64,000 nt of DNA from Minisyncoccota bacterium (GTDB lineage: Bacteria; Patescibacteriota; Minisyncoccia; Phycocordibacterales; UBA9973). Under the pieces are notes generated by a model that was not told the DNA's origin, made no database searches, and worked only from the letters and a program-made list of their open reading frames with translations. Positions 1-64,000 of this stretch are shown here, in pieces; the stretch's first letter is position 1, and the number at the start of each line of letters is the position of its first letter. Location of the stretch: contig JBAZYS010000001.1 in assembly GCA_041659205.1 (NCBI GenBank), positions 54,090 to 118,089 on the forward strand. The letters are read 5' to 3'. The position numbers were made by a program, and so were the translations under genes.

Positions 1-486
1 AATTATAGTGGTTTTCAAGCAAGGGTTGATATTAAAAATCTAGCAAGTGATATTGCTATAAAAGTTGTCGAGGCGCAGAAATCAGCTCTTGCTGGGGTAT
101 TGCCACCGTCTGGATTTAATTTTATCCCAACTTGGAAGCCAAGTTACGGAGTTTATTTTGATATAACTACACAAAGCCAATTTGTTTATTTTGTGGATTT
201 AAATAATTTTAATGGCTATGAACCATCTAATAATGAAACACTAGATACTATCTCAATCACAAAAAATAATACTATTTCTAGTCTGGAGGCTTGTTATGCA
301 GTTCCTTGTGTTCCGACTTCTCTTAATAATTTAGCAATATATTTTTCTAGACCAAATTCTGGTGCAGTTATAAACACTACTCCTGTAGTTCCTGCTCCGT
401 CTTATGTTCAAATTACTGCTCGTTCTCCTCAAGGGGCTTATTCTTTAATAAAACTTTATCCTTCAGGCAGAGTTGAGGTAAAATAA
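1..486 (+). CDS. 3' part of a hypothetical (pilin-cluster associated) protein; 5' end lies outside the window
   Basis: Frame 1 is open from nt 1 to the stop at 486 (the ORF track begins at an internal TTG). It is co-directional and contiguous with three prepilin-type genes. No catalytic motif was recognised. Confidence 0.4.
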   Translation, partial: NYSGFQARVDIKNLASDIAIKVVEAQKSALAGVLPPSGFNFIPTWKPSYGVYFDITTQSQFVYFVDLNNFNGYEPSNNETLDTISITKNNTISSLEACYAVPCVPTSLNNLAIYFSRPNSGAVINTTPVVPAPSYVQITARSPQGAYSLIKLYPSGRVEVK

Positions 487-490
487 TATT

Positions 491-1120
491 ATGAAAATAT
501 TCTTTATTAAAAAAAATATTAAGAATAAAAATGGATATACTCTGATAGAAACAATGATATCTATTTCACTTTTTTTAATTATTGTTATGGAGGGGATGGG
601 TGCACTTCTTAATGCAAATTTACTTCATCAGAAGTCACAAAATATGCGTTCAGTTGTGGATAATTTAAGTTTTGTAATGGAGGATATTTCTAGAAATTTA
701 AGAACAGGGTACAGTTATCATTGCATAACTGGAGCAGATGATTTAACTAATCTAGGAGTAAAAAGTGGTAATAGTTGTTGGGGTATAGCATTCGATTACC
801 AGGGTCACCAAGATGGACTTAATGACAAGTGGATATATGAGATTGTCTCGGAAAATAGAGGTGGAATTACCGTTTATTATATACGAAAGTCAATAAATAG
901 CGGAGCAACTTGGGTTCAACTAACTCCTGATGAAATTGCTATTAATACTACAGCATCTAGTTTTACAATAACTGGGGCGGAACCACCAAATGCTGATGGA
1001 ACAGGAGACCACCAACAGCCTTTTGTCACAATTAAATTAGTAGGTTCTATTACTTTAAAAAATATTGTCTCACCTTTTACTCTACAAACTTCTGTGTCAC
1101 AGAGAGTAGTAGATATTTAA
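491..1120 (+). CDS. type IV pilin-like minor (pseudo)pilin with prepilin N-terminal cleavage/methylation signal
   Basis: The N-terminus is KNKNG|YTLIETMISISLFLIIV, a class III signal (G-[FY]-T-L-[IV]-E followed by a hydrophobic helix). Confidence 0.7.
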   Translation: MKIFFIKKNIKNKNGYTLIETMISISLFLIIVMEGMGALLNANLLHQKSQNMRSVVDNLSFVMEDISRNLRTGYSYHCITGADDLTNLGVKSGNSCWGIAFDYQGHQDGLNDKWIYEIVSENRGGITVYYIRKSINSGATWVQLTPDEIAINTTASSFTITGAEPPNADGTGDHQQPFVTIKLVGSITLKNIVSPFTLQTSVSQRVVDI

Positions 1121-1126
1121 AATATA

Positions 1127-1570
1127 ATGAAAAAATTTCTTAAAAAACATAACAAAAAAAATAAAGGTTTTACGCTCGTAGAAACGCTTGTTTCTATCTC
1201 GATTTTTACGATGTCAATTCTTGGTTTGCTGTTTGTTCTTTCTAATGGAATTTCTGATACTGGCTATGCTAAAAAGAAATTGGCCGCTTCATACTTGGCT
1301 CAAGAGGGCATTGAGTATGTTAGAAATCAACGGGATAATGCTGTCCTATATAATGCGACAAGTCCACAGGCAGGATGGGATAGTTTTAAAACACCAAGAG
1401 CGATATCTCTGCCTGTTTCCAGTTCTGATTTTACTGGATTTACTCGAGATATCACAATAGCAGGAGTGAGTGTAGACGAGGTAAAAGTTACCTCGACGGT
1501 TACATGGACACAAGGTTCTGGTAGTTTTAATATAGTTTTTACTGAGGAGTTATATAATTGGGTAGAATAG
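1127..1570 (+). CDS. type IV pilin-like minor (pseudo)pilin
   Basis: The N-terminus KKNKG|FTLVETLVSISIFTMSILGLLFVL is a prepilin-type signal. The gene is immediately adjacent to the other pseudopilin genes. Confidence 0.7.
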   Translation: MKKFLKKHNKKNKGFTLVETLVSISIFTMSILGLLFVLSNGISDTGYAKKKLAASYLAQEGIEYVRNQRDNAVLYNATSPQAGWDSFKTPRAISLPVSSSDFTGFTRDITIAGVSVDEVKVTSTVTWTQGSGSFNIVFTEELYNWVE

Positions 1571-1571
1571 A

Positions 1572-4830
<3,259 letters not shown>

Positions 4831-4840
4831 AGAGTGTCTT

Positions 4841-4927
4841 GGAGGCGTCGCATAGCGGTCTAGTGCGCAGACCTGGAAAGTCTGTGTGGGGAAACCCACC
4901 GAGAGTTCGAATCTCTCCGCCTCCGCC
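4841..4927 (+). tRNA. tRNA-Ser (anticodon GGA), long variable arm
   Basis: The cloverleaf was folded by eye. The acceptor GGAGGCG/CGCCTCC and the anticodon stem CAGAC/GTCTG pair. The anticodon loop is CTGGAAA, giving anticodon GGA. The variable arm has a GTGGG/CCCAC stem. The T-arm is GAGAG-TTCGAAT-CTCTC. The discriminator is G and only CC of the CCA is encoded. Confidence 0.85.
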
Positions 4928-4933
4928 TTAAAA

Positions 4934-4961
4934 AGAAAAGCCCGAAAGGGCTTTTCTTTTT
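4934..4961 (+). terminator. rho-independent terminator after tRNA-Ser
   Basis: The hairpin aaaagccc-gaaa-gggctttt is followed by a T-run (ctttttg). Confidence 0.6.
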
Positions 4962-4995
4962 GCTGAGGCGAGCAAATAAACTGCTTTGTTTGCGT

Positions 4996-5097
4996 GAGAG
5001 ATTCGAAAGACTTTTCTGTAATTTGTTTACAAATTTAGAAAAGTACCTGGCTATGTAATAGCCGAAAAGTGTACTCACGGTCTCTCCGCCTCCGCCA
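4996..5097 (+). repeat. degenerate duplicate of the tRNA-Ser 3' half (T-arm-like plus acceptor 3' strand with CCA)
   Basis: gagagattcgaaagac (4996-5011) resembles the T-arm. tctctccgcctccgcc-a (5081-5097) is an exact copy of the tRNA 3' end (4912-4927). The two pieces are separated by about 70 nt containing an AT-rich hairpin. Confidence 0.45.
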
Positions 5098-5137
5098 GAG
5101 TTGAATTCTATATCTTTGAAGTAGGAAGTGTTATAAT

Positions 5138-6451
5138 ATGCTTATTCTTATGGACAAGATAAAGAGAAAATTTAATGTATTAAATTTTGTTTTATTTTTA
5201 TTTTTTATTTTAGCATTTGTTAATTTTTTCATAATACGTTCTTCTTTGGACAGTGAAAAAGAAACAAGTATTAATTTTATTTTATTAATTATAAACATAA
5301 TCGTTGTTGGTCTAGGTGCTTTTTTTAGTTTTCTATTTGCTAGAAAAATAGAAGAATCGAAAGTAAAAGATGAAGCTATCTTGGAAAGTGTTGGTGATGG
5401 ACTGATTGCTGTAGACAACAATAGAAAAATATTAGTCATAAACCAAGTAGCCATTGATATGCTTGGCTGGAATGGCAAGGATTTGGTCGGAAAAGAGGCG
5501 AGTCATCTCAATTTAGAAGATGAAAATGGTAAATTAGTACCATTTAACAAGCGCCCAACGGTCGTTGCTTTGGCGACTGGTAAAATTGTAAAGGTTATTT
5601 ATTTTTTTGTCCGTAAAGATAAAAGGAGATTTCCAATGGCGATAACCGCTACACCGATTAAACTCAACGGAAAAACAATTGGAGTAATTAAAATAATGCG
5701 AGATGTAACTTATGAAAAAGAAATTGATAAAGTAAAAACAGAATTTGTTTCAATAATTAGTCATCAGCTTCGAGGTCCACTTTCTTCGGTTAAATTATAT
5801 ACGGAAATGATATTAAACGGTGATACAGGAGAAGTCACCCCAAAACAAAGAAAATATCTCGACGAAATATATCATGATAATTTATGGATGATAGAAATGG
5901 TTAATACTCTTTTAGATGTTTCTCGTCTTGAATTAGGAATATTTAAAATTGAGCCAAAGCCGACGGATATTATCGCACTTACAGAGAGTGTTATCAAAGA
6001 ACAAGAATTTAAAATCAAGGATAAAAAACTTAAAGTTACTAAAAATTTTGATAAAAATATTTCAATTTTCTCGACTGACCCAAAGCTTCTTCACATGGTC
6101 CTGCAAAATTTACTTTCTAATGCGGTGGAATATACATCTTCAGAAAAAGAAATTGAATTTTCAGTTTCTTTAGATAATAAAAAATCTTTATATATTAAAA
6201 TAGCTGACCATGGTTATGGAATACCAAAAAAACAACAGAACCAGATATTCACTAAGCTTTTCAGGGCTGATAATGTTAAATATAAAGGAATCGATGGTAC
6301 TGGATTAGGTCTTTATATTGTAAAATCAATTGTGGAAAAGCTCAATGGAAAGATATGGTTTGAGTCGGAAGAAGATAAAGGGACTACTTTTTATATAACG
6401 CTTCCTTATTGTGACATTGAGGCAAAAAAGGAGCTTGGTCAAAATTGCTAG
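5138..6451 (+). CDS. sensor histidine kinase (2 TM, PAS, HisKA, HATPase_c)
   Basis: The H-box is SIISHQLRGPLSS and the G2-box is GIDGTGLGLYIVKSIVEKLNG. An N-box is present in NLLSNAVEYT. The N-terminus has hydrophobic helices. Confidence 0.85.
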   Translation: MLILMDKIKRKFNVLNFVLFLFFILAFVNFFIIRSSLDSEKETSINFILLIINIIVVGLGAFFSFLFARKIEESKVKDEAILESVGDGLIAVDNNRKILVINQVAIDMLGWNGKDLVGKEASHLNLEDENGKLVPFNKRPTVVALATGKIVKVIYFFVRKDKRRFPMAITATPIKLNGKTIGVIKIMRDVTYEKEIDKVKTEFVSIISHQLRGPLSSVKLYTEMILNGDTGEVTPKQRKYLDEIYHDNLWMIEMVNTLLDVSRLELGIFKIEPKPTDIIALTESVIKEQEFKIKDKKLKVTKNFDKNISIFSTDPKLLHMVLQNLLSNAVEYTSSEKEIEFSVSLDNKKSLYIKIADHGYGIPKKQQNQIFTKLFRADNVKYKGIDGTGLGLYIVKSIVEKLNGKIWFESEEDKGTTFYITLPYCDIEAKKELGQNC

Positions 6452-6483
6452 TATTTACTATTTATCTATATTATAATTAAAGA

Positions 6484-6891
6484 ATGGCTAATGAATTTAT
6501 TGCAAATAAAAAAATACTAGTTGTTGAAGCAATTGAGGATGATACCTTTCTTCGGGGGGTCATGGATGAAAAGCTTAAACTTGAAGGGTATAGCGTTCTT
6601 CAAGCAAGAGATGGGGAAGAGGGGTTGGAAATAGCACTCGCTAAGAAGCCTGACTTAGTTATCCTTGATATTGTTATGCCCAAGATGGACGGATTGACAG
6701 TAATGGAAAAGTTGCGTGCTCAAGGCGAATGGGGTAAAAATCTTCCAATTGTATTGTTTACGAACCTTAATGCCGACGATGAGAAGATAATCAAAGCAAT
6801 TGAAAACAATCAACCTACCTACTATTTAGTAAAATCAAACAATACTATCAATGATTTAATCGAAAAAATCAAAGAACGACTTTCTAAGTAA
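6484..6891 (+). CDS. stand-alone response regulator receiver (CheY-like REC domain)
   Basis: The motifs ILVVEAIEDD and LVILDIVMPKMDG (phospho-acceptor Asp) are present, with a conserved Lys near the C-terminus. There is no output domain. It lies directly downstream of the kinase. Confidence 0.85.
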   Translation: MANEFIANKKILVVEAIEDDTFLRGVMDEKLKLEGYSVLQARDGEEGLEIALAKKPDLVILDIVMPKMDGLTVMEKLRAQGEWGKNLPIVLFTNLNADDEKIIKAIENNQPTYYLVKSNNTINDLIEKIKERLSK

Positions 6892-7065
6892 TATTTACAT
6901 AATAAAAGTTACGCAATTTCAGCTTTAGGGTTAAAGGTGTAAAGGTAGTATAATTAAACAGTAAAGATATATAGAGGCTCCAGAAGTTCATGGTCTTTTT
7001 TTAGGGTCGTATATATTATTAACAATCTATTATTAAGTAATTATAAATAAATAATAACAAACTAT

Positions 7066-8328
7066 ATGAAAAATTTTAAAAAAAATGCAATTGTAATTAT
7101 GTTAGCATTTGCTTTAGTTATCGGTTTTAGCTCATTAAATACTGTCCAAGCGGCAACTGCACCTTCTCTTGGCCTAGCGGCAACTTACGGTATTCTTTCA
7201 AGTACTTATACTAATACTGTAGCAGGAACTACTGTTACTGGAGATATTGGATTTACCACAGGTCCAGCAGTTGCTCCCGTGGGAGTACATGCTAATTATG
7301 GTTCTGGCGCCCCTTTTGCTACTGCTGGAATAGATCAAGGTAGTGCTTTAGCTAATCTCAATAGCCAAGCTTGTACTTTCACCTTTGCTAACGGAGCAAT
7401 TGATCTTGCCACTGACGCTACACATGGTCCAATCGGAGTTTATACTCCCGGAGTTTACTGTACTGGAGCTCCCGGTGCTGCAACCATTGGAGCAGGCGGA
7501 ATTACCTTAAATGGCGCAGGAACATATATCTTTAGAATTAACGGTGCACTTACTTCTGTCGCTAATTCAGTAGTGACATTGGCTGGTGGTGCATCAGCTT
7601 GTGATGTATTTTGGACACCAACTTCAGCCACGACACTCGGCGCAAACTCTATATTTAAAGGAACGGATATTGATGCTTCGGGTATTACCGTTGGTAATAC
7701 TGTAAATTGGGTTGGAAGGGCTTTAGCTTTCGGCGGGACGGTCACAACCGATGTAGATAATATTTCTGTTCCATCTTGCTCAGTTCCTCCTCCAGTACCA
7801 CCTGTTCCTCCTTCAATGGCTACTCTTCATGTAATTAAACAAGTAGTGAACAATAGCGGTGGTACTGCTGTTGCATCCGCCTTTAATTTACATTTGAAAC
7901 TTTCAGGAACTGATGTTTCTGGAAGTCCTGCAGTTGGAACTGTGGCACCTGGAACTTCTTATACACTTGCTGCCGGTACATATACAGTAAGTGAAGACGC
8001 AAATAGTCTTCCTTATATACGAAGCTTTACTGGAGACTGTGATTCAAGTGGAAGCATTACGCTCGTAGGTGGTGATAACAAAACATGTACTCTTGTTAAT
8101 GATGACATAGAGCCAGCCGTAATCGTGCCACCAGTAGTTACACCACCAGTTGTAGCACCAGCAGTCATAACTCCAGTAGTTGTAACTCCTCCACCAGTTG
8201 TGCCCAAATTACCTAAAACTGGTTTTGCTCCTAAAGAAGAAAATTCTTCATGGAATATAATAATTTCAGCTGGAATTTTGGGAATGATATTTGCATTCTA
8301 TTTAGCTCGAAGAAAACAGACCAACTAG
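7066..8328 (+). CDS. LPXTG-anchored surface protein with N-terminal ice-binding-like (DUF3494-type) domain and Pro-rich stalk
   Basis: A signal peptide is followed by an N-terminal GILSSTYTNTVAGTTVTGDIGFTTGP region. Pro/Val-rich repeats follow, then a C-terminal LPKTG, a hydrophobic segment and the tail RRKQTN. Confidence 0.8.
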   Translation: MKNFKKNAIVIMLAFALVIGFSSLNTVQAATAPSLGLAATYGILSSTYTNTVAGTTVTGDIGFTTGPAVAPVGVHANYGSGAPFATAGIDQGSALANLNSQACTFTFANGAIDLATDATHGPIGVYTPGVYCTGAPGAATIGAGGITLNGAGTYIFRINGALTSVANSVVTLAGGASACDVFWTPTSATTLGANSIFKGTDIDASGITVGNTVNWVGRALAFGGTVTTDVDNISVPSCSVPPPVPPVPPSMATLHVIKQVVNNSGGTAVASAFNLHLKLSGTDVSGSPAVGTVAPGTSYTLAAGTYTVSEDANSLPYIRSFTGDCDSSGSITLVGGDNKTCTLVNDDIEPAVIVPPVVTPPVVAPAVITPVVVTPPPVVPKLPKTGFAPKEENSSWNIIISAGILGMIFAFYLARRKQTN

Positions 8329-8347
8329 TAAACGTTTTTAGAATTAT

Positions 8348-8962
8348 ATGAATTTATCTAAAATATCATCGAAATGGTTAGTAGTTATTATTGTAGGAAT
8401 TATATTTTCTGCTATAGTAATTTCATTTCTAACTTTTAGTCTACCAGTGAAGGATTCTTTTGCAGAAGCATCTTTTGTTAAAACACAGTCAGTTTTATCA
8501 GCGAAAGCAGATTTAGAATATTCATTTCGTTTGAAGATTCCAAAGATAAATGTAGATGCAACTGTAGAAAATTTAGGTCTTACTTTCGATGGTGCAATGG
8601 AGGTGCCGAAAGGTCCAGCTAACGCTGCTTGGTATAGTTTAGGAACTCCACCTGGGGACATAGGTAGTTCTGTTATCGACGGACACTCTGGGTGGAAAAA
8701 TGGTATACCGGCAGTATTTGATAATTTATATAAATTAAAAAAAGGAGACAAAATATACGTTCAAGACAAGAAAGGGATAGTTACGACTTTTGTTGTACGA
8801 GAGAGTCGCAAATATAATCCAAATGCAGACGCAACAGGAGTATTTACCTCGAGTGACGGTAAAGCACATTTGAATCTTATCACTTGTACGGGTCTATGGA
8901 ATAAAATTTGGAAAAGTCACTCAGAGAGACTTGTAGTTTTTGCTGATAAAGAGCTAAAATAG
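8348..8962 (+). CDS. sortase (transpeptidase)
   Basis: An N-terminal TM anchor is present. The catalytic His is in VIDGHSGW, the Cys in NLITCTG (TLxTC motif), and an Arg in HSERLVVF. It lies 20 nt downstream of the LPKTG protein gene. Confidence 0.8.
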   Translation: MNLSKISSKWLVVIIVGIIFSAIVISFLTFSLPVKDSFAEASFVKTQSVLSAKADLEYSFRLKIPKINVDATVENLGLTFDGAMEVPKGPANAAWYSLGTPPGDIGSSVIDGHSGWKNGIPAVFDNLYKLKKGDKIYVQDKKGIVTTFVVRESRKYNPNADATGVFTSSDGKAHLNLITCTGLWNKIWKSHSERLVVFADKELK

Positions 8963-8965
8963 TAG

Positions 8966-9715
8966 ATGAAAAAAATTGTCGTTCTCAATAAGAAAGAAGG
9001 TGAGACACCCCTTGAGGCGTTAAAGAATTTTCGTCTAAAACATAAAGAATATAAAGATGTAAAGATGACCTATGCAGGCAGGCTAGACCCAATGGCAAGT
9101 GGGGCACTCCTTATACTTCTCGGCGAAGAAACAAAAAATAAAGAAAAGTATTTAGCCTTAGAAAAAGAATATACTTTTGAAGTTCTTTTTGGTTTTGCGA
9201 CAGATACGTATGATACCTTGGGTAAAGTTATAGCTAGGCAAGATCTAGCAAAAGAAATAAGAAAAAATGAATTAAAGAAGGAAATAAAAAATAATATAAA
9301 AAGTTTTCTCGGAGAAAATAATCAAAAGTATCCAGTTTATTCTTCTAAAACAGTAAAAGGGAAACCTTTATTTATGTATGCTCGAGCTGGGGAGGAGGTA
9401 GAAATTCCTGATAGAAAGATTTTTATTAAAAAATTTAAATTAGAAAAAATAAGAGAAATAGATAATAAAAAATTATTTAAAAATGTTGAAAAAAGGATAA
9501 AAAAAGTAAAAGGTGATTTTAGGCAGGTTGAGATTATAAAAATTTGGAAAAAAGAATTACTGCTCCCAAACAAATTTTTTATAGGCAGTTTTAAAACAAA
9601 ATGTAGCAGTGGCACCTATGTGAGAGTGATTGCAAATTCTCTTGGAGAGAAAATGGATATTCCGGCCTTAGCTTTTTCTATAAAAAGGACAAAAATTGGT
9701 AAATATGTGATATAG
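8966..9715 (+). CDS. truB: tRNA pseudouridine(55) synthase TruB-like
   Basis: The catalytic motif is YAGRLDPMASGALLILLGEETK, with Asp in GRLDP. It carries a Lys-rich insertion. Confidence 0.7.
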   Translation: MKKIVVLNKKEGETPLEALKNFRLKHKEYKDVKMTYAGRLDPMASGALLILLGEETKNKEKYLALEKEYTFEVLFGFATDTYDTLGKVIARQDLAKEIRKNELKKEIKNNIKSFLGENNQKYPVYSSKTVKGKPLFMYARAGEEVEIPDRKIFIKKFKLEKIREIDNKKLFKNVEKRIKKVKGDFRQVEIIKIWKKELLLPNKFFIGSFKTKCSSGTYVRVIANSLGEKMDIPALAFSIKRTKIGKYVI

Positions 9716-9732
9716 TTAAAAAGCGAAATTAT

Positions 9733-10941
9733 ATGTTAAATATAGATAAAATAAGAGCAGATTTCAATATTTTAAGCTCAAAAGATCAAACGAAATCAAT
9801 CTATTTAGACAGTGCTTGTATGAGTTTAAAGCCTAAAGTCGTCATCGAGGTAATGAATGATTATTATCTTAATTATCCTGCTTGCGCTGGCAGAAGTTCT
9901 CATAAATTAGGTGACAAAGTTACAAAAAAAATAAAAGAAAGTAGGCAGATTATTTCAAAATTTATAAATGCAAATAGTGAAAATGAAATAATTTTTATAC
10001 GTAATACGACAGAAGGGATAAATTTGCTTGCAAATTCTCTAGGTTTAAAAAAGGGTGATGTTGTTTTGATCTCTGACAAAGAACATAACTCAAATTTAAT
10101 ACCATGGCTACTTTTACGAGATAGGGTAGGTATTATCGTAAAAATAATTCCTTCTAATGAGGACGGGAGTTTTAATTTGGATAATTTTAGTAAATTAATT
10201 TCTAGTGTGAAGTTAGTTTCAATAGTTCATACTTCGAACTTAGATGGAGGAACAAATCCCGCAAAAGAAATAATAGAAATTGCACATAAAAATAATGCTT
10301 TAGTATTTTTAGATGCAGCGCAGAGTATTCCTCATCAGAAAATCGATGTTAGGGATTTAGATGTTGATTTCTTGGCGTTTTCTGGACACAAAATGCTCGG
10401 GCCCACTGGAACTGGAGTTTTTTATGGTAAATATAAATTATTAGAAAAATTAGAACCCTTTATGGTGGGTGGAGATACGGTAGAATTTTCTACTTATGAT
10501 AGTTATAAAATGTTAGAAGCGCCAGATAAATTTGAAGCTGGGCTCCAGGATTATGCTGGAATTATTGGACTAGGGGAAGCAGTGAAATATCTAAGCAAAT
10601 TTAATTATGAAGACATAAAAGAACATGAACTAAAATTAAATACTTATATCACAGAAGAATTACAAAAAATTCCACAAATAAAAATTATTGGACCAAAAAG
10701 TGCAAGGGATCGTTCTGGAATTATTAATTTTTATATAGTCGATACTGATATGCATAAGTTCGCAATAATGCTCGACGAAATGGCAAATATTTCTATTCGT
10801 TCTGGACAGCACTGCGTACACTCTTATTTCAAGGATAAGAAGATTTATAATTCTGCTCGTGTTTCTTTTTATATATATAATACGATGGAAGATGCAGAAA
10901 CATTTATTACTAATTTAAATAAAATATTAAAAATATTATAA
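9733..10941 (+). CDS. sufS: cysteine desulfurase, class V aminotransferase (SufS/CsdA type)
   Basis: The PLP-Lys region is FLAFSGHKMLGPTGTGVFYG. The active-site Cys motif RSGQHCVHS is of the group II (SufS-like) type. Confidence 0.8.
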   Translation: MLNIDKIRADFNILSSKDQTKSIYLDSACMSLKPKVVIEVMNDYYLNYPACAGRSSHKLGDKVTKKIKESRQIISKFINANSENEIIFIRNTTEGINLLANSLGLKKGDVVLISDKEHNSNLIPWLLLRDRVGIIVKIIPSNEDGSFNLDNFSKLISSVKLVSIVHTSNLDGGTNPAKEIIEIAHKNNALVFLDAAQSIPHQKIDVRDLDVDFLAFSGHKMLGPTGTGVFYGKYKLLEKLEPFMVGGDTVEFSTYDSYKMLEAPDKFEAGLQDYAGIIGLGEAVKYLSKFNYEDIKEHELKLNTYITEELQKIPQIKIIGPKSARDRSGIINFYIVDTDMHKFAIMLDEMANISIRSGQHCVHSYFKDKKIYNSARVSFYIYNTMEDAETFITNLNKILKIL

Positions 10942-10945
10942 ATTT

Positions 10946-11884
10946 ATGGCTTGCCTACTCGCTTTAATTATATTCGGAATAATGGGAATATTTAGTGCTT
11001 CACATCGTGCTCTTGCGAAGGAAGCCTTCAGCTGTGTTTTTAAAAGAGTGACTTTTCGTCCATGTGATACTGGTTTTAAAGAAAAAATAAAAGGGAAAAT
11101 TTTATCAAAATTAATTGATCGGTCAGTTTTCTTGGCAAAAATGGTGAATAAACATTATGAAATATTGTCTTGGGTATTTTTCATTTTAATGTTGGGTAGT
11201 ACTGTGTGGGTTTTACAAGGTGGATATAATTTTTATGTTTATGGAAGCTGTAATGGACTCAATGCTAGTGGATTTTGTGCTTTTGATCCAAGTGGGGAAA
11301 ACAATAAAGTGACAGCATTAGGAGATAGCTCTACCTGTGGTACAGTCCAAAAGATAGAAAAAAATTTAACACTAAAAAACACAGACCTTTCTAGTTTTCC
11401 AATCCAAAAAAATGGAGGTGAAGACACTGTTGTTTTCGTCGGTTGTTATGCTTGCGATTACAGTCGGAAAGCTTACCCTGATATTCTAAAATTGATAAAA
11501 GATAAACAAGCAAACTTTATTTTCGCTCATTATCCTGCGAAGGGGGACACAACCTTTTTAGCAAATATCGGATATTGCGTTAATAAAGATTATCCCGAAA
11601 AATATTGGGACCTAAATAATTATTTATTTACCGCAGATAAAAATTTTGTCCTTAATAAAGAAAATGTAGATACAATTCTTACTAGTTTTAACCTTGATGT
11701 GAAAAAGGTAAATATTTGTGCTAATAGCTCAGAAACAAAAAAAGTTATAGATAATCAAATTATTGAGCTAAATAAAACGAATTTATATGGCACTCCTACT
11801 ATCTTCATAAATAATAAAGCTTTTGTGGGGCCAAAACCTTTAAGAGTTTATAAGAGTGCTATAAATAAATACATATTCTTCTAG
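10946..11884 (+). CDS. membrane-anchored DsbA-family thiol:disulfide oxidoreductase
   Basis: The N-terminal hydrophobic region carries two Cys pairs. The thioredoxin fold has CYAC (CxxC) and the cis-Pro motif GTPTIFINNK. Confidence 0.55.
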   Translation: MACLLALIIFGIMGIFSASHRALAKEAFSCVFKRVTFRPCDTGFKEKIKGKILSKLIDRSVFLAKMVNKHYEILSWVFFILMLGSTVWVLQGGYNFYVYGSCNGLNASGFCAFDPSGENNKVTALGDSSTCGTVQKIEKNLTLKNTDLSSFPIQKNGGEDTVVFVGCYACDYSRKAYPDILKLIKDKQANFIFAHYPAKGDTTFLANIGYCVNKDYPEKYWDLNNYLFTADKNFVLNKENVDTILTSFNLDVKKVNICANSSETKKVIDNQIIELNKTNLYGTPTIFINNKAFVGPKPLRVYKSAINKYIFF

Positions 11885-11894
11885 ATGCAAATGA

Positions 11895-12017
11895 ATCCCG
11901 TTAGAAGTCGCTCTGTTTATTAAGGTTAAGAAAAATGATATAATAGTTTATAGTTATATAGTCGTTATTATTAATTTAATCTACGGAAATCTAAAGATTT
12001 CCTACTTCTAACGGGAT
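11895..12017. repeat. 123-bp unit flanked by a perfect 14-bp inverted repeat (atcccgttagaagt / acttctaacgggat), with a nested palindrome ggaaatc-taaa-gatttcc
   Basis: The arms lie at 11895-11908 and 12004-12017. The right arm overlaps the ATG of the cupin gene. The AT-rich interior contains a TATAAT-like box. Confidence 0.5.
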
Positions 12018-12414
12018 GAAAGGATACAATGCAAATATAGAGAAAGATACAATAGAGAATACAAATTTTCGTAAAGTTTTATACACTGGAAAACACTGCC
12101 AACTAGTTTTGATGAGTTTGAAACCAAATGAAGAAATTGGTATGGAAGTTCATACTGACAATGACCAGTTTTTCCGTTTTGAAAAAGGGGAAGGGAAATG
12201 TATTATCGATGGGAATGAATATATTCTCACTGATGGTTCAGTGATTATTGTTCCATCTGGGGCAGAACATAATATCATTAATACTTCTAGCACAGATGAC
12301 CTGAAGCTTTATACTATCTATTCTCCAGCTCACCACAAAGATGGCATTGTGAGAGCTACAAAAGCCGAGGCTGAAACCGACGGTCCAGAGTTTGATGGTG
12401 TGACAACTGAGTAA
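12016..12414 (+). CDS. cupin-domain protein
   Basis: GMEVHTDNDQFF...VIIVPSGAEHNIIN is a two-His/Glu cupin-like conserved barrel pattern. Confidence 0.65.
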   Translation: MKGYNANIEKDTIENTNFRKVLYTGKHCQLVLMSLKPNEEIGMEVHTDNDQFFRFEKGEGKCIIDGNEYILTDGSVIIVPSGAEHNIINTSSTDDLKLYTIYSPAHHKDGIVRATKAEAETDGPEFDGVTTE

Positions 12415-12449
12415 AAGACAAAAACATAAAAAAGTAGTAAAATAGGGAA

Positions 12450-13373
12450 ATGATATTTTCGGCAATCGTAACGATAATAGGTCTTTCTCTTTTTGAGACT
12501 ATTTCTTCAGTAGATAATGCAATCATCAATGCAGAAGTTCTTTCTACGATGGGGGAGAAAGCCAGAAAATGGTTTTTAACCTGGGGTATACTTGTGGCTG
12601 TTTTTGTTGTCCGAGGACTCCTTCCCTTTATAATAATTTGGGCTTGTAATCCAACTCTTTCAATTTTCCAAATTTTATCTGCTGCTTGGTCTTCTGACCC
12701 ACTTGTTCAGGAGTCTATTCATAAATCGGCTCCCATTTTACTTGTGGCGGGTGGAGTATTTCTTTTGTTTTTATTTTTACATTGGCTATTTCTTGAAGAC
12801 AAGAAAATGGGGTTACCAAGAGCAGAAAAATTCTTTATGGCAAAAGGGGTTTGGTTTTATGCAGTTGTTTCAGTATTGCTTTCAGTGATATCCTGGTTTG
12901 CGCTAAAAGAAAATAATTTAATGGCTTTCGGAGCGGTGGTGGGTTCAAGTTTGTTTTTTATCACCCACGGTTTTAAGCAAAATGCAGAAGAGGAAGAAAG
13001 GAGGCTTCTAGGCAGCGCACGTTCAGATTTAAGTAAACTTTTTTTTCTAGAAATAATTGATACAACTTTTTCTATTGATGGGGTATTGGGTGCTTTTGCT
13101 TTCACGCTTTCCGTGCCACTTATTTTAATTGGGAATGGATTAGGTGCTCTTTTAGTGCGACAACTTACCATCAGTAACATAGAACGAATTAAAAAATATG
13201 TTTATTTAAAAAATGGCGCAATGTATTCTATCTTAGTTCTTGGAGTTATTATGATATTGCATAGTTTTGGTTTTAAGATTCCAGAATACCTTTCGCCACT
13301 TTCTACTTTTATAATAATTGGATTTTTCTTTTGGAAGTCCAAAATGCACATTAAACTTAATTTAATTAATTAA
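12450..13373 (+). CDS. TerC/DUF475-family integral membrane protein
   Basis: It is polytopic, with repeated S-x-D-N/G motifs (ISSVDNAIIN; FSIDGVLGAF). Confidence 0.55.
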   Translation: MIFSAIVTIIGLSLFETISSVDNAIINAEVLSTMGEKARKWFLTWGILVAVFVVRGLLPFIIIWACNPTLSIFQILSAAWSSDPLVQESIHKSAPILLVAGGVFLLFLFLHWLFLEDKKMGLPRAEKFFMAKGVWFYAVVSVLLSVISWFALKENNLMAFGAVVGSSLFFITHGFKQNAEEEERRLLGSARSDLSKLFFLEIIDTTFSIDGVLGAFAFTLSVPLILIGNGLGALLVRQLTISNIERIKKYVYLKNGAMYSILVLGVIMILHSFGFKIPEYLSPLSTFIIIGFFFWKSKMHIKLNLIN

Positions 13374-16372
13374 TGAAAGATCTAGAGAAAAACTTTGCAG
13401 AAGAATGTGGGAAGTTAAATAAAGCCCAAAAAGAAGCTGTGAGTATTGTAGATGGTCCAGTGATGGTGGTAGCGGGGCCAGGTACAGGGAAAACAAAAAT
13501 ATTAACACTCAATATAGCCAATATTTTAAATAAAACTGATGCAGCTCCTGAGAGTATTTTAGCACTTACTTATACTACGGCTGGTGTTATCTCTATGAGG
13601 GAAAGGCTCCTTGAAGTTATTGGAGACAGGGCTTACAGAGTAAATATCTATACTTTTCATGCATTTTGTGAGCACATCATAAAAGAGTTTTCTTTTTATT
13701 TTGAAGAACTTGAGGGTGCACGAGTTATCGGAGATTTGGAAAGAGTAGAAATAATTGAAACAATAATCAAAAAAAATAAATTTAAGAATTTGGTATCTTT
13801 TCATGATGAGTTTTCTTTTTTAAATAAAATAGTTGATGGAATGCTTGCAATAAAAAAGGAAGGAATTTCTCCTGAAGAGTTTATTTTAAGTTTACCTAAA
13901 TGGAAACACGACCTTCTCTCCGATGAAGATTTATATTATAAGAAAAACTTCGGTGAATATAAAAAAGGAGATATTAAGCCTGCTGAAGAAGAAAAGATAA
14001 ATAAAAAAATTAAAAAAGCGGAAGAGCTCGGAGAAATATTCACACTTTACCAAGACGAGATAAAGAAAAGGGGACTGTACGATTTTTCAGATATGATACT
14101 TTCTGTGAGAGAGGAGACTTCAAAAAATAAAGATTTAAAAGCAGATGTGCAGGAAAAATATCAATATATTCTTGTTGATGAACATCAGGATACTAATGAA
14201 GGGCAGAATACCTTAGTGGAGCTTTTAACTGATGCACCACACTTAAATCAAAAACCAAATTTATTTACTGTGGGAGATGAAAAACAGTCTATTTATCGGT
14301 TTCAAGGTGCAAGTGAAGAAACCTTTTCTCATTTCAAGAGTCTCTATAGAGATATTCATTTTGTTACTCTTATTGAGAATTATCGTTCGGCGCAGAATAT
14401 CCTGGATGCGGCTCATAGTCTCATCATTAAAACAAAAGGACTAGAGGAAAGTGCTCGTCTTCATTCAAATATTAAAGAAAATGAGAAAATAGATGTTCGT
14501 GAATTTTCCAATTATAAATTTGAGCTTTTGTGTGTAGCGCAAGAAATTAAAATTAAAATCAAAGAAGGAGTTCCTCCTAGTGAGATAGCCGTGCTTTATC
14601 GGGCAAATAAAAATGTCTCTGACATAAAGACGATTTTTGAATTTTTTAAGATACCTTATACAATCTTTTCAAAGGATAAAATCCTTGAGGATGCGAATAT
14701 TAGAAATCTAATTAATATTTTGAAAGTTATTCATAATTTAAATGATGATCATCATTTAGGAAAAGTTTTTTTTACTAAATTTTTGAATCTCGATGCTTAT
14801 GATTCAGTTCTTATTCTAGATAAGTATAGATCTTTCCATAAAGAAGAAAAAAAGCATCTTTTTGCCATTATTGAAGATAAAACACTATTAAAAGAAATAG
14901 GTGTTAAAAATTCAGAAGAATTTTTGATTTTAGCAAAAATTATCAAGGAACTAAAAATTGAATCAAATAATCAAACTTTTTCTGATTTCTTTAAAATTTT
15001 CTTGGATAAGATAGGGTATATAAAATATATGCTTTCTTCTAGCGATAGCCGTCTTCAGTTTATAAAACTAGACAAGCTTTTGGACGAAATAAAAAGACAG
15101 GAACAAACAAAAAAAGGATATTGCCTTACAGATTTTATTTATTTTGTTGACTCATTTGCTAAATATAATTTAGATATTAAGAGTACTGACCCTGAAATTG
15201 TTGAGGGAGTATCTTTAATGACTGCTCATGGCTCAAAAGGAAGAGAGTTTGAACAAGTATATATAATAAATGCTACTCGCAAGTCTTGGGAGTCTAGGCG
15301 GGGCGGGGGGAACAGTATTAGTCTGCCTATTTACCAATATGATGGTAATATCGAGGACGAGAGGCGTTTATTTTATGTTGCAATGACACGAGCAAAAAAA
15401 AGTTTGTTCATCTCTTTTGCTCGCACAGATAATGACGGTAAAGAGCATGAAGAATCAGAATTTGTGAAAGAGATTGATGCGTCCTTTAAAAAAGAAGAAA
15501 AAATGAATGAGTTTGAAGAAAAAAATATTGATAAATTAGCTGAATTTTTGAATTCTGAAAAACAAGTAGCCACTTTGTTTGAGGAAAAATATTTGCAGGA
15601 TCTTTTCTTCAAAAGGGGGCTCAATGTATCTGCTTTAAATAATTATTTAGATTGCCCACAAAAATATCTTTATAAAAGTCTTCTTCGAATTCCAGACTTA
15701 TATTCTCCAAGTCTAAAGTTTGGAAGTATTATAGATTATGCCTTGAATAATTTTTTTGAAAAATCTAAAAAGGAAACAAAGATTTTACCAAAATTTGTTC
15801 TTTTGGAAGAATTTGAAAAAGGGTTAAGAAAATATAATCTTCCTGAGGAAGATGAAGAAAAGTTCAGAAAAAGAGGAGGGGAAGCACTGAATGATTATTA
15901 CGATGAATATTCAAATAAATGGAATCCAGAAGTGGAAACACAATTTCATATTGAGAGAAATTTTGAACTAAATAATAAAAAAATTCTAAAGATTAGTGGT
16001 ACTTTAGATAAAGTGGAATATGTAGATGGTTTTTCTTCTCCCACTATAAATGTGATTGATCATAAGACCGGAAAATCTTTTTCAGAGAAAACAAAAGAAC
16101 AAAAAGCCAACTATGAAAGGCAACTTGAATTTTACACACTACTGCTTAAGGATTATGAAAAAAAAGATTTCAAAATCAATAAAAGTGTTCTTGATTTTGT
16201 GGAGAAAAATAAAAAAGGAGAATTTGAACAATATTTTCTTGATATTACAAAAGAACATCTAGATAAATTGCAGGAGGAGATAAACACCTGTGCAAATGAA
16301 GTCTTGTCTATGGAATTTCTTAAAAAAGGATGCAATAAAAAGGATTGTGAATGGTGCCATATTATAAATTAG
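13373..16372 (+). CDS. UvrD/PcrA-family helicase fused to a C-terminal PD-(D/E)XK RecB/Cas4-like nuclease with Cys cluster
   Basis: Walker A is VVAGPGTGKTKIL. The DExQ motif is ILVDEHQDTNEGQ. Motif VI is VAMTRAKKSL. The C-terminal part has VIDHKTGK, QLEFYTLLL (Q-x3-Y) and the Cys ligands C...GCNKKDCEWC. Confidence 0.8.
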   Translation: MKDLEKNFAEECGKLNKAQKEAVSIVDGPVMVVAGPGTGKTKILTLNIANILNKTDAAPESILALTYTTAGVISMRERLLEVIGDRAYRVNIYTFHAFCEHIIKEFSFYFEELEGARVIGDLERVEIIETIIKKNKFKNLVSFHDEFSFLNKIVDGMLAIKKEGISPEEFILSLPKWKHDLLSDEDLYYKKNFGEYKKGDIKPAEEEKINKKIKKAEELGEIFTLYQDEIKKRGLYDFSDMILSVREETSKNKDLKADVQEKYQYILVDEHQDTNEGQNTLVELLTDAPHLNQKPNLFTVGDEKQSIYRFQGASEETFSHFKSLYRDIHFVTLIENYRSAQNILDAAHSLIIKTKGLEESARLHSNIKENEKIDVREFSNYKFELLCVAQEIKIKIKEGVPPSEIAVLYRANKNVSDIKTIFEFFKIPYTIFSKDKILEDANIRNLINILKVIHNLNDDHHLGKVFFTKFLNLDAYDSVLILDKYRSFHKEEKKHLFAIIEDKTLLKEIGVKNSEEFLILAKIIKELKIESNNQTFSDFFKIFLDKIGYIKYMLSSSDSRLQFIKLDKLLDEIKRQEQTKKGYCLTDFIYFVDSFAKYNLDIKSTDPEIVEGVSLMTAHGSKGREFEQVYIINATRKSWESRRGGGNSISLPIYQYDGNIEDERRLFYVAMTRAKKSLFISFARTDNDGKEHEESEFVKEIDASFKKEEKMNEFEEKNIDKLAEFLNSEKQVATLFEEKYLQDLFFKRGLNVSALNNYLDCPQKYLYKSLLRIPDLYSPSLKFGSIIDYALNNFFEKSKKETKILPKFVLLEEFEKGLRKYNLPEEDEEKFRKRGGEALNDYYDEYSNKWNPEVETQFHIERNFELNNKKILKISGTLDKVEYVDGFSSPTINVIDHKTGKSFSEKTKEQKANYERQLEFYTLLLKDYEKKDFKINKSVLDFVEKNKKGEFEQYFLDITKEHLDKLQEEINTCANEVLSMEFLKKGCNKKDCEWCHIIN

Positions 16373-16440
16373 GATAGTAGGAAGAGCGAAAGTAATTTGT
16401 TATAATTTATTTGTTATTATAAGTTTAAAATAATATTTAT

Positions 16441-16701
16441 ATGCCATTTATAGAAATACACGGAAAAAAGGTACATGTCGAAGAAGGAAGTCATTCTGCG
16501 CAGCATGCAGTTGAATTTTTAACAAAGCATCATGAGGATGCGAAGGCTTTTTTTGCTGCTGCTCATCATGATCATTTAAACGGCGTAGCCCATTTTGAAA
16601 CTAATCGTCCATCAGGCTATCATGGGAGTACTGAGTTTACCTTAATTCACAATGGTGATGGTACATATAATCTAAGAAAAAAAGGGTATCATCTCCTCTA
16701 G
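16441..16701 (+). CDS. small His-rich hypothetical protein (possibly DUF2188-like)
   Basis: 86 aa. It is a paralogue of the next ORF, sharing IxIH...V(E)(F/Y)L...KA(F/Y)(F/Y)...EFTLI. Confidence 0.4.
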   Translation: MPFIEIHGKKVHVEEGSHSAQHAVEFLTKHHEDAKAFFAAAHHDHLNGVAHFETNRPSGYHGSTEFTLIHNGDGTYNLRKKGYHLL

Positions 16702-16821
16702 AACAAATTCGGTCCATTATCTAGCCAACCTAAATACAGGCCTAAAGAAAGGAAAATGACTAGCAAGGCAATTAAAATCCATAGATATTTCTGCATTAAT
16801 AGATTATAACAAATATTTTAT

Positions 16822-17058
16822 ATGTCCGACATTGTTATCCATAACATAAACGTATCATATGACGAAAGTCATGAAAGGGTAAGAAATTTTGTCGAATATC
16901 TACAAGGCGAAGACAGAAAAGATGAAATGAAGGCTTATTATGAAGAAGCCCGACGGAGTGAAAATGGGAAACTCCATTTGAGTGATAAGATGAATAATGA
17001 GTTTACTCTAATTTGCCAAGAAAATCATATTTGTTTTTTGAGATTGAGGGGAATGTAA
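16822..17058 (+). CDS. small hypothetical protein, paralogue of 16441..16701
   Basis: 78 aa. It shares the EFTLI(H/C) motif and collinear similarity with the upstream ORF. Confidence 0.4.
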   Translation: MSDIVIHNINVSYDESHERVRNFVEYLQGEDRKDEMKAYYEEARRSENGKLHLSDKMNNEFTLICQENHICFLRLRGM

Positions 17059-17080
17059 GAAAGTAAATAAACAATGTATT

Positions 17081-18223
17081 TTAACGGATTATTCCGTCGA
17101 AAACTTTTGTAGTTTCTTCTTCAATTTTTTTATGAATAGTATCTATTTCAGCTGATGTTAAAGTTCTGTCGAGTGAACGATAAGTTATTCGAAAAGCATA
17201 GCTTATTTTTCCAACGCCGAATTTTTCTGTATTTTCATATTTGTCTAGAAGTTTTACTTCTTCGGCTAAATCCGGAGCATTTTCTCTAACTAAATCGAAA
17301 TAATCGTTTGGGATAAATGTATTTGGAACAATAAAAGAAATATCGCGGATGATGGGCGGGTATTTACTAACTTCGACAAATTTTTTTCCAAGTTTTAGTT
17401 GTTTAATTACGCGTTCATCCTCTGACCAGAGTAAACGAATGTCAGGTAAGTCCATACTGATGATTGCTAGACGTTCTAGTCCGAAACCGAAAGCCCAGTT
17501 ACTCCATTCTTCTGGGTTGAGTCCAAGATTTTTTATGATTGTATCGGTCATGATTCCGCAACCGAGGACTTCTATCCATCTGCCAGCAATTTCAACTTCC
17601 ATTTCAAGAGATGGATCCGTATAAGGGAAAGTGTCTTTATTAAATCTATATTTTATGTCAGGCCCGAATACTGCTTTTGCAATATCAGCTAAAACTATTT
17701 GCAAATCTTCGATGCCGATAGTTTTTTTACTTTTTGGAATTAAAAATCCACCATCTATTTGATGGAAGACATTCATGTGGTTGCGGTCAATTTCATCTTT
17801 TCTATATACTTTTCCAAAAGAGAAAAATCCAACCGCTTCACCACGAGCCATTTTTTCTTTTACTTCAGGTTGATTTAAATAGTAATACCACATCACCGTT
17901 GTATGTGGGCGTAAGATATTTGTGTCATCAATAAAATAGGTATCAGAATGTGAACGAGCTGGATGATCCGGTGCAAAATTATATAAATCAAAAGTTACAT
18001 CCACTGGGACTATCTCAGGACTTTTTACGGTATCAAAATCTTTAAAGTCTGGTTGAGATAAAATTCTATGAACTATTTCGTAAATAGGGGAAGCAGGATT
18101 GCGGGATAGGTCGGGCATAGATAGATAGCGCTTCATTCGAAGGGCTTCGGTATCAGTCCTATTTTCTAGCTTAGTAAGTAATTCCTTTTCTCCTGGTAAT
18201 TTAATATCGTAATTGTTACTCAT
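17081..18223 (-). CDS. pheS: phenylalanyl-tRNA synthetase, monomeric type: PheS catalytic core fused to a C-terminal FDX-ACB anticodon-binding domain
   Basis: Class II motifs are HPARSHSDTYF, MNVFHQIDG and AFGFGLERLAI. The C-terminal YPPIIRDISFIV...SYAFRITYRSLDRTLTSAEID resembles the FDX-ACB domain of PheT or mitochondrial PheRS. No pheT is adjacent. Confidence 0.8.
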   Translation of the reverse strand: MSNNYDIKLPGEKELLTKLENRTDTEALRMKRYLSMPDLSRNPASPIYEIVHRILSQPDFKDFDTVKSPEIVPVDVTFDLYNFAPDHPARSHSDTYFIDDTNILRPHTTVMWYYYLNQPEVKEKMARGEAVGFFSFGKVYRKDEIDRNHMNVFHQIDGGFLIPKSKKTIGIEDLQIVLADIAKAVFGPDIKYRFNKDTFPYTDPSLEMEVEIAGRWIEVLGCGIMTDTIIKNLGLNPEEWSNWAFGFGLERLAIISMDLPDIRLLWSEDERVIKQLKLGKKFVEVSKYPPIIRDISFIVPNTFIPNDYFDLVRENAPDLAEEVKLLDKYENTEKFGVGKISYAFRITYRSLDRTLTSAEIDTIHKKIEEETTKVFDGIIR

Positions 18224-18300
18224 TGACTAAATATAAAGAAAAACAGCTTAAAAGTAAAGGTTTTTATGTGAAAAAAGGGCTGGTATTTAATATTATTTTT

Positions 18301-18309
18301 TGCTATAAT
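18301..18309 (+). promoter_or_regulatory. extended -10 promoter element (TGcTATAAT) upstream of gyrB, followed by a GC-rich palindromic leader
   Basis: tgctataat lies at 18301-18309. The leader contains the palindromes ctgtcagtagacag (18312-18325) and gattctgcagaatc (18357-18370), which ends 3 nt before the ATG. Confidence 0.35.
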
Positions 18310-18373
18310 TACTGTCAGTAGACAGCGTCGCGCCTCAATGGACAATTGCGTGACGTGATTCTGCAGAATCAAT

Positions 18374-20434
18374 ATGGCAAAAGAGAAAGCAAAAGAGGAG
18401 ACTTCAAAAGGGCATCATTATGATGCCTCTGACATTTCTGTCCTAGAGGGGCTAGAACCCGTCAGGCGCCGTCCCGGTATGTATATTGGTACAACTGGCC
18501 CTGAAGGATTACATCACCTGGTATGGGAGATTTTCGACAATTCACGTGATGAAGCGATGGGTGGTTTTTGTAATGATATTGAAATAGTCCTTCTCCCTAA
18601 TAATCGTATTCGGGTAGCAGACAATGGCCGAGGTATACCTGTAGATATTCATAAAAAGACGAAAGTTTCTGCTCTGGAAACCGTTATGACCACACTTCAC
18701 GCTGGAGGAAAATTCGGAGGAGAAGGGTATAAAGTTTCCGGAGGTCTTCATGGAGTTGGAGCATCTGTGGTAAATGCGCTCTCTATTTATTGTAAAGCAG
18801 AAGTCCATAAGGATGGTGCAAAATATGTTCAAGAATATTCTCAAGGAAAGAAAAAGTCTGCAGTTAAAAAAGTTGGTAATTCAAAACTTCACGGTACAGT
18901 TATTACTTTTGAGCCCGATGAAGCAATTTTCGGTAAAATTGTTTTTGATTTAAACACAGTAGTTAACCATATTCGTCAGCAAGCATATCTTGTAAAAGAA
19001 TTAAAAATTTTAATTATTGACGCCCGTGAGGCTGAAGGGAAAGTAGATGCAAGTGATGTATTTTATTTTAGAGAGCTTGGATTAGAACTACCTTCCGTTG
19101 CTTTTTATTTCGAGGGTGGGCTTGTTTCTCTTGTAAAATATTACAACAAATTTCAGAAACCAATTCAAAGTAATATTTTTTATGTTGAAAAAGAATTGGA
19201 TAATGTCGGCGTTGAGATAGCCTTACAATATGTAGATGATATTACCGATAGAATTTTTCCTTTTGCGAACAATATTTATACTGGAGAAGGTGGAACCCAT
19301 GTGACTGGTTTTAAAACAGCTCTTACTCGAACCCTCAATACTTACTGTAAAAAGAATGAAATGATGAAAGAGTCTGAAGGTGGATTTACGGGAGACGATG
19401 TTTTGGAAGGTTTGACTGCAGTTATTTCCGTGAAACTTCGAGAAATACAGTTTGAAGGACAGACGAAAGCAAAACTAGGAAGTATGGAAGCTCAGGGTGC
19501 TGTGGCGACAGTTTTCGGAGAAGCTTTTGCTGCTTTCTTAGAGGAAAATCCTGACGAAGCGAAAGGGATAATAAATAAATCAATCCTTGCCCTCAAGGCA
19601 CGTAAGGCAGCGAAAGCAGCAAAAGATTCTGTGCTCCGTAAGGGTGCCTTAGAAGGAATGACTCTTCCGGGTAAGCTTGCAGACTGTCAAAGTAAAAATG
19701 CTTCTGAGTCGGAGCTATTCCTCGTGGAGGGAGATTCCGCAGGAGGTTCAGCAAAACAAGGACGAGATAGGCGTACACAGGCAATACTTCCACTTCGTGG
19801 AAAAATTCTAAATGTGGAACGCGCACGTATAGATAAAATGCTTGCTTCAAAAGAAGTTAAATCTCTCATTATTGCGATGGGTACTTCTATTGGAGATACT
19901 TTTGATTTAGATAAAATGCGTTACCATAAAATAATCATTGCGACAGATGCTGACGTGGACGGTTCACATATTCGAACCTTACTCCTTACCCTTTTCTTTA
20001 GATATTTCAGACAAGTCGTTGAGGCAGGATATATTTATATTGCTCAGCCACCACTTTATAAAATAAAAAAAGGCAAAGAAATTTTTTATGCATATACCGA
20101 TGATGAAAAAGTAAAAATTATTGGTAAGAATGCTGATGCAAGTGATATAGAGGAAGTAGTAGAAGGGGAAGAGTCGCAAGAAGAGGAGACACCAGAAGAA
20201 GTGACAAAAAAATCAAACAAAATTCATATTCAACGCTTTAAAGGTCTCGGAGAAATGAACCCAGAAGAACTCTGGGAAACTACTATGGATCCACAACATC
20301 GTATATTAAAGAGAGTAGATATTTCTGATGCAGAAGAAGCTAATAAAATCTTCGATATTCTCATGGGCTCCGAAGTCCCTCCTCGTAAATCATTCATCCA
20401 ATCTAATGCAAAATTAGCAGAGATTGATATCTAA
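18374..20434 (+). CDS. gyrB: DNA gyrase / topoisomerase IV subunit B (type IIA topoisomerase ATPase subunit)
   Basis: The GHKL ATPase N-terminus is present. TOPRIM is EGDSAGGSAKQGRDRRTQAILPLRGKILNVE. The C-terminal IQRFKGLGEM motif is present. Confidence 0.9.
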   Translation: MAKEKAKEETSKGHHYDASDISVLEGLEPVRRRPGMYIGTTGPEGLHHLVWEIFDNSRDEAMGGFCNDIEIVLLPNNRIRVADNGRGIPVDIHKKTKVSALETVMTTLHAGGKFGGEGYKVSGGLHGVGASVVNALSIYCKAEVHKDGAKYVQEYSQGKKKSAVKKVGNSKLHGTVITFEPDEAIFGKIVFDLNTVVNHIRQQAYLVKELKILIIDAREAEGKVDASDVFYFRELGLELPSVAFYFEGGLVSLVKYYNKFQKPIQSNIFYVEKELDNVGVEIALQYVDDITDRIFPFANNIYTGEGGTHVTGFKTALTRTLNTYCKKNEMMKESEGGFTGDDVLEGLTAVISVKLREIQFEGQTKAKLGSMEAQGAVATVFGEAFAAFLEENPDEAKGIINKSILALKARKAAKAAKDSVLRKGALEGMTLPGKLADCQSKNASESELFLVEGDSAGGSAKQGRDRRTQAILPLRGKILNVERARIDKMLASKEVKSLIIAMGTSIGDTFDLDKMRYHKIIIATDADVDGSHIRTLLLTLFFRYFRQVVEAGYIYIAQPPLYKIKKGKEIFYAYTDDEKVKIIGKNADASDIEEVVEGEESQEEETPEEVTKKSNKIHIQRFKGLGEMNPEELWETTMDPQHRILKRVDISDAEEANKIFDILMGSEVPPRKSFIQSNAKLAEIDI

Positions 20435-20892
20435 TGGAATTTAGTGAAATAACAAAAAAATATTGGAAAGAAGAAGACTGGCAAGATTTAGAAAAAGCAG
20501 AAAAAATTTCTGACTTATATGTAATTGCAGAGAGGATTTTTGGTCGTATGAATAAACCATTTATCCAAGTTTGTGGTCCAATTGGCACTGGAGGACTTGG
20601 TTCGGTGGAGGCTAATTTAGATGCTTTTAATGAGGTGATAAAAGATTTACTAAATCAGGGTTTAAATGTATTTGATCAGATGCCTTTTGAGGGGCCAATC
20701 CAGAAGCTTAAAAAGAAGTTAGCAATAAATGGCGAATATTTAGATAGCATTTTAACTGATTTTTATTTACCCATTTTCGAATCTGGAATGGTTTCAGCCT
20801 TTTATTTTATGCCTAATTGGCAAACATCTTTTGGGTCAAAATGGGAACATGAAGAAGCCAAAAAACTCGGTATAAAAATAGTTTACCTTTAA
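20434..20892 (+). CDS. hypothetical protein, nucleoside 2-deoxyribosyltransferase-like fold (DUF4406/DUF1937-like)
   Basis: The motif is FIQVCGPIGTGGLGS. Its ATG overlaps the gyrB stop by 1 nt. Confidence 0.4.
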   Translation: MEFSEITKKYWKEEDWQDLEKAEKISDLYVIAERIFGRMNKPFIQVCGPIGTGGLGSVEANLDAFNEVIKDLLNQGLNVFDQMPFEGPIQKLKKKLAINGEYLDSILTDFYLPIFESGMVSAFYFMPNWQTSFGSKWEHEEAKKLGIKIVYL

Positions 20893-20894
20893 TT

Positions 20895-29543: not shown

Positions 29544-31525
29544 AATAAAACGTAATCTATCGTCTTTCTTTCTAAGTTTACTTCTTTTACTTTTATTTTT
29601 ACTTTATCACCTAGGCGATACCTCTTTTTCTTTTTCTGTCCGACGAGTTCTAATTTTTTTTCATTGAAAATATAAAAATCGCCACTCATATCTCGTACTC
29701 GCACGAGTCCTTCACATTTTGTTTCCAACTCCTCGACATACATACCCCATTCGGTCATTCCGCTGATTACTCCTTCGAAACTTTTCCCTATCCGCTTTGA
29801 CATATATTCTACTTGTTTGTATTTTATGGAAGCTCTTTCTGCATCTGAGGCACGTTTTTCTTGATCAGAAGAAACCAATGCAATCTTTTCATATTCCTGT
29901 AGTTCACTTATAAAATTTTCCTTTTTAACTTTATTACCCAAGAGATATTTTGTTAGAAGTCTATGGATAATGATGTCTGGATAACGTCTAATCGGGGAAG
30001 TGAAGTGCGTATAGTAAGCAAAAGCAAGCCCATAATGGCCGATATTTTTTGTAGAGTATATTGCTTTCGCCATTGAACGAATAACTGCTCTATTTACAGC
30101 GTCTGACTCATTTTTACCCTCTAAACTTAGAAGTAATTTATTTATTTCGTAAGTTGGTATCATTCCATCTTGGAGAGAAATTTTGTGGCCCAAGCTTCTT
30201 AAGAAAAACGCCAGGTCAGCCATTTTTTCTTTACTTGGGAGGTCATGGACTCTGTAGATAGACACGCTGTCGCCTTTTTCTCCTGTTTTATGGTTTTTAA
30301 AGTCTTTAATATTTTTTGGGGACAAAACTTCAGCTACTTTTTTGTTAGCTAACAACATAAACTCTTCAATTAATCTATTTGAATCACCACGTTCCTTTTT
30401 TATTACTTTGACTGGCACTCCACTTGCATCAAGCACAAATTTTACTTCTGCTTGTTCGAGAGAAATTGCACCTTTTTCAAATCTTTCCTTTGTTAGTTTT
30501 TTTGCTAAATTATTTAAAATAGAAAGTTCTTTGTGAAGTGGGGCATTTGAATTTTTAATTGCATCTTCGGCTCCTTCATAAGTAAATCTTTTTTGTGAAT
30601 GGATTACAGTACGTCCAAACCATTCAGACTTAACTTTTGCGTTTTTGTCGATAATAAAAACGGCGCTCATTGTGAGGCGGTCCTTGTCGGGGACTAAAGA
30701 GCATAAATCATTTGAAAGAATTTCTGGAAGCATTGGTATAGTTCTATCTACTAAGTAAACGGAAGTTCCTCGGCCACGGGCCTCAATGTCTAAAGCACTG
30801 TCTACCTTTACATAATAAGAAACATCAGCAATATGAATCCCAATTTCATATTCGTCAGAGTTTATTTCTTTAAAAGAAATTGCATCATCGAAATCTTTCG
30901 CATCTGAGGGGTCAATCGTAAATGTTAAGGTTTTTCTAAAGTCTCGACGTCCTACATAGTCAGATTCTTTAATTCCATTTTGTTTTATTTTCCTTGCTTC
31001 AATTTCTACTTTATTAGGAAGTTCTGAATCGAAACCTTTTTCTATCGCAATTGCATGCATTTCGGTGTCGTTGTCACCGGGTTTTCCCAAAACTTTTATT
31101 ATTTTACCAATTGGAGCCTTACTTGGATCTTTCCAAGAAATTATTTCTACGAAAACTTTTTGTCCAACTTTGGCATTATTTAAATCTTCTTTTGGAATTA
31201 AAATATCAGTATACATCTTTGTATCGTCTGGTTTAAAGAAGAATAATTTATTTTCTGTTTCCAGTATTCCCGCAAAGCGAGTTTTTGCCCGCGAAATTAT
31301 TTTTGATACTTCGGCACTTATTCGTCCACGTACTGTGGGTCCTTTGTGATGGATAACTATTTCGACAAGGTCCCCGTGGAGGGCGGTATTTAAGTGCTTG
31401 AAATCAATTTCAATGTCTTCCTCGTGACTGAGAGCTTTGACATATCCAGTGCCCTTTGAAGAGATAGAAATAATCCCTTGTAATTTGTTTAATTGTTCTT
31501 TTGTTTTGTGGTTAATTTTGTTCAT
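29540..31525 (-). CDS. rnr: ribonuclease R (RNB family 3'-5' exoribonuclease)
   Basis: N-terminal cold-shock/OB domains are present. The RNB motif is DPSDAKDFDDAISF. A C-terminal S1 domain is present. Confidence 0.88.
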   Translation of the reverse strand: MNKINHKTKEQLNKLQGIISISSKGTGYVKALSHEEDIEIDFKHLNTALHGDLVEIVIHHKGPTVRGRISAEVSKIISRAKTRFAGILETENKLFFFKPDDTKMYTDILIPKEDLNNAKVGQKVFVEIISWKDPSKAPIGKIIKVLGKPGDNDTEMHAIAIEKGFDSELPNKVEIEARKIKQNGIKESDYVGRRDFRKTLTFTIDPSDAKDFDDAISFKEINSDEYEIGIHIADVSYYVKVDSALDIEARGRGTSVYLVDRTIPMLPEILSNDLCSLVPDKDRLTMSAVFIIDKNAKVKSEWFGRTVIHSQKRFTYEGAEDAIKNSNAPLHKELSILNNLAKKLTKERFEKGAISLEQAEVKFVLDASGVPVKVIKKERGDSNRLIEEFMLLANKKVAEVLSPKNIKDFKNHKTGEKGDSVSIYRVHDLPSKEKMADLAFFLRSLGHKISLQDGMIPTYEINKLLLSLEGKNESDAVNRAVIRSMAKAIYSTKNIGHYGLAFAYYTHFTSPIRRYPDIIIHRLLTKYLLGNKVKKENFISELQEYEKIALVSSDQEKRASDAERASIKYKQVEYMSKRIGKSFEGVISGMTEWGMYVEELETKCEGLVRVRDMSGDFYIFNEKKLELVGQKKKKRYRLGDKVKIKVKEVNLERKTIDYVLL

Positions 31526-31592
31526 TATTCTATGTAATATAGCATATAAATGGGATATAGGTAAAAAAAATAGTTGAGGTATAATATATATT

Positions 31593-32975
31593 ATGAAAAA
31601 TATAAAAATGTTTTTTCTTATTTTAATAGTTTTGTTTGGGATAGGGCATTCTGTTGCTTTTGCGGCAGATCCGACTATTTCCTCAATAAGTCCTACGACT
31701 GCACATGTAGGAGATACAGTTACCTTAACAGGGACAAATTTTGGTGTGAATACTATTGTTGAATTCTTTAAAAATTACACCGATGGTACAACTGGGTTTG
31801 TGGGTGTTGGTGTCCCGCTTCCAGGAAATACTTCAACTAGTTATGCACTTACTGTTCCTCCTGGGATAAAAGGCTTAGCCACTATTCGTATTAGAAATAT
31901 GTATTCAGATATTGTAAGCAATACCATTACTTTAAATGTATTACCCATAAGTCCCGTTATTGAATATGTCGGTTCAGGTGTTGCTTATCAGGTTCCACAA
32001 AACACTGCACGTCCTGATTTAACGGAGCTATTTTTACATGGTCAGAATATTGATTCTGATTCCGTTATCGTAATTGATAATCAGATAAATGTGAATTGGG
32101 TTTATTGCACTAAAAATTTTGTAAACGATACTTGTTTTTATGTACCTTCGAGTGTTAGTGCTGGGTCGCACTCAATGCATATTAAACAAAAAGATTCCGG
32201 CCTTACTAGCAATACTGTATCTTTGACTGTTATAGATAAACCAATTATTTCTTACATTTCAAAATATCTTACGGTTGGGGCGGCAATTCAAGCTTGTGGC
32301 ATAGGATTTGATTCGAAATCTGTTGCAGTCTTTGACGGGGTGACAGAAGGTGCGCTTTTGACTCCTGGGGTGACAGTTTGTGCTAATTTTAGTATTCCTG
32401 CAACATTGAGTGCTGGCTCTCATTCGTTTCAGATTAAACAAACTGATACGAATGCATTGAGTAATTTACTCACTATTACAGTTGCTGGTGCTGTCGCTGG
32501 GACACCTCCTCCTGTTGTTCCTCCAAAATCTGATCCAATAATCAAATCTCCTCCAATTACTCCTCCAGCAGAGTGTCTCGGTGGTCCCACTGCTTGGGGA
32601 TGTAATACTCCTCCCACCACCCCTCCAATCCTTGGTTGCTCCGGTGGAAACATCTTCAACACCCAAACGGGTTTACCCTGCGTAAATAATGTAGGCAATG
32701 ACAATCAGTCTCCATCAAACTTTCCTTCACAAAGTTCAGGATCTTCGACTTACGACTTCGGTGATAAAACACTCCGTAACGGAAGCAGGGGGGAAGCAGT
32801 TAGAGAATTACAAAGATATTTAAATGATAAATTAAATCTTGGTTTAGTATTAGATGGAAAACTAGGACCAAAAACAATTGCTGTAATCAAGATGTGGCAA
32901 TCTGATCATGGCTTAGTCGCTGATGGACTCATCGGTAAGATGACTAAAGCGCAGATGCTGGCGGAGGTGAATTAG
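31593..32975 (+). CDS. secreted IPT/TIG-repeat protein with C-terminal Cys-loop plus peptidoglycan-binding (PG_binding_1-like) module; paralogue 1 of 4
   Basis: Signal peptide. IPT-like repeats include ISSISPTTAHVGDTVTLTGTNFG. A Pro-rich linker follows. The C-terminus is LGCSGGNIFNTQTGLPCVNNVGNDNQ...RNGSRGEAVRELQRYLN...DGKLGPKTIAVIKMWQ...GLVADGLIGKMT. Confidence 0.75.
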   Translation: MKNIKMFFLILIVLFGIGHSVAFAADPTISSISPTTAHVGDTVTLTGTNFGVNTIVEFFKNYTDGTTGFVGVGVPLPGNTSTSYALTVPPGIKGLATIRIRNMYSDIVSNTITLNVLPISPVIEYVGSGVAYQVPQNTARPDLTELFLHGQNIDSDSVIVIDNQINVNWVYCTKNFVNDTCFYVPSSVSAGSHSMHIKQKDSGLTSNTVSLTVIDKPIISYISKYLTVGAAIQACGIGFDSKSVAVFDGVTEGALLTPGVTVCANFSIPATLSAGSHSFQIKQTDTNALSNLLTITVAGAVAGTPPPVVPPKSDPIIKSPPITPPAECLGGPTAWGCNTPPTTPPILGCSGGNIFNTQTGLPCVNNVGNDNQSPSNFPSQSSGSSTYDFGDKTLRNGSRGEAVRELQRYLNDKLNLGLVLDGKLGPKTIAVIKMWQSDHGLVADGLIGKMTKAQMLAEVN

Positions 32976-33059
32976 ATTTAAGAAACTACAAAAGCCACTC
33001 CAGGAGAGTGGTTTTTGTTTGTGATATAATATTTATATTAGTAATTAATATTAAATTTT

Positions 33060-34982
33060 ATGAAAAAGTTAAAAGTATTTCTTTTTGTGTTAGTTGTTGT
33101 ATTAGGAGGTTTCAGTTCCGCTTTTGCAGTGACTACACCTGCTCCTGTGGTAACTATTTTGCTTCAAGACCAGCATTACAAACTTGGTTCTGGAAATTAT
33201 ATACCATCAGAATGGCTCTCTACTTTGAGTGTTCCTCAAGACCAAGACCCTGGCCGTATAATGATTAAAGGGTCTGCAACAAATGCTACTAGCTGTACTT
33301 TTGTAGGAAATGATTGGTCTGAAATTAATTCTTCTTATGTTAATAAAGTAATTTCAAATTTTCCCGGTGAAGAATTTTTGGCGATGATGGTATCAAAATT
33401 TGGAGTAGCAAATGGTGGGATGTCGAAGATTGGAACATACACTTTCTCGGTTACTTGTACAGGGCCTGGGGGGACAGGAACAGATAGAGTTACGCTAAAT
33501 ATTGTACCTCCAAATCCAAACTTTCCTTCGGCAAAACTTACAGCTTCAAAATATGCGGTTAAAGATGGAGAATCTGTCACTTTATCTTGGACTTCAGCAA
33601 ATGCAAATTCATGTTCAGGTTCTGGAAGGTGGACTATCGCAGGCGGCCCACCATATAATTCAGGTGGACCATCAGGAATTCAAATTGTAGGTCCACTTTC
33701 TAGTTCTGATTCTCCTTTTGATTTTGGTATTGATTGTTGGGGGAGTGATGGACAGGGAAATACATTAGTTAGTCCACGAAGTATTATTCTTGTGACCGCT
33801 ACTTCCGATGCACCAGTTATAACAAGCATAGATACTTCTACTCCATCTATAGGAGATACTGTTATTGTGAAAGGATCAAATTTTGATTCAAACACTATGG
33901 TTATTTTTGACAATGGGGATACTAGAGCCACTCCAACAATTATTTCTTCAACTTCTCTTAGCTTCGTTGTTCCATCTCATACCGGTTCAGGATTTAGTTA
34001 TGCTTTTAATGTTGGTACTCACAAACTTCAACTTAATAACAATGGATCATTAAGTAACTCAATTTCATTTGAAGTTGTTCCAGTTTTACAAAATACTCAT
34101 CTTACTATTGTTGAACCAGGAGGGTATAGAACTTGGAAAATTGGTAGTACTCAAATATTTAAATGGAAAACAGAAAGAGTTCCAGCTACAGCTACTGGAT
34201 ATATTAGTTTTGCGAGTGCGGGATATGGTGGGGAGGCGGTAATAAATAAAAAAATTGCAGATAATATTCCTAATACAGGGAGCTTCACATGGACTTCTGT
34301 TGGTAGGGCCGCAGACGGTTCTTCTATCCCAGCAAGTATATATCCTTATGGATTTACTGTAGTTATGAATGTTCCAGATATTGGACAGAAGGTGAGTGAT
34401 TACAAGGATCGTACTATTATTTTAAGTGAAACAGCTGGAGAAGTTTCTCCAACTCCAACTCCAACTCCAGCTCCTATACCTCTTCCTGCCCAGTGTCTGG
34501 GTGGGCCTGGAGCAACGAACAATTGTCCTGTTACAACTGGTCAATTTTGTGGGGGGATAGCAGGCATTCAATGTACTACTGGATATTCTTGTAAGCTTGA
34601 TGGTTCATATCCAGACGCAGGAGGAACTTGTATAAAAAATGTTTCTCCTAATCCAGTCTTGGGCTGCTCCGGTGGAAACATTTTCAACACTCAAACGGGA
34701 TTACCCTGCGTAAATAATGTTGGAAATGATAACCAACCTTCAGGAACACCACGTTCTTATAATTTTGGTGATAAAACACTCCGAAGTGGAAGTAGAGGAG
34801 ATGCAGTTGTAGAGTTGCAAAGATTCCTGAATGATAAATTAAATCTTGGTTTAGTATTAGACGGCAAGCTTGGACCAAAAACAATTGCTGTAATCAAGAT
34901 GTGGCAAGCTGATCATGGCTTAGTCGCTGATGGACTCATTGGTAGAATGACTAAAGCACAGATGCTGGCGGAGGTGAATTAA
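33060..34982 (+). CDS. secreted surface protein with C-terminal Cys-loop plus peptidoglycan-binding module; paralogue 2 of 4
   Basis: Signal peptide, IPT-like repeats and a PTPTPTP linker. The C-terminal module DNA is about 90-95% identical to 32635-32975. Confidence 0.75.
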   Translation: MKKLKVFLFVLVVVLGGFSSAFAVTTPAPVVTILLQDQHYKLGSGNYIPSEWLSTLSVPQDQDPGRIMIKGSATNATSCTFVGNDWSEINSSYVNKVISNFPGEEFLAMMVSKFGVANGGMSKIGTYTFSVTCTGPGGTGTDRVTLNIVPPNPNFPSAKLTASKYAVKDGESVTLSWTSANANSCSGSGRWTIAGGPPYNSGGPSGIQIVGPLSSSDSPFDFGIDCWGSDGQGNTLVSPRSIILVTATSDAPVITSIDTSTPSIGDTVIVKGSNFDSNTMVIFDNGDTRATPTIISSTSLSFVVPSHTGSGFSYAFNVGTHKLQLNNNGSLSNSISFEVVPVLQNTHLTIVEPGGYRTWKIGSTQIFKWKTERVPATATGYISFASAGYGGEAVINKKIADNIPNTGSFTWTSVGRAADGSSIPASIYPYGFTVVMNVPDIGQKVSDYKDRTIILSETAGEVSPTPTPTPAPIPLPAQCLGGPGATNNCPVTTGQFCGGIAGIQCTTGYSCKLDGSYPDAGGTCIKNVSPNPVLGCSGGNIFNTQTGLPCVNNVGNDNQPSGTPRSYNFGDKTLRSGSRGDAVVELQRFLNDKLNLGLVLDGKLGPKTIAVIKMWQADHGLVADGLIGRMTKAQMLAEVN

Positions 34983-34992
34983 ATTAATATTA

Positions 34993-35023
34993 AAAAGCGC
35001 TGCCCGAAGGCGGCGCTTTTTTT
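34993..35023 (+). terminator. rho-independent terminator
   Basis: aaaagcgctgcc-cgaa-ggcggcgcttttttt. Confidence 0.65.
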
Positions 35024-35392
35024 GTGGGATGGCTCAAGCGACTAGCCTGAGAGGAGACTGAGAAAGGAGACAGCGTCCTTTCTTGGCAGAACGAGGGATG
35101 CTCATCCTGAGGTCATGAAGACGTATCCTTCGCCTGCGAGTATTGTACCGCTCCTTACCCGACTGCCTTTTCATTTGGTTTCTCCCAAAGAAAATTGTTG
35201 AGAAGGTGAACATTCCACCGCAATGGTGAAACATTCGCAAGAAGGACTTATTCACTTTTGAGTATACTCCCATTGGGATAAAAATTGCAATTGAATACAA
35301 TTTTATTAATTTAGGTTATAATTAATGTATTAGTAATAGCGCCACGCTTTAATGGACTTTGCGCGGCATAATTTCGCAAAATTAATTATTTT

Positions 35393-38206
35393 ATGAAAAA
35401 TATTAGAATGTCGTTTCTTGTTTTGTCTGTTTTGTTTGGAATAGGGTATGTGTTTACACCTATTGCGAATGCCCAAAGTGTTGATATTCTAGGTTGCGCA
35501 AACGGAAATATTTTCAACACCCAAACTGGTTTGCTTTGTAATAACAATCAAATATCTGGAACACCTTCGTCTTATGATTTCGGTACAGTGACACTTCGTA
35601 ACGGAAGTAGGGGAGAAGCGGTGAAAGAACTTCAGAGATTTCTAAATGATAAAGAAGGACTCGGTTTAGTGATAGATGGAAAGCTCGGACCAAAAACTAT
35701 TGCTGTAATAAAAAAATGGCAAGCTGATCATGGTTTAGTTGCTGATGGGCTAGTGGGCAAGATGACAAAAGCTGAAATGAATAATGAGGCTTTAGCATTG
35801 AGTACAAACAATAGCTTATCAAATACTAATGCTAATGCTAATAATACCAATACAAATAATAATAATGTCATTAATCCTTTACCGAATCCAATACCAATAG
35901 TTACAGTTGATACTACGGCAATCCCCGTTGGAACTGGAATTAATGCTACACCGAATTTAGTAAGTATTTGGGATCGCCCCTTAGATCATGTATATGATTA
36001 TAACGGTGATCGTAACTACGACATTACCAAAGATCGTGGCTATTCAACTGTAACTTTCAAAGGAGATATTACATTAAGTTCTGCTGTGAGTGGAGGATTT
36101 TTTGAAGTTTCTTCCATAAAGCTTGTGGCTCCTAGTGGTGATGCAGGGACTTGTCTTGCTACAAATTTTTCTACTAGTTTTAATGGACAGAAAGTAGACC
36201 CAAAATATTCTGGTGGGTTAGTTCCTTCTCAGAAAGTCACTTCACTTAAATGTTATTTTGATTTTAATCAAATAGTGCGAGCCTCATCTACTGGTATAAA
36301 TGGAAATAGTATTTTTTCTCTTGATTTAGTAGTTCAAAATGTCACTGCTGGTATTAATACGCGTATTCCTAAAGCTGTTACTGCTCAGGCATTTAGTGTT
36401 TCTCATGTAAAAAGTATTTGTTCTGGTACAGATACGAAGTTTCTAACTGCTGGCGGAGGTGGTATGTTCGGAGGGGCTCCTCGAGATCCATATGCTGATG
36501 AATGTTATTTAAATTCTGATGCACCAAACAGAATAGCAGTTTATGCTTTTGGTGCGAATGAAATAAAAAAAGTAACTATCAATGATCTTCCTTGTACTAA
36601 TTTTGCAGTTCATAATTCTGCATCAAGTTCCAATAGTTCAGTCTTGCTTTGTGATGCACCTGCAATACCAAAGGGTTCAAAAATTATTATTGCCGCTGAA
36701 ACTACTAGTGGATATAAGAGTTCTGCAACTTACTTAGAAGAAGCGATAACTTCAATGCATTCAAATGCATATTTAAATGTCGTAGGTAGTTATGTAGAAT
36801 ATGCCGCATCTTGGGCTAAAATTGCGCTTGACCCTACTAAAAAAACATTGACAGACCTTGCTTTAAAGTCAGGCACAGCTGATATAAATGCTACTACTTG
36901 GAATGCTTTTTCTAGATCCTTGTCTGGTTCTTATGTAGATGCGGGTACGGTTTACAGTGAGATAACTGGAAGTAAAATTCAACCAGGGGCACGTGTATAT
37001 TACGTCATGCGCTCAGGACCACTCCTCATGTATTATCCAGAGCAAAAAGATGGAGTAGCAGGACTTACTCGCCTTGGTTCAGTTATGGGGCAGAAATTAT
37101 CTGATGGTAGTTTCCGTTTACCAGACTTAGAGAGAGATATTGCAATTGCTGCCAATAATCATCATGAGCGCACTGTTGTAACTGGAGATATCACAGATAA
37201 AATTAATACAATTGATGGGATAGTTTTTAATCCTGATGGTAGTTATGGAGTGGTGAAGGATGTGTATCGCTTACATTATGTATATAAATGTAGTGCGGCA
37301 TCCTGTAGTCCTGTCGAAGATGCAGTATCAGGGACGACACTACCTTCAAACACAATTGGTATTACAACACCGAAAGCAGGATCTAGTGTTTATCGGGATC
37401 AGCTTACTCTTATTACAAGAGGTACTGGTGCCCAGCCAGCAAATGGACGTTTAGATATATATCTTGATGGAACTTTAATTCATTCAATTCCTGAAGGCGT
37501 TAGTTTTGCTAATGGTAGTTTTGGAAATATGAATACGGCTACTTTAACTCCAGGCTCCCATACAGTAAAAGTAAATTGGCTCGACTTAGATTTGACAGGA
37601 GATAAAGTAGTTGCAACTGATTCTGTCTCATTTGTGAAGAAAACATTAGATGAACTTAAGGCAGCAGTTAGTTTTACGATTAAACCTACAACAAATTTTT
37701 CTAGTCCATTCTTTTATCGTTGGTGTGACGGTAGTGGGTGGAATTTTAATGAGCCTGTTTATCTTATGCCTACACAAGACACTATAAATGTTCAATTTAA
37801 CGATGCTAACGTTGAAACTGGACTTAGTATTACTGCACAAATAAATAATAAAGATTTAGGTTCAGCCTTAGTATCAACTGAACCAGTAAAGTTAGTCACT
37901 TATCCTACGGTAATTGGAAAAAGTTCAGGAATATTAGGTAAAATTAATTTAATTATTGTAGATTCTTCCGGTAGAACAATTATGGATGCAAGTGGAAGTT
38001 CTCCATATGTCGTTACTCAAATAACACCCACTGACTGGGACCAGGCAGGTATTTCTACCGATAGTTGTGGACCAGTAAGCTATTCAACAAATCCACCTAC
38101 CCCATATCTAAACAGTAGCGGTAATGCTTGTTTTATAACACCAGCAAAAGAAATAGAATTATTTTCTAGTACAAAAACTCCTCAACAGTTTTGTGCTACA
38201 ATTTAG
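35393..38206 (+). CDS. large secreted surface protein with the Cys-loop plus peptidoglycan-binding module at the N-terminus; paralogue 3 of 4
   Basis: A signal peptide is followed directly by ILGCANGNIFNTQTGLLCNNNQ...RNGSRGEAVKELQRFLN...DGKLGPKTIAVIKKWQ. An Asn-rich low-complexity linker follows, then about 750 aa of unknown beta-rich domains. Confidence 0.75.
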   Translation: MKNIRMSFLVLSVLFGIGYVFTPIANAQSVDILGCANGNIFNTQTGLLCNNNQISGTPSSYDFGTVTLRNGSRGEAVKELQRFLNDKEGLGLVIDGKLGPKTIAVIKKWQADHGLVADGLVGKMTKAEMNNEALALSTNNSLSNTNANANNTNTNNNNVINPLPNPIPIVTVDTTAIPVGTGINATPNLVSIWDRPLDHVYDYNGDRNYDITKDRGYSTVTFKGDITLSSAVSGGFFEVSSIKLVAPSGDAGTCLATNFSTSFNGQKVDPKYSGGLVPSQKVTSLKCYFDFNQIVRASSTGINGNSIFSLDLVVQNVTAGINTRIPKAVTAQAFSVSHVKSICSGTDTKFLTAGGGGMFGGAPRDPYADECYLNSDAPNRIAVYAFGANEIKKVTINDLPCTNFAVHNSASSSNSSVLLCDAPAIPKGSKIIIAAETTSGYKSSATYLEEAITSMHSNAYLNVVGSYVEYAASWAKIALDPTKKTLTDLALKSGTADINATTWNAFSRSLSGSYVDAGTVYSEITGSKIQPGARVYYVMRSGPLLMYYPEQKDGVAGLTRLGSVMGQKLSDGSFRLPDLERDIAIAANNHHERTVVTGDITDKINTIDGIVFNPDGSYGVVKDVYRLHYVYKCSAASCSPVEDAVSGTTLPSNTIGITTPKAGSSVYRDQLTLITRGTGAQPANGRLDIYLDGTLIHSIPEGVSFANGSFGNMNTATLTPGSHTVKVNWLDLDLTGDKVVATDSVSFVKKTLDELKAAVSFTIKPTTNFSSPFFYRWCDGSGWNFNEPVYLMPTQDTINVQFNDANVETGLSITAQINNKDLGSALVSTEPVKLVTYPTVIGKSSGILGKINLIIVDSSGRTIMDASGSSPYVVTQITPTDWDQAGISTDSCGPVSYSTNPPTPYLNSSGNACFITPAKEIELFSSTKTPQQFCATI

Positions 38207-38264
38207 TATTATTAGTTAATCCCAGAAGTAGAGCGAAACCCACTTTTGGACAAGAAAATAAATT

Positions 38265-40442
38265 ATGAAAATATTTAAAGCATCGTTTCTACTTATCTTG
38301 TTTGCAGTCATTGTATTAGGTGGTTTTGGGGTGGTAAAAAGTGCCGATGCAAGTACTTTTTCTTTGTCGAGGACATCAATAAATTTGCAGTATGACCCTC
38401 AGGGAGGGAACACTAGTGCTAACAATGCCTCACAAACTATTGGTCTGACAAATACTACAGCTTCAGATGTTACATATAGTATAAATATGCAAACAGTCTC
38501 AGATCCTTTCGCTGGCAAAATTAATCTTCTCGTTAAATATAACGCGAGGTCTGCGACAACAGGGAATTGGATCGTAGCTAGTGCTACCGACCATGCAGAT
38601 ATGGTGATACCCTCCCAACAATTAATTCTTTCACCTGGGGAAACCGTTTATTTAAGTGTTTGGGGTGGAATTGGTAACACAAATCTATTGCTTTCTCCGA
38701 CGGCATTGCAACTTGTTTCAAATATTATATTTACTGGCAATTTCTCTGATTCGCCAGTAGCTATTCCTGTGATTTGGACCAAACTCCCATATATTACTCC
38801 TACACCCACTCCGACACCAACACCCTCAACAACAACACCTACTCTTTACTCTACCGAACCAAGTCCAGGAAGATTTATTCCAGGGCAAACTATAAAAGTA
38901 TACGCACTCGGCCTTCGTTCTTCTGCGATGAATTCACTTTATATTGATGGTAAAGGTTTTAATAATATGCAATCTTGGAATCCTACTGGAACAAACTCTG
39001 GTGTACCAAATTCTTATGAAACCCTTGTTGCACTTCCTCTTGATTTATCTGCAGGAGCACATATACTTCAAATGGAGACGAGCGACGTTGTAGAAAATTT
39101 TGGAAAAGTTTTAAGTAATTCTCTTCCATTAAATATATTTCGCACTCGCGCAGAGGCAGAAAATCCAGAAGACCCAACTGTCACTTATGTAAATCCAGCA
39201 TCTGCAAAGCCAGGTGATACGGTGACGGTATACGGTACAAATTTTCACAGTGATTCGTATGTGATGCTTGATCCATATTTAGATAGTTACTCTCGGGCAC
39301 AAATGGGAACCAGGGCTACTACCGTAACCCAGACACCGACTTCAATTAGCTTTATCGTTCCTACAAAAATAACAGCTGGTAGTATGTACCCACTTATTTA
39401 CAATTTACATAGAGTGACGGTATTTCCTTCAAAAAACAAACAAGCAACAACTGTTGCATACAATGGTAGTTTATTAAATCGCTATACAATACCGAACAAT
39501 GGAGGAGAATATAGTAATGGATACTTTAATATTGTAAGTGCGGTGACATCAAGTACTCCACAAGCACCAGTCATTACTTCTATTAGTTCTTCATCAATTC
39601 CACAAGGTGGCAGTGGTTCGCGAGACAATGCTCCTGCATCTGGTGCCACTGTAACGATTACTGGATCTGGATTTTCTTCAACCTCAGCTATTGTTGTTGA
39701 CGATGACTCTAACCAATATATTCCCGACGGAATGGCTGGTGTTACTTCCACGGGATTTCCAGTTGTTTCATGGACGACTACATCAATTACATTTAGGGTG
39801 CCGTCAAATATTGCAGTAGGGCAACATTCGATCCAAGTTGGTAGTTGTGGAAATCATGGCAGTCCTTGTGGTGCTTTCCTTAGTAATCCTATTTTAGTAA
39901 CTATCACACCAAGAGGCACTGCAATGGGTAGCACTCCAGGGTACGCGACTTCAAATTTTACACCTATACCTCCACTCACTTGTACCCTCCCACAAACACT
40001 TGTAAATGGCGTTTGTACAACTCCAAGTCAAACACCTCCACCTACCTGCACATTCCCAAAAACATTAGTGAATAATGTTTGTACAAATCCGACTTCAACT
40101 TCAACACCTCTCCCAATCCTAGGCTGTTCGGCAGGTAACATATTCAACACTCAAACAGGTTTACCTTGCGTAAATAATGTTGGTAATGACAACCAATCTT
40201 CAGGAACACCAGCTCCTTACAACTTCGGCACTTCTACACTTCGAAATGGGAGCAGGGGAGAAGCAGTCATGGAATTACAGAGATTTCTAAATGATAAATT
40301 AAATCTTGGTCTAGCAGTAGATGGGAAATTAGGACCACTTACAATCGCCGTTGTGAAGGAGTGGCAAACAGAGCATGGCTTGGTCGCTGATGGTCTAATT
40401 GGTAAAATGACTAAAGCACAGATGCTGGCGGAAGTTGAATAA
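38265..40442 (+). CDS. secreted surface protein with C-terminal Cys-loop plus peptidoglycan-binding module; paralogue 4 of 4
   Basis: Signal peptide, a PTPTPTPTP linker, IPT-like segments and the internal repeat TCT[LF]P[QK]TLVN[GN]VCT. The C-terminus is ILGCSAGNIFNTQTGLPCVNNVGNDNQ followed by the PG-binding motifs. Confidence 0.75.
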   Translation: MKIFKASFLLILFAVIVLGGFGVVKSADASTFSLSRTSINLQYDPQGGNTSANNASQTIGLTNTTASDVTYSINMQTVSDPFAGKINLLVKYNARSATTGNWIVASATDHADMVIPSQQLILSPGETVYLSVWGGIGNTNLLLSPTALQLVSNIIFTGNFSDSPVAIPVIWTKLPYITPTPTPTPTPSTTTPTLYSTEPSPGRFIPGQTIKVYALGLRSSAMNSLYIDGKGFNNMQSWNPTGTNSGVPNSYETLVALPLDLSAGAHILQMETSDVVENFGKVLSNSLPLNIFRTRAEAENPEDPTVTYVNPASAKPGDTVTVYGTNFHSDSYVMLDPYLDSYSRAQMGTRATTVTQTPTSISFIVPTKITAGSMYPLIYNLHRVTVFPSKNKQATTVAYNGSLLNRYTIPNNGGEYSNGYFNIVSAVTSSTPQAPVITSISSSSIPQGGSGSRDNAPASGATVTITGSGFSSTSAIVVDDDSNQYIPDGMAGVTSTGFPVVSWTTTSITFRVPSNIAVGQHSIQVGSCGNHGSPCGAFLSNPILVTITPRGTAMGSTPGYATSNFTPIPPLTCTLPQTLVNGVCTTPSQTPPPTCTFPKTLVNNVCTNPTSTSTPLPILGCSAGNIFNTQTGLPCVNNVGNDNQSSGTPAPYNFGTSTLRNGSRGEAVMELQRFLNDKLNLGLAVDGKLGPLTIAVVKEWQTEHGLVADGLIGKMTKAQMLAEVE

Positions 40443-40507
40443 AACCCCTAAAAGGTTTAGTATATTTTAGGAGTCGAGAGGTTATTTTTTATTAAAAAAT
40501 TAATTTT

Positions 40508-40738
40508 ATGAAAATGTCAAAAGTTGTTAAAATATCTGTTTTAATGTTAGTTGTCGTGCTTGGTTCAAGTTACCTCTTTACTAATGTTGCATTCGCTAAG
40601 AAAAGATATGCTTCTCAAGCTTCTCAAAGACCTGTTTGTGAATATATGCGACCACCAGCTGGTTGTATTTGGGTAGGAATGAAGCCATTTCCAAAATGTA
40701 ATGCTGCACACTTAGAATGTGGCTTACCAACAATCTAA
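40508..40738 (+). CDS. small secreted Cys-rich peptide (hypothetical)
   Basis: 76 aa with a signal peptide (ISVLMLVVVLGSSYLFTNVAFA). The mature part has 4 Cys (CEY...GCIW...CNAAHLEC). Confidence 0.45.
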   Translation: MKMSKVVKISVLMLVVVLGSSYLFTNVAFAKKRYASQASQRPVCEYMRPPAGCIWVGMKPFPKCNAAHLECGLPTI

Positions 40739-40777
40739 ACAATTTGCCTTTTTTGAAAATTATGTTAAGCTACTGTT

Positions 40778-41086
40778 ATGTTAAAAATAAGACTTCAGAG
40801 AATAGGAAGGAAAAATGATCCAGCATTTCGGGCTGTTTTGACTGATTCGAAAAATAGCACCAAAAGTGGAAAGTTTTTAGAAATACTCGGTACTTATAAT
40901 CCTAAAGCAGGGGAGAAGAATTTACTTGCTGATAGAATTAAGTATTGGATTTCTAAGGGAGCAAAATGCTCAGACACGATGCACAATTTTTTAGTGCACG
41001 ATAAAATTATCACTGGCAAAAAAGTAAATGTATTGCCTAAAAAGAAGCCAACTGTAAAGAGAAAGGAATTGAAAGCGAAGAAGTAG
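40778..41086 (+). CDS. rpsP: ribosomal protein bS16
   Basis: MLKIRLQRIGRKNDPAFRAVLTDS plus a Lys-rich tail. Confidence 0.9.
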   Translation: MLKIRLQRIGRKNDPAFRAVLTDSKNSTKSGKFLEILGTYNPKAGEKNLLADRIKYWISKGAKCSDTMHNFLVHDKIITGKKVNVLPKKKPTVKRKELKAKK

Positions 41087-41090
41087 AAAA

Positions 41091-41110
41091 GACCTGCCTG
41101 CCGGCAGGCA
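41091..41110. repeat. perfect 20-bp GC palindrome cctgcctgccggcaggcagg, intergenic, 5 nt after the rpsP stop
   Basis: Same family as 20971 and 23134. No T-run follows, so it is not a classic terminator. Confidence 0.7.
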
Positions 41111-41212
41111 GGGTTGAAAGCTAAAAAATAATTTTGTATAATTGTTGAAGCAGTCATTCGGTCGTATACTGCAAAGGAAGTTCTAAATTAAAATTTTAAT
41201 TCTGAAAACATT

Positions 41213-41560
41213 ATGATAGAAGAAGCTGATAAGGTATTTCTTGAATACGTAGTAAAGGCACTTGTAGACAATCCAAACGATGTAAAGATTGAGAGAACGT
41301 TAGATGAAATGGGAGTTCTTATAACTCTTACGGTAAATCCTCTTGATATGGGTAAAATTATTGGAAGAATGGGTAATACTGCAAAGGCTATCCGAACATT
41401 ACTCCGCATCATTGGAATGAAGAATAACGCTCGCGTTAATCTAAAAATCAATGAGCCAGAAGGAAGTGTCCGACCCGAGAGAGTGGAACGTCCAGCTATG
41501 AGCACTACACCAACAATGAAAACCGTTGATGAAGCAATGGATGAATTGAAAGGAATATAA
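41213..41560 (+). CDS. KH-domain RNA-binding protein (YlqC/UPF0109-like)
   Basis: The KH motif is GKIIGRMGNTAKAIRTLL. Its position between rpsP and trmD is typical. Confidence 0.8.
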   Translation: MIEEADKVFLEYVVKALVDNPNDVKIERTLDEMGVLITLTVNPLDMGKIIGRMGNTAKAIRTLLRIIGMKNNARVNLKINEPEGSVRPERVERPAMSTTPTMKTVDEAMDELKGI

Positions 41561-41575
41561 TAAAATTAAGTTTTT

Positions 41576-41614
41576 AAAAACACCCTAAGCGAAAGTTTAG
41601 GGTGTTTTTCTTTT
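41576..41614 (+). terminator. rho-independent terminator
   Basis: aaaaacaccctaa-gcgaaagt-ttagggtgtttttctttt. Confidence 0.7.
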
Positions 41615-41725
41615 GTTGACAAAATAGCTTTTTTGTTATATTACTAATTTAGAGATATGCTCCTTGCCATCGTGGTAGCTCAGTTCGAGCCGGAGGAATA
41701 TCTTTTAAACGAAGGAGAGACCAAA

Positions 41726-41935
41726 ATGAATATCTGGGAACACAAAAGCGTAGGGGTTGGTACTGGCCCAAAAGAGCCGTGCCCCGGGAAAAGGGAGGAC
41801 TGCCACCTGCACAAGGAATCTTGGGATTTCAAGAACCGTTGGACCCCCAGGTTCAAGTTCGCCCTTTCTGCGTTGGTGGTGGTCTTTCTCGCCACATACA
41901 CGTTTTGGCCTTTCATTTCGAAGGCCTTCCGGTAG
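41726..41935 (+). CDS. candidate small membrane protein (70 aa) inside a GC-rich island
   Basis: A strong SD (gaaggagag) lies 7 nt upstream of the ATG. The peptide is MNIWEHKSVGVGTGPKEPCPGKREDCHLHK...FALSALVVVFLATYTFWPF, with a C-terminal TM helix. Its GC content is far above the genome background. It is followed by a 12-bp-stem hairpin. Confidence 0.35.
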   Translation: MNIWEHKSVGVGTGPKEPCPGKREDCHLHKESWDFKNRWTPRFKFALSALVVVFLATYTFWPFISKAFR

Positions 41936-41955
41936 ATTCTACCGGCCGCTCTATC

Positions 41956-41992
41956 ATGGCCAGCTTAACCCCCAGGGGACTAAGCTGGCCAT
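41956..41992 (+). terminator. strong hairpin (atggccagctta / taagctggccat, 12-bp stem) followed by an AT-rich tract; terminator-like
   Basis: The two arms are perfect reverse complements. The loop acccccagggga is itself palindromic. Confidence 0.45.
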
Positions 41993-42035
41993 TTAATTTT
42001 AAATAACTAATATTTGTGCTATAAATACAAAATAA

Positions 42036-42740
42036 ATGCGTTTCCACATAATTACAATTTTCCCAGAAATGTTTGATTCTTATTTAAAAGAGTCGATAAT
42101 TGGCCGTGCGATAAAAGACAAAAAGATTTCTATAAAATTTTATAATCCGATGAGTTTTTGTAAGCCTAAAGAGCGTGTGGACGGCAGACCATATGGAGGG
42201 GGCCCTGGAATGGTTTTAAAGCCAGAATTTTTTCTTAAAGCAATTAGTAAAGCTTTGACGCAGTGTTCTCGCTCGGGATCTCCTGCTATGCAAACTCGAC
42301 CACTCTCAAAAACACTACGCCATAGTTTAAAAGTAAAGATAATAATTTTTTCCCCATCAGGAAAAAAGTTTGATACAGCTTATGCGAAAAAATCTGCTCA
42401 AAAATATACAGATATTATTTTAATTTCAGGACGCTATGAAGGCATCGACGCTCGAGTTCAGAAAATATTAAAAGCAGAAGAGATATCAATAGGGGATTAT
42501 ATTTTGACTGGAGGAGAACTTCCAGCTATGATAATGGTCGATTCTATTTCTAGGCAAATCCCAGGGGTTTTGGGTAAATATGAGTCCCTAGAGGAAGAAC
42601 GAGTTTCCACGAGTGAAGTATATACTCGTCCAGAAGTTCTAAAATATAAGGCTAAAAACTATAGAGTCCCCAAGGTTTTGCTCTCGGGGCATAGAGCAAA
42701 GATAGATGAATGGAAGAATGGGAGGAATAAAAAAGACTAA
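42036..42740 (+). CDS. trmD: tRNA (guanine37-N1)-methyltransferase
   Basis: MRFHIITIFPEMF...GRPYGGGPGMVL...ISGRYEGIDARV. It contains an about 20-aa GC-rich insertion (TQCSRSGSPAMQTRPLSKTLRHS). Confidence 0.9.
   Translation: MRFHIITIFPEMFDSYLKESIIGRAIKDKKISIKFYNPMSFCKPKERVDGRPYGGGPGMVLKPEFFLKAISKALTQCSRSGSPAMQTRPLSKTLRHSLKVKIIIFSPSGKKFDTAYAKKSAQKYTDIILISGRYEGIDARVQKILKAEEISIGDYILTGGELPAMIMVDSISRQIPGVLGKYESLEEERVSTSEVYTRPEVLKYKAKNYRVPKVLLSGHRAKIDEWKNGRNKKD
42272..42306. repeat. GC-rich ~35-nt repeat element, copy 2 of 3, inside trmD, in a different reading frame from copies 1 and 3
   Basis: tcgggatctcctgctatgcaaactcgaccactctc aligned against ligA 3423-3457 and tgt 62161-62195. Confidence 0.7.
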
Positions 42741-42966
42741 ACCCAATAATATTTGACAAAAAGACTAAAATAGAGTAGGCTACTCTAGATTCATTGATTG
42801 AGTATCGGATGCAATCTCCGTTTGATTATTAGCTTTATAAGCGTTAATTAATAAGTGTCCGAGGTGGTTAATAAGAACTAAAAAGAAGTAAGAGAAAAGC
42901 AATCTTTCATCTGTTTTTCTTTTGTTTTTGTTTATTTTTTGTTGCTATTCTTAGGAATCAATCAGT

Positions 42967-45900
42967 ATGCATAAAGAGACAAATGAGGCAAAGCGTCCAA
43001 AGAAGTATTTTAGCAGGTATAAAAAACCTTTAGTCGAATTTCCAAATTTGATTGAAGCTCAAGTAAAGAGTTTCAAATGGCTCGTTGAAACGGGCATCGG
43101 AGAAGTCTTCAAAGAATTCTCTCCAATCATAGATTACTCTGGAAAAAAGTTTCAACTAGAGTTCACTTCATTTTCTTTAAGTGAGTCTAAAATTGATGAA
43201 AATAATTCTAAAATAAATAAACTTTCCTACCAAGGATTGTTAAAAGCGCGTGTAAAATTAACTAATAAAATTTTAGGAACTGTTAAGGAACAAGAAATTT
43301 TCATGTCAGAGCTTCCACTTATGACTGCTCACGGAACTTTCATTATTAACGGTGTAGAACGCGTTATCGTTCCTCAGCTTGCACGAAGTTTCGGAGTTTT
43401 CTTTACTGAATCAGAAACTAAGGGTACAAGGTATTTCGGTGCAAAGATTATCCCAGCTCGTGGAGTATGGATTGAAATAGAGTCAGAATCAGATGGAGGA
43501 ATTTACATAAGAATAGATAAAAAGAGAAAGTTCCCAGCTACCGCACTTCTTCGTGCAATGGGTTATGAGACGAATGAGGCTATTTTGAAAGCATTTTCTG
43601 GTAATGAAGTAGCGCAAGAAGCGATAAAGATTTCTCTAGCGAAAGACGGAGTGAAAAGTTTGAATGATTCTTATATTGAGATATATAAGCGTCTTCGAGA
43701 TGGAGATATGGCAACTGCAGATAATGCGAAAGAATTTATTAATTCCTTATTCACTGCTGAACGTTATGACCTCTCTCCCGTAGGACGATTTAGATTTAAT
43801 CAACGATTTGATAAATCTATGGAAGAGGACGAAATGGCACGCCGAATAATCTCTAAAGAAGATTTGGCCACTGTTATTTCTCATATTATTGCTTTAAACA
43901 ATACACCGCTTGCAAAAGCAGATGATATAGACCACTTGGGTCAGAGACGTGTGCGTTTTGTTGGAGAAATTCTTCAGCAAAAAGTTCGTACTGGTATGAT
44001 GCAAATAAAGAGAAACATTCAAGATCGTATGTCTATTATAGATGTTGATACTGCAATGCCTATTGCTATCATTAACCAGAGACCACTGCAAGCTCGTATT
44101 AAAGAATTTTTCACCACAAACCAGCTTTCACAATTTATGGCACAGGAAAATGTGCTTTGCGAAATGGAACACTTGCGTACTCTCTCAGCTCTTGGGCCCG
44201 GAGGTCTTACTCGTGAACGCGCTGGCCTAGAAGTTCGTGACGTGCATCCTTCCCACTACGGAAGAGTTTGTCCGATTCATACTCCTGAAGGTCCAAACAT
44301 TGGACTTATTCTGCACCTTTCAACTTATGCAAAAATAAATGATTTCGGAATTATTGAAACTCCTTATGTTAAAGTTAAACATGGGAAAATAACTGGAGAG
44401 ATAGTTTACCTAAATGCTCTTGAAGAAGAGAAATATAACATTGCACATGCTGGTATTCCTTATGACGAGGATGGAAAAATAACAAAAGATAAAGTAGAAG
44501 CGAGAATTAAAACAGAACCAGGTATGGTTTCTAAAGAAGAAGTTGATTATATTGATGTTGCTCCGAACCAAGCTTTCTCTATTGCTACTTCGATGGTTCC
44601 ATTTCTGGAACATAACAATGCAAACCGTGCACTCATGGGAAGTAACATGCAGAAACAAGCTGTTCCTTGCGTCTTGCCAGAGAAGCCTCTCGTAGCGACC
44701 GGTGTAGAAGAATTAGCTGCTAGAGATTCAGGTAGACTAGTTATCGCAGAGGCAGATGGTGTTGTAACTTACTTAGATGCCAAAAAAATAACTGTTAAAG
44801 GTAAAGACGAAAAACATGATAAAACATACACCTTAATTAATTTCTTGAGAAATAACAACTTTGCTGTTTTTCATCAACGTCCTTTAGTAAATGTTGGAGA
44901 TAAGATAAAAAAAGGTGACGTACTTGCAGATACAAGTAGTACTGTAGACGGACAGATTTCAATCGGCCAGAATATTTTCGTGGCGTTTTTGTCATGGTCT
45001 GGTTCAACTTACGAAGATGCGATAATTATTTCTGAACGTCTTGTGAAAAAGAGTAAATTTACATCAGTGTATGTTGAAGAATTCACTTGTGCCGTTCGTG
45101 ACACAAAGCTTGGGCCCGAAATTACTACTCGTGATATTCCAAACGTTGGAGAGCTTAAACTAAAAGATTTGGATGAAGACGGTATTGTTCGTATCGGTGC
45201 AGAAGTAAGAGAAAACGATATTTTAGTTGGTAAAATTACTCCAAAAGGGGAGACAGAACTTACTCCAGAAGAGAGACTCCTTCGTTCTATCTTTGCGGAG
45301 AAGGCACGTGACGTAAAAGATACTTCTCTCCGTATGGAACACGGAAAGCGTGGACGTATCATTGGAGTAAAGATTTTCTCTCGTGATTTAGGACATACTC
45401 TCGAAGCTGGAATAATTAAAAAGATTGTTATTGAAGTTGCCCAGATTAGAAATATTTCTGTCGGTGATAAGCTTTCAGGAAGACATGGAAACAAAGGAGT
45501 TATTTCAATGATTCTCCCTGAAGAAGATATGCCTTATATGGCAGACGGTACACCCGTAGACGTGATTCTTTCACCACTCGGTGTTCCTTCTCGTATGAAC
45601 TTGGGACAAATTCTAGAAATACACTTAGGAATGGCCGCAAATAGTCTAGGTTATCAAGCAATAGTTCCTCCATTCCTCGGAGCAAAACATGATGAAATTA
45701 AAGAAGAATTAGTAAAAGCAGGATTACCAGAAAATGGTAAATTAAAACTTTTTGACGGACGAACAGGTGAAGCTTTCCAGCAGGATGTAGCAGTCGGATA
45801 TATGTATATGCTTAAACTGCACCACATGGTAGAAGACAAGATTCACATGCGTTCAGTTGGTCCTTACTCTCTAATTACTCAGCAACCTTTGGGCGGAAAG

Positions 45901-46155
45901 GCTCAAGGTGGAGGACAGAGATTCGGAGAAATGGAAGTCTGGGCACTTGAAGGTTATGGTGCCGCTTATACTCTTCGTGAAATGCTCACTATTAAGTCTG
46001 ACGATATCTTAGGTAGATCAGCAGCCTTTGATTCTATTATTAAAAATGAAACCATTAGACCACCAAATTCTCCTGCATCATTTAATGTTCTGTTGAATTA
46101 TTTGCGAGGCCTTGCAATGGATGTCGATTTAAAAAAATCCGGAAATAACGAGTAA
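42967..46155 (+). CDS. rpoB: DNA-directed RNA polymerase subunit beta
   Basis: Conserved RpoB blocks are present (GPGGLTRERAG, NMQRQAVP-like, MVPFLEHNNANRALMGSNMQ, and others). Confidence 0.97.
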   Translation: MHKETNEAKRPKKYFSRYKKPLVEFPNLIEAQVKSFKWLVETGIGEVFKEFSPIIDYSGKKFQLEFTSFSLSESKIDENNSKINKLSYQGLLKARVKLTNKILGTVKEQEIFMSELPLMTAHGTFIINGVERVIVPQLARSFGVFFTESETKGTRYFGAKIIPARGVWIEIESESDGGIYIRIDKKRKFPATALLRAMGYETNEAILKAFSGNEVAQEAIKISLAKDGVKSLNDSYIEIYKRLRDGDMATADNAKEFINSLFTAERYDLSPVGRFRFNQRFDKSMEEDEMARRIISKEDLATVISHIIALNNTPLAKADDIDHLGQRRVRFVGEILQQKVRTGMMQIKRNIQDRMSIIDVDTAMPIAIINQRPLQARIKEFFTTNQLSQFMAQENVLCEMEHLRTLSALGPGGLTRERAGLEVRDVHPSHYGRVCPIHTPEGPNIGLILHLSTYAKINDFGIIETPYVKVKHGKITGEIVYLNALEEEKYNIAHAGIPYDEDGKITKDKVEARIKTEPGMVSKEEVDYIDVAPNQAFSIATSMVPFLEHNNANRALMGSNMQKQAVPCVLPEKPLVATGVEELAARDSGRLVIAEADGVVTYLDAKKITVKGKDEKHDKTYTLINFLRNNNFAVFHQRPLVNVGDKIKKGDVLADTSSTVDGQISIGQNIFVAFLSWSGSTYEDAIIISERLVKKSKFTSVYVEEFTCAVRDTKLGPEITTRDIPNVGELKLKDLDEDGIVRIGAEVRENDILVGKITPKGETELTPEERLLRSIFAEKARDVKDTSLRMEHGKRGRIIGVKIFSRDLGHTLEAGIIKKIVIEVAQIRNISVGDKLSGRHGNKGVISMILPEEDMPYMADGTPVDVILSPLGVPSRMNLGQILEIHLGMAANSLGYQAIVPPFLGAKHDEIKEELVKAGLPENGKLKLFDGRTGEAFQQDVAVGYMYMLKLHHMVEDKIHMRSVGPYSLITQQPLGGKAQGGGQRFGEMEVWALEGYGAAYTLREMLTIKSDDILGRSAAFDSIIKNETIRPPNSPASFNVLLNYLRGLAMDVDLKKSGNNE

Positions 46156-46173
46156 TAACAATAAATCAAAAAT

Positions 46174-49100
46174 ATGAAAACATTAAATACAACTGAATTT
46201 GATCAAATTGCACTACGTCTCGCATCTCCGGAGCAAATAAAGGAATGGTCTTTTGGAGAAGTTACAAAACCAGAAACGATAAACTATCGTACTGGTAGGT
46301 CTGAAAGAGGAGGTCTCTTCGATGAGAAAATATTCGGTCCTGAAAAAGACTATGAATGTTACTGTGGAAAATATCGTCGTATTCGTTATAAAGATATTAT
46401 CTGTGAAAAATGTGGAGTGGAAGTTACTCGTTCTATCGTTCGCCGAGAACGCATGGGCCACATTGAGCTTTCCACCCCCGTATCCCATATTTGGTTTTTG
46501 CGTGGGGTTCCTTCTAGAATGAGTATTCTTTTAAATATATCTGTCTCAGATCTTGAGAAGGTTATTTACTTTGCTGGTTATATTATTACAAAGGTTCATG
46601 AAGAAGAAAAAGAAAGTATTTTATCGAACCTTGATAAAGAATATAAAACTAAATTAAAAAATTCAGCAGATGATGATACTCGCGAGAAATTGAAAACTTT
46701 ACTTTCTATCACTAAAAAAGAAATAGGTGAAATCTATGAAGGAAAAGTATTAAATGAAATTTCTTTCCATCATTATTCTTTGAAATATGGTACTTGTTTT
46801 GAAGCGAATATTGGAGCCGAAGCTATTTACTCTATTTTCAAGAATCTTGATTTGAACAAACTAAAACTTCTTACAGAAAAGATGCTTGAAAAAGTGAGTG
46901 TTGCAGAAAAAGAGAAATTACAAAAAAGACTTTCTCTTATTCGTGCAATGAATTATGCCGGTATTCGTCCAGAATGGATGTTCTTGACTGTTATTCCAGT
47001 TATTCCACCAGTCTTGCGTCCGATGGTTGCTCTAGATGGGGGACGCCATGCCACCTCTGATTTGAACGACCTTTATCGTCGTGTCATAAATAGAAATAAT
47101 CGTTTGAAAAAATTAAAAGAAATCAATGCTCCAGACGTTATTCTAAGAAATGAAAAAAGAATTATTCAGGAAGCAGTCGATGCTCTTATTGATAACTCAA
47201 TTGCAAAACAAAATGATTCTGCTGCGATGAGTCAGTCTCAGAAGCGTCCGCTTAAATCACTTTCAGATAACTTAAAATCTAAACAAGGTCTTTTCCGCCA
47301 AAACTTACTTGGTAAGCGTGTGGATTATTCTGGACGTTCAGTTATTGTGGTTGGTCCTGAGCTTAAACTAAATCAATGTGGATTACCAAAACACATGGCT
47401 TTGGAACTTTTCCGCCCATTCGTAATTTCAAAGATTTTACAGGCAGAACTTGCTTTTAACATCCGCGGGGCAAATAAATTGATAGAAGAACGTCCTCCTG
47501 AAGTTTGGGCAATATTGGAAGAAGTTATTCAAGGCAAATATGTTCTGTTAAACCGTGCACCTACCTTGCACCGTCTAGGTATTCAAGCTTTCAATCCTAT
47601 TTTGATTGAAGGAAATGCTATCCAAGTTCATCCTCTTGTTTGTCAGGCTTTCAACGCTGACTTCGATGGAGACCAGATGGCTGTATATGTTCCTTTGCTT
47701 GATGAAGCACAATGGGAGGCAAAAGAATTGATGGCCTCAAATAAAAATTTACTTAAACCACAAAATGGAGATCCAATCGTGCATCCTCGTATGGACATGG
47801 TGCTCGGAAGTTATTGGATAACTAAATTAGTAGACGGGGAAGTAGGAGAAGGTAAATATTTTTCCAGTCCTAATACTGCTATCACAGCTTGTGATTACGG
47901 AATCATAAGTCTTCGTGCAAAAATCAAAGTTCTCGCAACTGATACCCATAAATATAAAAAATTTGGTGGAGAACTTTTTGAAACTACTGTTGGAAAACTT
48001 CTTTTCAATAGTATCTTGCCGAACGATTTTTCTTATGTGAATGATGAAATGACTCAAGACAGATTGTCAGCTCTTTTAGATGAGCTTATCGTTCATTCTG
48101 GAGTAGATAACACTCCTGCAATTCTAGACAAGATTAAAGCTTTCGGATTTAAGTATTCTACTATTTCTGGTACTACTTGGGGACTAGATAACGTTAAAGT
48201 TCCTGAGGAAAAGAAAAAAATTATTGAAGAAGGTAAAAAATTAGAAGAAGATACAGTTGCTCAATGGAGTGAAGGTCTTCTCTCTCTTGATGAAAGATAT
48301 CAGAAAATTATTGAAATTTGGACACAGGTTAAGAAAAATTTGGAAAAGGTTTTGCCTCAAACTCTTGATAAAAAAGGTTCTACCTATGACTTATTTACTT
48401 CTAAGGCTAGAGGTACGATGTCATCCTTAATGCAGATGACAGGAATGATCGGTCTTATTCAAAACAACCAAGGTAAAATTCTAGAATTTCCAATTATTCC
48501 TTGTTACCAAGAAGGACTTTCTCCGATTGAATATTTCGTTATTACCCACGGTGCTCGTAAGGGTGCATCGGATACCGCACTTAACACAGCGAAAGCTGGA
48601 TATTTGACCCGAAGACTTGTGGATGTTGCTCAAGATGTCGTCATTACCGAAGAAGATTGTGGTACGAAAGAAGGTAAAATGGTTAGTCGAGAAAATATTT
48701 CCGGAATTGAAATTCCTCTTTCTAAGAATATTCGCGGACGAGTTTTGGCAGGTGACTTAAAAGATAAGGATGGTAATGTAGTTTACAAGAGAGGTTTCTT
48801 AATCACTAAAGAAGAAGCTCACAACATTGAAGGAGCAGGTTTTACCGAAGTATTTGTTCGTTCTCCTTTAACTTGTAAGACTGTTCATGGTCTTTGTGTG
48901 ATGTGTTATGGTCTTGATTTAGGTAGGAATCATTTGGTGGAAGAAGGCGAAGCTGTTGGAATCATCGCGGCTCAAGCTATCGGTGAACCAGGTACTCAGC
49001 TTACGCTTCGAACATTCCACGCTGGAGGTGTCGCAGGAACAGATATCACGACAGGTCTTCCACGTGTTGAAGAAATTTTCGAAAGAAGAATTCCCAAGAA

Positions 49101-49785
49101 TCCTGCTATAATTTCTGAGACTGATGGAGAAGTGATTTCTATTACATCAAAAGATGGGAAAGAAAAAATAATTAAAGTATTGTCAGATAGTAAGGTTGAC
49201 GGTAAGGCAAATGAAATGGAATACCTTGTGGCATTTCGAAGAACTCCAATCGTTAAAGTTGGTGATTCTGTAAAGATGGGTCAATTGCTAACTGATGGAT
49301 CAGCCGATATTGCTGAAATGTTTAAACTAGGGAACAAAGAACTTGTTGAAGAATATATCATTGAAGAAATAAACAAAGTTTACGAACTTCAGAGTGCTTC
49401 TATTTCCAGAAAACACACAGAAATAATTATTCGTCAGATGTTTTCTCGAAGAAAAATAAAAGATGCTGGAGAAACTAATTTTTCCGCAGGTGATATTGTA
49501 GAAAATACTGCTTTTATTGAAGAAAATATGAGAGTCAAAGAGATAGATGGAAAAGAAGCAAAAGCAGAAATCGTTGTGCTTGGTATTACCGAGGTCTCAC
49601 TTCGAACTAAGAGTTGGTTGTCCGCTGCATCGTTCCAAAACACGAACCGTGTTCTTATTGAAAACGCTATTAAAGGTGGAGTAGATAGTCTCCGAGGACT
49701 AAAAGAAAATGTTATTATCGGACGATTAATTCCAGCAGGAACTGGTTTTAAAAACAAGTTTGTTAAAACGTCGGAAGAAAAATAA
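46174..49785 (+). CDS. rpoC: DNA-directed RNA polymerase subunit beta'
   Basis: A zinc finger (CYCGKYRRIRYKDIICEKCGV), the motif NADFDGDQMAV and the trigger-loop region are present. Confidence 0.97.
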   Translation: MKTLNTTEFDQIALRLASPEQIKEWSFGEVTKPETINYRTGRSERGGLFDEKIFGPEKDYECYCGKYRRIRYKDIICEKCGVEVTRSIVRRERMGHIELSTPVSHIWFLRGVPSRMSILLNISVSDLEKVIYFAGYIITKVHEEEKESILSNLDKEYKTKLKNSADDDTREKLKTLLSITKKEIGEIYEGKVLNEISFHHYSLKYGTCFEANIGAEAIYSIFKNLDLNKLKLLTEKMLEKVSVAEKEKLQKRLSLIRAMNYAGIRPEWMFLTVIPVIPPVLRPMVALDGGRHATSDLNDLYRRVINRNNRLKKLKEINAPDVILRNEKRIIQEAVDALIDNSIAKQNDSAAMSQSQKRPLKSLSDNLKSKQGLFRQNLLGKRVDYSGRSVIVVGPELKLNQCGLPKHMALELFRPFVISKILQAELAFNIRGANKLIEERPPEVWAILEEVIQGKYVLLNRAPTLHRLGIQAFNPILIEGNAIQVHPLVCQAFNADFDGDQMAVYVPLLDEAQWEAKELMASNKNLLKPQNGDPIVHPRMDMVLGSYWITKLVDGEVGEGKYFSSPNTAITACDYGIISLRAKIKVLATDTHKYKKFGGELFETTVGKLLFNSILPNDFSYVNDEMTQDRLSALLDELIVHSGVDNTPAILDKIKAFGFKYSTISGTTWGLDNVKVPEEKKKIIEEGKKLEEDTVAQWSEGLLSLDERYQKIIEIWTQVKKNLEKVLPQTLDKKGSTYDLFTSKARGTMSSLMQMTGMIGLIQNNQGKILEFPIIPCYQEGLSPIEYFVITHGARKGASDTALNTAKAGYLTRRLVDVAQDVVITEEDCGTKEGKMVSRENISGIEIPLSKNIRGRVLAGDLKDKDGNVVYKRGFLITKEEAHNIEGAGFTEVFVRSPLTCKTVHGLCVMCYGLDLGRNHLVEEGEAVGIIAAQAIGEPGTQLTLRTFHAGGVAGTDITTGLPRVEEIFERRIPKNPAIISETDGEVISITSKDGKEKIIKVLSDSKVDGKANEMEYLVAFRRTPIVKVGDSVKMGQLLTDGSADIAEMFKLGNKELVEEYIIEEINKVYELQSASISRKHTEIIIRQMFSRRKIKDAGETNFSAGDIVENTAFIEENMRVKEIDGKEAKAEIVVLGITEVSLRTKSWLSAASFQNTNRVLIENAIKGGVDSLRGLKENVIIGRLIPAGTGFKNKFVKTSEEK

Positions 49786-49793
49786 TATAATTT

Positions 49794-51527
49794 ATGAACT
49801 CTCCAGTTCAAAAAATTAAGGAGAGGCTCTCAATTGAAGAAGTAGTCTCTTCTTATATAAAGCTAGACCACGTAGGCACGAACCTGAAAGCTAGGTGTCC
49901 CTTTCATAATGAAAAAACTCCTTCATTCTTTATTTCTCCTGACCGAGGCACATACTATTGCTTCGGTTGCGGAGTAAAAGGGGATATTTTTTCTTTTGTG
50001 GAAGAGTTTGAGGGTCTAGATTTTAGGGGAGCACTTAAATTACTTGCTGGTAGAGCGGGAATTGTTTTGGAGACCTATAACCCAAAAGATCAAAAAAATC
50101 AGAGTGAAAAAGAAAGGTTGTTTGAGATTATGGAAGTCGCTACTTCTTATTTTTGCGCTAATTTAGCAACAAATAATGAAGCTCTTGCATATCTTAAATC
50201 TAGAGGTCTAGAAGCAAAAACAATAAAAGATTTTAGGATTGGTTTTGCTCTACTTGATTGGCGTAAGCTTTTTGATTTTCTGAAGTCTAAAAATTTTTCT
50301 GATAAAGAAATAGAAACTGCCGGACTGGCAAAAGCTCCAGAAGACAAGAGCAAAGCCATGTATGATCGTTTTCGTGGGAGAATAATGTTTCCTATTTCTG
50401 ATTCGAGTGGGAGGGTCATCGCTTTTTCTGGAAGAATATTTGTGGACGATGGAAAGTCTGCTAAATATTTGAATAGTCCAGAAACTCCTATTTTCAGCAA
50501 ATCTTCTGTTCTTTTTGGTATTGATAAAGCGAAAGAGACAATTCGGAAAAATAATTTTTCTATACTTGTTGAGGGTCAAATGGATTTAATTTTATCTCAC
50601 CAAGCTGGTTTTAAAAATACCGTAGCTTCATCTGGGACAGCGATGGCTGACTCAATATTGTCAAAAGAAAATATTATAAATAATCTTGGACTTATTACTA
50701 GATTGTCAAAAAATATTGTTCTCGCTTATGATGCTGATAAAGCAGGAATTAATGCTTCCAATCGTTTTACGAAGATTGCTTTGTCTTTAGGAATGGATGT
50801 AAAAGTTGCAGAGATGCCAGAAGGTATGGACCCTGCAGATTTGATTTCAAAAGTTGGTCTGGATGCTTGGCGAGAGGCGATTAGAAACTCCAAGCATTTT
50901 ATAGAGTTTATGCTTACAAGAATCTTGAAAGATACAAAAAGTGATACACGGAAAGCAGGTAGAGTTATAAAAGAGCGTTTGCTTCCTTTCGTGAATGACT
51001 TGGAGAGTTCGATAGAGAAATCACATTTTATTACATTGATAAGCAATAAATCTGGTATAGCGGAAGGTGCCTTAATGGAAGATTTAAAAAAAGTTGAAGT
51101 CGAGTTAAAAAATGAGAAAGAAGAGACAAAAATTGCTATTGAGAATGTTGAGAAAAACTTAAGGAAAGACCCAATAGAGAGGAGACTTTTGGGGATAGCT
51201 TTTTGGCAAGAGAACCTAGAAAATAAGAAAATAAATCCTGCACTAATTTTTGAAAAACTGGAGAAAGCAAAAGAAAAATATAATGATATAAAAGAAGATT
51301 TGATTTATGAAGTAGAAGAATTTTATTCGAATGATGAGAATTTAGAAAAAGATGTAAATGAAATGCTGCTCAGCATAGAAGAAGAATATTTAAACGAAGA
51401 GCTAACAAAACACATGATAGAGTTACAAAATTTAAAGGGCAAAGAAGAAGAAATAGAAATTTTTAAAAAAATAAATGAGATAAATAAAAGAAAAGAAGAT
51501 ATTAAAAATGGTCGTTTAAAGAAATAA
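49794..51527 (+). CDS. dnaG: DNA primase
   Basis: A CHC2 zinc finger ([11 protein letters not shown]...CFGCG) is present. TOPRIM is [10 protein letters not shown]. The start lies 8 nt after the rpoC stop. Confidence 0.9.
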
Positions 51528-51540
51528 GTACATAAACAAC

Positions 51541-52767
51541 ATGAAGAAAAAATCAAAAAATAAAAAAGTAGCGAAGAAAATTGTAAAAAAGGTTAAGAAG
51601 GCTCCTAAAAAAGCAAAGGCCACAAAGGTAAAAAAAGTTAAAAAAATAGTAAAGAAGGTTGCGAAAAAGATAAAAATAATAAAATTATCTCCTAAGCAGA
51701 AAAAAACTGAAAAATTAGATATTCTCGCTAATAATATTATCGAAAAAGGTAGAAAGCGTGGTTTTATTACTTATGATGAGATTTTAAAAACTTTCCCTGA
51801 TATTGAAAACAATATCTTATTTTTAGATGAGCTCTATGAGAAATTTGCAGTGGCTGGTATTGATGTGCTTGAAGGTGGAAATTTGCTTAACTTAGATATT
51901 GATTTAAATGATAAAGATTTGAATAAGGGGTCTATGCATGACTCTATTCAGATGTATTTGAAAGAAATAGGGCAGTACCCGCTTATTCATGCGAGTGATG
52001 AAAAGGACCTTGCAAAACGCATTGAACATGGAGATTTAGAAGCGAAGAATTTACTCGCACGAGCAAACTTACGTTTGGTTGTTTCTATCGCAAAAAAATA
52101 TGTAGGTAGAAGTGCAAACTTGACTCTTCTTGATTTGATTCAAGAGGGGAATTTGGGTTTATTTAAAGCTGTCGAAAAGTTTGATTGGACTAAAGGATAT
52201 AAATTTTCTACTTATGCTACTTGGTGGATTCGTCAATCTATCACTCGTGCCTTAGCTGACCAGTCTAGAACAATCCGCATTCCAGTTCACATGGTGGAGA
52301 CTATCTCAAAATACAAGCAGACCCACCGCAGATTGAGCCAGGATTTGGGCCGTGAGCCTCTAGCAGAAGAGATTGCGACGGAAATGGGTATTCCTGTCGA
52401 AAAGATTCATGTAATTGAAAACATCAGCCAGGAGACTGTATCCCTCGAACAACCTGTCGGAGACGACGATGATAAATCAACCTTAGAAAACTTTATTCCT
52501 GATGATAAAATTTTACGTCCAGACCAAGAGTCTTCTCGCAGAATTCTTTCTGATCAGATTCGAGAAGTTTTAGACGAACTTAATTCTAAAGAACGCAGAA
52601 TTCTTGAGATGCGCTATGGTTTACTCGATGGTATCCAGCACACGCTTGAGAGAGTAGGGGAAGAGTTCGGGGTTACTCGTGAACGTATTCGTCAGATTGA
52701 AGCAAAGGTTCATGAAAAGCTTCGTCAGCACGAAAAAATAGCAAGATTAAAGAATTACTTTGACTAA
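51541..52767 (+). CDS. rpoD: RNA polymerase primary sigma factor with Lys-rich N-terminal extension
   Basis: Region 2 is [35 protein letters not shown]. Region 4 is [20 protein letters not shown]. Confidence 0.9.
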
Positions 52768-52770
52768 ATA

Positions 52771-52803
52771 AAAAAAACCCCCGCAATCAGCGGGGTTTTT
52801 TTA
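52771..52803. terminator. bidirectional rho-independent terminator between rpoD (+) and the dsbA-like gene (-)
   Basis: aaaaaaacccccgc-aatca-gcggggttttttt. A-run and T-run on both sides. Confidence 0.8.
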
Positions 52804-52814
52804 TTTAAAATATA

Positions 52815-53597
52815 TTATTTTAATGCAGCGTCAATTTTTATTTTTACTGAACTAAGTGGTTCTGCACCATCTATGGTAGCTACAACTTTACCATTTTTTA
52901 AAATGAATCCTTTTGGTGTTCCAGTTACTCCAGCGCTAGTCCCTTCTTTCTTTGAATCAATAATTGTTTGTACATATTTATTACTATCTAAACATTTATC
53001 AAAACTCAAGGTATCTAAATTTAGTGTCTTTGCGAAAGATTTTAATTTAGGTCTAGCAAACCCACCTTCATTTTCTCCATTTTGGTGAGAGTAGAGATAG
53101 TCATGAAATTCCCAAAATTTTCCTTGATCTCCAGCACATCTTGCAGCATTTGCGGCATTGATAGATTCATCTGCTTCAGCGACGTATGGTTTAACAAATT
53201 CTCCTAAAAATGTAAAATCTCTATAAACAAATAAGACATCTCCTTTTTCTACATATTTCATAATTTCAGGTATAGAGGGAGCCCAATTAGGATTATTACT
53301 TTTTAAGTAGTCCATTACAGGTTTCATTGCAGGGGAGTTAAGTTCTAGCCCAGTAACTGCTCCGCAAAAAGGGCATTGAAAATCCTCATACATGACGATA
53401 GTAAGTTTTGCATTTGGGTCTCCAATAGTATTATCTCCTTTACCAACAGGGGCTACTGTCGTTGTATTTGCGGCTGCATTTACTTTCGCCTCTTCTTTTG
53501 TTGGTGCTTTAGCATCTTTTAATAATATAGCTCCAGCAATAAGGACTCCCACGATAAGTATTGCCCCAGCTATTTGTTTTTGATCATTATTTTGCAT
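52815..53597 (-). CDS. DsbA-family thiol:disulfide oxidoreductase (membrane-anchored, BdbD-like)
   Basis: N-terminal TM. CxxC is FQCPFC. The cis-Pro motif is TGTPKGFI. Confidence 0.8.
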   Translation of the reverse strand: MQNNDQKQIAGAILIVGVLIAGAILLKDAKAPTKEEAKVNAAANTTTVAPVGKGDNTIGDPNAKLTIVMYEDFQCPFCGAVTGLELNSPAMKPVMDYLKSNNPNWAPSIPEIMKYVEKGDVLFVYRDFTFLGEFVKPYVAEADESINAANAARCAGDQGKFWEFHDYLYSHQNGENEGGFARPKLKSFAKTLNLDTLSFDKCLDSNKYVQTIIDSKKEGTSAGVTGTPKGFILKNGKVVATIDGAEPLSSVKIKIDAALK

Positions 53598-53728
53598 ATT
53601 TTTATTGTTAATATTTGTAATACGCTATTGTAGCATATTTTTTGGTTATGCTATAATAGTGGTATTAATATAAAGGTCATTATTATTAGCTAATTATCCT
53701 ACTTAAAAGTGGGATGAAGTAAAAAATT

Positions 53729-54022
53729 ATGTGTAAAATGTGTAATGGAAAGTGTGGTGGTGGTTGCGTAGTATCATGTGTAAGTAAAACTTTAGTAATT
53801 ATTGGGGGAGTAAATTGGGGTTTGGTTGGAGTTGGAATGCTTTTAAATACTCCTCTAAATGTTGTTAATATGCTTTTGGGTTCTTGGCCAACAGTTGAGG
53901 CTGTTGTTTATGTACTTGTAGGCGTTGCAGCTGTAATGAAAATTTTTGGTTGCAAATGTGCAAAATGCAAGGAAGCTTGTGCAACTTGTGCTACAGGTGA
54001 AAAAGCCGAAGTAAAGATGTAA
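53729..54022 (+). CDS. DUF378-like small membrane protein with Cys-rich termini
   Basis: The core is GVNWGLVGVGML. The N-terminus is MCKMCNGKCGGGC. The C-terminus is CKCAKCKEACATCA. Confidence 0.55.
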   Translation: MCKMCNGKCGGGCVVSCVSKTLVIIGGVNWGLVGVGMLLNTPLNVVNMLLGSWPTVEAVVYVLVGVAAVMKIFGCKCAKCKEACATCATGEKAEVKM

Positions 54023-54043
54023 TATATTTCGTTTTTTTTCATT

Positions 54044-54070
54044 AAAAACCCCCTTTTTAGGGGGTTTTTA
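54044..54070 (+). terminator. rho-independent terminator
   Basis: aaaaaccccct-tttt-agggggttttta. Confidence 0.75.
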
Positions 54071-54107
54071 TGTACATTTGAGCGATAAAATGTTATACTA
54101 TTGATAT

Positions 54108-55352
54108 ATGGCTGCAGCTTTTAATGCTATATTTTATATATTGATTTTCTTATCTGTATACGTGCAGGTGTTTTTTTTCGTTACTTTTATTGAAAATAGA
54201 AAAAAAATAGTCACTAGAGATGGGAAAATTAAGCTTGGATATTATCCATCTGTGACTATTGCTATTCCATGTTGGAATGAAGAAAGTACAGTGGAGAGAA
54301 CAGTGCATTCAGTTTTGAATTTATCTTATCCTAAAGATAAGCTTAAAATATTTCTCGTAGATGATGGTTCCACTGATGGCACAATGAATGTTATAAGTAA
54401 ATTTGCAGGTTATCCTAACGTAAAGGTCCTACACAAAGAAAATGGCGGGAAATACACTGCCCTTAATTTAGTTCTTCAAAATTTAGAGACAGAATTTTTT
54501 GGTGGACTAGATGCAGATTCATTTGCAGACCCTGAATCACTTGTTCGAATTATGAGTTATTTTGAGAAAGACATAAACATTATGGCTGTCGCTCCTTCTG
54601 TAATAGTAGATAGTCCAAAAAACTTTGTTCAAGGTGCTCAGAAGGCTGAATATGGTATGGGTGTATATTTTAAGAAAATGCTTTGTTTTTTAAGCGCAAT
54701 CAACGTTACTCCAGGACCGATGACAATTTTTAGGAAAAAAGTTTTTGATGATTTAGGTCCTTATCAACATGGTCACAATACAGAAGATATGGAAATTGCA
54801 TATAGGATGCAGAAAAATGGTTATATAATAGAGCATTGCAATGATGCTTATGTTTATACGAATACTCCAGGAACCATTAGAAAGCTTTATAGGCAAAGAA
54901 TTAGATGGATCTATGGTTTTATAAATAATACGATTGATTATAAGAACATCATCCTTAAGAAAAAATACGGTAATTTTTCTATTTTTACATTGCCGATGGG
55001 TATTATTTCTATTTTCTCTGTGAGCTATCTTTTTGGTCGGATAGTATATAATTTTTTAGATTTTATATATTCAAAAATTATTCAGTTTGAAGTTACTGGT
55101 TTTAGTTTTAATTTACATAAAATGAATTTTGATCCATTTTTTATCAATACTCAATTTTTTATATTTTTAGTTTTTTCTATCTATATTTTGGTTGTTTTTT
55201 CGATGGTTTTCGGACGAAAAATGACGGAAGGGAAATGGGGCTTATCCTTAGATATGCTTTATTTTATTCCCGTGTTTAGTATTGTCGCTCCATTTTGGCT
55301 ACTTAAAGCCGTTTATAATACTCTATTAAATAGAAAGCCTTCTTGGAGATAA
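54108..55352 (+). CDS. processive family-2 glycosyltransferase (NodC/chitin- or hyaluronan-synthase-like), integral membrane
   Basis: DDGSTDGT is present. DxD is in GGLDADSF. Q-x-x-R-W is QRIRW. Multiple C-terminal TM helices. Confidence 0.8.
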   Translation: MAAAFNAIFYILIFLSVYVQVFFFVTFIENRKKIVTRDGKIKLGYYPSVTIAIPCWNEESTVERTVHSVLNLSYPKDKLKIFLVDDGSTDGTMNVISKFAGYPNVKVLHKENGGKYTALNLVLQNLETEFFGGLDADSFADPESLVRIMSYFEKDINIMAVAPSVIVDSPKNFVQGAQKAEYGMGVYFKKMLCFLSAINVTPGPMTIFRKKVFDDLGPYQHGHNTEDMEIAYRMQKNGYIIEHCNDAYVYTNTPGTIRKLYRQRIRWIYGFINNTIDYKNIILKKKYGNFSIFTLPMGIISIFSVSYLFGRIVYNFLDFIYSKIIQFEVTGFSFNLHKMNFDPFFINTQFFIFLVFSIYILVVFSMVFGRKMTEGKWGLSLDMLYFIPVFSIVAPFWLLKAVYNTLLNRKPSWR

Positions 55353-55356
55353 ATAT

Positions 55357-56043
55357 ATGGATAATAAAATTGATTGGAAAAAATATTTGATTGTTTTGCT
55401 CATTACTACCGGTCTTTTTTTTACGGCTATTTATTTAAGTAATTATTTTGGTAATAAGAAAATTAATCAACTTAAAACAATCCAAGATAAAATAGCGATT
55501 GATATTCTTTCTTCAGAAACACAGTTTTCTTTACTTTCTGAACTTTCTTGTAAAAATATTTCTGATTCTGTTTTTTCAAGTGAGCTTGGAGAACTTGGTA
55601 ATAAGCTAGCTTGGAGTCAAGAAAATTTAGGAGCAACAGAAGAGGTGTCGTATTTAAGAAAATACTATTCTCTTTTACAGATCAAAGATTACTTATTAGC
55701 TAAAAAAATTTCCGCTCGTTGTGGGGTGAAGTCTTCTTTTATTCTTTATTTCTATACGACAGCAGCAAACTGTAGTGAGTGTGAGAATGAAAGCTTGGTT
55801 TTATCAACCCTACGTGCAGAGTATCCAGAACTTCGAGTTTACTCTTTTGATTACAGTACGGACCTTTCTGCTATAACTTCGATGCTTCAAATATATAAAA
55901 TTAAAGATACAGCACTTCCTGCAATGGTGATTGATGACAATGTGCTCACTGGTTTTCATTCCATAGAAGACCTCGAGGCACGCGTGAAAGACTCCTTCAA
56001 GCTCCAAGGGATAAAATCCCCAGTAGAAAAAACAACAAAATAG
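55357..56043 (+). CDS. membrane-anchored thioredoxin-like protein (hypothetical)
   Basis: N-terminal TM. CxxC is ANCSEC. A later ALPAMVID segment is thioredoxin-like. Confidence 0.45.
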   Translation: MDNKIDWKKYLIVLLITTGLFFTAIYLSNYFGNKKINQLKTIQDKIAIDILSSETQFSLLSELSCKNISDSVFSSELGELGNKLAWSQENLGATEEVSYLRKYYSLLQIKDYLLAKKISARCGVKSSFILYFYTTAANCSECENESLVLSTLRAEYPELRVYSFDYSTDLSAITSMLQIYKIKDTALPAMVIDDNVLTGFHSIEDLEARVKDSFKLQGIKSPVEKTTK

Positions 56044-56083
56044 CCTGTAAAATTAGGTATTATTTTTTGTTTTAAAATTTCTG

Positions 56084-56096
56084 GAGCCGCCTCTCG
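56084..56096. repeat. duplicate of the tRNA-Thr 3' end (gagccgcctctcg; extended similarity about 23 nt) lying 24 nt beyond the tRNA
   Basis: 56084-56106 is ctggagccgcctctcgttttgaacc. The tRNA 3' region at 56120-56142 is gagccgcctctcggattcgaacc. Confidence 0.5.
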
Positions 56097-56120
56097 TTTT
56101 GAACCTATATTAACCTGTTG

Positions 56121-56193
56121 AGCCGCCTCTCGGATTCGAACCGAGGACCTTCACTTTACAAAAGTGTTGCTCTACCAACTGAGCTAAGGCGGC
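56121..56193 (-). tRNA. tRNA-Thr (anticodon TGT)
   Basis: The reverse complement folds as follows. The acceptor is GCCGCCT/AGGCGGC. The D-arm is GCTC-AGTTGGTA-GAGC. The anticodon loop is TTTGTAA. The T-arm is CTCGG-TTCGAAT-CCGAG. One A-A mismatch closes the anticodon stem. Confidence 0.85.
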
Positions 56194-56217
56194 ATAATTA
56201 TTTAATTTTCAACTTTT

Positions 56218-56628
56218 TTATAAACCCTCTTCCTCCTCTTTTATTCTGTGCTTTATTTCTCTAATCTTGTATTTGTATTCCGAAATCATTTTTAAAAACT
56301 TACTTACTTCTCTTTTACTTTCAATCTCGTCATGTGATTTCTTGTTGCTCATGTTGCTGATTTTATTTTTTGCTTCCTGATATTTATTCTTTATGAGGTT
56401 TGAAGATCTAATATAAAATCTAATCGTATTTACTAAACCGGCATAACTATGTTTTCTTAAATTTTTAATGGCAGCCCGCTTTAATTCCTCTAAGTATTGA
56501 ACTTTCAAAAAAGTTTCAGCACTATCGCTATAGGGCATTTCTCCATTTTGCAGCAGAAGCAACTTTCTTCCTATCATGAAAGTTATTCCAAGGAGTGATC
56601 CAAAAAACAAAATTAATAAGAAATACAT
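56218..56628 (-). CDS. hypothetical membrane-anchored coiled-coil protein
   Basis: N-terminal TM. The Lys/Glu-rich helical remainder has no recognised motif. Confidence 0.4.
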   Translation of the reverse strand: MYFLLILFFGSLLGITFMIGRKLLLLQNGEMPYSDSAETFLKVQYLEELKRAAIKNLRKHSYAGLVNTIRFYIRSSNLIKNKYQEAKNKISNMSNKKSHDEIESKREVSKFLKMISEYKYKIREIKHRIKEEEEGL

Positions 56629-56643
56629 AATTTTTTATTTAAT

Positions 56644-57420
56644 TTATATCGAATAACGTTTTACTTCTTTTATCTTCGCTTTATTGTTTTCTAAAAGCTT
56701 GCCCACGGTTTCCTCTCCTTTGATAAATATTTGGTCAATTAATGTCTTTTCCTTGAAATAAGTAGCCATTTTCCCTATGAGCATTTTTTCTTTTATCTCA
56801 GCAGGTTTGTCTATGGCAGCTACTTCTTTTTCAAAGATTTCTTGCATTGTTTTTCTGGTATCATCTGTAATTTCTGCATCGGTGATGTATTCAGGTTTCA
56901 TTGCAGTTATGTGCATAGCTATGTCTCTGGCAAGCTCACCTGTGCCACCCTCTAGGGAAACAATGATACCTACTTTATTATTGTGAACGTAGCTACCTAA
57001 AACATCGCCAGATACTTCATATATATCACCTAATTGAATGTTTTCTCCAGTTTTTTGGATAATAGCATCTATCATTTCTTTTGATTCTACCTTCATTTTT
57101 TCTATACCATCAGCGAAAGCCTTTTGCGTAAGTTTTGACAGAAGGGTAGTGAAGTCTTCATTTTTAGCAACGAAATCAGTTTCACAGAGTAGACCTACTA
57201 AGACAGCTTTATTATTTTCATTTTTTATTGCAACCGAGCCGCTGTTTAAAGAGCGATCTGCTTTTTTTAGGGCAATATCAGAACTTGTCTTTTTTAGGAT
57301 AGCCAAAGCTTTATCCATATTACCCTCAGCCTCTTCAAGGGCACGTTTACATTGCATTACAGAAATACCCGTTGCATCTCGGAGCTCTTTTACTTGCTCT
57401 GTAGTGATTTGAATTGACAT
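56644..57420 (-). CDS. tsf: elongation factor Ts
   Basis: The N-terminal UBA-like region is VKELRDATGISVMQCKRALEEAEGNMDKALAILKK. Confidence 0.9.
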   Translation of the reverse strand: MSIQITTEQVKELRDATGISVMQCKRALEEAEGNMDKALAILKKTSSDIALKKADRSLNSGSVAIKNENNKAVLVGLLCETDFVAKNEDFTTLLSKLTQKAFADGIEKMKVESKEMIDAIIQKTGENIQLGDIYEVSGDVLGSYVHNNKVGIIVSLEGGTGELARDIAMHITAMKPEYITDAEITDDTRKTMQEIFEKEVAAIDKPAEIKEKMLIGKMATYFKEKTLIDQIFIKGEETVGKLLENNKAKIKEVKRYSI

Positions 57421-57425
57421 AAATA

Positions 57426-58184
57426 TTATTTCTTTTCAGGTGTGGAGCTTTGACCTTCTTTATAAGCATCCATAATAGCAGTAGTAAAATATTTAATAGA
57501 AGGGATTCCGGAATCGTTTCCAACAATAGGGTAATCAAGTCCTTTTATGTTTGAATCAGAGTTTATCAAGGAAACAACAGGGATACCAGACTTTCTGGCT
57601 TCAGTTGCGGCAATGTGTTCAGCCTTTGCATCTATGATAAAGAGTGCATCTGGGGCTTTTTTAAGACCAAGTAAACCAGTGTAGTAACGTGCTAATTTTT
57701 CCATCTTTTTGGCCATAACTACACGCTCTTTTTTGGTATATTTATCAAGACCACCACCAACACTGTCTTTTTGATAATTTTCAAGTTCGGTTATTCTCTT
57801 TTTTATTTCTGTGAAATTTGAGAGTGTTCCACCAATCCATCTCTCTATAACATAAGGCATGTTTAGAGATTCAGCGATATTTTTCACAACAACCTTTGCC
57901 TCAGGCTTTGTTCCAACGAAAAGAACAACCTTGTTTTGAGCTCCTAGGTTTTTGATGAAAAGGGTAGCTTCATCCAGCATTTCGCTTGTTTTTTCAAGGT
58001 TAATAATATCTCCCTTGTTTTTAGTAGCGTATATGTACTTTGAAACAGAAGGGTGTCTTCTGGTTTTACTGTAGCCGTAGTGTGCTCCTGCTTTGAACAT
58101 TTTCTCTACTGCTGTATCAATTTCCTTCTTATTTTCTACTTTTTGCATATGAATTAATATAACAGAAAGCTCGTCTTTTTGCAA
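57426..58184 (-). CDS. rpsB: ribosomal protein uS2
   Basis: GAHYGYSKTRRHPSVSKYIY and VLFVGTKPEA are present. It lies upstream of tsf in the canonical rpsB-tsf order. Confidence 0.9.
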   Translation of the reverse strand: MQKDELSVILIHMQKVENKKEIDTAVEKMFKAGAHYGYSKTRRHPSVSKYIYATKNKGDIINLEKTSEMLDEATLFIKNLGAQNKVVLFVGTKPEAKVVVKNIAESLNMPYVIERWIGGTLSNFTEIKKRITELENYQKDSVGGGLDKYTKKERVVMAKKMEKLARYYTGLLGLKKAPDALFIIDAKAEHIAATEARKSGIPVVSLINSDSNIKGLDYPIVGNDSGIPSIKYFTTAIMDAYKEGQSSTPEKK

Positions 58185-58243
58185 ATTTTCATCTCTTTTA
58201 GCAGGAGAGTTTATCTTTGACCTAAAGACTTTTTTCGGGTAGT

Positions 58244-59509
58244 ATGAAGAATATGAGACAATCTAAACTTTTTACTAAAACGAAGAAGGAGGCTCCAGCC
58301 GATGAAGTGTCAAAGAACGCCGAATTATTAATTCGCGGTGGCTTTGTTCATAAGGAAATGGCCGGTGTCTATAGCTATTTACCACTCGGTCTTCGGGTCT
58401 TAAGAAAAATAGAAAATATAATTCGAGAGGAGATGAATTCCGTTGGAGGGCAAGAAGTTTTGATGTCTTCTTTCCAGCCTAAAGAAAATTGGGAAAAAAC
58501 AGGTAGATGGGAAGGGATGGATGACCTGTATAAAGTTGGAGATTCTTCTGATAGATTTGTTGCCCTTGGTCCTACTCATGAAGAAATAGTGGTCCCTATC
58601 TTGAAAAATTATGTTTCTTCCTATAAGGATTTTCCTGTAGCTGTTTATCAAATTCAAAATAAATTTAGAATGGAACTTCGAGCGAAGTCTGGGATGCTTC
58701 GAGGTAGGGAATTTATTATGAAAGACATGTATTCTTTTCATACTTCCCAGGAAGATTTAGAAAAATTTTATGAAAACATGAAGGGTGTTTATAAAAATAT
58801 TTTTTCTAGAGCTGGTATTGGGCATCTTACGTATTTGACTTTTGCTTCTGGCGGAACATTTTCAAAATACTCACATGAATTTCAAACTGTAACGGGAGCA
58901 GGTGAGGACACTATTTATCTTGATGAAAATAGTGCAATTGCTGTAAATAAAGAAGTTTACAATGATGAGGTGTTGCAAAGTTTGGGTCTTGATAAGGCAA
59001 AATTAAAAGAAACAAAAGCTATCGAAGTTGGTAATATTTTTGATTTAAAAACTAAATATTCACAACCTTTTGATTTAACCTTTACTGATGAAAAAGGAGA
59101 AAAACATGTTATTTTAATGGGTTGTTATGGAATAGGCCTTGGTAGGCTTATGGGCACTGTCGTAGAGGCTTTAGCTGACGATAAGGGGATAGTTTGGCCT
59201 CAGTCTGTGGCTCCTTTTACTCTGCACTTGCTTGCTCTCGGAGATGATGAGACTGTTACAGCAGAAGCGAACAAAGTTTATGAAAGTTTAGTGAAAGCTG
59301 GAGTGGAAGTTTTGTTTGATGACCGTGCTGGAATGTCGGCTGGAGAAAAATTCTCTGATGCAGATTTACTCGGAATGCCTTTTCGAGCTGTTGTGTCTGC
59401 AAGGAGTTTGAAAGAAAATGGTATTGAATTAAAAAAGCGTACAGAAGAAAAAGGAAAAATTGTAACTCTCGATGAATTATTAAAAATACTTAATGAAAAG
59501 AGTGCTTAA
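58244..59509 (+). CDS. proS: prolyl-tRNA synthetase (short form without editing insertion)
   Basis: The N-terminus ELLIRGGFVHKEMAGVYSYLPLGLRVLRKIENIIREEMN is the ProRS class II motif 1 region. A C-terminal anticodon-binding domain is present. Confidence 0.88.
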   Translation: MKNMRQSKLFTKTKKEAPADEVSKNAELLIRGGFVHKEMAGVYSYLPLGLRVLRKIENIIREEMNSVGGQEVLMSSFQPKENWEKTGRWEGMDDLYKVGDSSDRFVALGPTHEEIVVPILKNYVSSYKDFPVAVYQIQNKFRMELRAKSGMLRGREFIMKDMYSFHTSQEDLEKFYENMKGVYKNIFSRAGIGHLTYLTFASGGTFSKYSHEFQTVTGAGEDTIYLDENSAIAVNKEVYNDEVLQSLGLDKAKLKETKAIEVGNIFDLKTKYSQPFDLTFTDEKGEKHVILMGCYGIGLGRLMGTVVEALADDKGIVWPQSVAPFTLHLLALGDDETVTAEANKVYESLVKAGVEVLFDDRAGMSAGEKFSDADLLGMPFRAVVSARSLKENGIELKKRTEEKGKIVTLDELLKILNEKSA

Positions 59510-59512
59510 AAT

Positions 59513-60559
59513 ATGTTTGAAAAATTTTACAAATTAATTAGCAATGACATTGGTATAGACTTAGGTACTAGTAATACTTTGGTGTATTTAAAAGGCCATG
59601 GGATTGTAATTAATGAACCGTCCGTCGTTGCAGTTAATATTAAAACAAATCAAATCTTGGCTGTCGGTGCACAAGCTAAGGAAATGCTTGGACGAACGCC
59701 AGGGCACATCAGGGCAATTCGTCCTCTTGTCGATGGTGTTATTTCTGATTTTGAAGTGACCGAAGAAATGCTTTCATATTTAATAAATAAAGCAGACAAA
59801 ATATCAAAAAAGTTAGCACGACCAAGAGTGCTCATTGGGGTGCCTTCAGGTACAACAAATGTTGAATCACGAGCTGTGTATGATGCTGCACGCAGTGCAG
59901 GAGCTAGAGAAGTGTTTCTAGTAGAAGAACCAATGTCTGCGGCTATTGGGGTGAGGCTTCCAATTAAAGATCCTGTTGGTTCTATGATTATAGATATCGG
60001 TGGAGGTACTACTGATATTGCAGTTATTTCTTTGGGGGGAATTGTAAAATCTAAAAATTTAAAAATTGCTGGAGATAGATTGAACAATGACATCATTACT
60101 TATATGCGTGATGAGTTTAAAATATTAATCGGAGAGCGAACTGCGGAAATGGTAAAGATTGCTATCGGCTCTGTATCTCCTGGAGAATATATGGAAACAG
60201 AAGTTCACGGTAGAGATTTGCTCACTGGTCTTCCTCGGGAGGTGGTGGTGACAGACTCTGATATTCGTGAAGCTCTTTCCCTATCAATTAAGGGACTAGT
60301 CGAAGGAGTAAAAGATATGCTAGAAACTACTCCGCCCGAGATTTTGTCTGACATAATGCACCGCGGGATTACTCTCTCCGGTGGGGGAGCATTAATTCCG
60401 GGGCTTGATCAACTTTTACAGCGAGTTCTCAAGATTCCAGTTTACGTTGTAGAAGATCCACTTTCAGCCGTCGCTCGTGGTACAGGTGTAATATTAGATA
60501 ATATTGCACTTTATAAAGATGTTTTGATTGGGAATCAAGATGAGTTACCTCCTAGATAA
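59513..60559 (+). CDS. mreB: rod shape-determining protein MreB
   Basis: IGIDLGTSNTLVY...DIGGGTTDIAV is the actin-like ATPase. Confidence 0.9.
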   Translation: MFEKFYKLISNDIGIDLGTSNTLVYLKGHGIVINEPSVVAVNIKTNQILAVGAQAKEMLGRTPGHIRAIRPLVDGVISDFEVTEEMLSYLINKADKISKKLARPRVLIGVPSGTTNVESRAVYDAARSAGAREVFLVEEPMSAAIGVRLPIKDPVGSMIIDIGGGTTDIAVISLGGIVKSKNLKIAGDRLNNDIITYMRDEFKILIGERTAEMVKIAIGSVSPGEYMETEVHGRDLLTGLPREVVVTDSDIREALSLSIKGLVEGVKDMLETTPPEILSDIMHRGITLSGGGALIPGLDQLLQRVLKIPVYVVEDPLSAVARGTGVILDNIALYKDVLIGNQDELPPR

Positions 60560-61355
60560 AAAAATAAAAAGAAAAAAATCTTTAAACATCGCTTTGGCCG
60601 TTGTGCTTTTTGTTATTTTATTTTATTTCCGATCAGGGATTTTTGATGGATTTTCCAGTGCAACTCAAGCTATTTTTCGACCTGTATTAATTTTAGGGTC
60701 CGGTATTGGAGGAAATTTAGGTGATATTGTTTCGTACTTTATTTCCAAAGAATCAATTTACAATGACAATCAAACTTTGAAAATCCAAATAAGTGCCGAA
60801 GAGGCAAGAATGGCTAATTATGATTCAATAGTAAAGGAAAACGAAAGTTTGAAAGAAATTTTAGGAAGAAAAAAAGAAAAAGTCACAATGGTATTGTCTG
60901 CTATTTTAGCAAAACCAAACCAAAGTGCTTATGATACTTTATTGATTGATGCTGGAATAAATGAAGGGATAAAAATAGGGGACACTGTTTTTGCAAAAGG
61001 CGATGTACCAATTGGAAGGGTAGATATTGTTTATGGAAATTCTTCGAAAGTCGTATTGTTTTCAAGTGCGGAAGAAAAGACTCAAGCTTCTATTGCTGGA
61101 AAACCTGACCGCGCAGGCGGGGATACTTTTATGGAATTAGTTGGTCGAGGTGGTGGAAATTTTGAAATGATTTTACCTAGAGATTTTATTTTACAAAAAG
61201 GAGATCAAGTAGTTTTACCAGGTATTAATTCTTACTTATTAGCTGTCGCGGAAACAGTAATTTCTGACCCACGTGAACCTTTTATTAAAGCATTATTGCG
61301 TAGTCCGGTAAACGTGCAGGAGCTTAAGTTTGTACAAATAGAAATTCAGAAGTAA
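60540..61355 (+). CDS. mreC: rod shape-determining protein MreC
   Basis: N-terminal TM, a coiled coil (NQTLKIQISAEEARMANYDSIVKENESLKE), and a C-terminal beta domain with GDTVFAKGD / KGDQVVLPG. The ATG at 60540 overlaps the mreB 3' end. The ORF track's earlier TTG start is less likely. Confidence 0.75.
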   Translation: MSYLLDKKIKRKKSLNIALAVVLFVILFYFRSGIFDGFSSATQAIFRPVLILGSGIGGNLGDIVSYFISKESIYNDNQTLKIQISAEEARMANYDSIVKENESLKEILGRKKEKVTMVLSAILAKPNQSAYDTLLIDAGINEGIKIGDTVFAKGDVPIGRVDIVYGNSSKVVLFSSAEEKTQASIAGKPDRAGGDTFMELVGRGGGNFEMILPRDFILQKGDQVVLPGINSYLLAVAETVISDPREPFIKALLRSPVNVQELKFVQIEIQK

Positions 61356-61495
61356 TTATTAAAATGCACACATAAAATTCTGTTGAATTTTTGCTCTGCT
61401 CGTCGCTCAAGAAAATAATAAATAGAATACTATTTTTATTTTCTAAGCTCCTGCGCAAGGCATTTAAATAACTACTTCTGAATTTTCTATAAATT

Positions 61496-63010
61496 ATGGA
61501 ATTTAAAATTGAGAAAAAATTAAAAAATAGTTTAGGGCGAGTGGGGGTATTGAGTACTCCGCATGGAGATATTTTGACTCCGGCTTTTGTTGCTGTGGGG
61601 ACAAAAGCAACCATAAAGTCTTTGAATCCTGAGCAGGTGCGTGACGCTGGCACACAAGTTGTGCTTGGTAATACTTATCATTTATATTTACAACCAGGCG
61701 ATGAGATAGTACACGATGCAGGAGGCATCGGTAAATTTATGAATTGGCGGCGAAGCGATGGCGGTATTGCGCCCACTATGACGGATAGTGGAGGCTTTCA
61801 AGTTTTTTCGCTTGGTGTTGCTTATGGAAAAGATATATCAAAGATTACAAAAATTACTGATCCATCGCTTCTAATTCCTGAACGCTTTGATGACAGCGAT
61901 GCCCCTCGTTTGGCCAAAATTGGGCAGGACGGTGTTTCTTTCAAATCACATTTGGATGGTTCTATTCATTACATCACCCCTGAAAAATCAATCCAAATTC
62001 AACATAATTTAGGTGCAGATATAATTTTTGCTTTTGATGAATGTACAAGTCCGACAGAAGATTTGAAATATCAAGGAGAAGCACTTGAGCGGACACATAG
62101 GTGGGCGGAAAGGAGTTTAGCTGAACATCAAAAATTATTAATTCAGAAACAGAAGCATTCTCAGGATCTCCTGCTTCGCAACGTCGACCGTTCGCCTGCT
62201 TCTATTTCTGATACAAAAACAGAAGAATATTTTTTAGAGGGTCTCTCGCAGAGCGACGGCTCGAGAGTGAGCGCTCTGCCAGCAGACAGAGACAGCGACC
62301 CTATAAACAATGATTCTTCTGTTTTTACTCCAGCTTTATTTGGCATTGTGCAGGGCGGGAGAGAAGAATCTTTACGTAAACAATCTGCAAAAATTATTTC
62401 AGAAATAAATGTTGATGGAAAATATTTTGACGGTTTTGGTATTGGGGGGTCTTTTGCGAAGGAAGATATGTCTACAGCGGTGAGGTGGGTTAATGAAATT
62501 CTGCCAGAAGAAAAACCACGGCACTTGCTCGGCATTGGAGAGCCAGAGGATTTATTTATGGGAATAGAAAATGGAGTGGATCTTTTTGATTGTGTTTTAC
62601 CGACACGGCTTGGAAGGAATGGAACTATTTATACTAAAAAAGGAAAAATAATAATTACCAATGCAAAATTCAGAAATGACTTTGGTCCCATCGAAGATGA
62701 TTGCGGATGTTATGTGTGTTCTGCACCAGAAGCTTTTTTTTCGGGGTCGCTGTCTGTGTCTGCTGACACAGCGCTGCCTTTCGGCTCGTCAGTCTGCGAG
62801 ACACCCCACAAAAAAACTTCTGGTGCCTCACGATATTCCCGCGCATACATCGCTCACCTTTTTCATGGTAAAGAAATGCTGGCGGGAACATTAGCATCAA
62901 TTCACAACCTCCATTTCATCGTAAATTTAGTTAAAAAGATTCGGCAATCTATTATAGAAGATAATTTCTTCGAATTTAAAGAGGAATTCTTGACGGGATA
63001 TTTGAAGTAA
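61496..63010 (+). CDS. tgt: queuine tRNA-ribosyltransferase with two large GC-rich in-frame insertions
   Basis: VLGNTYHLYLQPG, IFAFDECTSP, FGIVQGG and LLGIGEPEDL are present. The Zn site is CGCYVC...RYSRAYIAHLFH. At 504 aa it is well above the about 375-aa size I expect for Tgt. Confidence 0.88.
   Translation: MEFKIEKKLKNSLGRVGVLSTPHGDILTPAFVAVGTKATIKSLNPEQVRDAGTQVVLGNTYHLYLQPGDEIVHDAGGIGKFMNWRRSDGGIAPTMTDSGGFQVFSLGVAYGKDISKITKITDPSLLIPERFDDSDAPRLAKIGQDGVSFKSHLDGSIHYITPEKSIQIQHNLGADIIFAFDECTSPTEDLKYQGEALERTHRWAERSLAEHQKLLIQKQKHSQDLLLRNVDRSPASISDTKTEEYFLEGLSQSDGSRVSALPADRDSDPINNDSSVFTPALFGIVQGGREESLRKQSAKIISEINVDGKYFDGFGIGGSFAKEDMSTAVRWVNEILPEEKPRHLLGIGEPEDLFMGIENGVDLFDCVLPTRLGRNGTIYTKKGKIIITNAKFRNDFGPIEDDCGCYVCSAPEAFFSGSLSVSADTALPFGSSVCETPHKKTSGASRYSRAYIAHLFHGKEMLAGTLASIHNLHFIVNLVKKIRQSIIEDNFFEFKEEFLTGYLK
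62161..62195. repeat. GC-rich ~35-nt repeat element, copy 3 of 3, the 5' part of an about 175-nt insertion in tgt
   Basis: tcaggatctcctgcttcgcaacgtcgaccgttcgc. Its translation [12 protein letters not shown] parallels [12 protein letters not shown] in ligA. Confidence 0.8.
62721..62828. repeat. second GC-rich in-frame insertion in tgt, about 108 nt, containing the hairpin ctgtgtc-tgctga-cacag
   Basis: It lies between the CGCYVC and RYSRAY zinc-site elements and encodes SAPEAFFSGSLSVSADTALPFGSSVCETPHKKTSGAS. Confidence 0.65.
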
Positions 63011-63102
63011 ATTTGGGGTACTTCAATTGGGGGATTGTGTTATTTTTTGATATAATTAATAAAATTAAGGATATTATTAATTATTATTTTTTAACGAAAT
63101 AA

Positions 63103-64000
63103 ATGAAAAATATACACAAAATAGGGCATGCCTCAATACAATTCATTATTGGAGTTTTTGCGATAATTCTCGTAGGTATGAGTGGTATTTTTTTATATGG
63201 TAAATTTATTCAAGCGTCCCCTTTTAATTTTGTTCAGTCTTCATGGTCAGGTGGTATTACGGGAAATACAGCAGTTCATCCAACTAATCAAACTGGTTGG
63301 ACAGAGTACGATCAAAATTCTAGTGTCACAGCTGGAGCCACCATTACCCTTCCTTCAGTTGCGAAAACTTTTACAGATGATGGCACAATAATTATTCCTG
63401 GGGGGATAACACCGACTGGTGGAGGATTTTCGAATGGAACGCTTACAGATACGACTATGTCAGGCACACTTGTGAATGCAAAAATAAAACTTACACCGAC
63501 ATATCTTGTTGGTTCTAAAACAGATTTCCCTTTTTCTTTTTTGGATAATAGTGTTGTTTTTGACAGTGTTACTAATTCTGCGTGGGTCGCTTATAAGCCC
63601 TGTACCCCTTGTGGGGGAGTTAGTAAAGTGGATGTTACTACTGGTGGTAAAACTGATTATAGTTTTGGTTTTGGTAATGGTGTAGGTGGTCTTGCTTTTG
63701 ATAATGTTACGAATTCAATTTGGGCAACTAAACCTTCTAGCAATACAATAAAAAAAGTAAATATAACAGACGGTAGTATTGTGGGTACTTATACGGTTGG
63801 TAATGGACCACGTGGTGTTGCTTTTGATAATATTACTAACTCTGTATGGGTTGTAAATAGTACTGATGTCACCGTCAGTAAAGTAGATGTTACTACTGGG
63901 AGTATTACTGGTACTTATGCAGTAGGTAGTTCTATATCAGATATTGTTTTTGATAGCGTCACGCATTCAGTTTGGGTGACAAATTATGATTCTATTTCTG
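63103..64000 (+). CDS. 5' part of a membrane-anchored YVTN-family beta-propeller repeat protein (3' end outside window)
   Basis: The frame is open from the ATG at 63103 to the window end. N-terminal TM. The motif [AV]FD.[VI]TNS.WV.N...V.KV[DN]VTTG recurs about every 40 aa. Confidence 0.6.
   Translation, partial: MKNIHKIGHASIQFIIGVFAIILVGMSGIFLYGKFIQASPFNFVQSSWSGGITGNTAVHPTNQTGWTEYDQNSSVTAGATITLPSVAKTFTDDGTIIIPGGITPTGGGFSNGTLTDTTMSGTLVNAKIKLTPTYLVGSKTDFPFSFLDNSVVFDSVTNSAWVAYKPCTPCGGVSKVDVTTGGKTDYSFGFGNGVGGLAFDNVTNSIWATKPSSNTIKKVNITDGSIVGTYTVGNGPRGVAFDNITNSVWVVNSTDVTVSKVDVTTGSITGTYAVGSSISDIVFDSVTHSVWVTNYDSIS

Follow-up and report, generated by a model that had tools for sequence, protein, structure and literature searches.

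Palindromic GC-rich repeats inserted in frame in the tgt gene of a Minisyncoccota bacterium, and their relatives in other genes of Patescibacteria

The window analysed here, a stretch of 64,000 nucleotides (64 kb), contains on its forward strand a tgt gene (positions 61496–63010) encoding a queuine/preQ1 tRNA-ribosyltransferase of 504 amino acids, an assignment based on Pfam and PDB searches, on the selection analysis and on a structure model. The protein matches the TGT family (PF01702) over its full length with an E-value of 9e-123, and this is the sole Pfam family found. The TGT of Z. mobilis, retrieved in the PDB search, aligns with it in four blocks (E~1e-83), with the catalytic aspartates D97, D181 and D365 aligned and conserved. 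Homology assigns the role of zinc ligands to C403, C405, C408 and H470, corresponding to C318, C320, C323 and H349 of Z. mobilis. The three cysteines form a C-x-C-x2-C motif (62702–62719, forward strand), while the predicted fourth ligand, H470 (62903–62905, forward strand), is placed by its alignment register with Z. mobilis H349, which we take to be a zinc ligand in that structure; H470 is invariant in Tgt alignment A1 and nearly invariant in alignment A4. Because of this ligand homology, the zinc-binding histidine is located in SIHNLHF and not in RYSRAYIAHLFH. A preliminary description of the sequence had rightly seen that an insertion splits the zinc site and adds 36 residues to it, but had taken the histidine of AHLFH as the ligand. 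The distance from the third cysteine to the histidine is 62 residues, compared with 26 in Z. mobilis. The unusual length of the protein, also remarked upon in that description, is borne out by the 120 closest homologues, all of which are shorter (399–480 amino acids).

Tgt contains two GC-rich in-frame insertions, which had been recognised beforehand, with a GC content of 54–57% against 35.8% for the window. Homologues lacking both are available (P0012, P0015, P0038, P0051 and P0104), and the alignment of orthologues that had been proposed as a check identifies the inserts as true insertions. The supposed hairpins are also found, with folding z-scores of -5.4 to -6.1 relative to shuffled sequences. 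Insertion 1 corresponds to residues 209–277, with about 58 more amino acids than the Z. mobilis enzyme and 54 more codons than the closest insert-free relatives. It does start with a repeat, the one described beforehand as 35 nt long, but is not one continuous insert: it is a composite of two different repeats, element A (62146–62208) followed by element B (62215–62326). Insertion 2 consists of exactly 36 codons (residues 410–445, nucleotides 62723–62830) between S409 and R446; it directly follows the cysteine motif, falls between the zinc ligands C408 and H470, and in the PDB alignment is the exact gap between Q324 and K325 of Z. mobilis. It repeats element B in inverse orientation, with 94 nucleotides at 76% complementarity (blastn E=1e-13). 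The preliminary description did not include the sharing of element B, in opposite orientations, by both inserts, nor the membership of element B in a widespread repeat family present in many genes of Patescibacteria.

The first copy of element B, which makes up the 3' part of insertion 1 (62215–62326, forward strand; element '+', frame F2), encodes KTEEYFLEGLSQSDGSRVSALPADRDSDPINNDSSVF. Its inverted arms span positions 62215–62235 and 62306–62326, its predicted fold has an energy of -44.8 kcal/mol (z -6.1), and the element B covariance model matches it at 62226–62315 with 89.9 bits (E=3e-23). The second copy, identical in extent to insertion 2 (62723–62830, reverse strand; element '-', frame R0), encodes APEAFFSGSLSVSADTALPFGSSVCETPHKKTSGAS, has its arms at 62723–62745 and 62804–62826, and is matched at 62730–62819 on the reverse strand with 89.4 bits. 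Exactly these two copies reach about 90 bits in the 64-kb window, the next match scoring 11 bits. Peptides predicted to be released from the inserts by trypsin are GLSQSDGSR and ALPFGSSVCETPHK.

Element A (62146–62208, forward strand) is a small hairpin with outer arms CAGAAGC/GCTTCT. It belongs to repeat family D7, which has three copies in the window, and has folding z-scores of -2.4 and -3.2. One further copy lies in frame in ligA (3410–3457, forward strand), at a point where the aligned E. coli LigA has a gap, and its segment 3422–3457 is 94% identical by blastn to the copy in tgt. The other lies in trmD (42272–42314, forward strand), where it is read in another frame as SRSGSPAMQTRPLS and coincides with a gap of about 19 amino acids relative to H. 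influenzae TrmD. Among 893 kb of CPR loci, element A turned up in the window and in the closest relative, L001, and nowhere else; in L001 it is alone at the site of insertion 1 in tgt. The Cys4 zinc finger of LigA in the window is likewise split by a palindrome-encoded insert.

Two further features complete the set of insertions in and beside tgt. A GC-rich mini-insert lying within 61748–61771 (forward strand; W-RRSDGGIA-P) adds a net 18 nucleotides and is present in only some relatives (alignment A1 and census), with blast matches of 28–45 nucleotides in the tgt genes of L001, L010 and L003. At the junction of mreC and tgt, an AT-rich palindromic insertion of about 140 nucleotides, element D (61346–61481), has a Y-shaped predicted structure with ends CAGAAG/CTTCTG and a folding energy of -43.7 kcal/mol (z -8.0). 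It supplies the final codons and the stop codon of mreC and is missing in three relatives (alignment A5). An AT-rich segment of 31 amino acids in Tgt (residues 108–138) is shared in conserved form by all relatives and does not count among the repeats. Neither this segment nor the mini-insert figured in the preliminary description. An inverted repeat in gyrB (19519–19630) looks like ordinary conserved coding sequence.

The AlphaFold model of Tgt, built with 111 sequences, has a pLDDT of 86.3 and superposes on Z. mobilis TGT with a TM-score of 0.92–0.93. Low confidence is confined to residues 113–133, about 231–272 and 410–445. In the model the TGT fold is retained, and the inserts are predicted to be low-confidence loops extending from a confident core. 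Residues Y447, Y451 and H454 are the counterparts of the Z. mobilis dimer-interface residues W326, Y330 and H333; insertion 2 ends two residues ahead of the predicted interface residue Y447, with Y451 and H454 following. It thus adjoins the predicted dimer interface, and an influence on Tgt activity is possible. In comparisons between insert-bearing alleles, the core of Tgt has a dN/dS of 0.03–0.07, and tgt is under strong purifying selection. From these sequence data we infer that the insert-bearing enzyme stays functional.

Element B units are 104–112 nucleotides long and fold into a Y shape with three helices. The conserved core, of about 65 nucleotides, can be written as GGGGTGTCTCGCAG-GCYGACGRGC-CGAGAGGCAGCGCT-[7-bp stem, AGCA loop]-AGACAGCGACCCC. 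Around it, an outer stem of 15–25 bp varies in sequence by insertion site but retains its complementarity. Across 118 copies, pairing holds in 95.3% of cells, compared with 72.4% after shuffling (a value reached in none of 500 shuffles) and about 40% in slid controls, and double-sided changes number 830 against 229 in the shuffles. Pairing reaches about 99% in helices P2 and P3, where double changes are numerous and G-U pairs nearly absent. On the same strand of the element, whichever its orientation in the gene, there are more G.T than A.C pairs (72 vs 29). A search of genome_contigs with an exact, degenerate 30-nucleotide pattern returned at least 119 loci, where about 0.03 would be expected by chance; the named records among the matches listed are all Patescibacteria MAGs, and viral contigs gave no match. 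The core is near-identical across several candidate phyla of one superphylum and across lineages in which the GC content of the element runs from about 50% to over 70%, a conservation that is partly built in because copies were collected by the pattern of the core, so that decayed copies are under-sampled. The covariance model also recovers a few decayed copies, at 38–60 bits. The Rfam 15 models gave no relevant match at E<=1 in positions 61200–63100, none at the gathering score in the window and none in eight loci. A hammerhead-like core (CUGAnGA in GCTGACGAG) was considered and rejected: it lacks a following GAAA element and has no match in Rfam, and covariation favours a GGCY[GACG]RGCC hairpin.

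Copies of element B are found both between and within genes. Of the 130 sampled copies, 85 (about two thirds) fall within open frames 600 nucleotides or more in length, and all of these intragenic copies are free of stop codons and have a length that is a multiple of three. In 73 of the 85 the frame used is F2 or R0, which mirror each other exactly about the centre of the palindrome. Frame R2 is free of stops in 84% of copies and is nevertheless used in only 3 of the 85, so the choice of frame reflects the peptide and not stop codons alone. These counts overstate the number of independent events, because many of the copies in UvrD-like, Tgt and TsaD proteins are orthologous; counting by host family, which corrects for this only roughly, gives F2 in 12 and R0 in 11 of 31 families, and every other frame in 2–4. 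The hosts include UvrD-like helicases, which are the commonest, TGT, TsaD, RecG, Def, aminoacyl-tRNA synthetases, UvrB and MetK. Frames F2 and R0 give peptides of small, polar residues, rich in Gly, Ser, Pro and Asp, and the frame bias suggests that such peptides would be present in the host proteins. Most intergenic copies have flanking stops, and several lie 10–15 nucleotides 5' of start codons. A small open reading frame beginning MTRSDLIQLKR is shared by a few of the intergenic copies (L079, L045 and L037).

The two sites in tgt differ in their occupancy. Among about 100 relatives that could be scored, site 1 is empty in about 20 and filled in about 80%, with at least six types of insert: element B in the '-' orientation in 26, in the '+' orientation in 12, and other types in 42. 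At site 2, five relatives have an insert. The insertions recur in independent assemblies (NCBI, ENA, JGI and Logan). Comparison of filled and empty tgt sites revealed no clean target-site duplication, and, as no donor copy, transposase or parent IS was identified either, mobility of the element is inferred from its patchy distribution alone. In-place inversion at site 1 was considered, but the outer arms of the '+' and '-' alleles differ there, so that independent insertion is more likely. In tgt, the inserts have a dS of 0.14–0.18, 7–14 times lower than the 1.0–2.0 of the core, and a dN/dS of 0.4–1.8. At site 2, four of the seven P3 base pairs differ between the window and L004, all of them by paired double changes. 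As an alternative to selection, gene conversion or a recent replacement could account for the low dS.

We consider it probable (about 0.75) that the tgt inserts are GC-rich hairpin repeats that colonised genes of Patescibacteria and that they are translated and tolerated, not removed. Insertions would land everywhere, and selection would retain in-frame, tolerable copies at permissive sites. Intragenic copies would be part of the transcript and be translated along with the host protein, forming flexible loops at its surface. In Tgt, the first loop would come after the helix behind the catalytic barrel, and the second would lie within the zinc subdomain, two residues ahead of the dimer-interface helix. 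Unlike in a decaying selfish insert, the sequence and pairing of the element are conserved in place, which points to selection or gene conversion still at work on the structure of the DNA or RNA.

The preliminary description had left open whether the inserts are tolerated or removed; the frame use, the stop-free copies and the core dN/dS favour tolerance with translation. Removal before or during translation, whether by RNase III-like cleavage and religation, intron-like splicing or ribosomal bypassing, is improbable. The hairpins are very stable, the outer stem would bring the two junctions close together, and what is conserved is the structure and not the peptide; moreover, CPR genomes are known for intervening sequences within their rRNA genes. 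However, removal at the RNA level would leave frame, length and stops free, yet the copies are in frame and stop-free, with the large majority in two frames, and the equally open frame R2 is avoided. Rfam contains no matching intron or ribozyme, the tgt sequence has neither a stop nor a take-off/landing codon pair as bypassing would use, and with both orientations present relative to the mRNA, transcripts would carry different strands of the element. Still less credible is a reading of tgt as a pseudogene in decay, or of the inserts as assembly artefacts, in an organism that uses another tgt or none. Five separate insertions in or beside one gene, one of them in a metal site adjoining the dimer interface, might give that impression, but the reading frame is intact, the catalytic and zinc residues are all conserved, the core is under purifying selection and the same insertions occur in the independent assemblies. 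An intact tgt elsewhere, which the preliminary description had named as a sign of a pseudogene, was searched for in the 64-kb window, and no second tgt was found.

A less remote alternative, though one we regard as rather unlikely, is that element B is not a selfish passenger but a structured DNA or RNA module selected by the host in essential genes, such as a site that a CPR-specific factor binds or processes, or an element for translation pausing or mRNA stability. The low synonymous divergence of the inserts relative to the flanking gene, the pairing of P2 and P3, the paired double changes between copies at the same site, the near-identity of the core in lineages of differing element GC, the excess of G.T pairs on one element strand in either orientation and the intergenic copies shortly ahead of start codons all agree with this. 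Against it, the element is patchy even in close relatives, which do well without it, copies are few (two in 64 kb) and their host genes unrelated, one site can hold either orientation, the appearance of constraint could result from recent spread or from conversion between copies, and the sample is biased towards intact cores. In its widest form, which we hold to be equally doubtful, element B, possibly together with elements A and D, which are likewise Y-shaped, would be a selected module conserved throughout the superphylum, perhaps recognised by a CPR-specific factor that binds or processes DNA or RNA, and would double as a harmless translated loop; if true, such a dual-coding element would be unlike any described in bacteria.

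The translated and tolerated repeats of our preferred reading resemble the Rickettsia palindromic elements RPE-1 to RPE-10 (Ogata et al. 2000, reviewed in PMC10969869), next to which we place element B by description and not by sequence. RPEs are palindromes of about 100–150 bp, found between genes and in frame in unrelated housekeeping genes at fold-compatible positions, with a conserved peptide and several families per genome (PMC10969869). Element B is similarly palindromic (z about -6), in frame, stop-free and with a recurrent peptide at its many loci in unrelated host families; its inserts in Tgt are at fold-compatible surface positions, judged from the Tgt model only, and in both groups a single gene can carry two insertions and genes for DNA repair are favoured as hosts. 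It differs in its host phylum, in occurring in both orientations with two mirror-image frames, in its Y shape of three helices with copy-specific outer stems, in a core that spans several candidate phyla instead of one genus, and in nucleotides that show constraint in place.

Intragenic REPs of the GTAG and CGTC super-families also offer a parallel; REPINs are mobilised by RAYT transposases (Di Nocera et al. 2013, PMC3733652). REPs are 20–40 bp long, mostly extragenic and often high-copy, and one of their ends carries an unpaired tag, GTAG or CGTC; those of the CGTC type have stems of 8–9 bp and loops of 4–5 nucleotides, and no transposase is known for them. REPs sometimes lie wholly within open reading frames, encoding 20–80 amino acids, and are frequent in uvrA/B/C/D, recBCD, polA and dnaE (PMC3733652). 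Element B shares the repair-gene hosts (UvrD-like proteins, RecG and UvrB, with LigA hit by element A) but is longer (about 105–112 nucleotides) and Y-shaped, has GACG/CGTC only as a hairpin loop and not as a terminal tag, and is low-copy in the window, where both copies are intragenic, as are most of the sampled ones. Like MITEs it is short, apparently non-autonomous and patchy in close relatives, with inverted-repeat ends; MITEs, however, conserve their terminal inverted repeats, whereas element B conserves its interior and has arms that vary by site, and no target-site duplication is seen at the tgt sites. Bypass elements (T4 gene 60 and the byps of Magnusiomyces mitochondria) and inteins likewise add sequence to an essential gene whose protein still functions, but the tgt inserts have no in-frame stop, matched take-off/landing codons or intein motifs, and the frame use of element B points to ordinary translation.

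A literature search found no published description of element B. Repeats translated within essential genes are so far best known from Rickettsia; the present family would add to them the Patescibacteria (CPR), a large radiation of bacteria of which most are uncultivated. Such inserts explain length variation in CPR housekeeping proteins, as in Tgt, which ranges from 399 to 504 amino acids at about 90% core identity, and this variation bears on orthology calls, structure prediction and genome annotation, for which the element B covariance model can be used to annotate and mask inserts. A Cys3-His zinc site beside a dimer interface can apparently take a loop of 36 residues. Strong covariation together with low dS inside coding sequence singles out element B as a tractable candidate, either for a new structured motif of DNA or RNA or for a new means of mobilisation, in organisms whose genomes are very small.

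The tgt open reading frame (queuine/preQ1 tRNA-ribosyltransferase; 61496–63010, + strand) encodes a product of 504 amino acids, which matches the Pfam TGT family (E=9e-123) and, in four collinear blocks (query residues 11–107, 139–208, 278–409 and 446–502), the tRNA-guanine transglycosylase of Zymomonas mobilis (E~1e-83). The gaps between these blocks delimit the extra sequence. Residues 108–138 correspond to an AT-rich segment that, being invariant in the alignment of all close relatives, is a trait of the lineage. The second gap contains insertion 1 (residues 209–277) and the third insertion 2 (residues 410–445), which is exactly 36 residues long and falls between residues Q324 and K325 of the Z. 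mobilis enzyme. The inserts have a GC content of 54–57%, versus 35.8% for the window. Their positions and sizes are essentially those of the preliminary description, while the possibility that orthologues carry segments of equal length was not borne out: five aligned homologues, with about 90% core identity to the window protein, lack both. All of the 120 best homologues, with lengths of 399–480 amino acids, come from Paceibacterota, Nomurabacteria or Parcubacteria.

By homology, the zinc ligands are C403, C405, C408 and H470. The three cysteines align with Z. mobilis C318, C320 and C323, and H470 is the counterpart of H349, which we take to be the fourth ligand there. The histidine had previously been placed in the AHLFH motif, where homology does not put it; the lengthened spacing between the third cysteine and the histidine holds, from 26 to 62 residues. 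An AlphaFold model calculated with a deep alignment has a mean pLDDT of 86.3 and a pTM of 0.85, and compares to Z. mobilis TGT with a target-normalised TM-score of 0.92–0.93. Low confidence is confined to residues 113–133, about 231–272 and 410–445. Beginning two residues past the end of insertion 2, Y447, Y451 and H454 are invariant in the protein alignment of close relatives and correspond to W326, Y330 and H333, the aromatic cluster of the TGT homodimer interface (bioRxiv 10.1101/2020.09.01.277731).

When the window is compared with itself, nucleotides 62224–62317 and 62728–62821 are found to be mutually inverted (94 nt, 76% complementarity, blastn E=1e-13), so that the 3' part of insertion 1 and, in reversed orientation, insertion 2 are copies of one element, element B. 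The 5' part of insertion 1 (62146–62208) is a separate repeat, element A; insertion 1 thus starts with a repeat, as had been noticed, but that its remainder also makes up insertion 2, inverted, had been missed. Element A is a GC-rich repeat of 35–43 nt, with further in-frame copies in ligA (3410–3457, self-comparison match from 3422) and trmD (42272–42314), located where the alignments to orthologues of solved structure, E. coli LigA and H. influenzae TrmD, show gaps. These two copies are read in different frames, which identifies element A as a DNA repeat rather than a protein domain. Among related CPR loci (893 kb) outside the window, only the closest relative was found to carry it.

In a DNA alignment of six related contigs, the tgt allele of locus L002 is empty, that of L001 holds element A alone at site 1 (the place of insertion 1), and L005-type alleles hold element B alone, also at site 1. 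The L004 allele has opposite-orientation element B at both sites, while in the L003 allele another, third palindrome occupies site 1 and a forward element B occupies site 2. The gene is a hot spot for inserts. Among the 120 homologues, site 1 is empty in about 20, contains element B in reverse orientation relative to the gene in 26 and forward in 12, element A in one and other types in 42, with 19 not scorable. These other types, at least five of them recurrent (e.g. in proteins P0003, P0005, P0006, P0021, P0037 and P0100–P0102), include LLLSHGSHSNLNVVNE..., LLLSHGSHSNLNVVNESNIAYAEESTT, SNFSxLxPSPS..., PLEEYPxGEVD...ATPQEGN and RSDLKG...; the one inspected as DNA (L006, 3400–3480) is an inverted repeat too. 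Only five of the 120 have an insert at site 2. The Tgt amino-terminus and the FMNW/PT loop are also variable. An 18-nt GC-rich mini-insert is present at 61748–61771 (residues 85–92, RRSDGGIA replacing SG) and in only about 7 of the 120 homologues; its DNA is near-identical in tgt of L001 and L010. A palindrome of some 140 nt, rich in AT and Y-shaped (61346–61481, fold z = -8.0), is inserted exactly at the mreC/tgt junction; it provides mreC with its last codons and stop, is missing from L001, L002 and L005, and has ends (CAGAAG...CTTCTG) similar to those of elements A and B in this genome.

The core pattern of element B was derived from eight tgt copies. An exact-pattern scan with CTCGCAGNNNGACGNNNCGARAGNNAGCGC over 185,579 species, each represented by a single genome, matched at least 119 stretches, where about 0.03 are calculated to occur by chance. 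The named records among the matches listed are all Patescibacteria MAGs, labelled Nomura-, Kaiser- and Liptonbacteria, Paceibacterota, Minisyncoccia and Saccharibacteria; viral contigs contained no match. The common core of about 65 nt reads GGGGTGTCTCGCAG-GCYGACGRGC-CGAGAGGCAGCGCT-[7-bp stem, AGCA loop]-AGACAGCGACCCC and is enclosed by an outer stem of 15–25 bp, which differs in sequence by insertion site and yet stays complementary. The resulting Y shape, outer stem P1 with hairpins P2 and P3, was tested on 118 copies: 95.3% of cells are paired (72.4% in shuffled alignments, with none of 500 shuffles as high), double-sided changes number 830 (shuffled, 229) and the covariation score is 0.567 (shuffled, 0.150), while sliding the partners by 1–3 columns leaves about 40% paired. 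Positions fixed by the pattern carry no covariation information; the covarying ones, all outside it, are pair 19–45 (GC 77, CG 41), three P2 pairs, five P3 pairs and the whole of P1. P2 and P3 consist almost entirely of Watson-Crick pairs, which would allow each of the two strands to fold. Among outer-stem pairs, G.T outnumbers A.C on the same element strand by 72 to 29, whatever the orientation to the host gene. No Rfam 15 family matches element B. Searched with a covariance model derived from the alignment, the window yields exactly two copies, both in tgt (89.9 and 89.4 bits; next hit, 10.8 bits), and the related loci also yield a few decayed ones (38–60 bits).

Likened by description, the closest analogues of element B would be the Rickettsia palindromic elements (RPE), several families of about 150 bp that lie in frame in unrelated genes and encode a conserved peptide (PMC10969869). 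Also close are the intragenic REP elements (Di Nocera et al., PMC3733652), which concentrate in uvrABCD, recBCD and polymerase genes, can be found as two copies in a single gene, and correspond to RPE-4 and RPE-6 in Rickettsia. A leaning towards repair genes is shared with them. Element B differs from both in its host phylum, its three-helix architecture used in both orientations, a core near-identical across several candidate phyla and constraint at the nucleotide level in situ. Nor does it fit the REP definition (a 20–40-bp palindrome with a terminal GTAG or CGTC tag, mostly extragenic), and relative to MITEs the arrangement is reversed, the interior being conserved and the arms differing by insertion site. 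Full-text searches of the openly accessible literature on Patescibacteria, CPR and Parcubacteria yielded no account of such repeats.

Other palindromes and repeats were observed in the window. In ligA, an 81-nt hairpin (4021–4088, z -6.6) encodes an 18-residue insert between the two Cys pairs of the Cys4 zinc finger; like the zinc site of Tgt, this one is interrupted by an insert encoded in a palindrome. Close to the 3' end of the open reading frame 20895–22670 (- strand, 591 aa), a GC-rich patch (20936–21024) contains the perfect palindrome CCTGCCTGCGCAGGCAGG; its fold is not significant (z -1.6). Loci L081 and L117 have matches of 19–20 nt to it, and it may represent a further repeat family. 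A GC-rich stretch (56–59%) between open reading frames (41734–41991), with an 18-bp hairpin at 41956–41992, has no Rfam match at gathering score and may be a structured RNA outside that library. In the gene that follows tgt, repeats recur about every 126 nt (63533–63976, ...FDNVTNSIWV...), as is typical of a beta-propeller-like repeat protein. Four diverged copies (61–78% identity) of a 300-nt segment, together with similar signal-peptide-like gene starts, indicate a putative cluster of paralogous secreted or surface proteins at 32646–40412.

Of 130 copies of element B, 85 are enclosed by open frames of at least 600 nt. Frame F2 (...GVSQADEPRGSA...DSDP...) is used by 39 of these and R0 (...GSLS...ALPLGSSACETP...) by 34; on window coordinates, the two are mirror images about the palindrome centre. 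The host frames encode UvrD-like helicases (19–22), TGT (12–20), TsaD (8), and also RecG, peptide deformylase, aminoacyl-tRNA synthetases, UvrB, MetK and others, both orientations being present in each of the three largest families. The hosts group into 31 families, of which 12 show F2, 11 show R0 and 2–4 show each of the other frames. In frame R2 the peptide would be rich in Arg and Cys; 84% of copies are open there and yet only three of the 85 use it, so the bias goes beyond stop codons. It is the pattern expected if the inserts are translated and their peptide is under selection. It would not be expected if they left the RNA, and with 73 of 85 enclosed copies in F2 or R0 and the open R2 avoided, such removal, the other outcome envisaged in the preliminary description, is very improbable. 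The remaining third of the copies are apparently intergenic, several ending 10–15 nt upstream of a start codon. Some lie in a possible frame of about 50 codons (MTRSDLIQLKR...VSQADEPRGSA...DSDGKN...; L079 1630–1719, L045 526–615 and L037 1916–2005, plus flanks), the stop of which overlaps the start codon of a next gene that varies by locus (ribosomal protein S8 in L079); this could be either a genuine small gene or a structure in the 5' UTR.

Nei-Gojobori estimates for the tgt core give dN/dS of 0.03–0.07 in all pairs, including two insert-bearing alleles (dS 1.0–2.5, with one pair at 4.0, near saturation), and the gene is thus kept under strong purifying selection with the inserts present. 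In insert columns, dN/dS is 0.4–1.8, and the peptide is nearly unconstrained. Three pairs share element type, orientation and site; in them, insert dS is 0.14–0.18 where core dS is 1.0–2.0: the insert nucleotides change 7–14 times slower than the synonymous sites of the surrounding gene. Between the site 2 copies of the window and L004, four of the seven P3 base pairs differ, all four as paired double changes, behind which structure-level selection or gene conversion between copies could lie. That the conserved structure has a function for the host we consider rather unlikely. The finding of the inserts is real and wider than was thought at first. Of the two outcomes proposed for them, tolerance is favoured by the frame bias and the core dN/dS, and the best-supported explanation, to which we give a probability of about three in four, is that Tgt remains functional and tolerates, in its surface loops, palindromic repeats that are translated.
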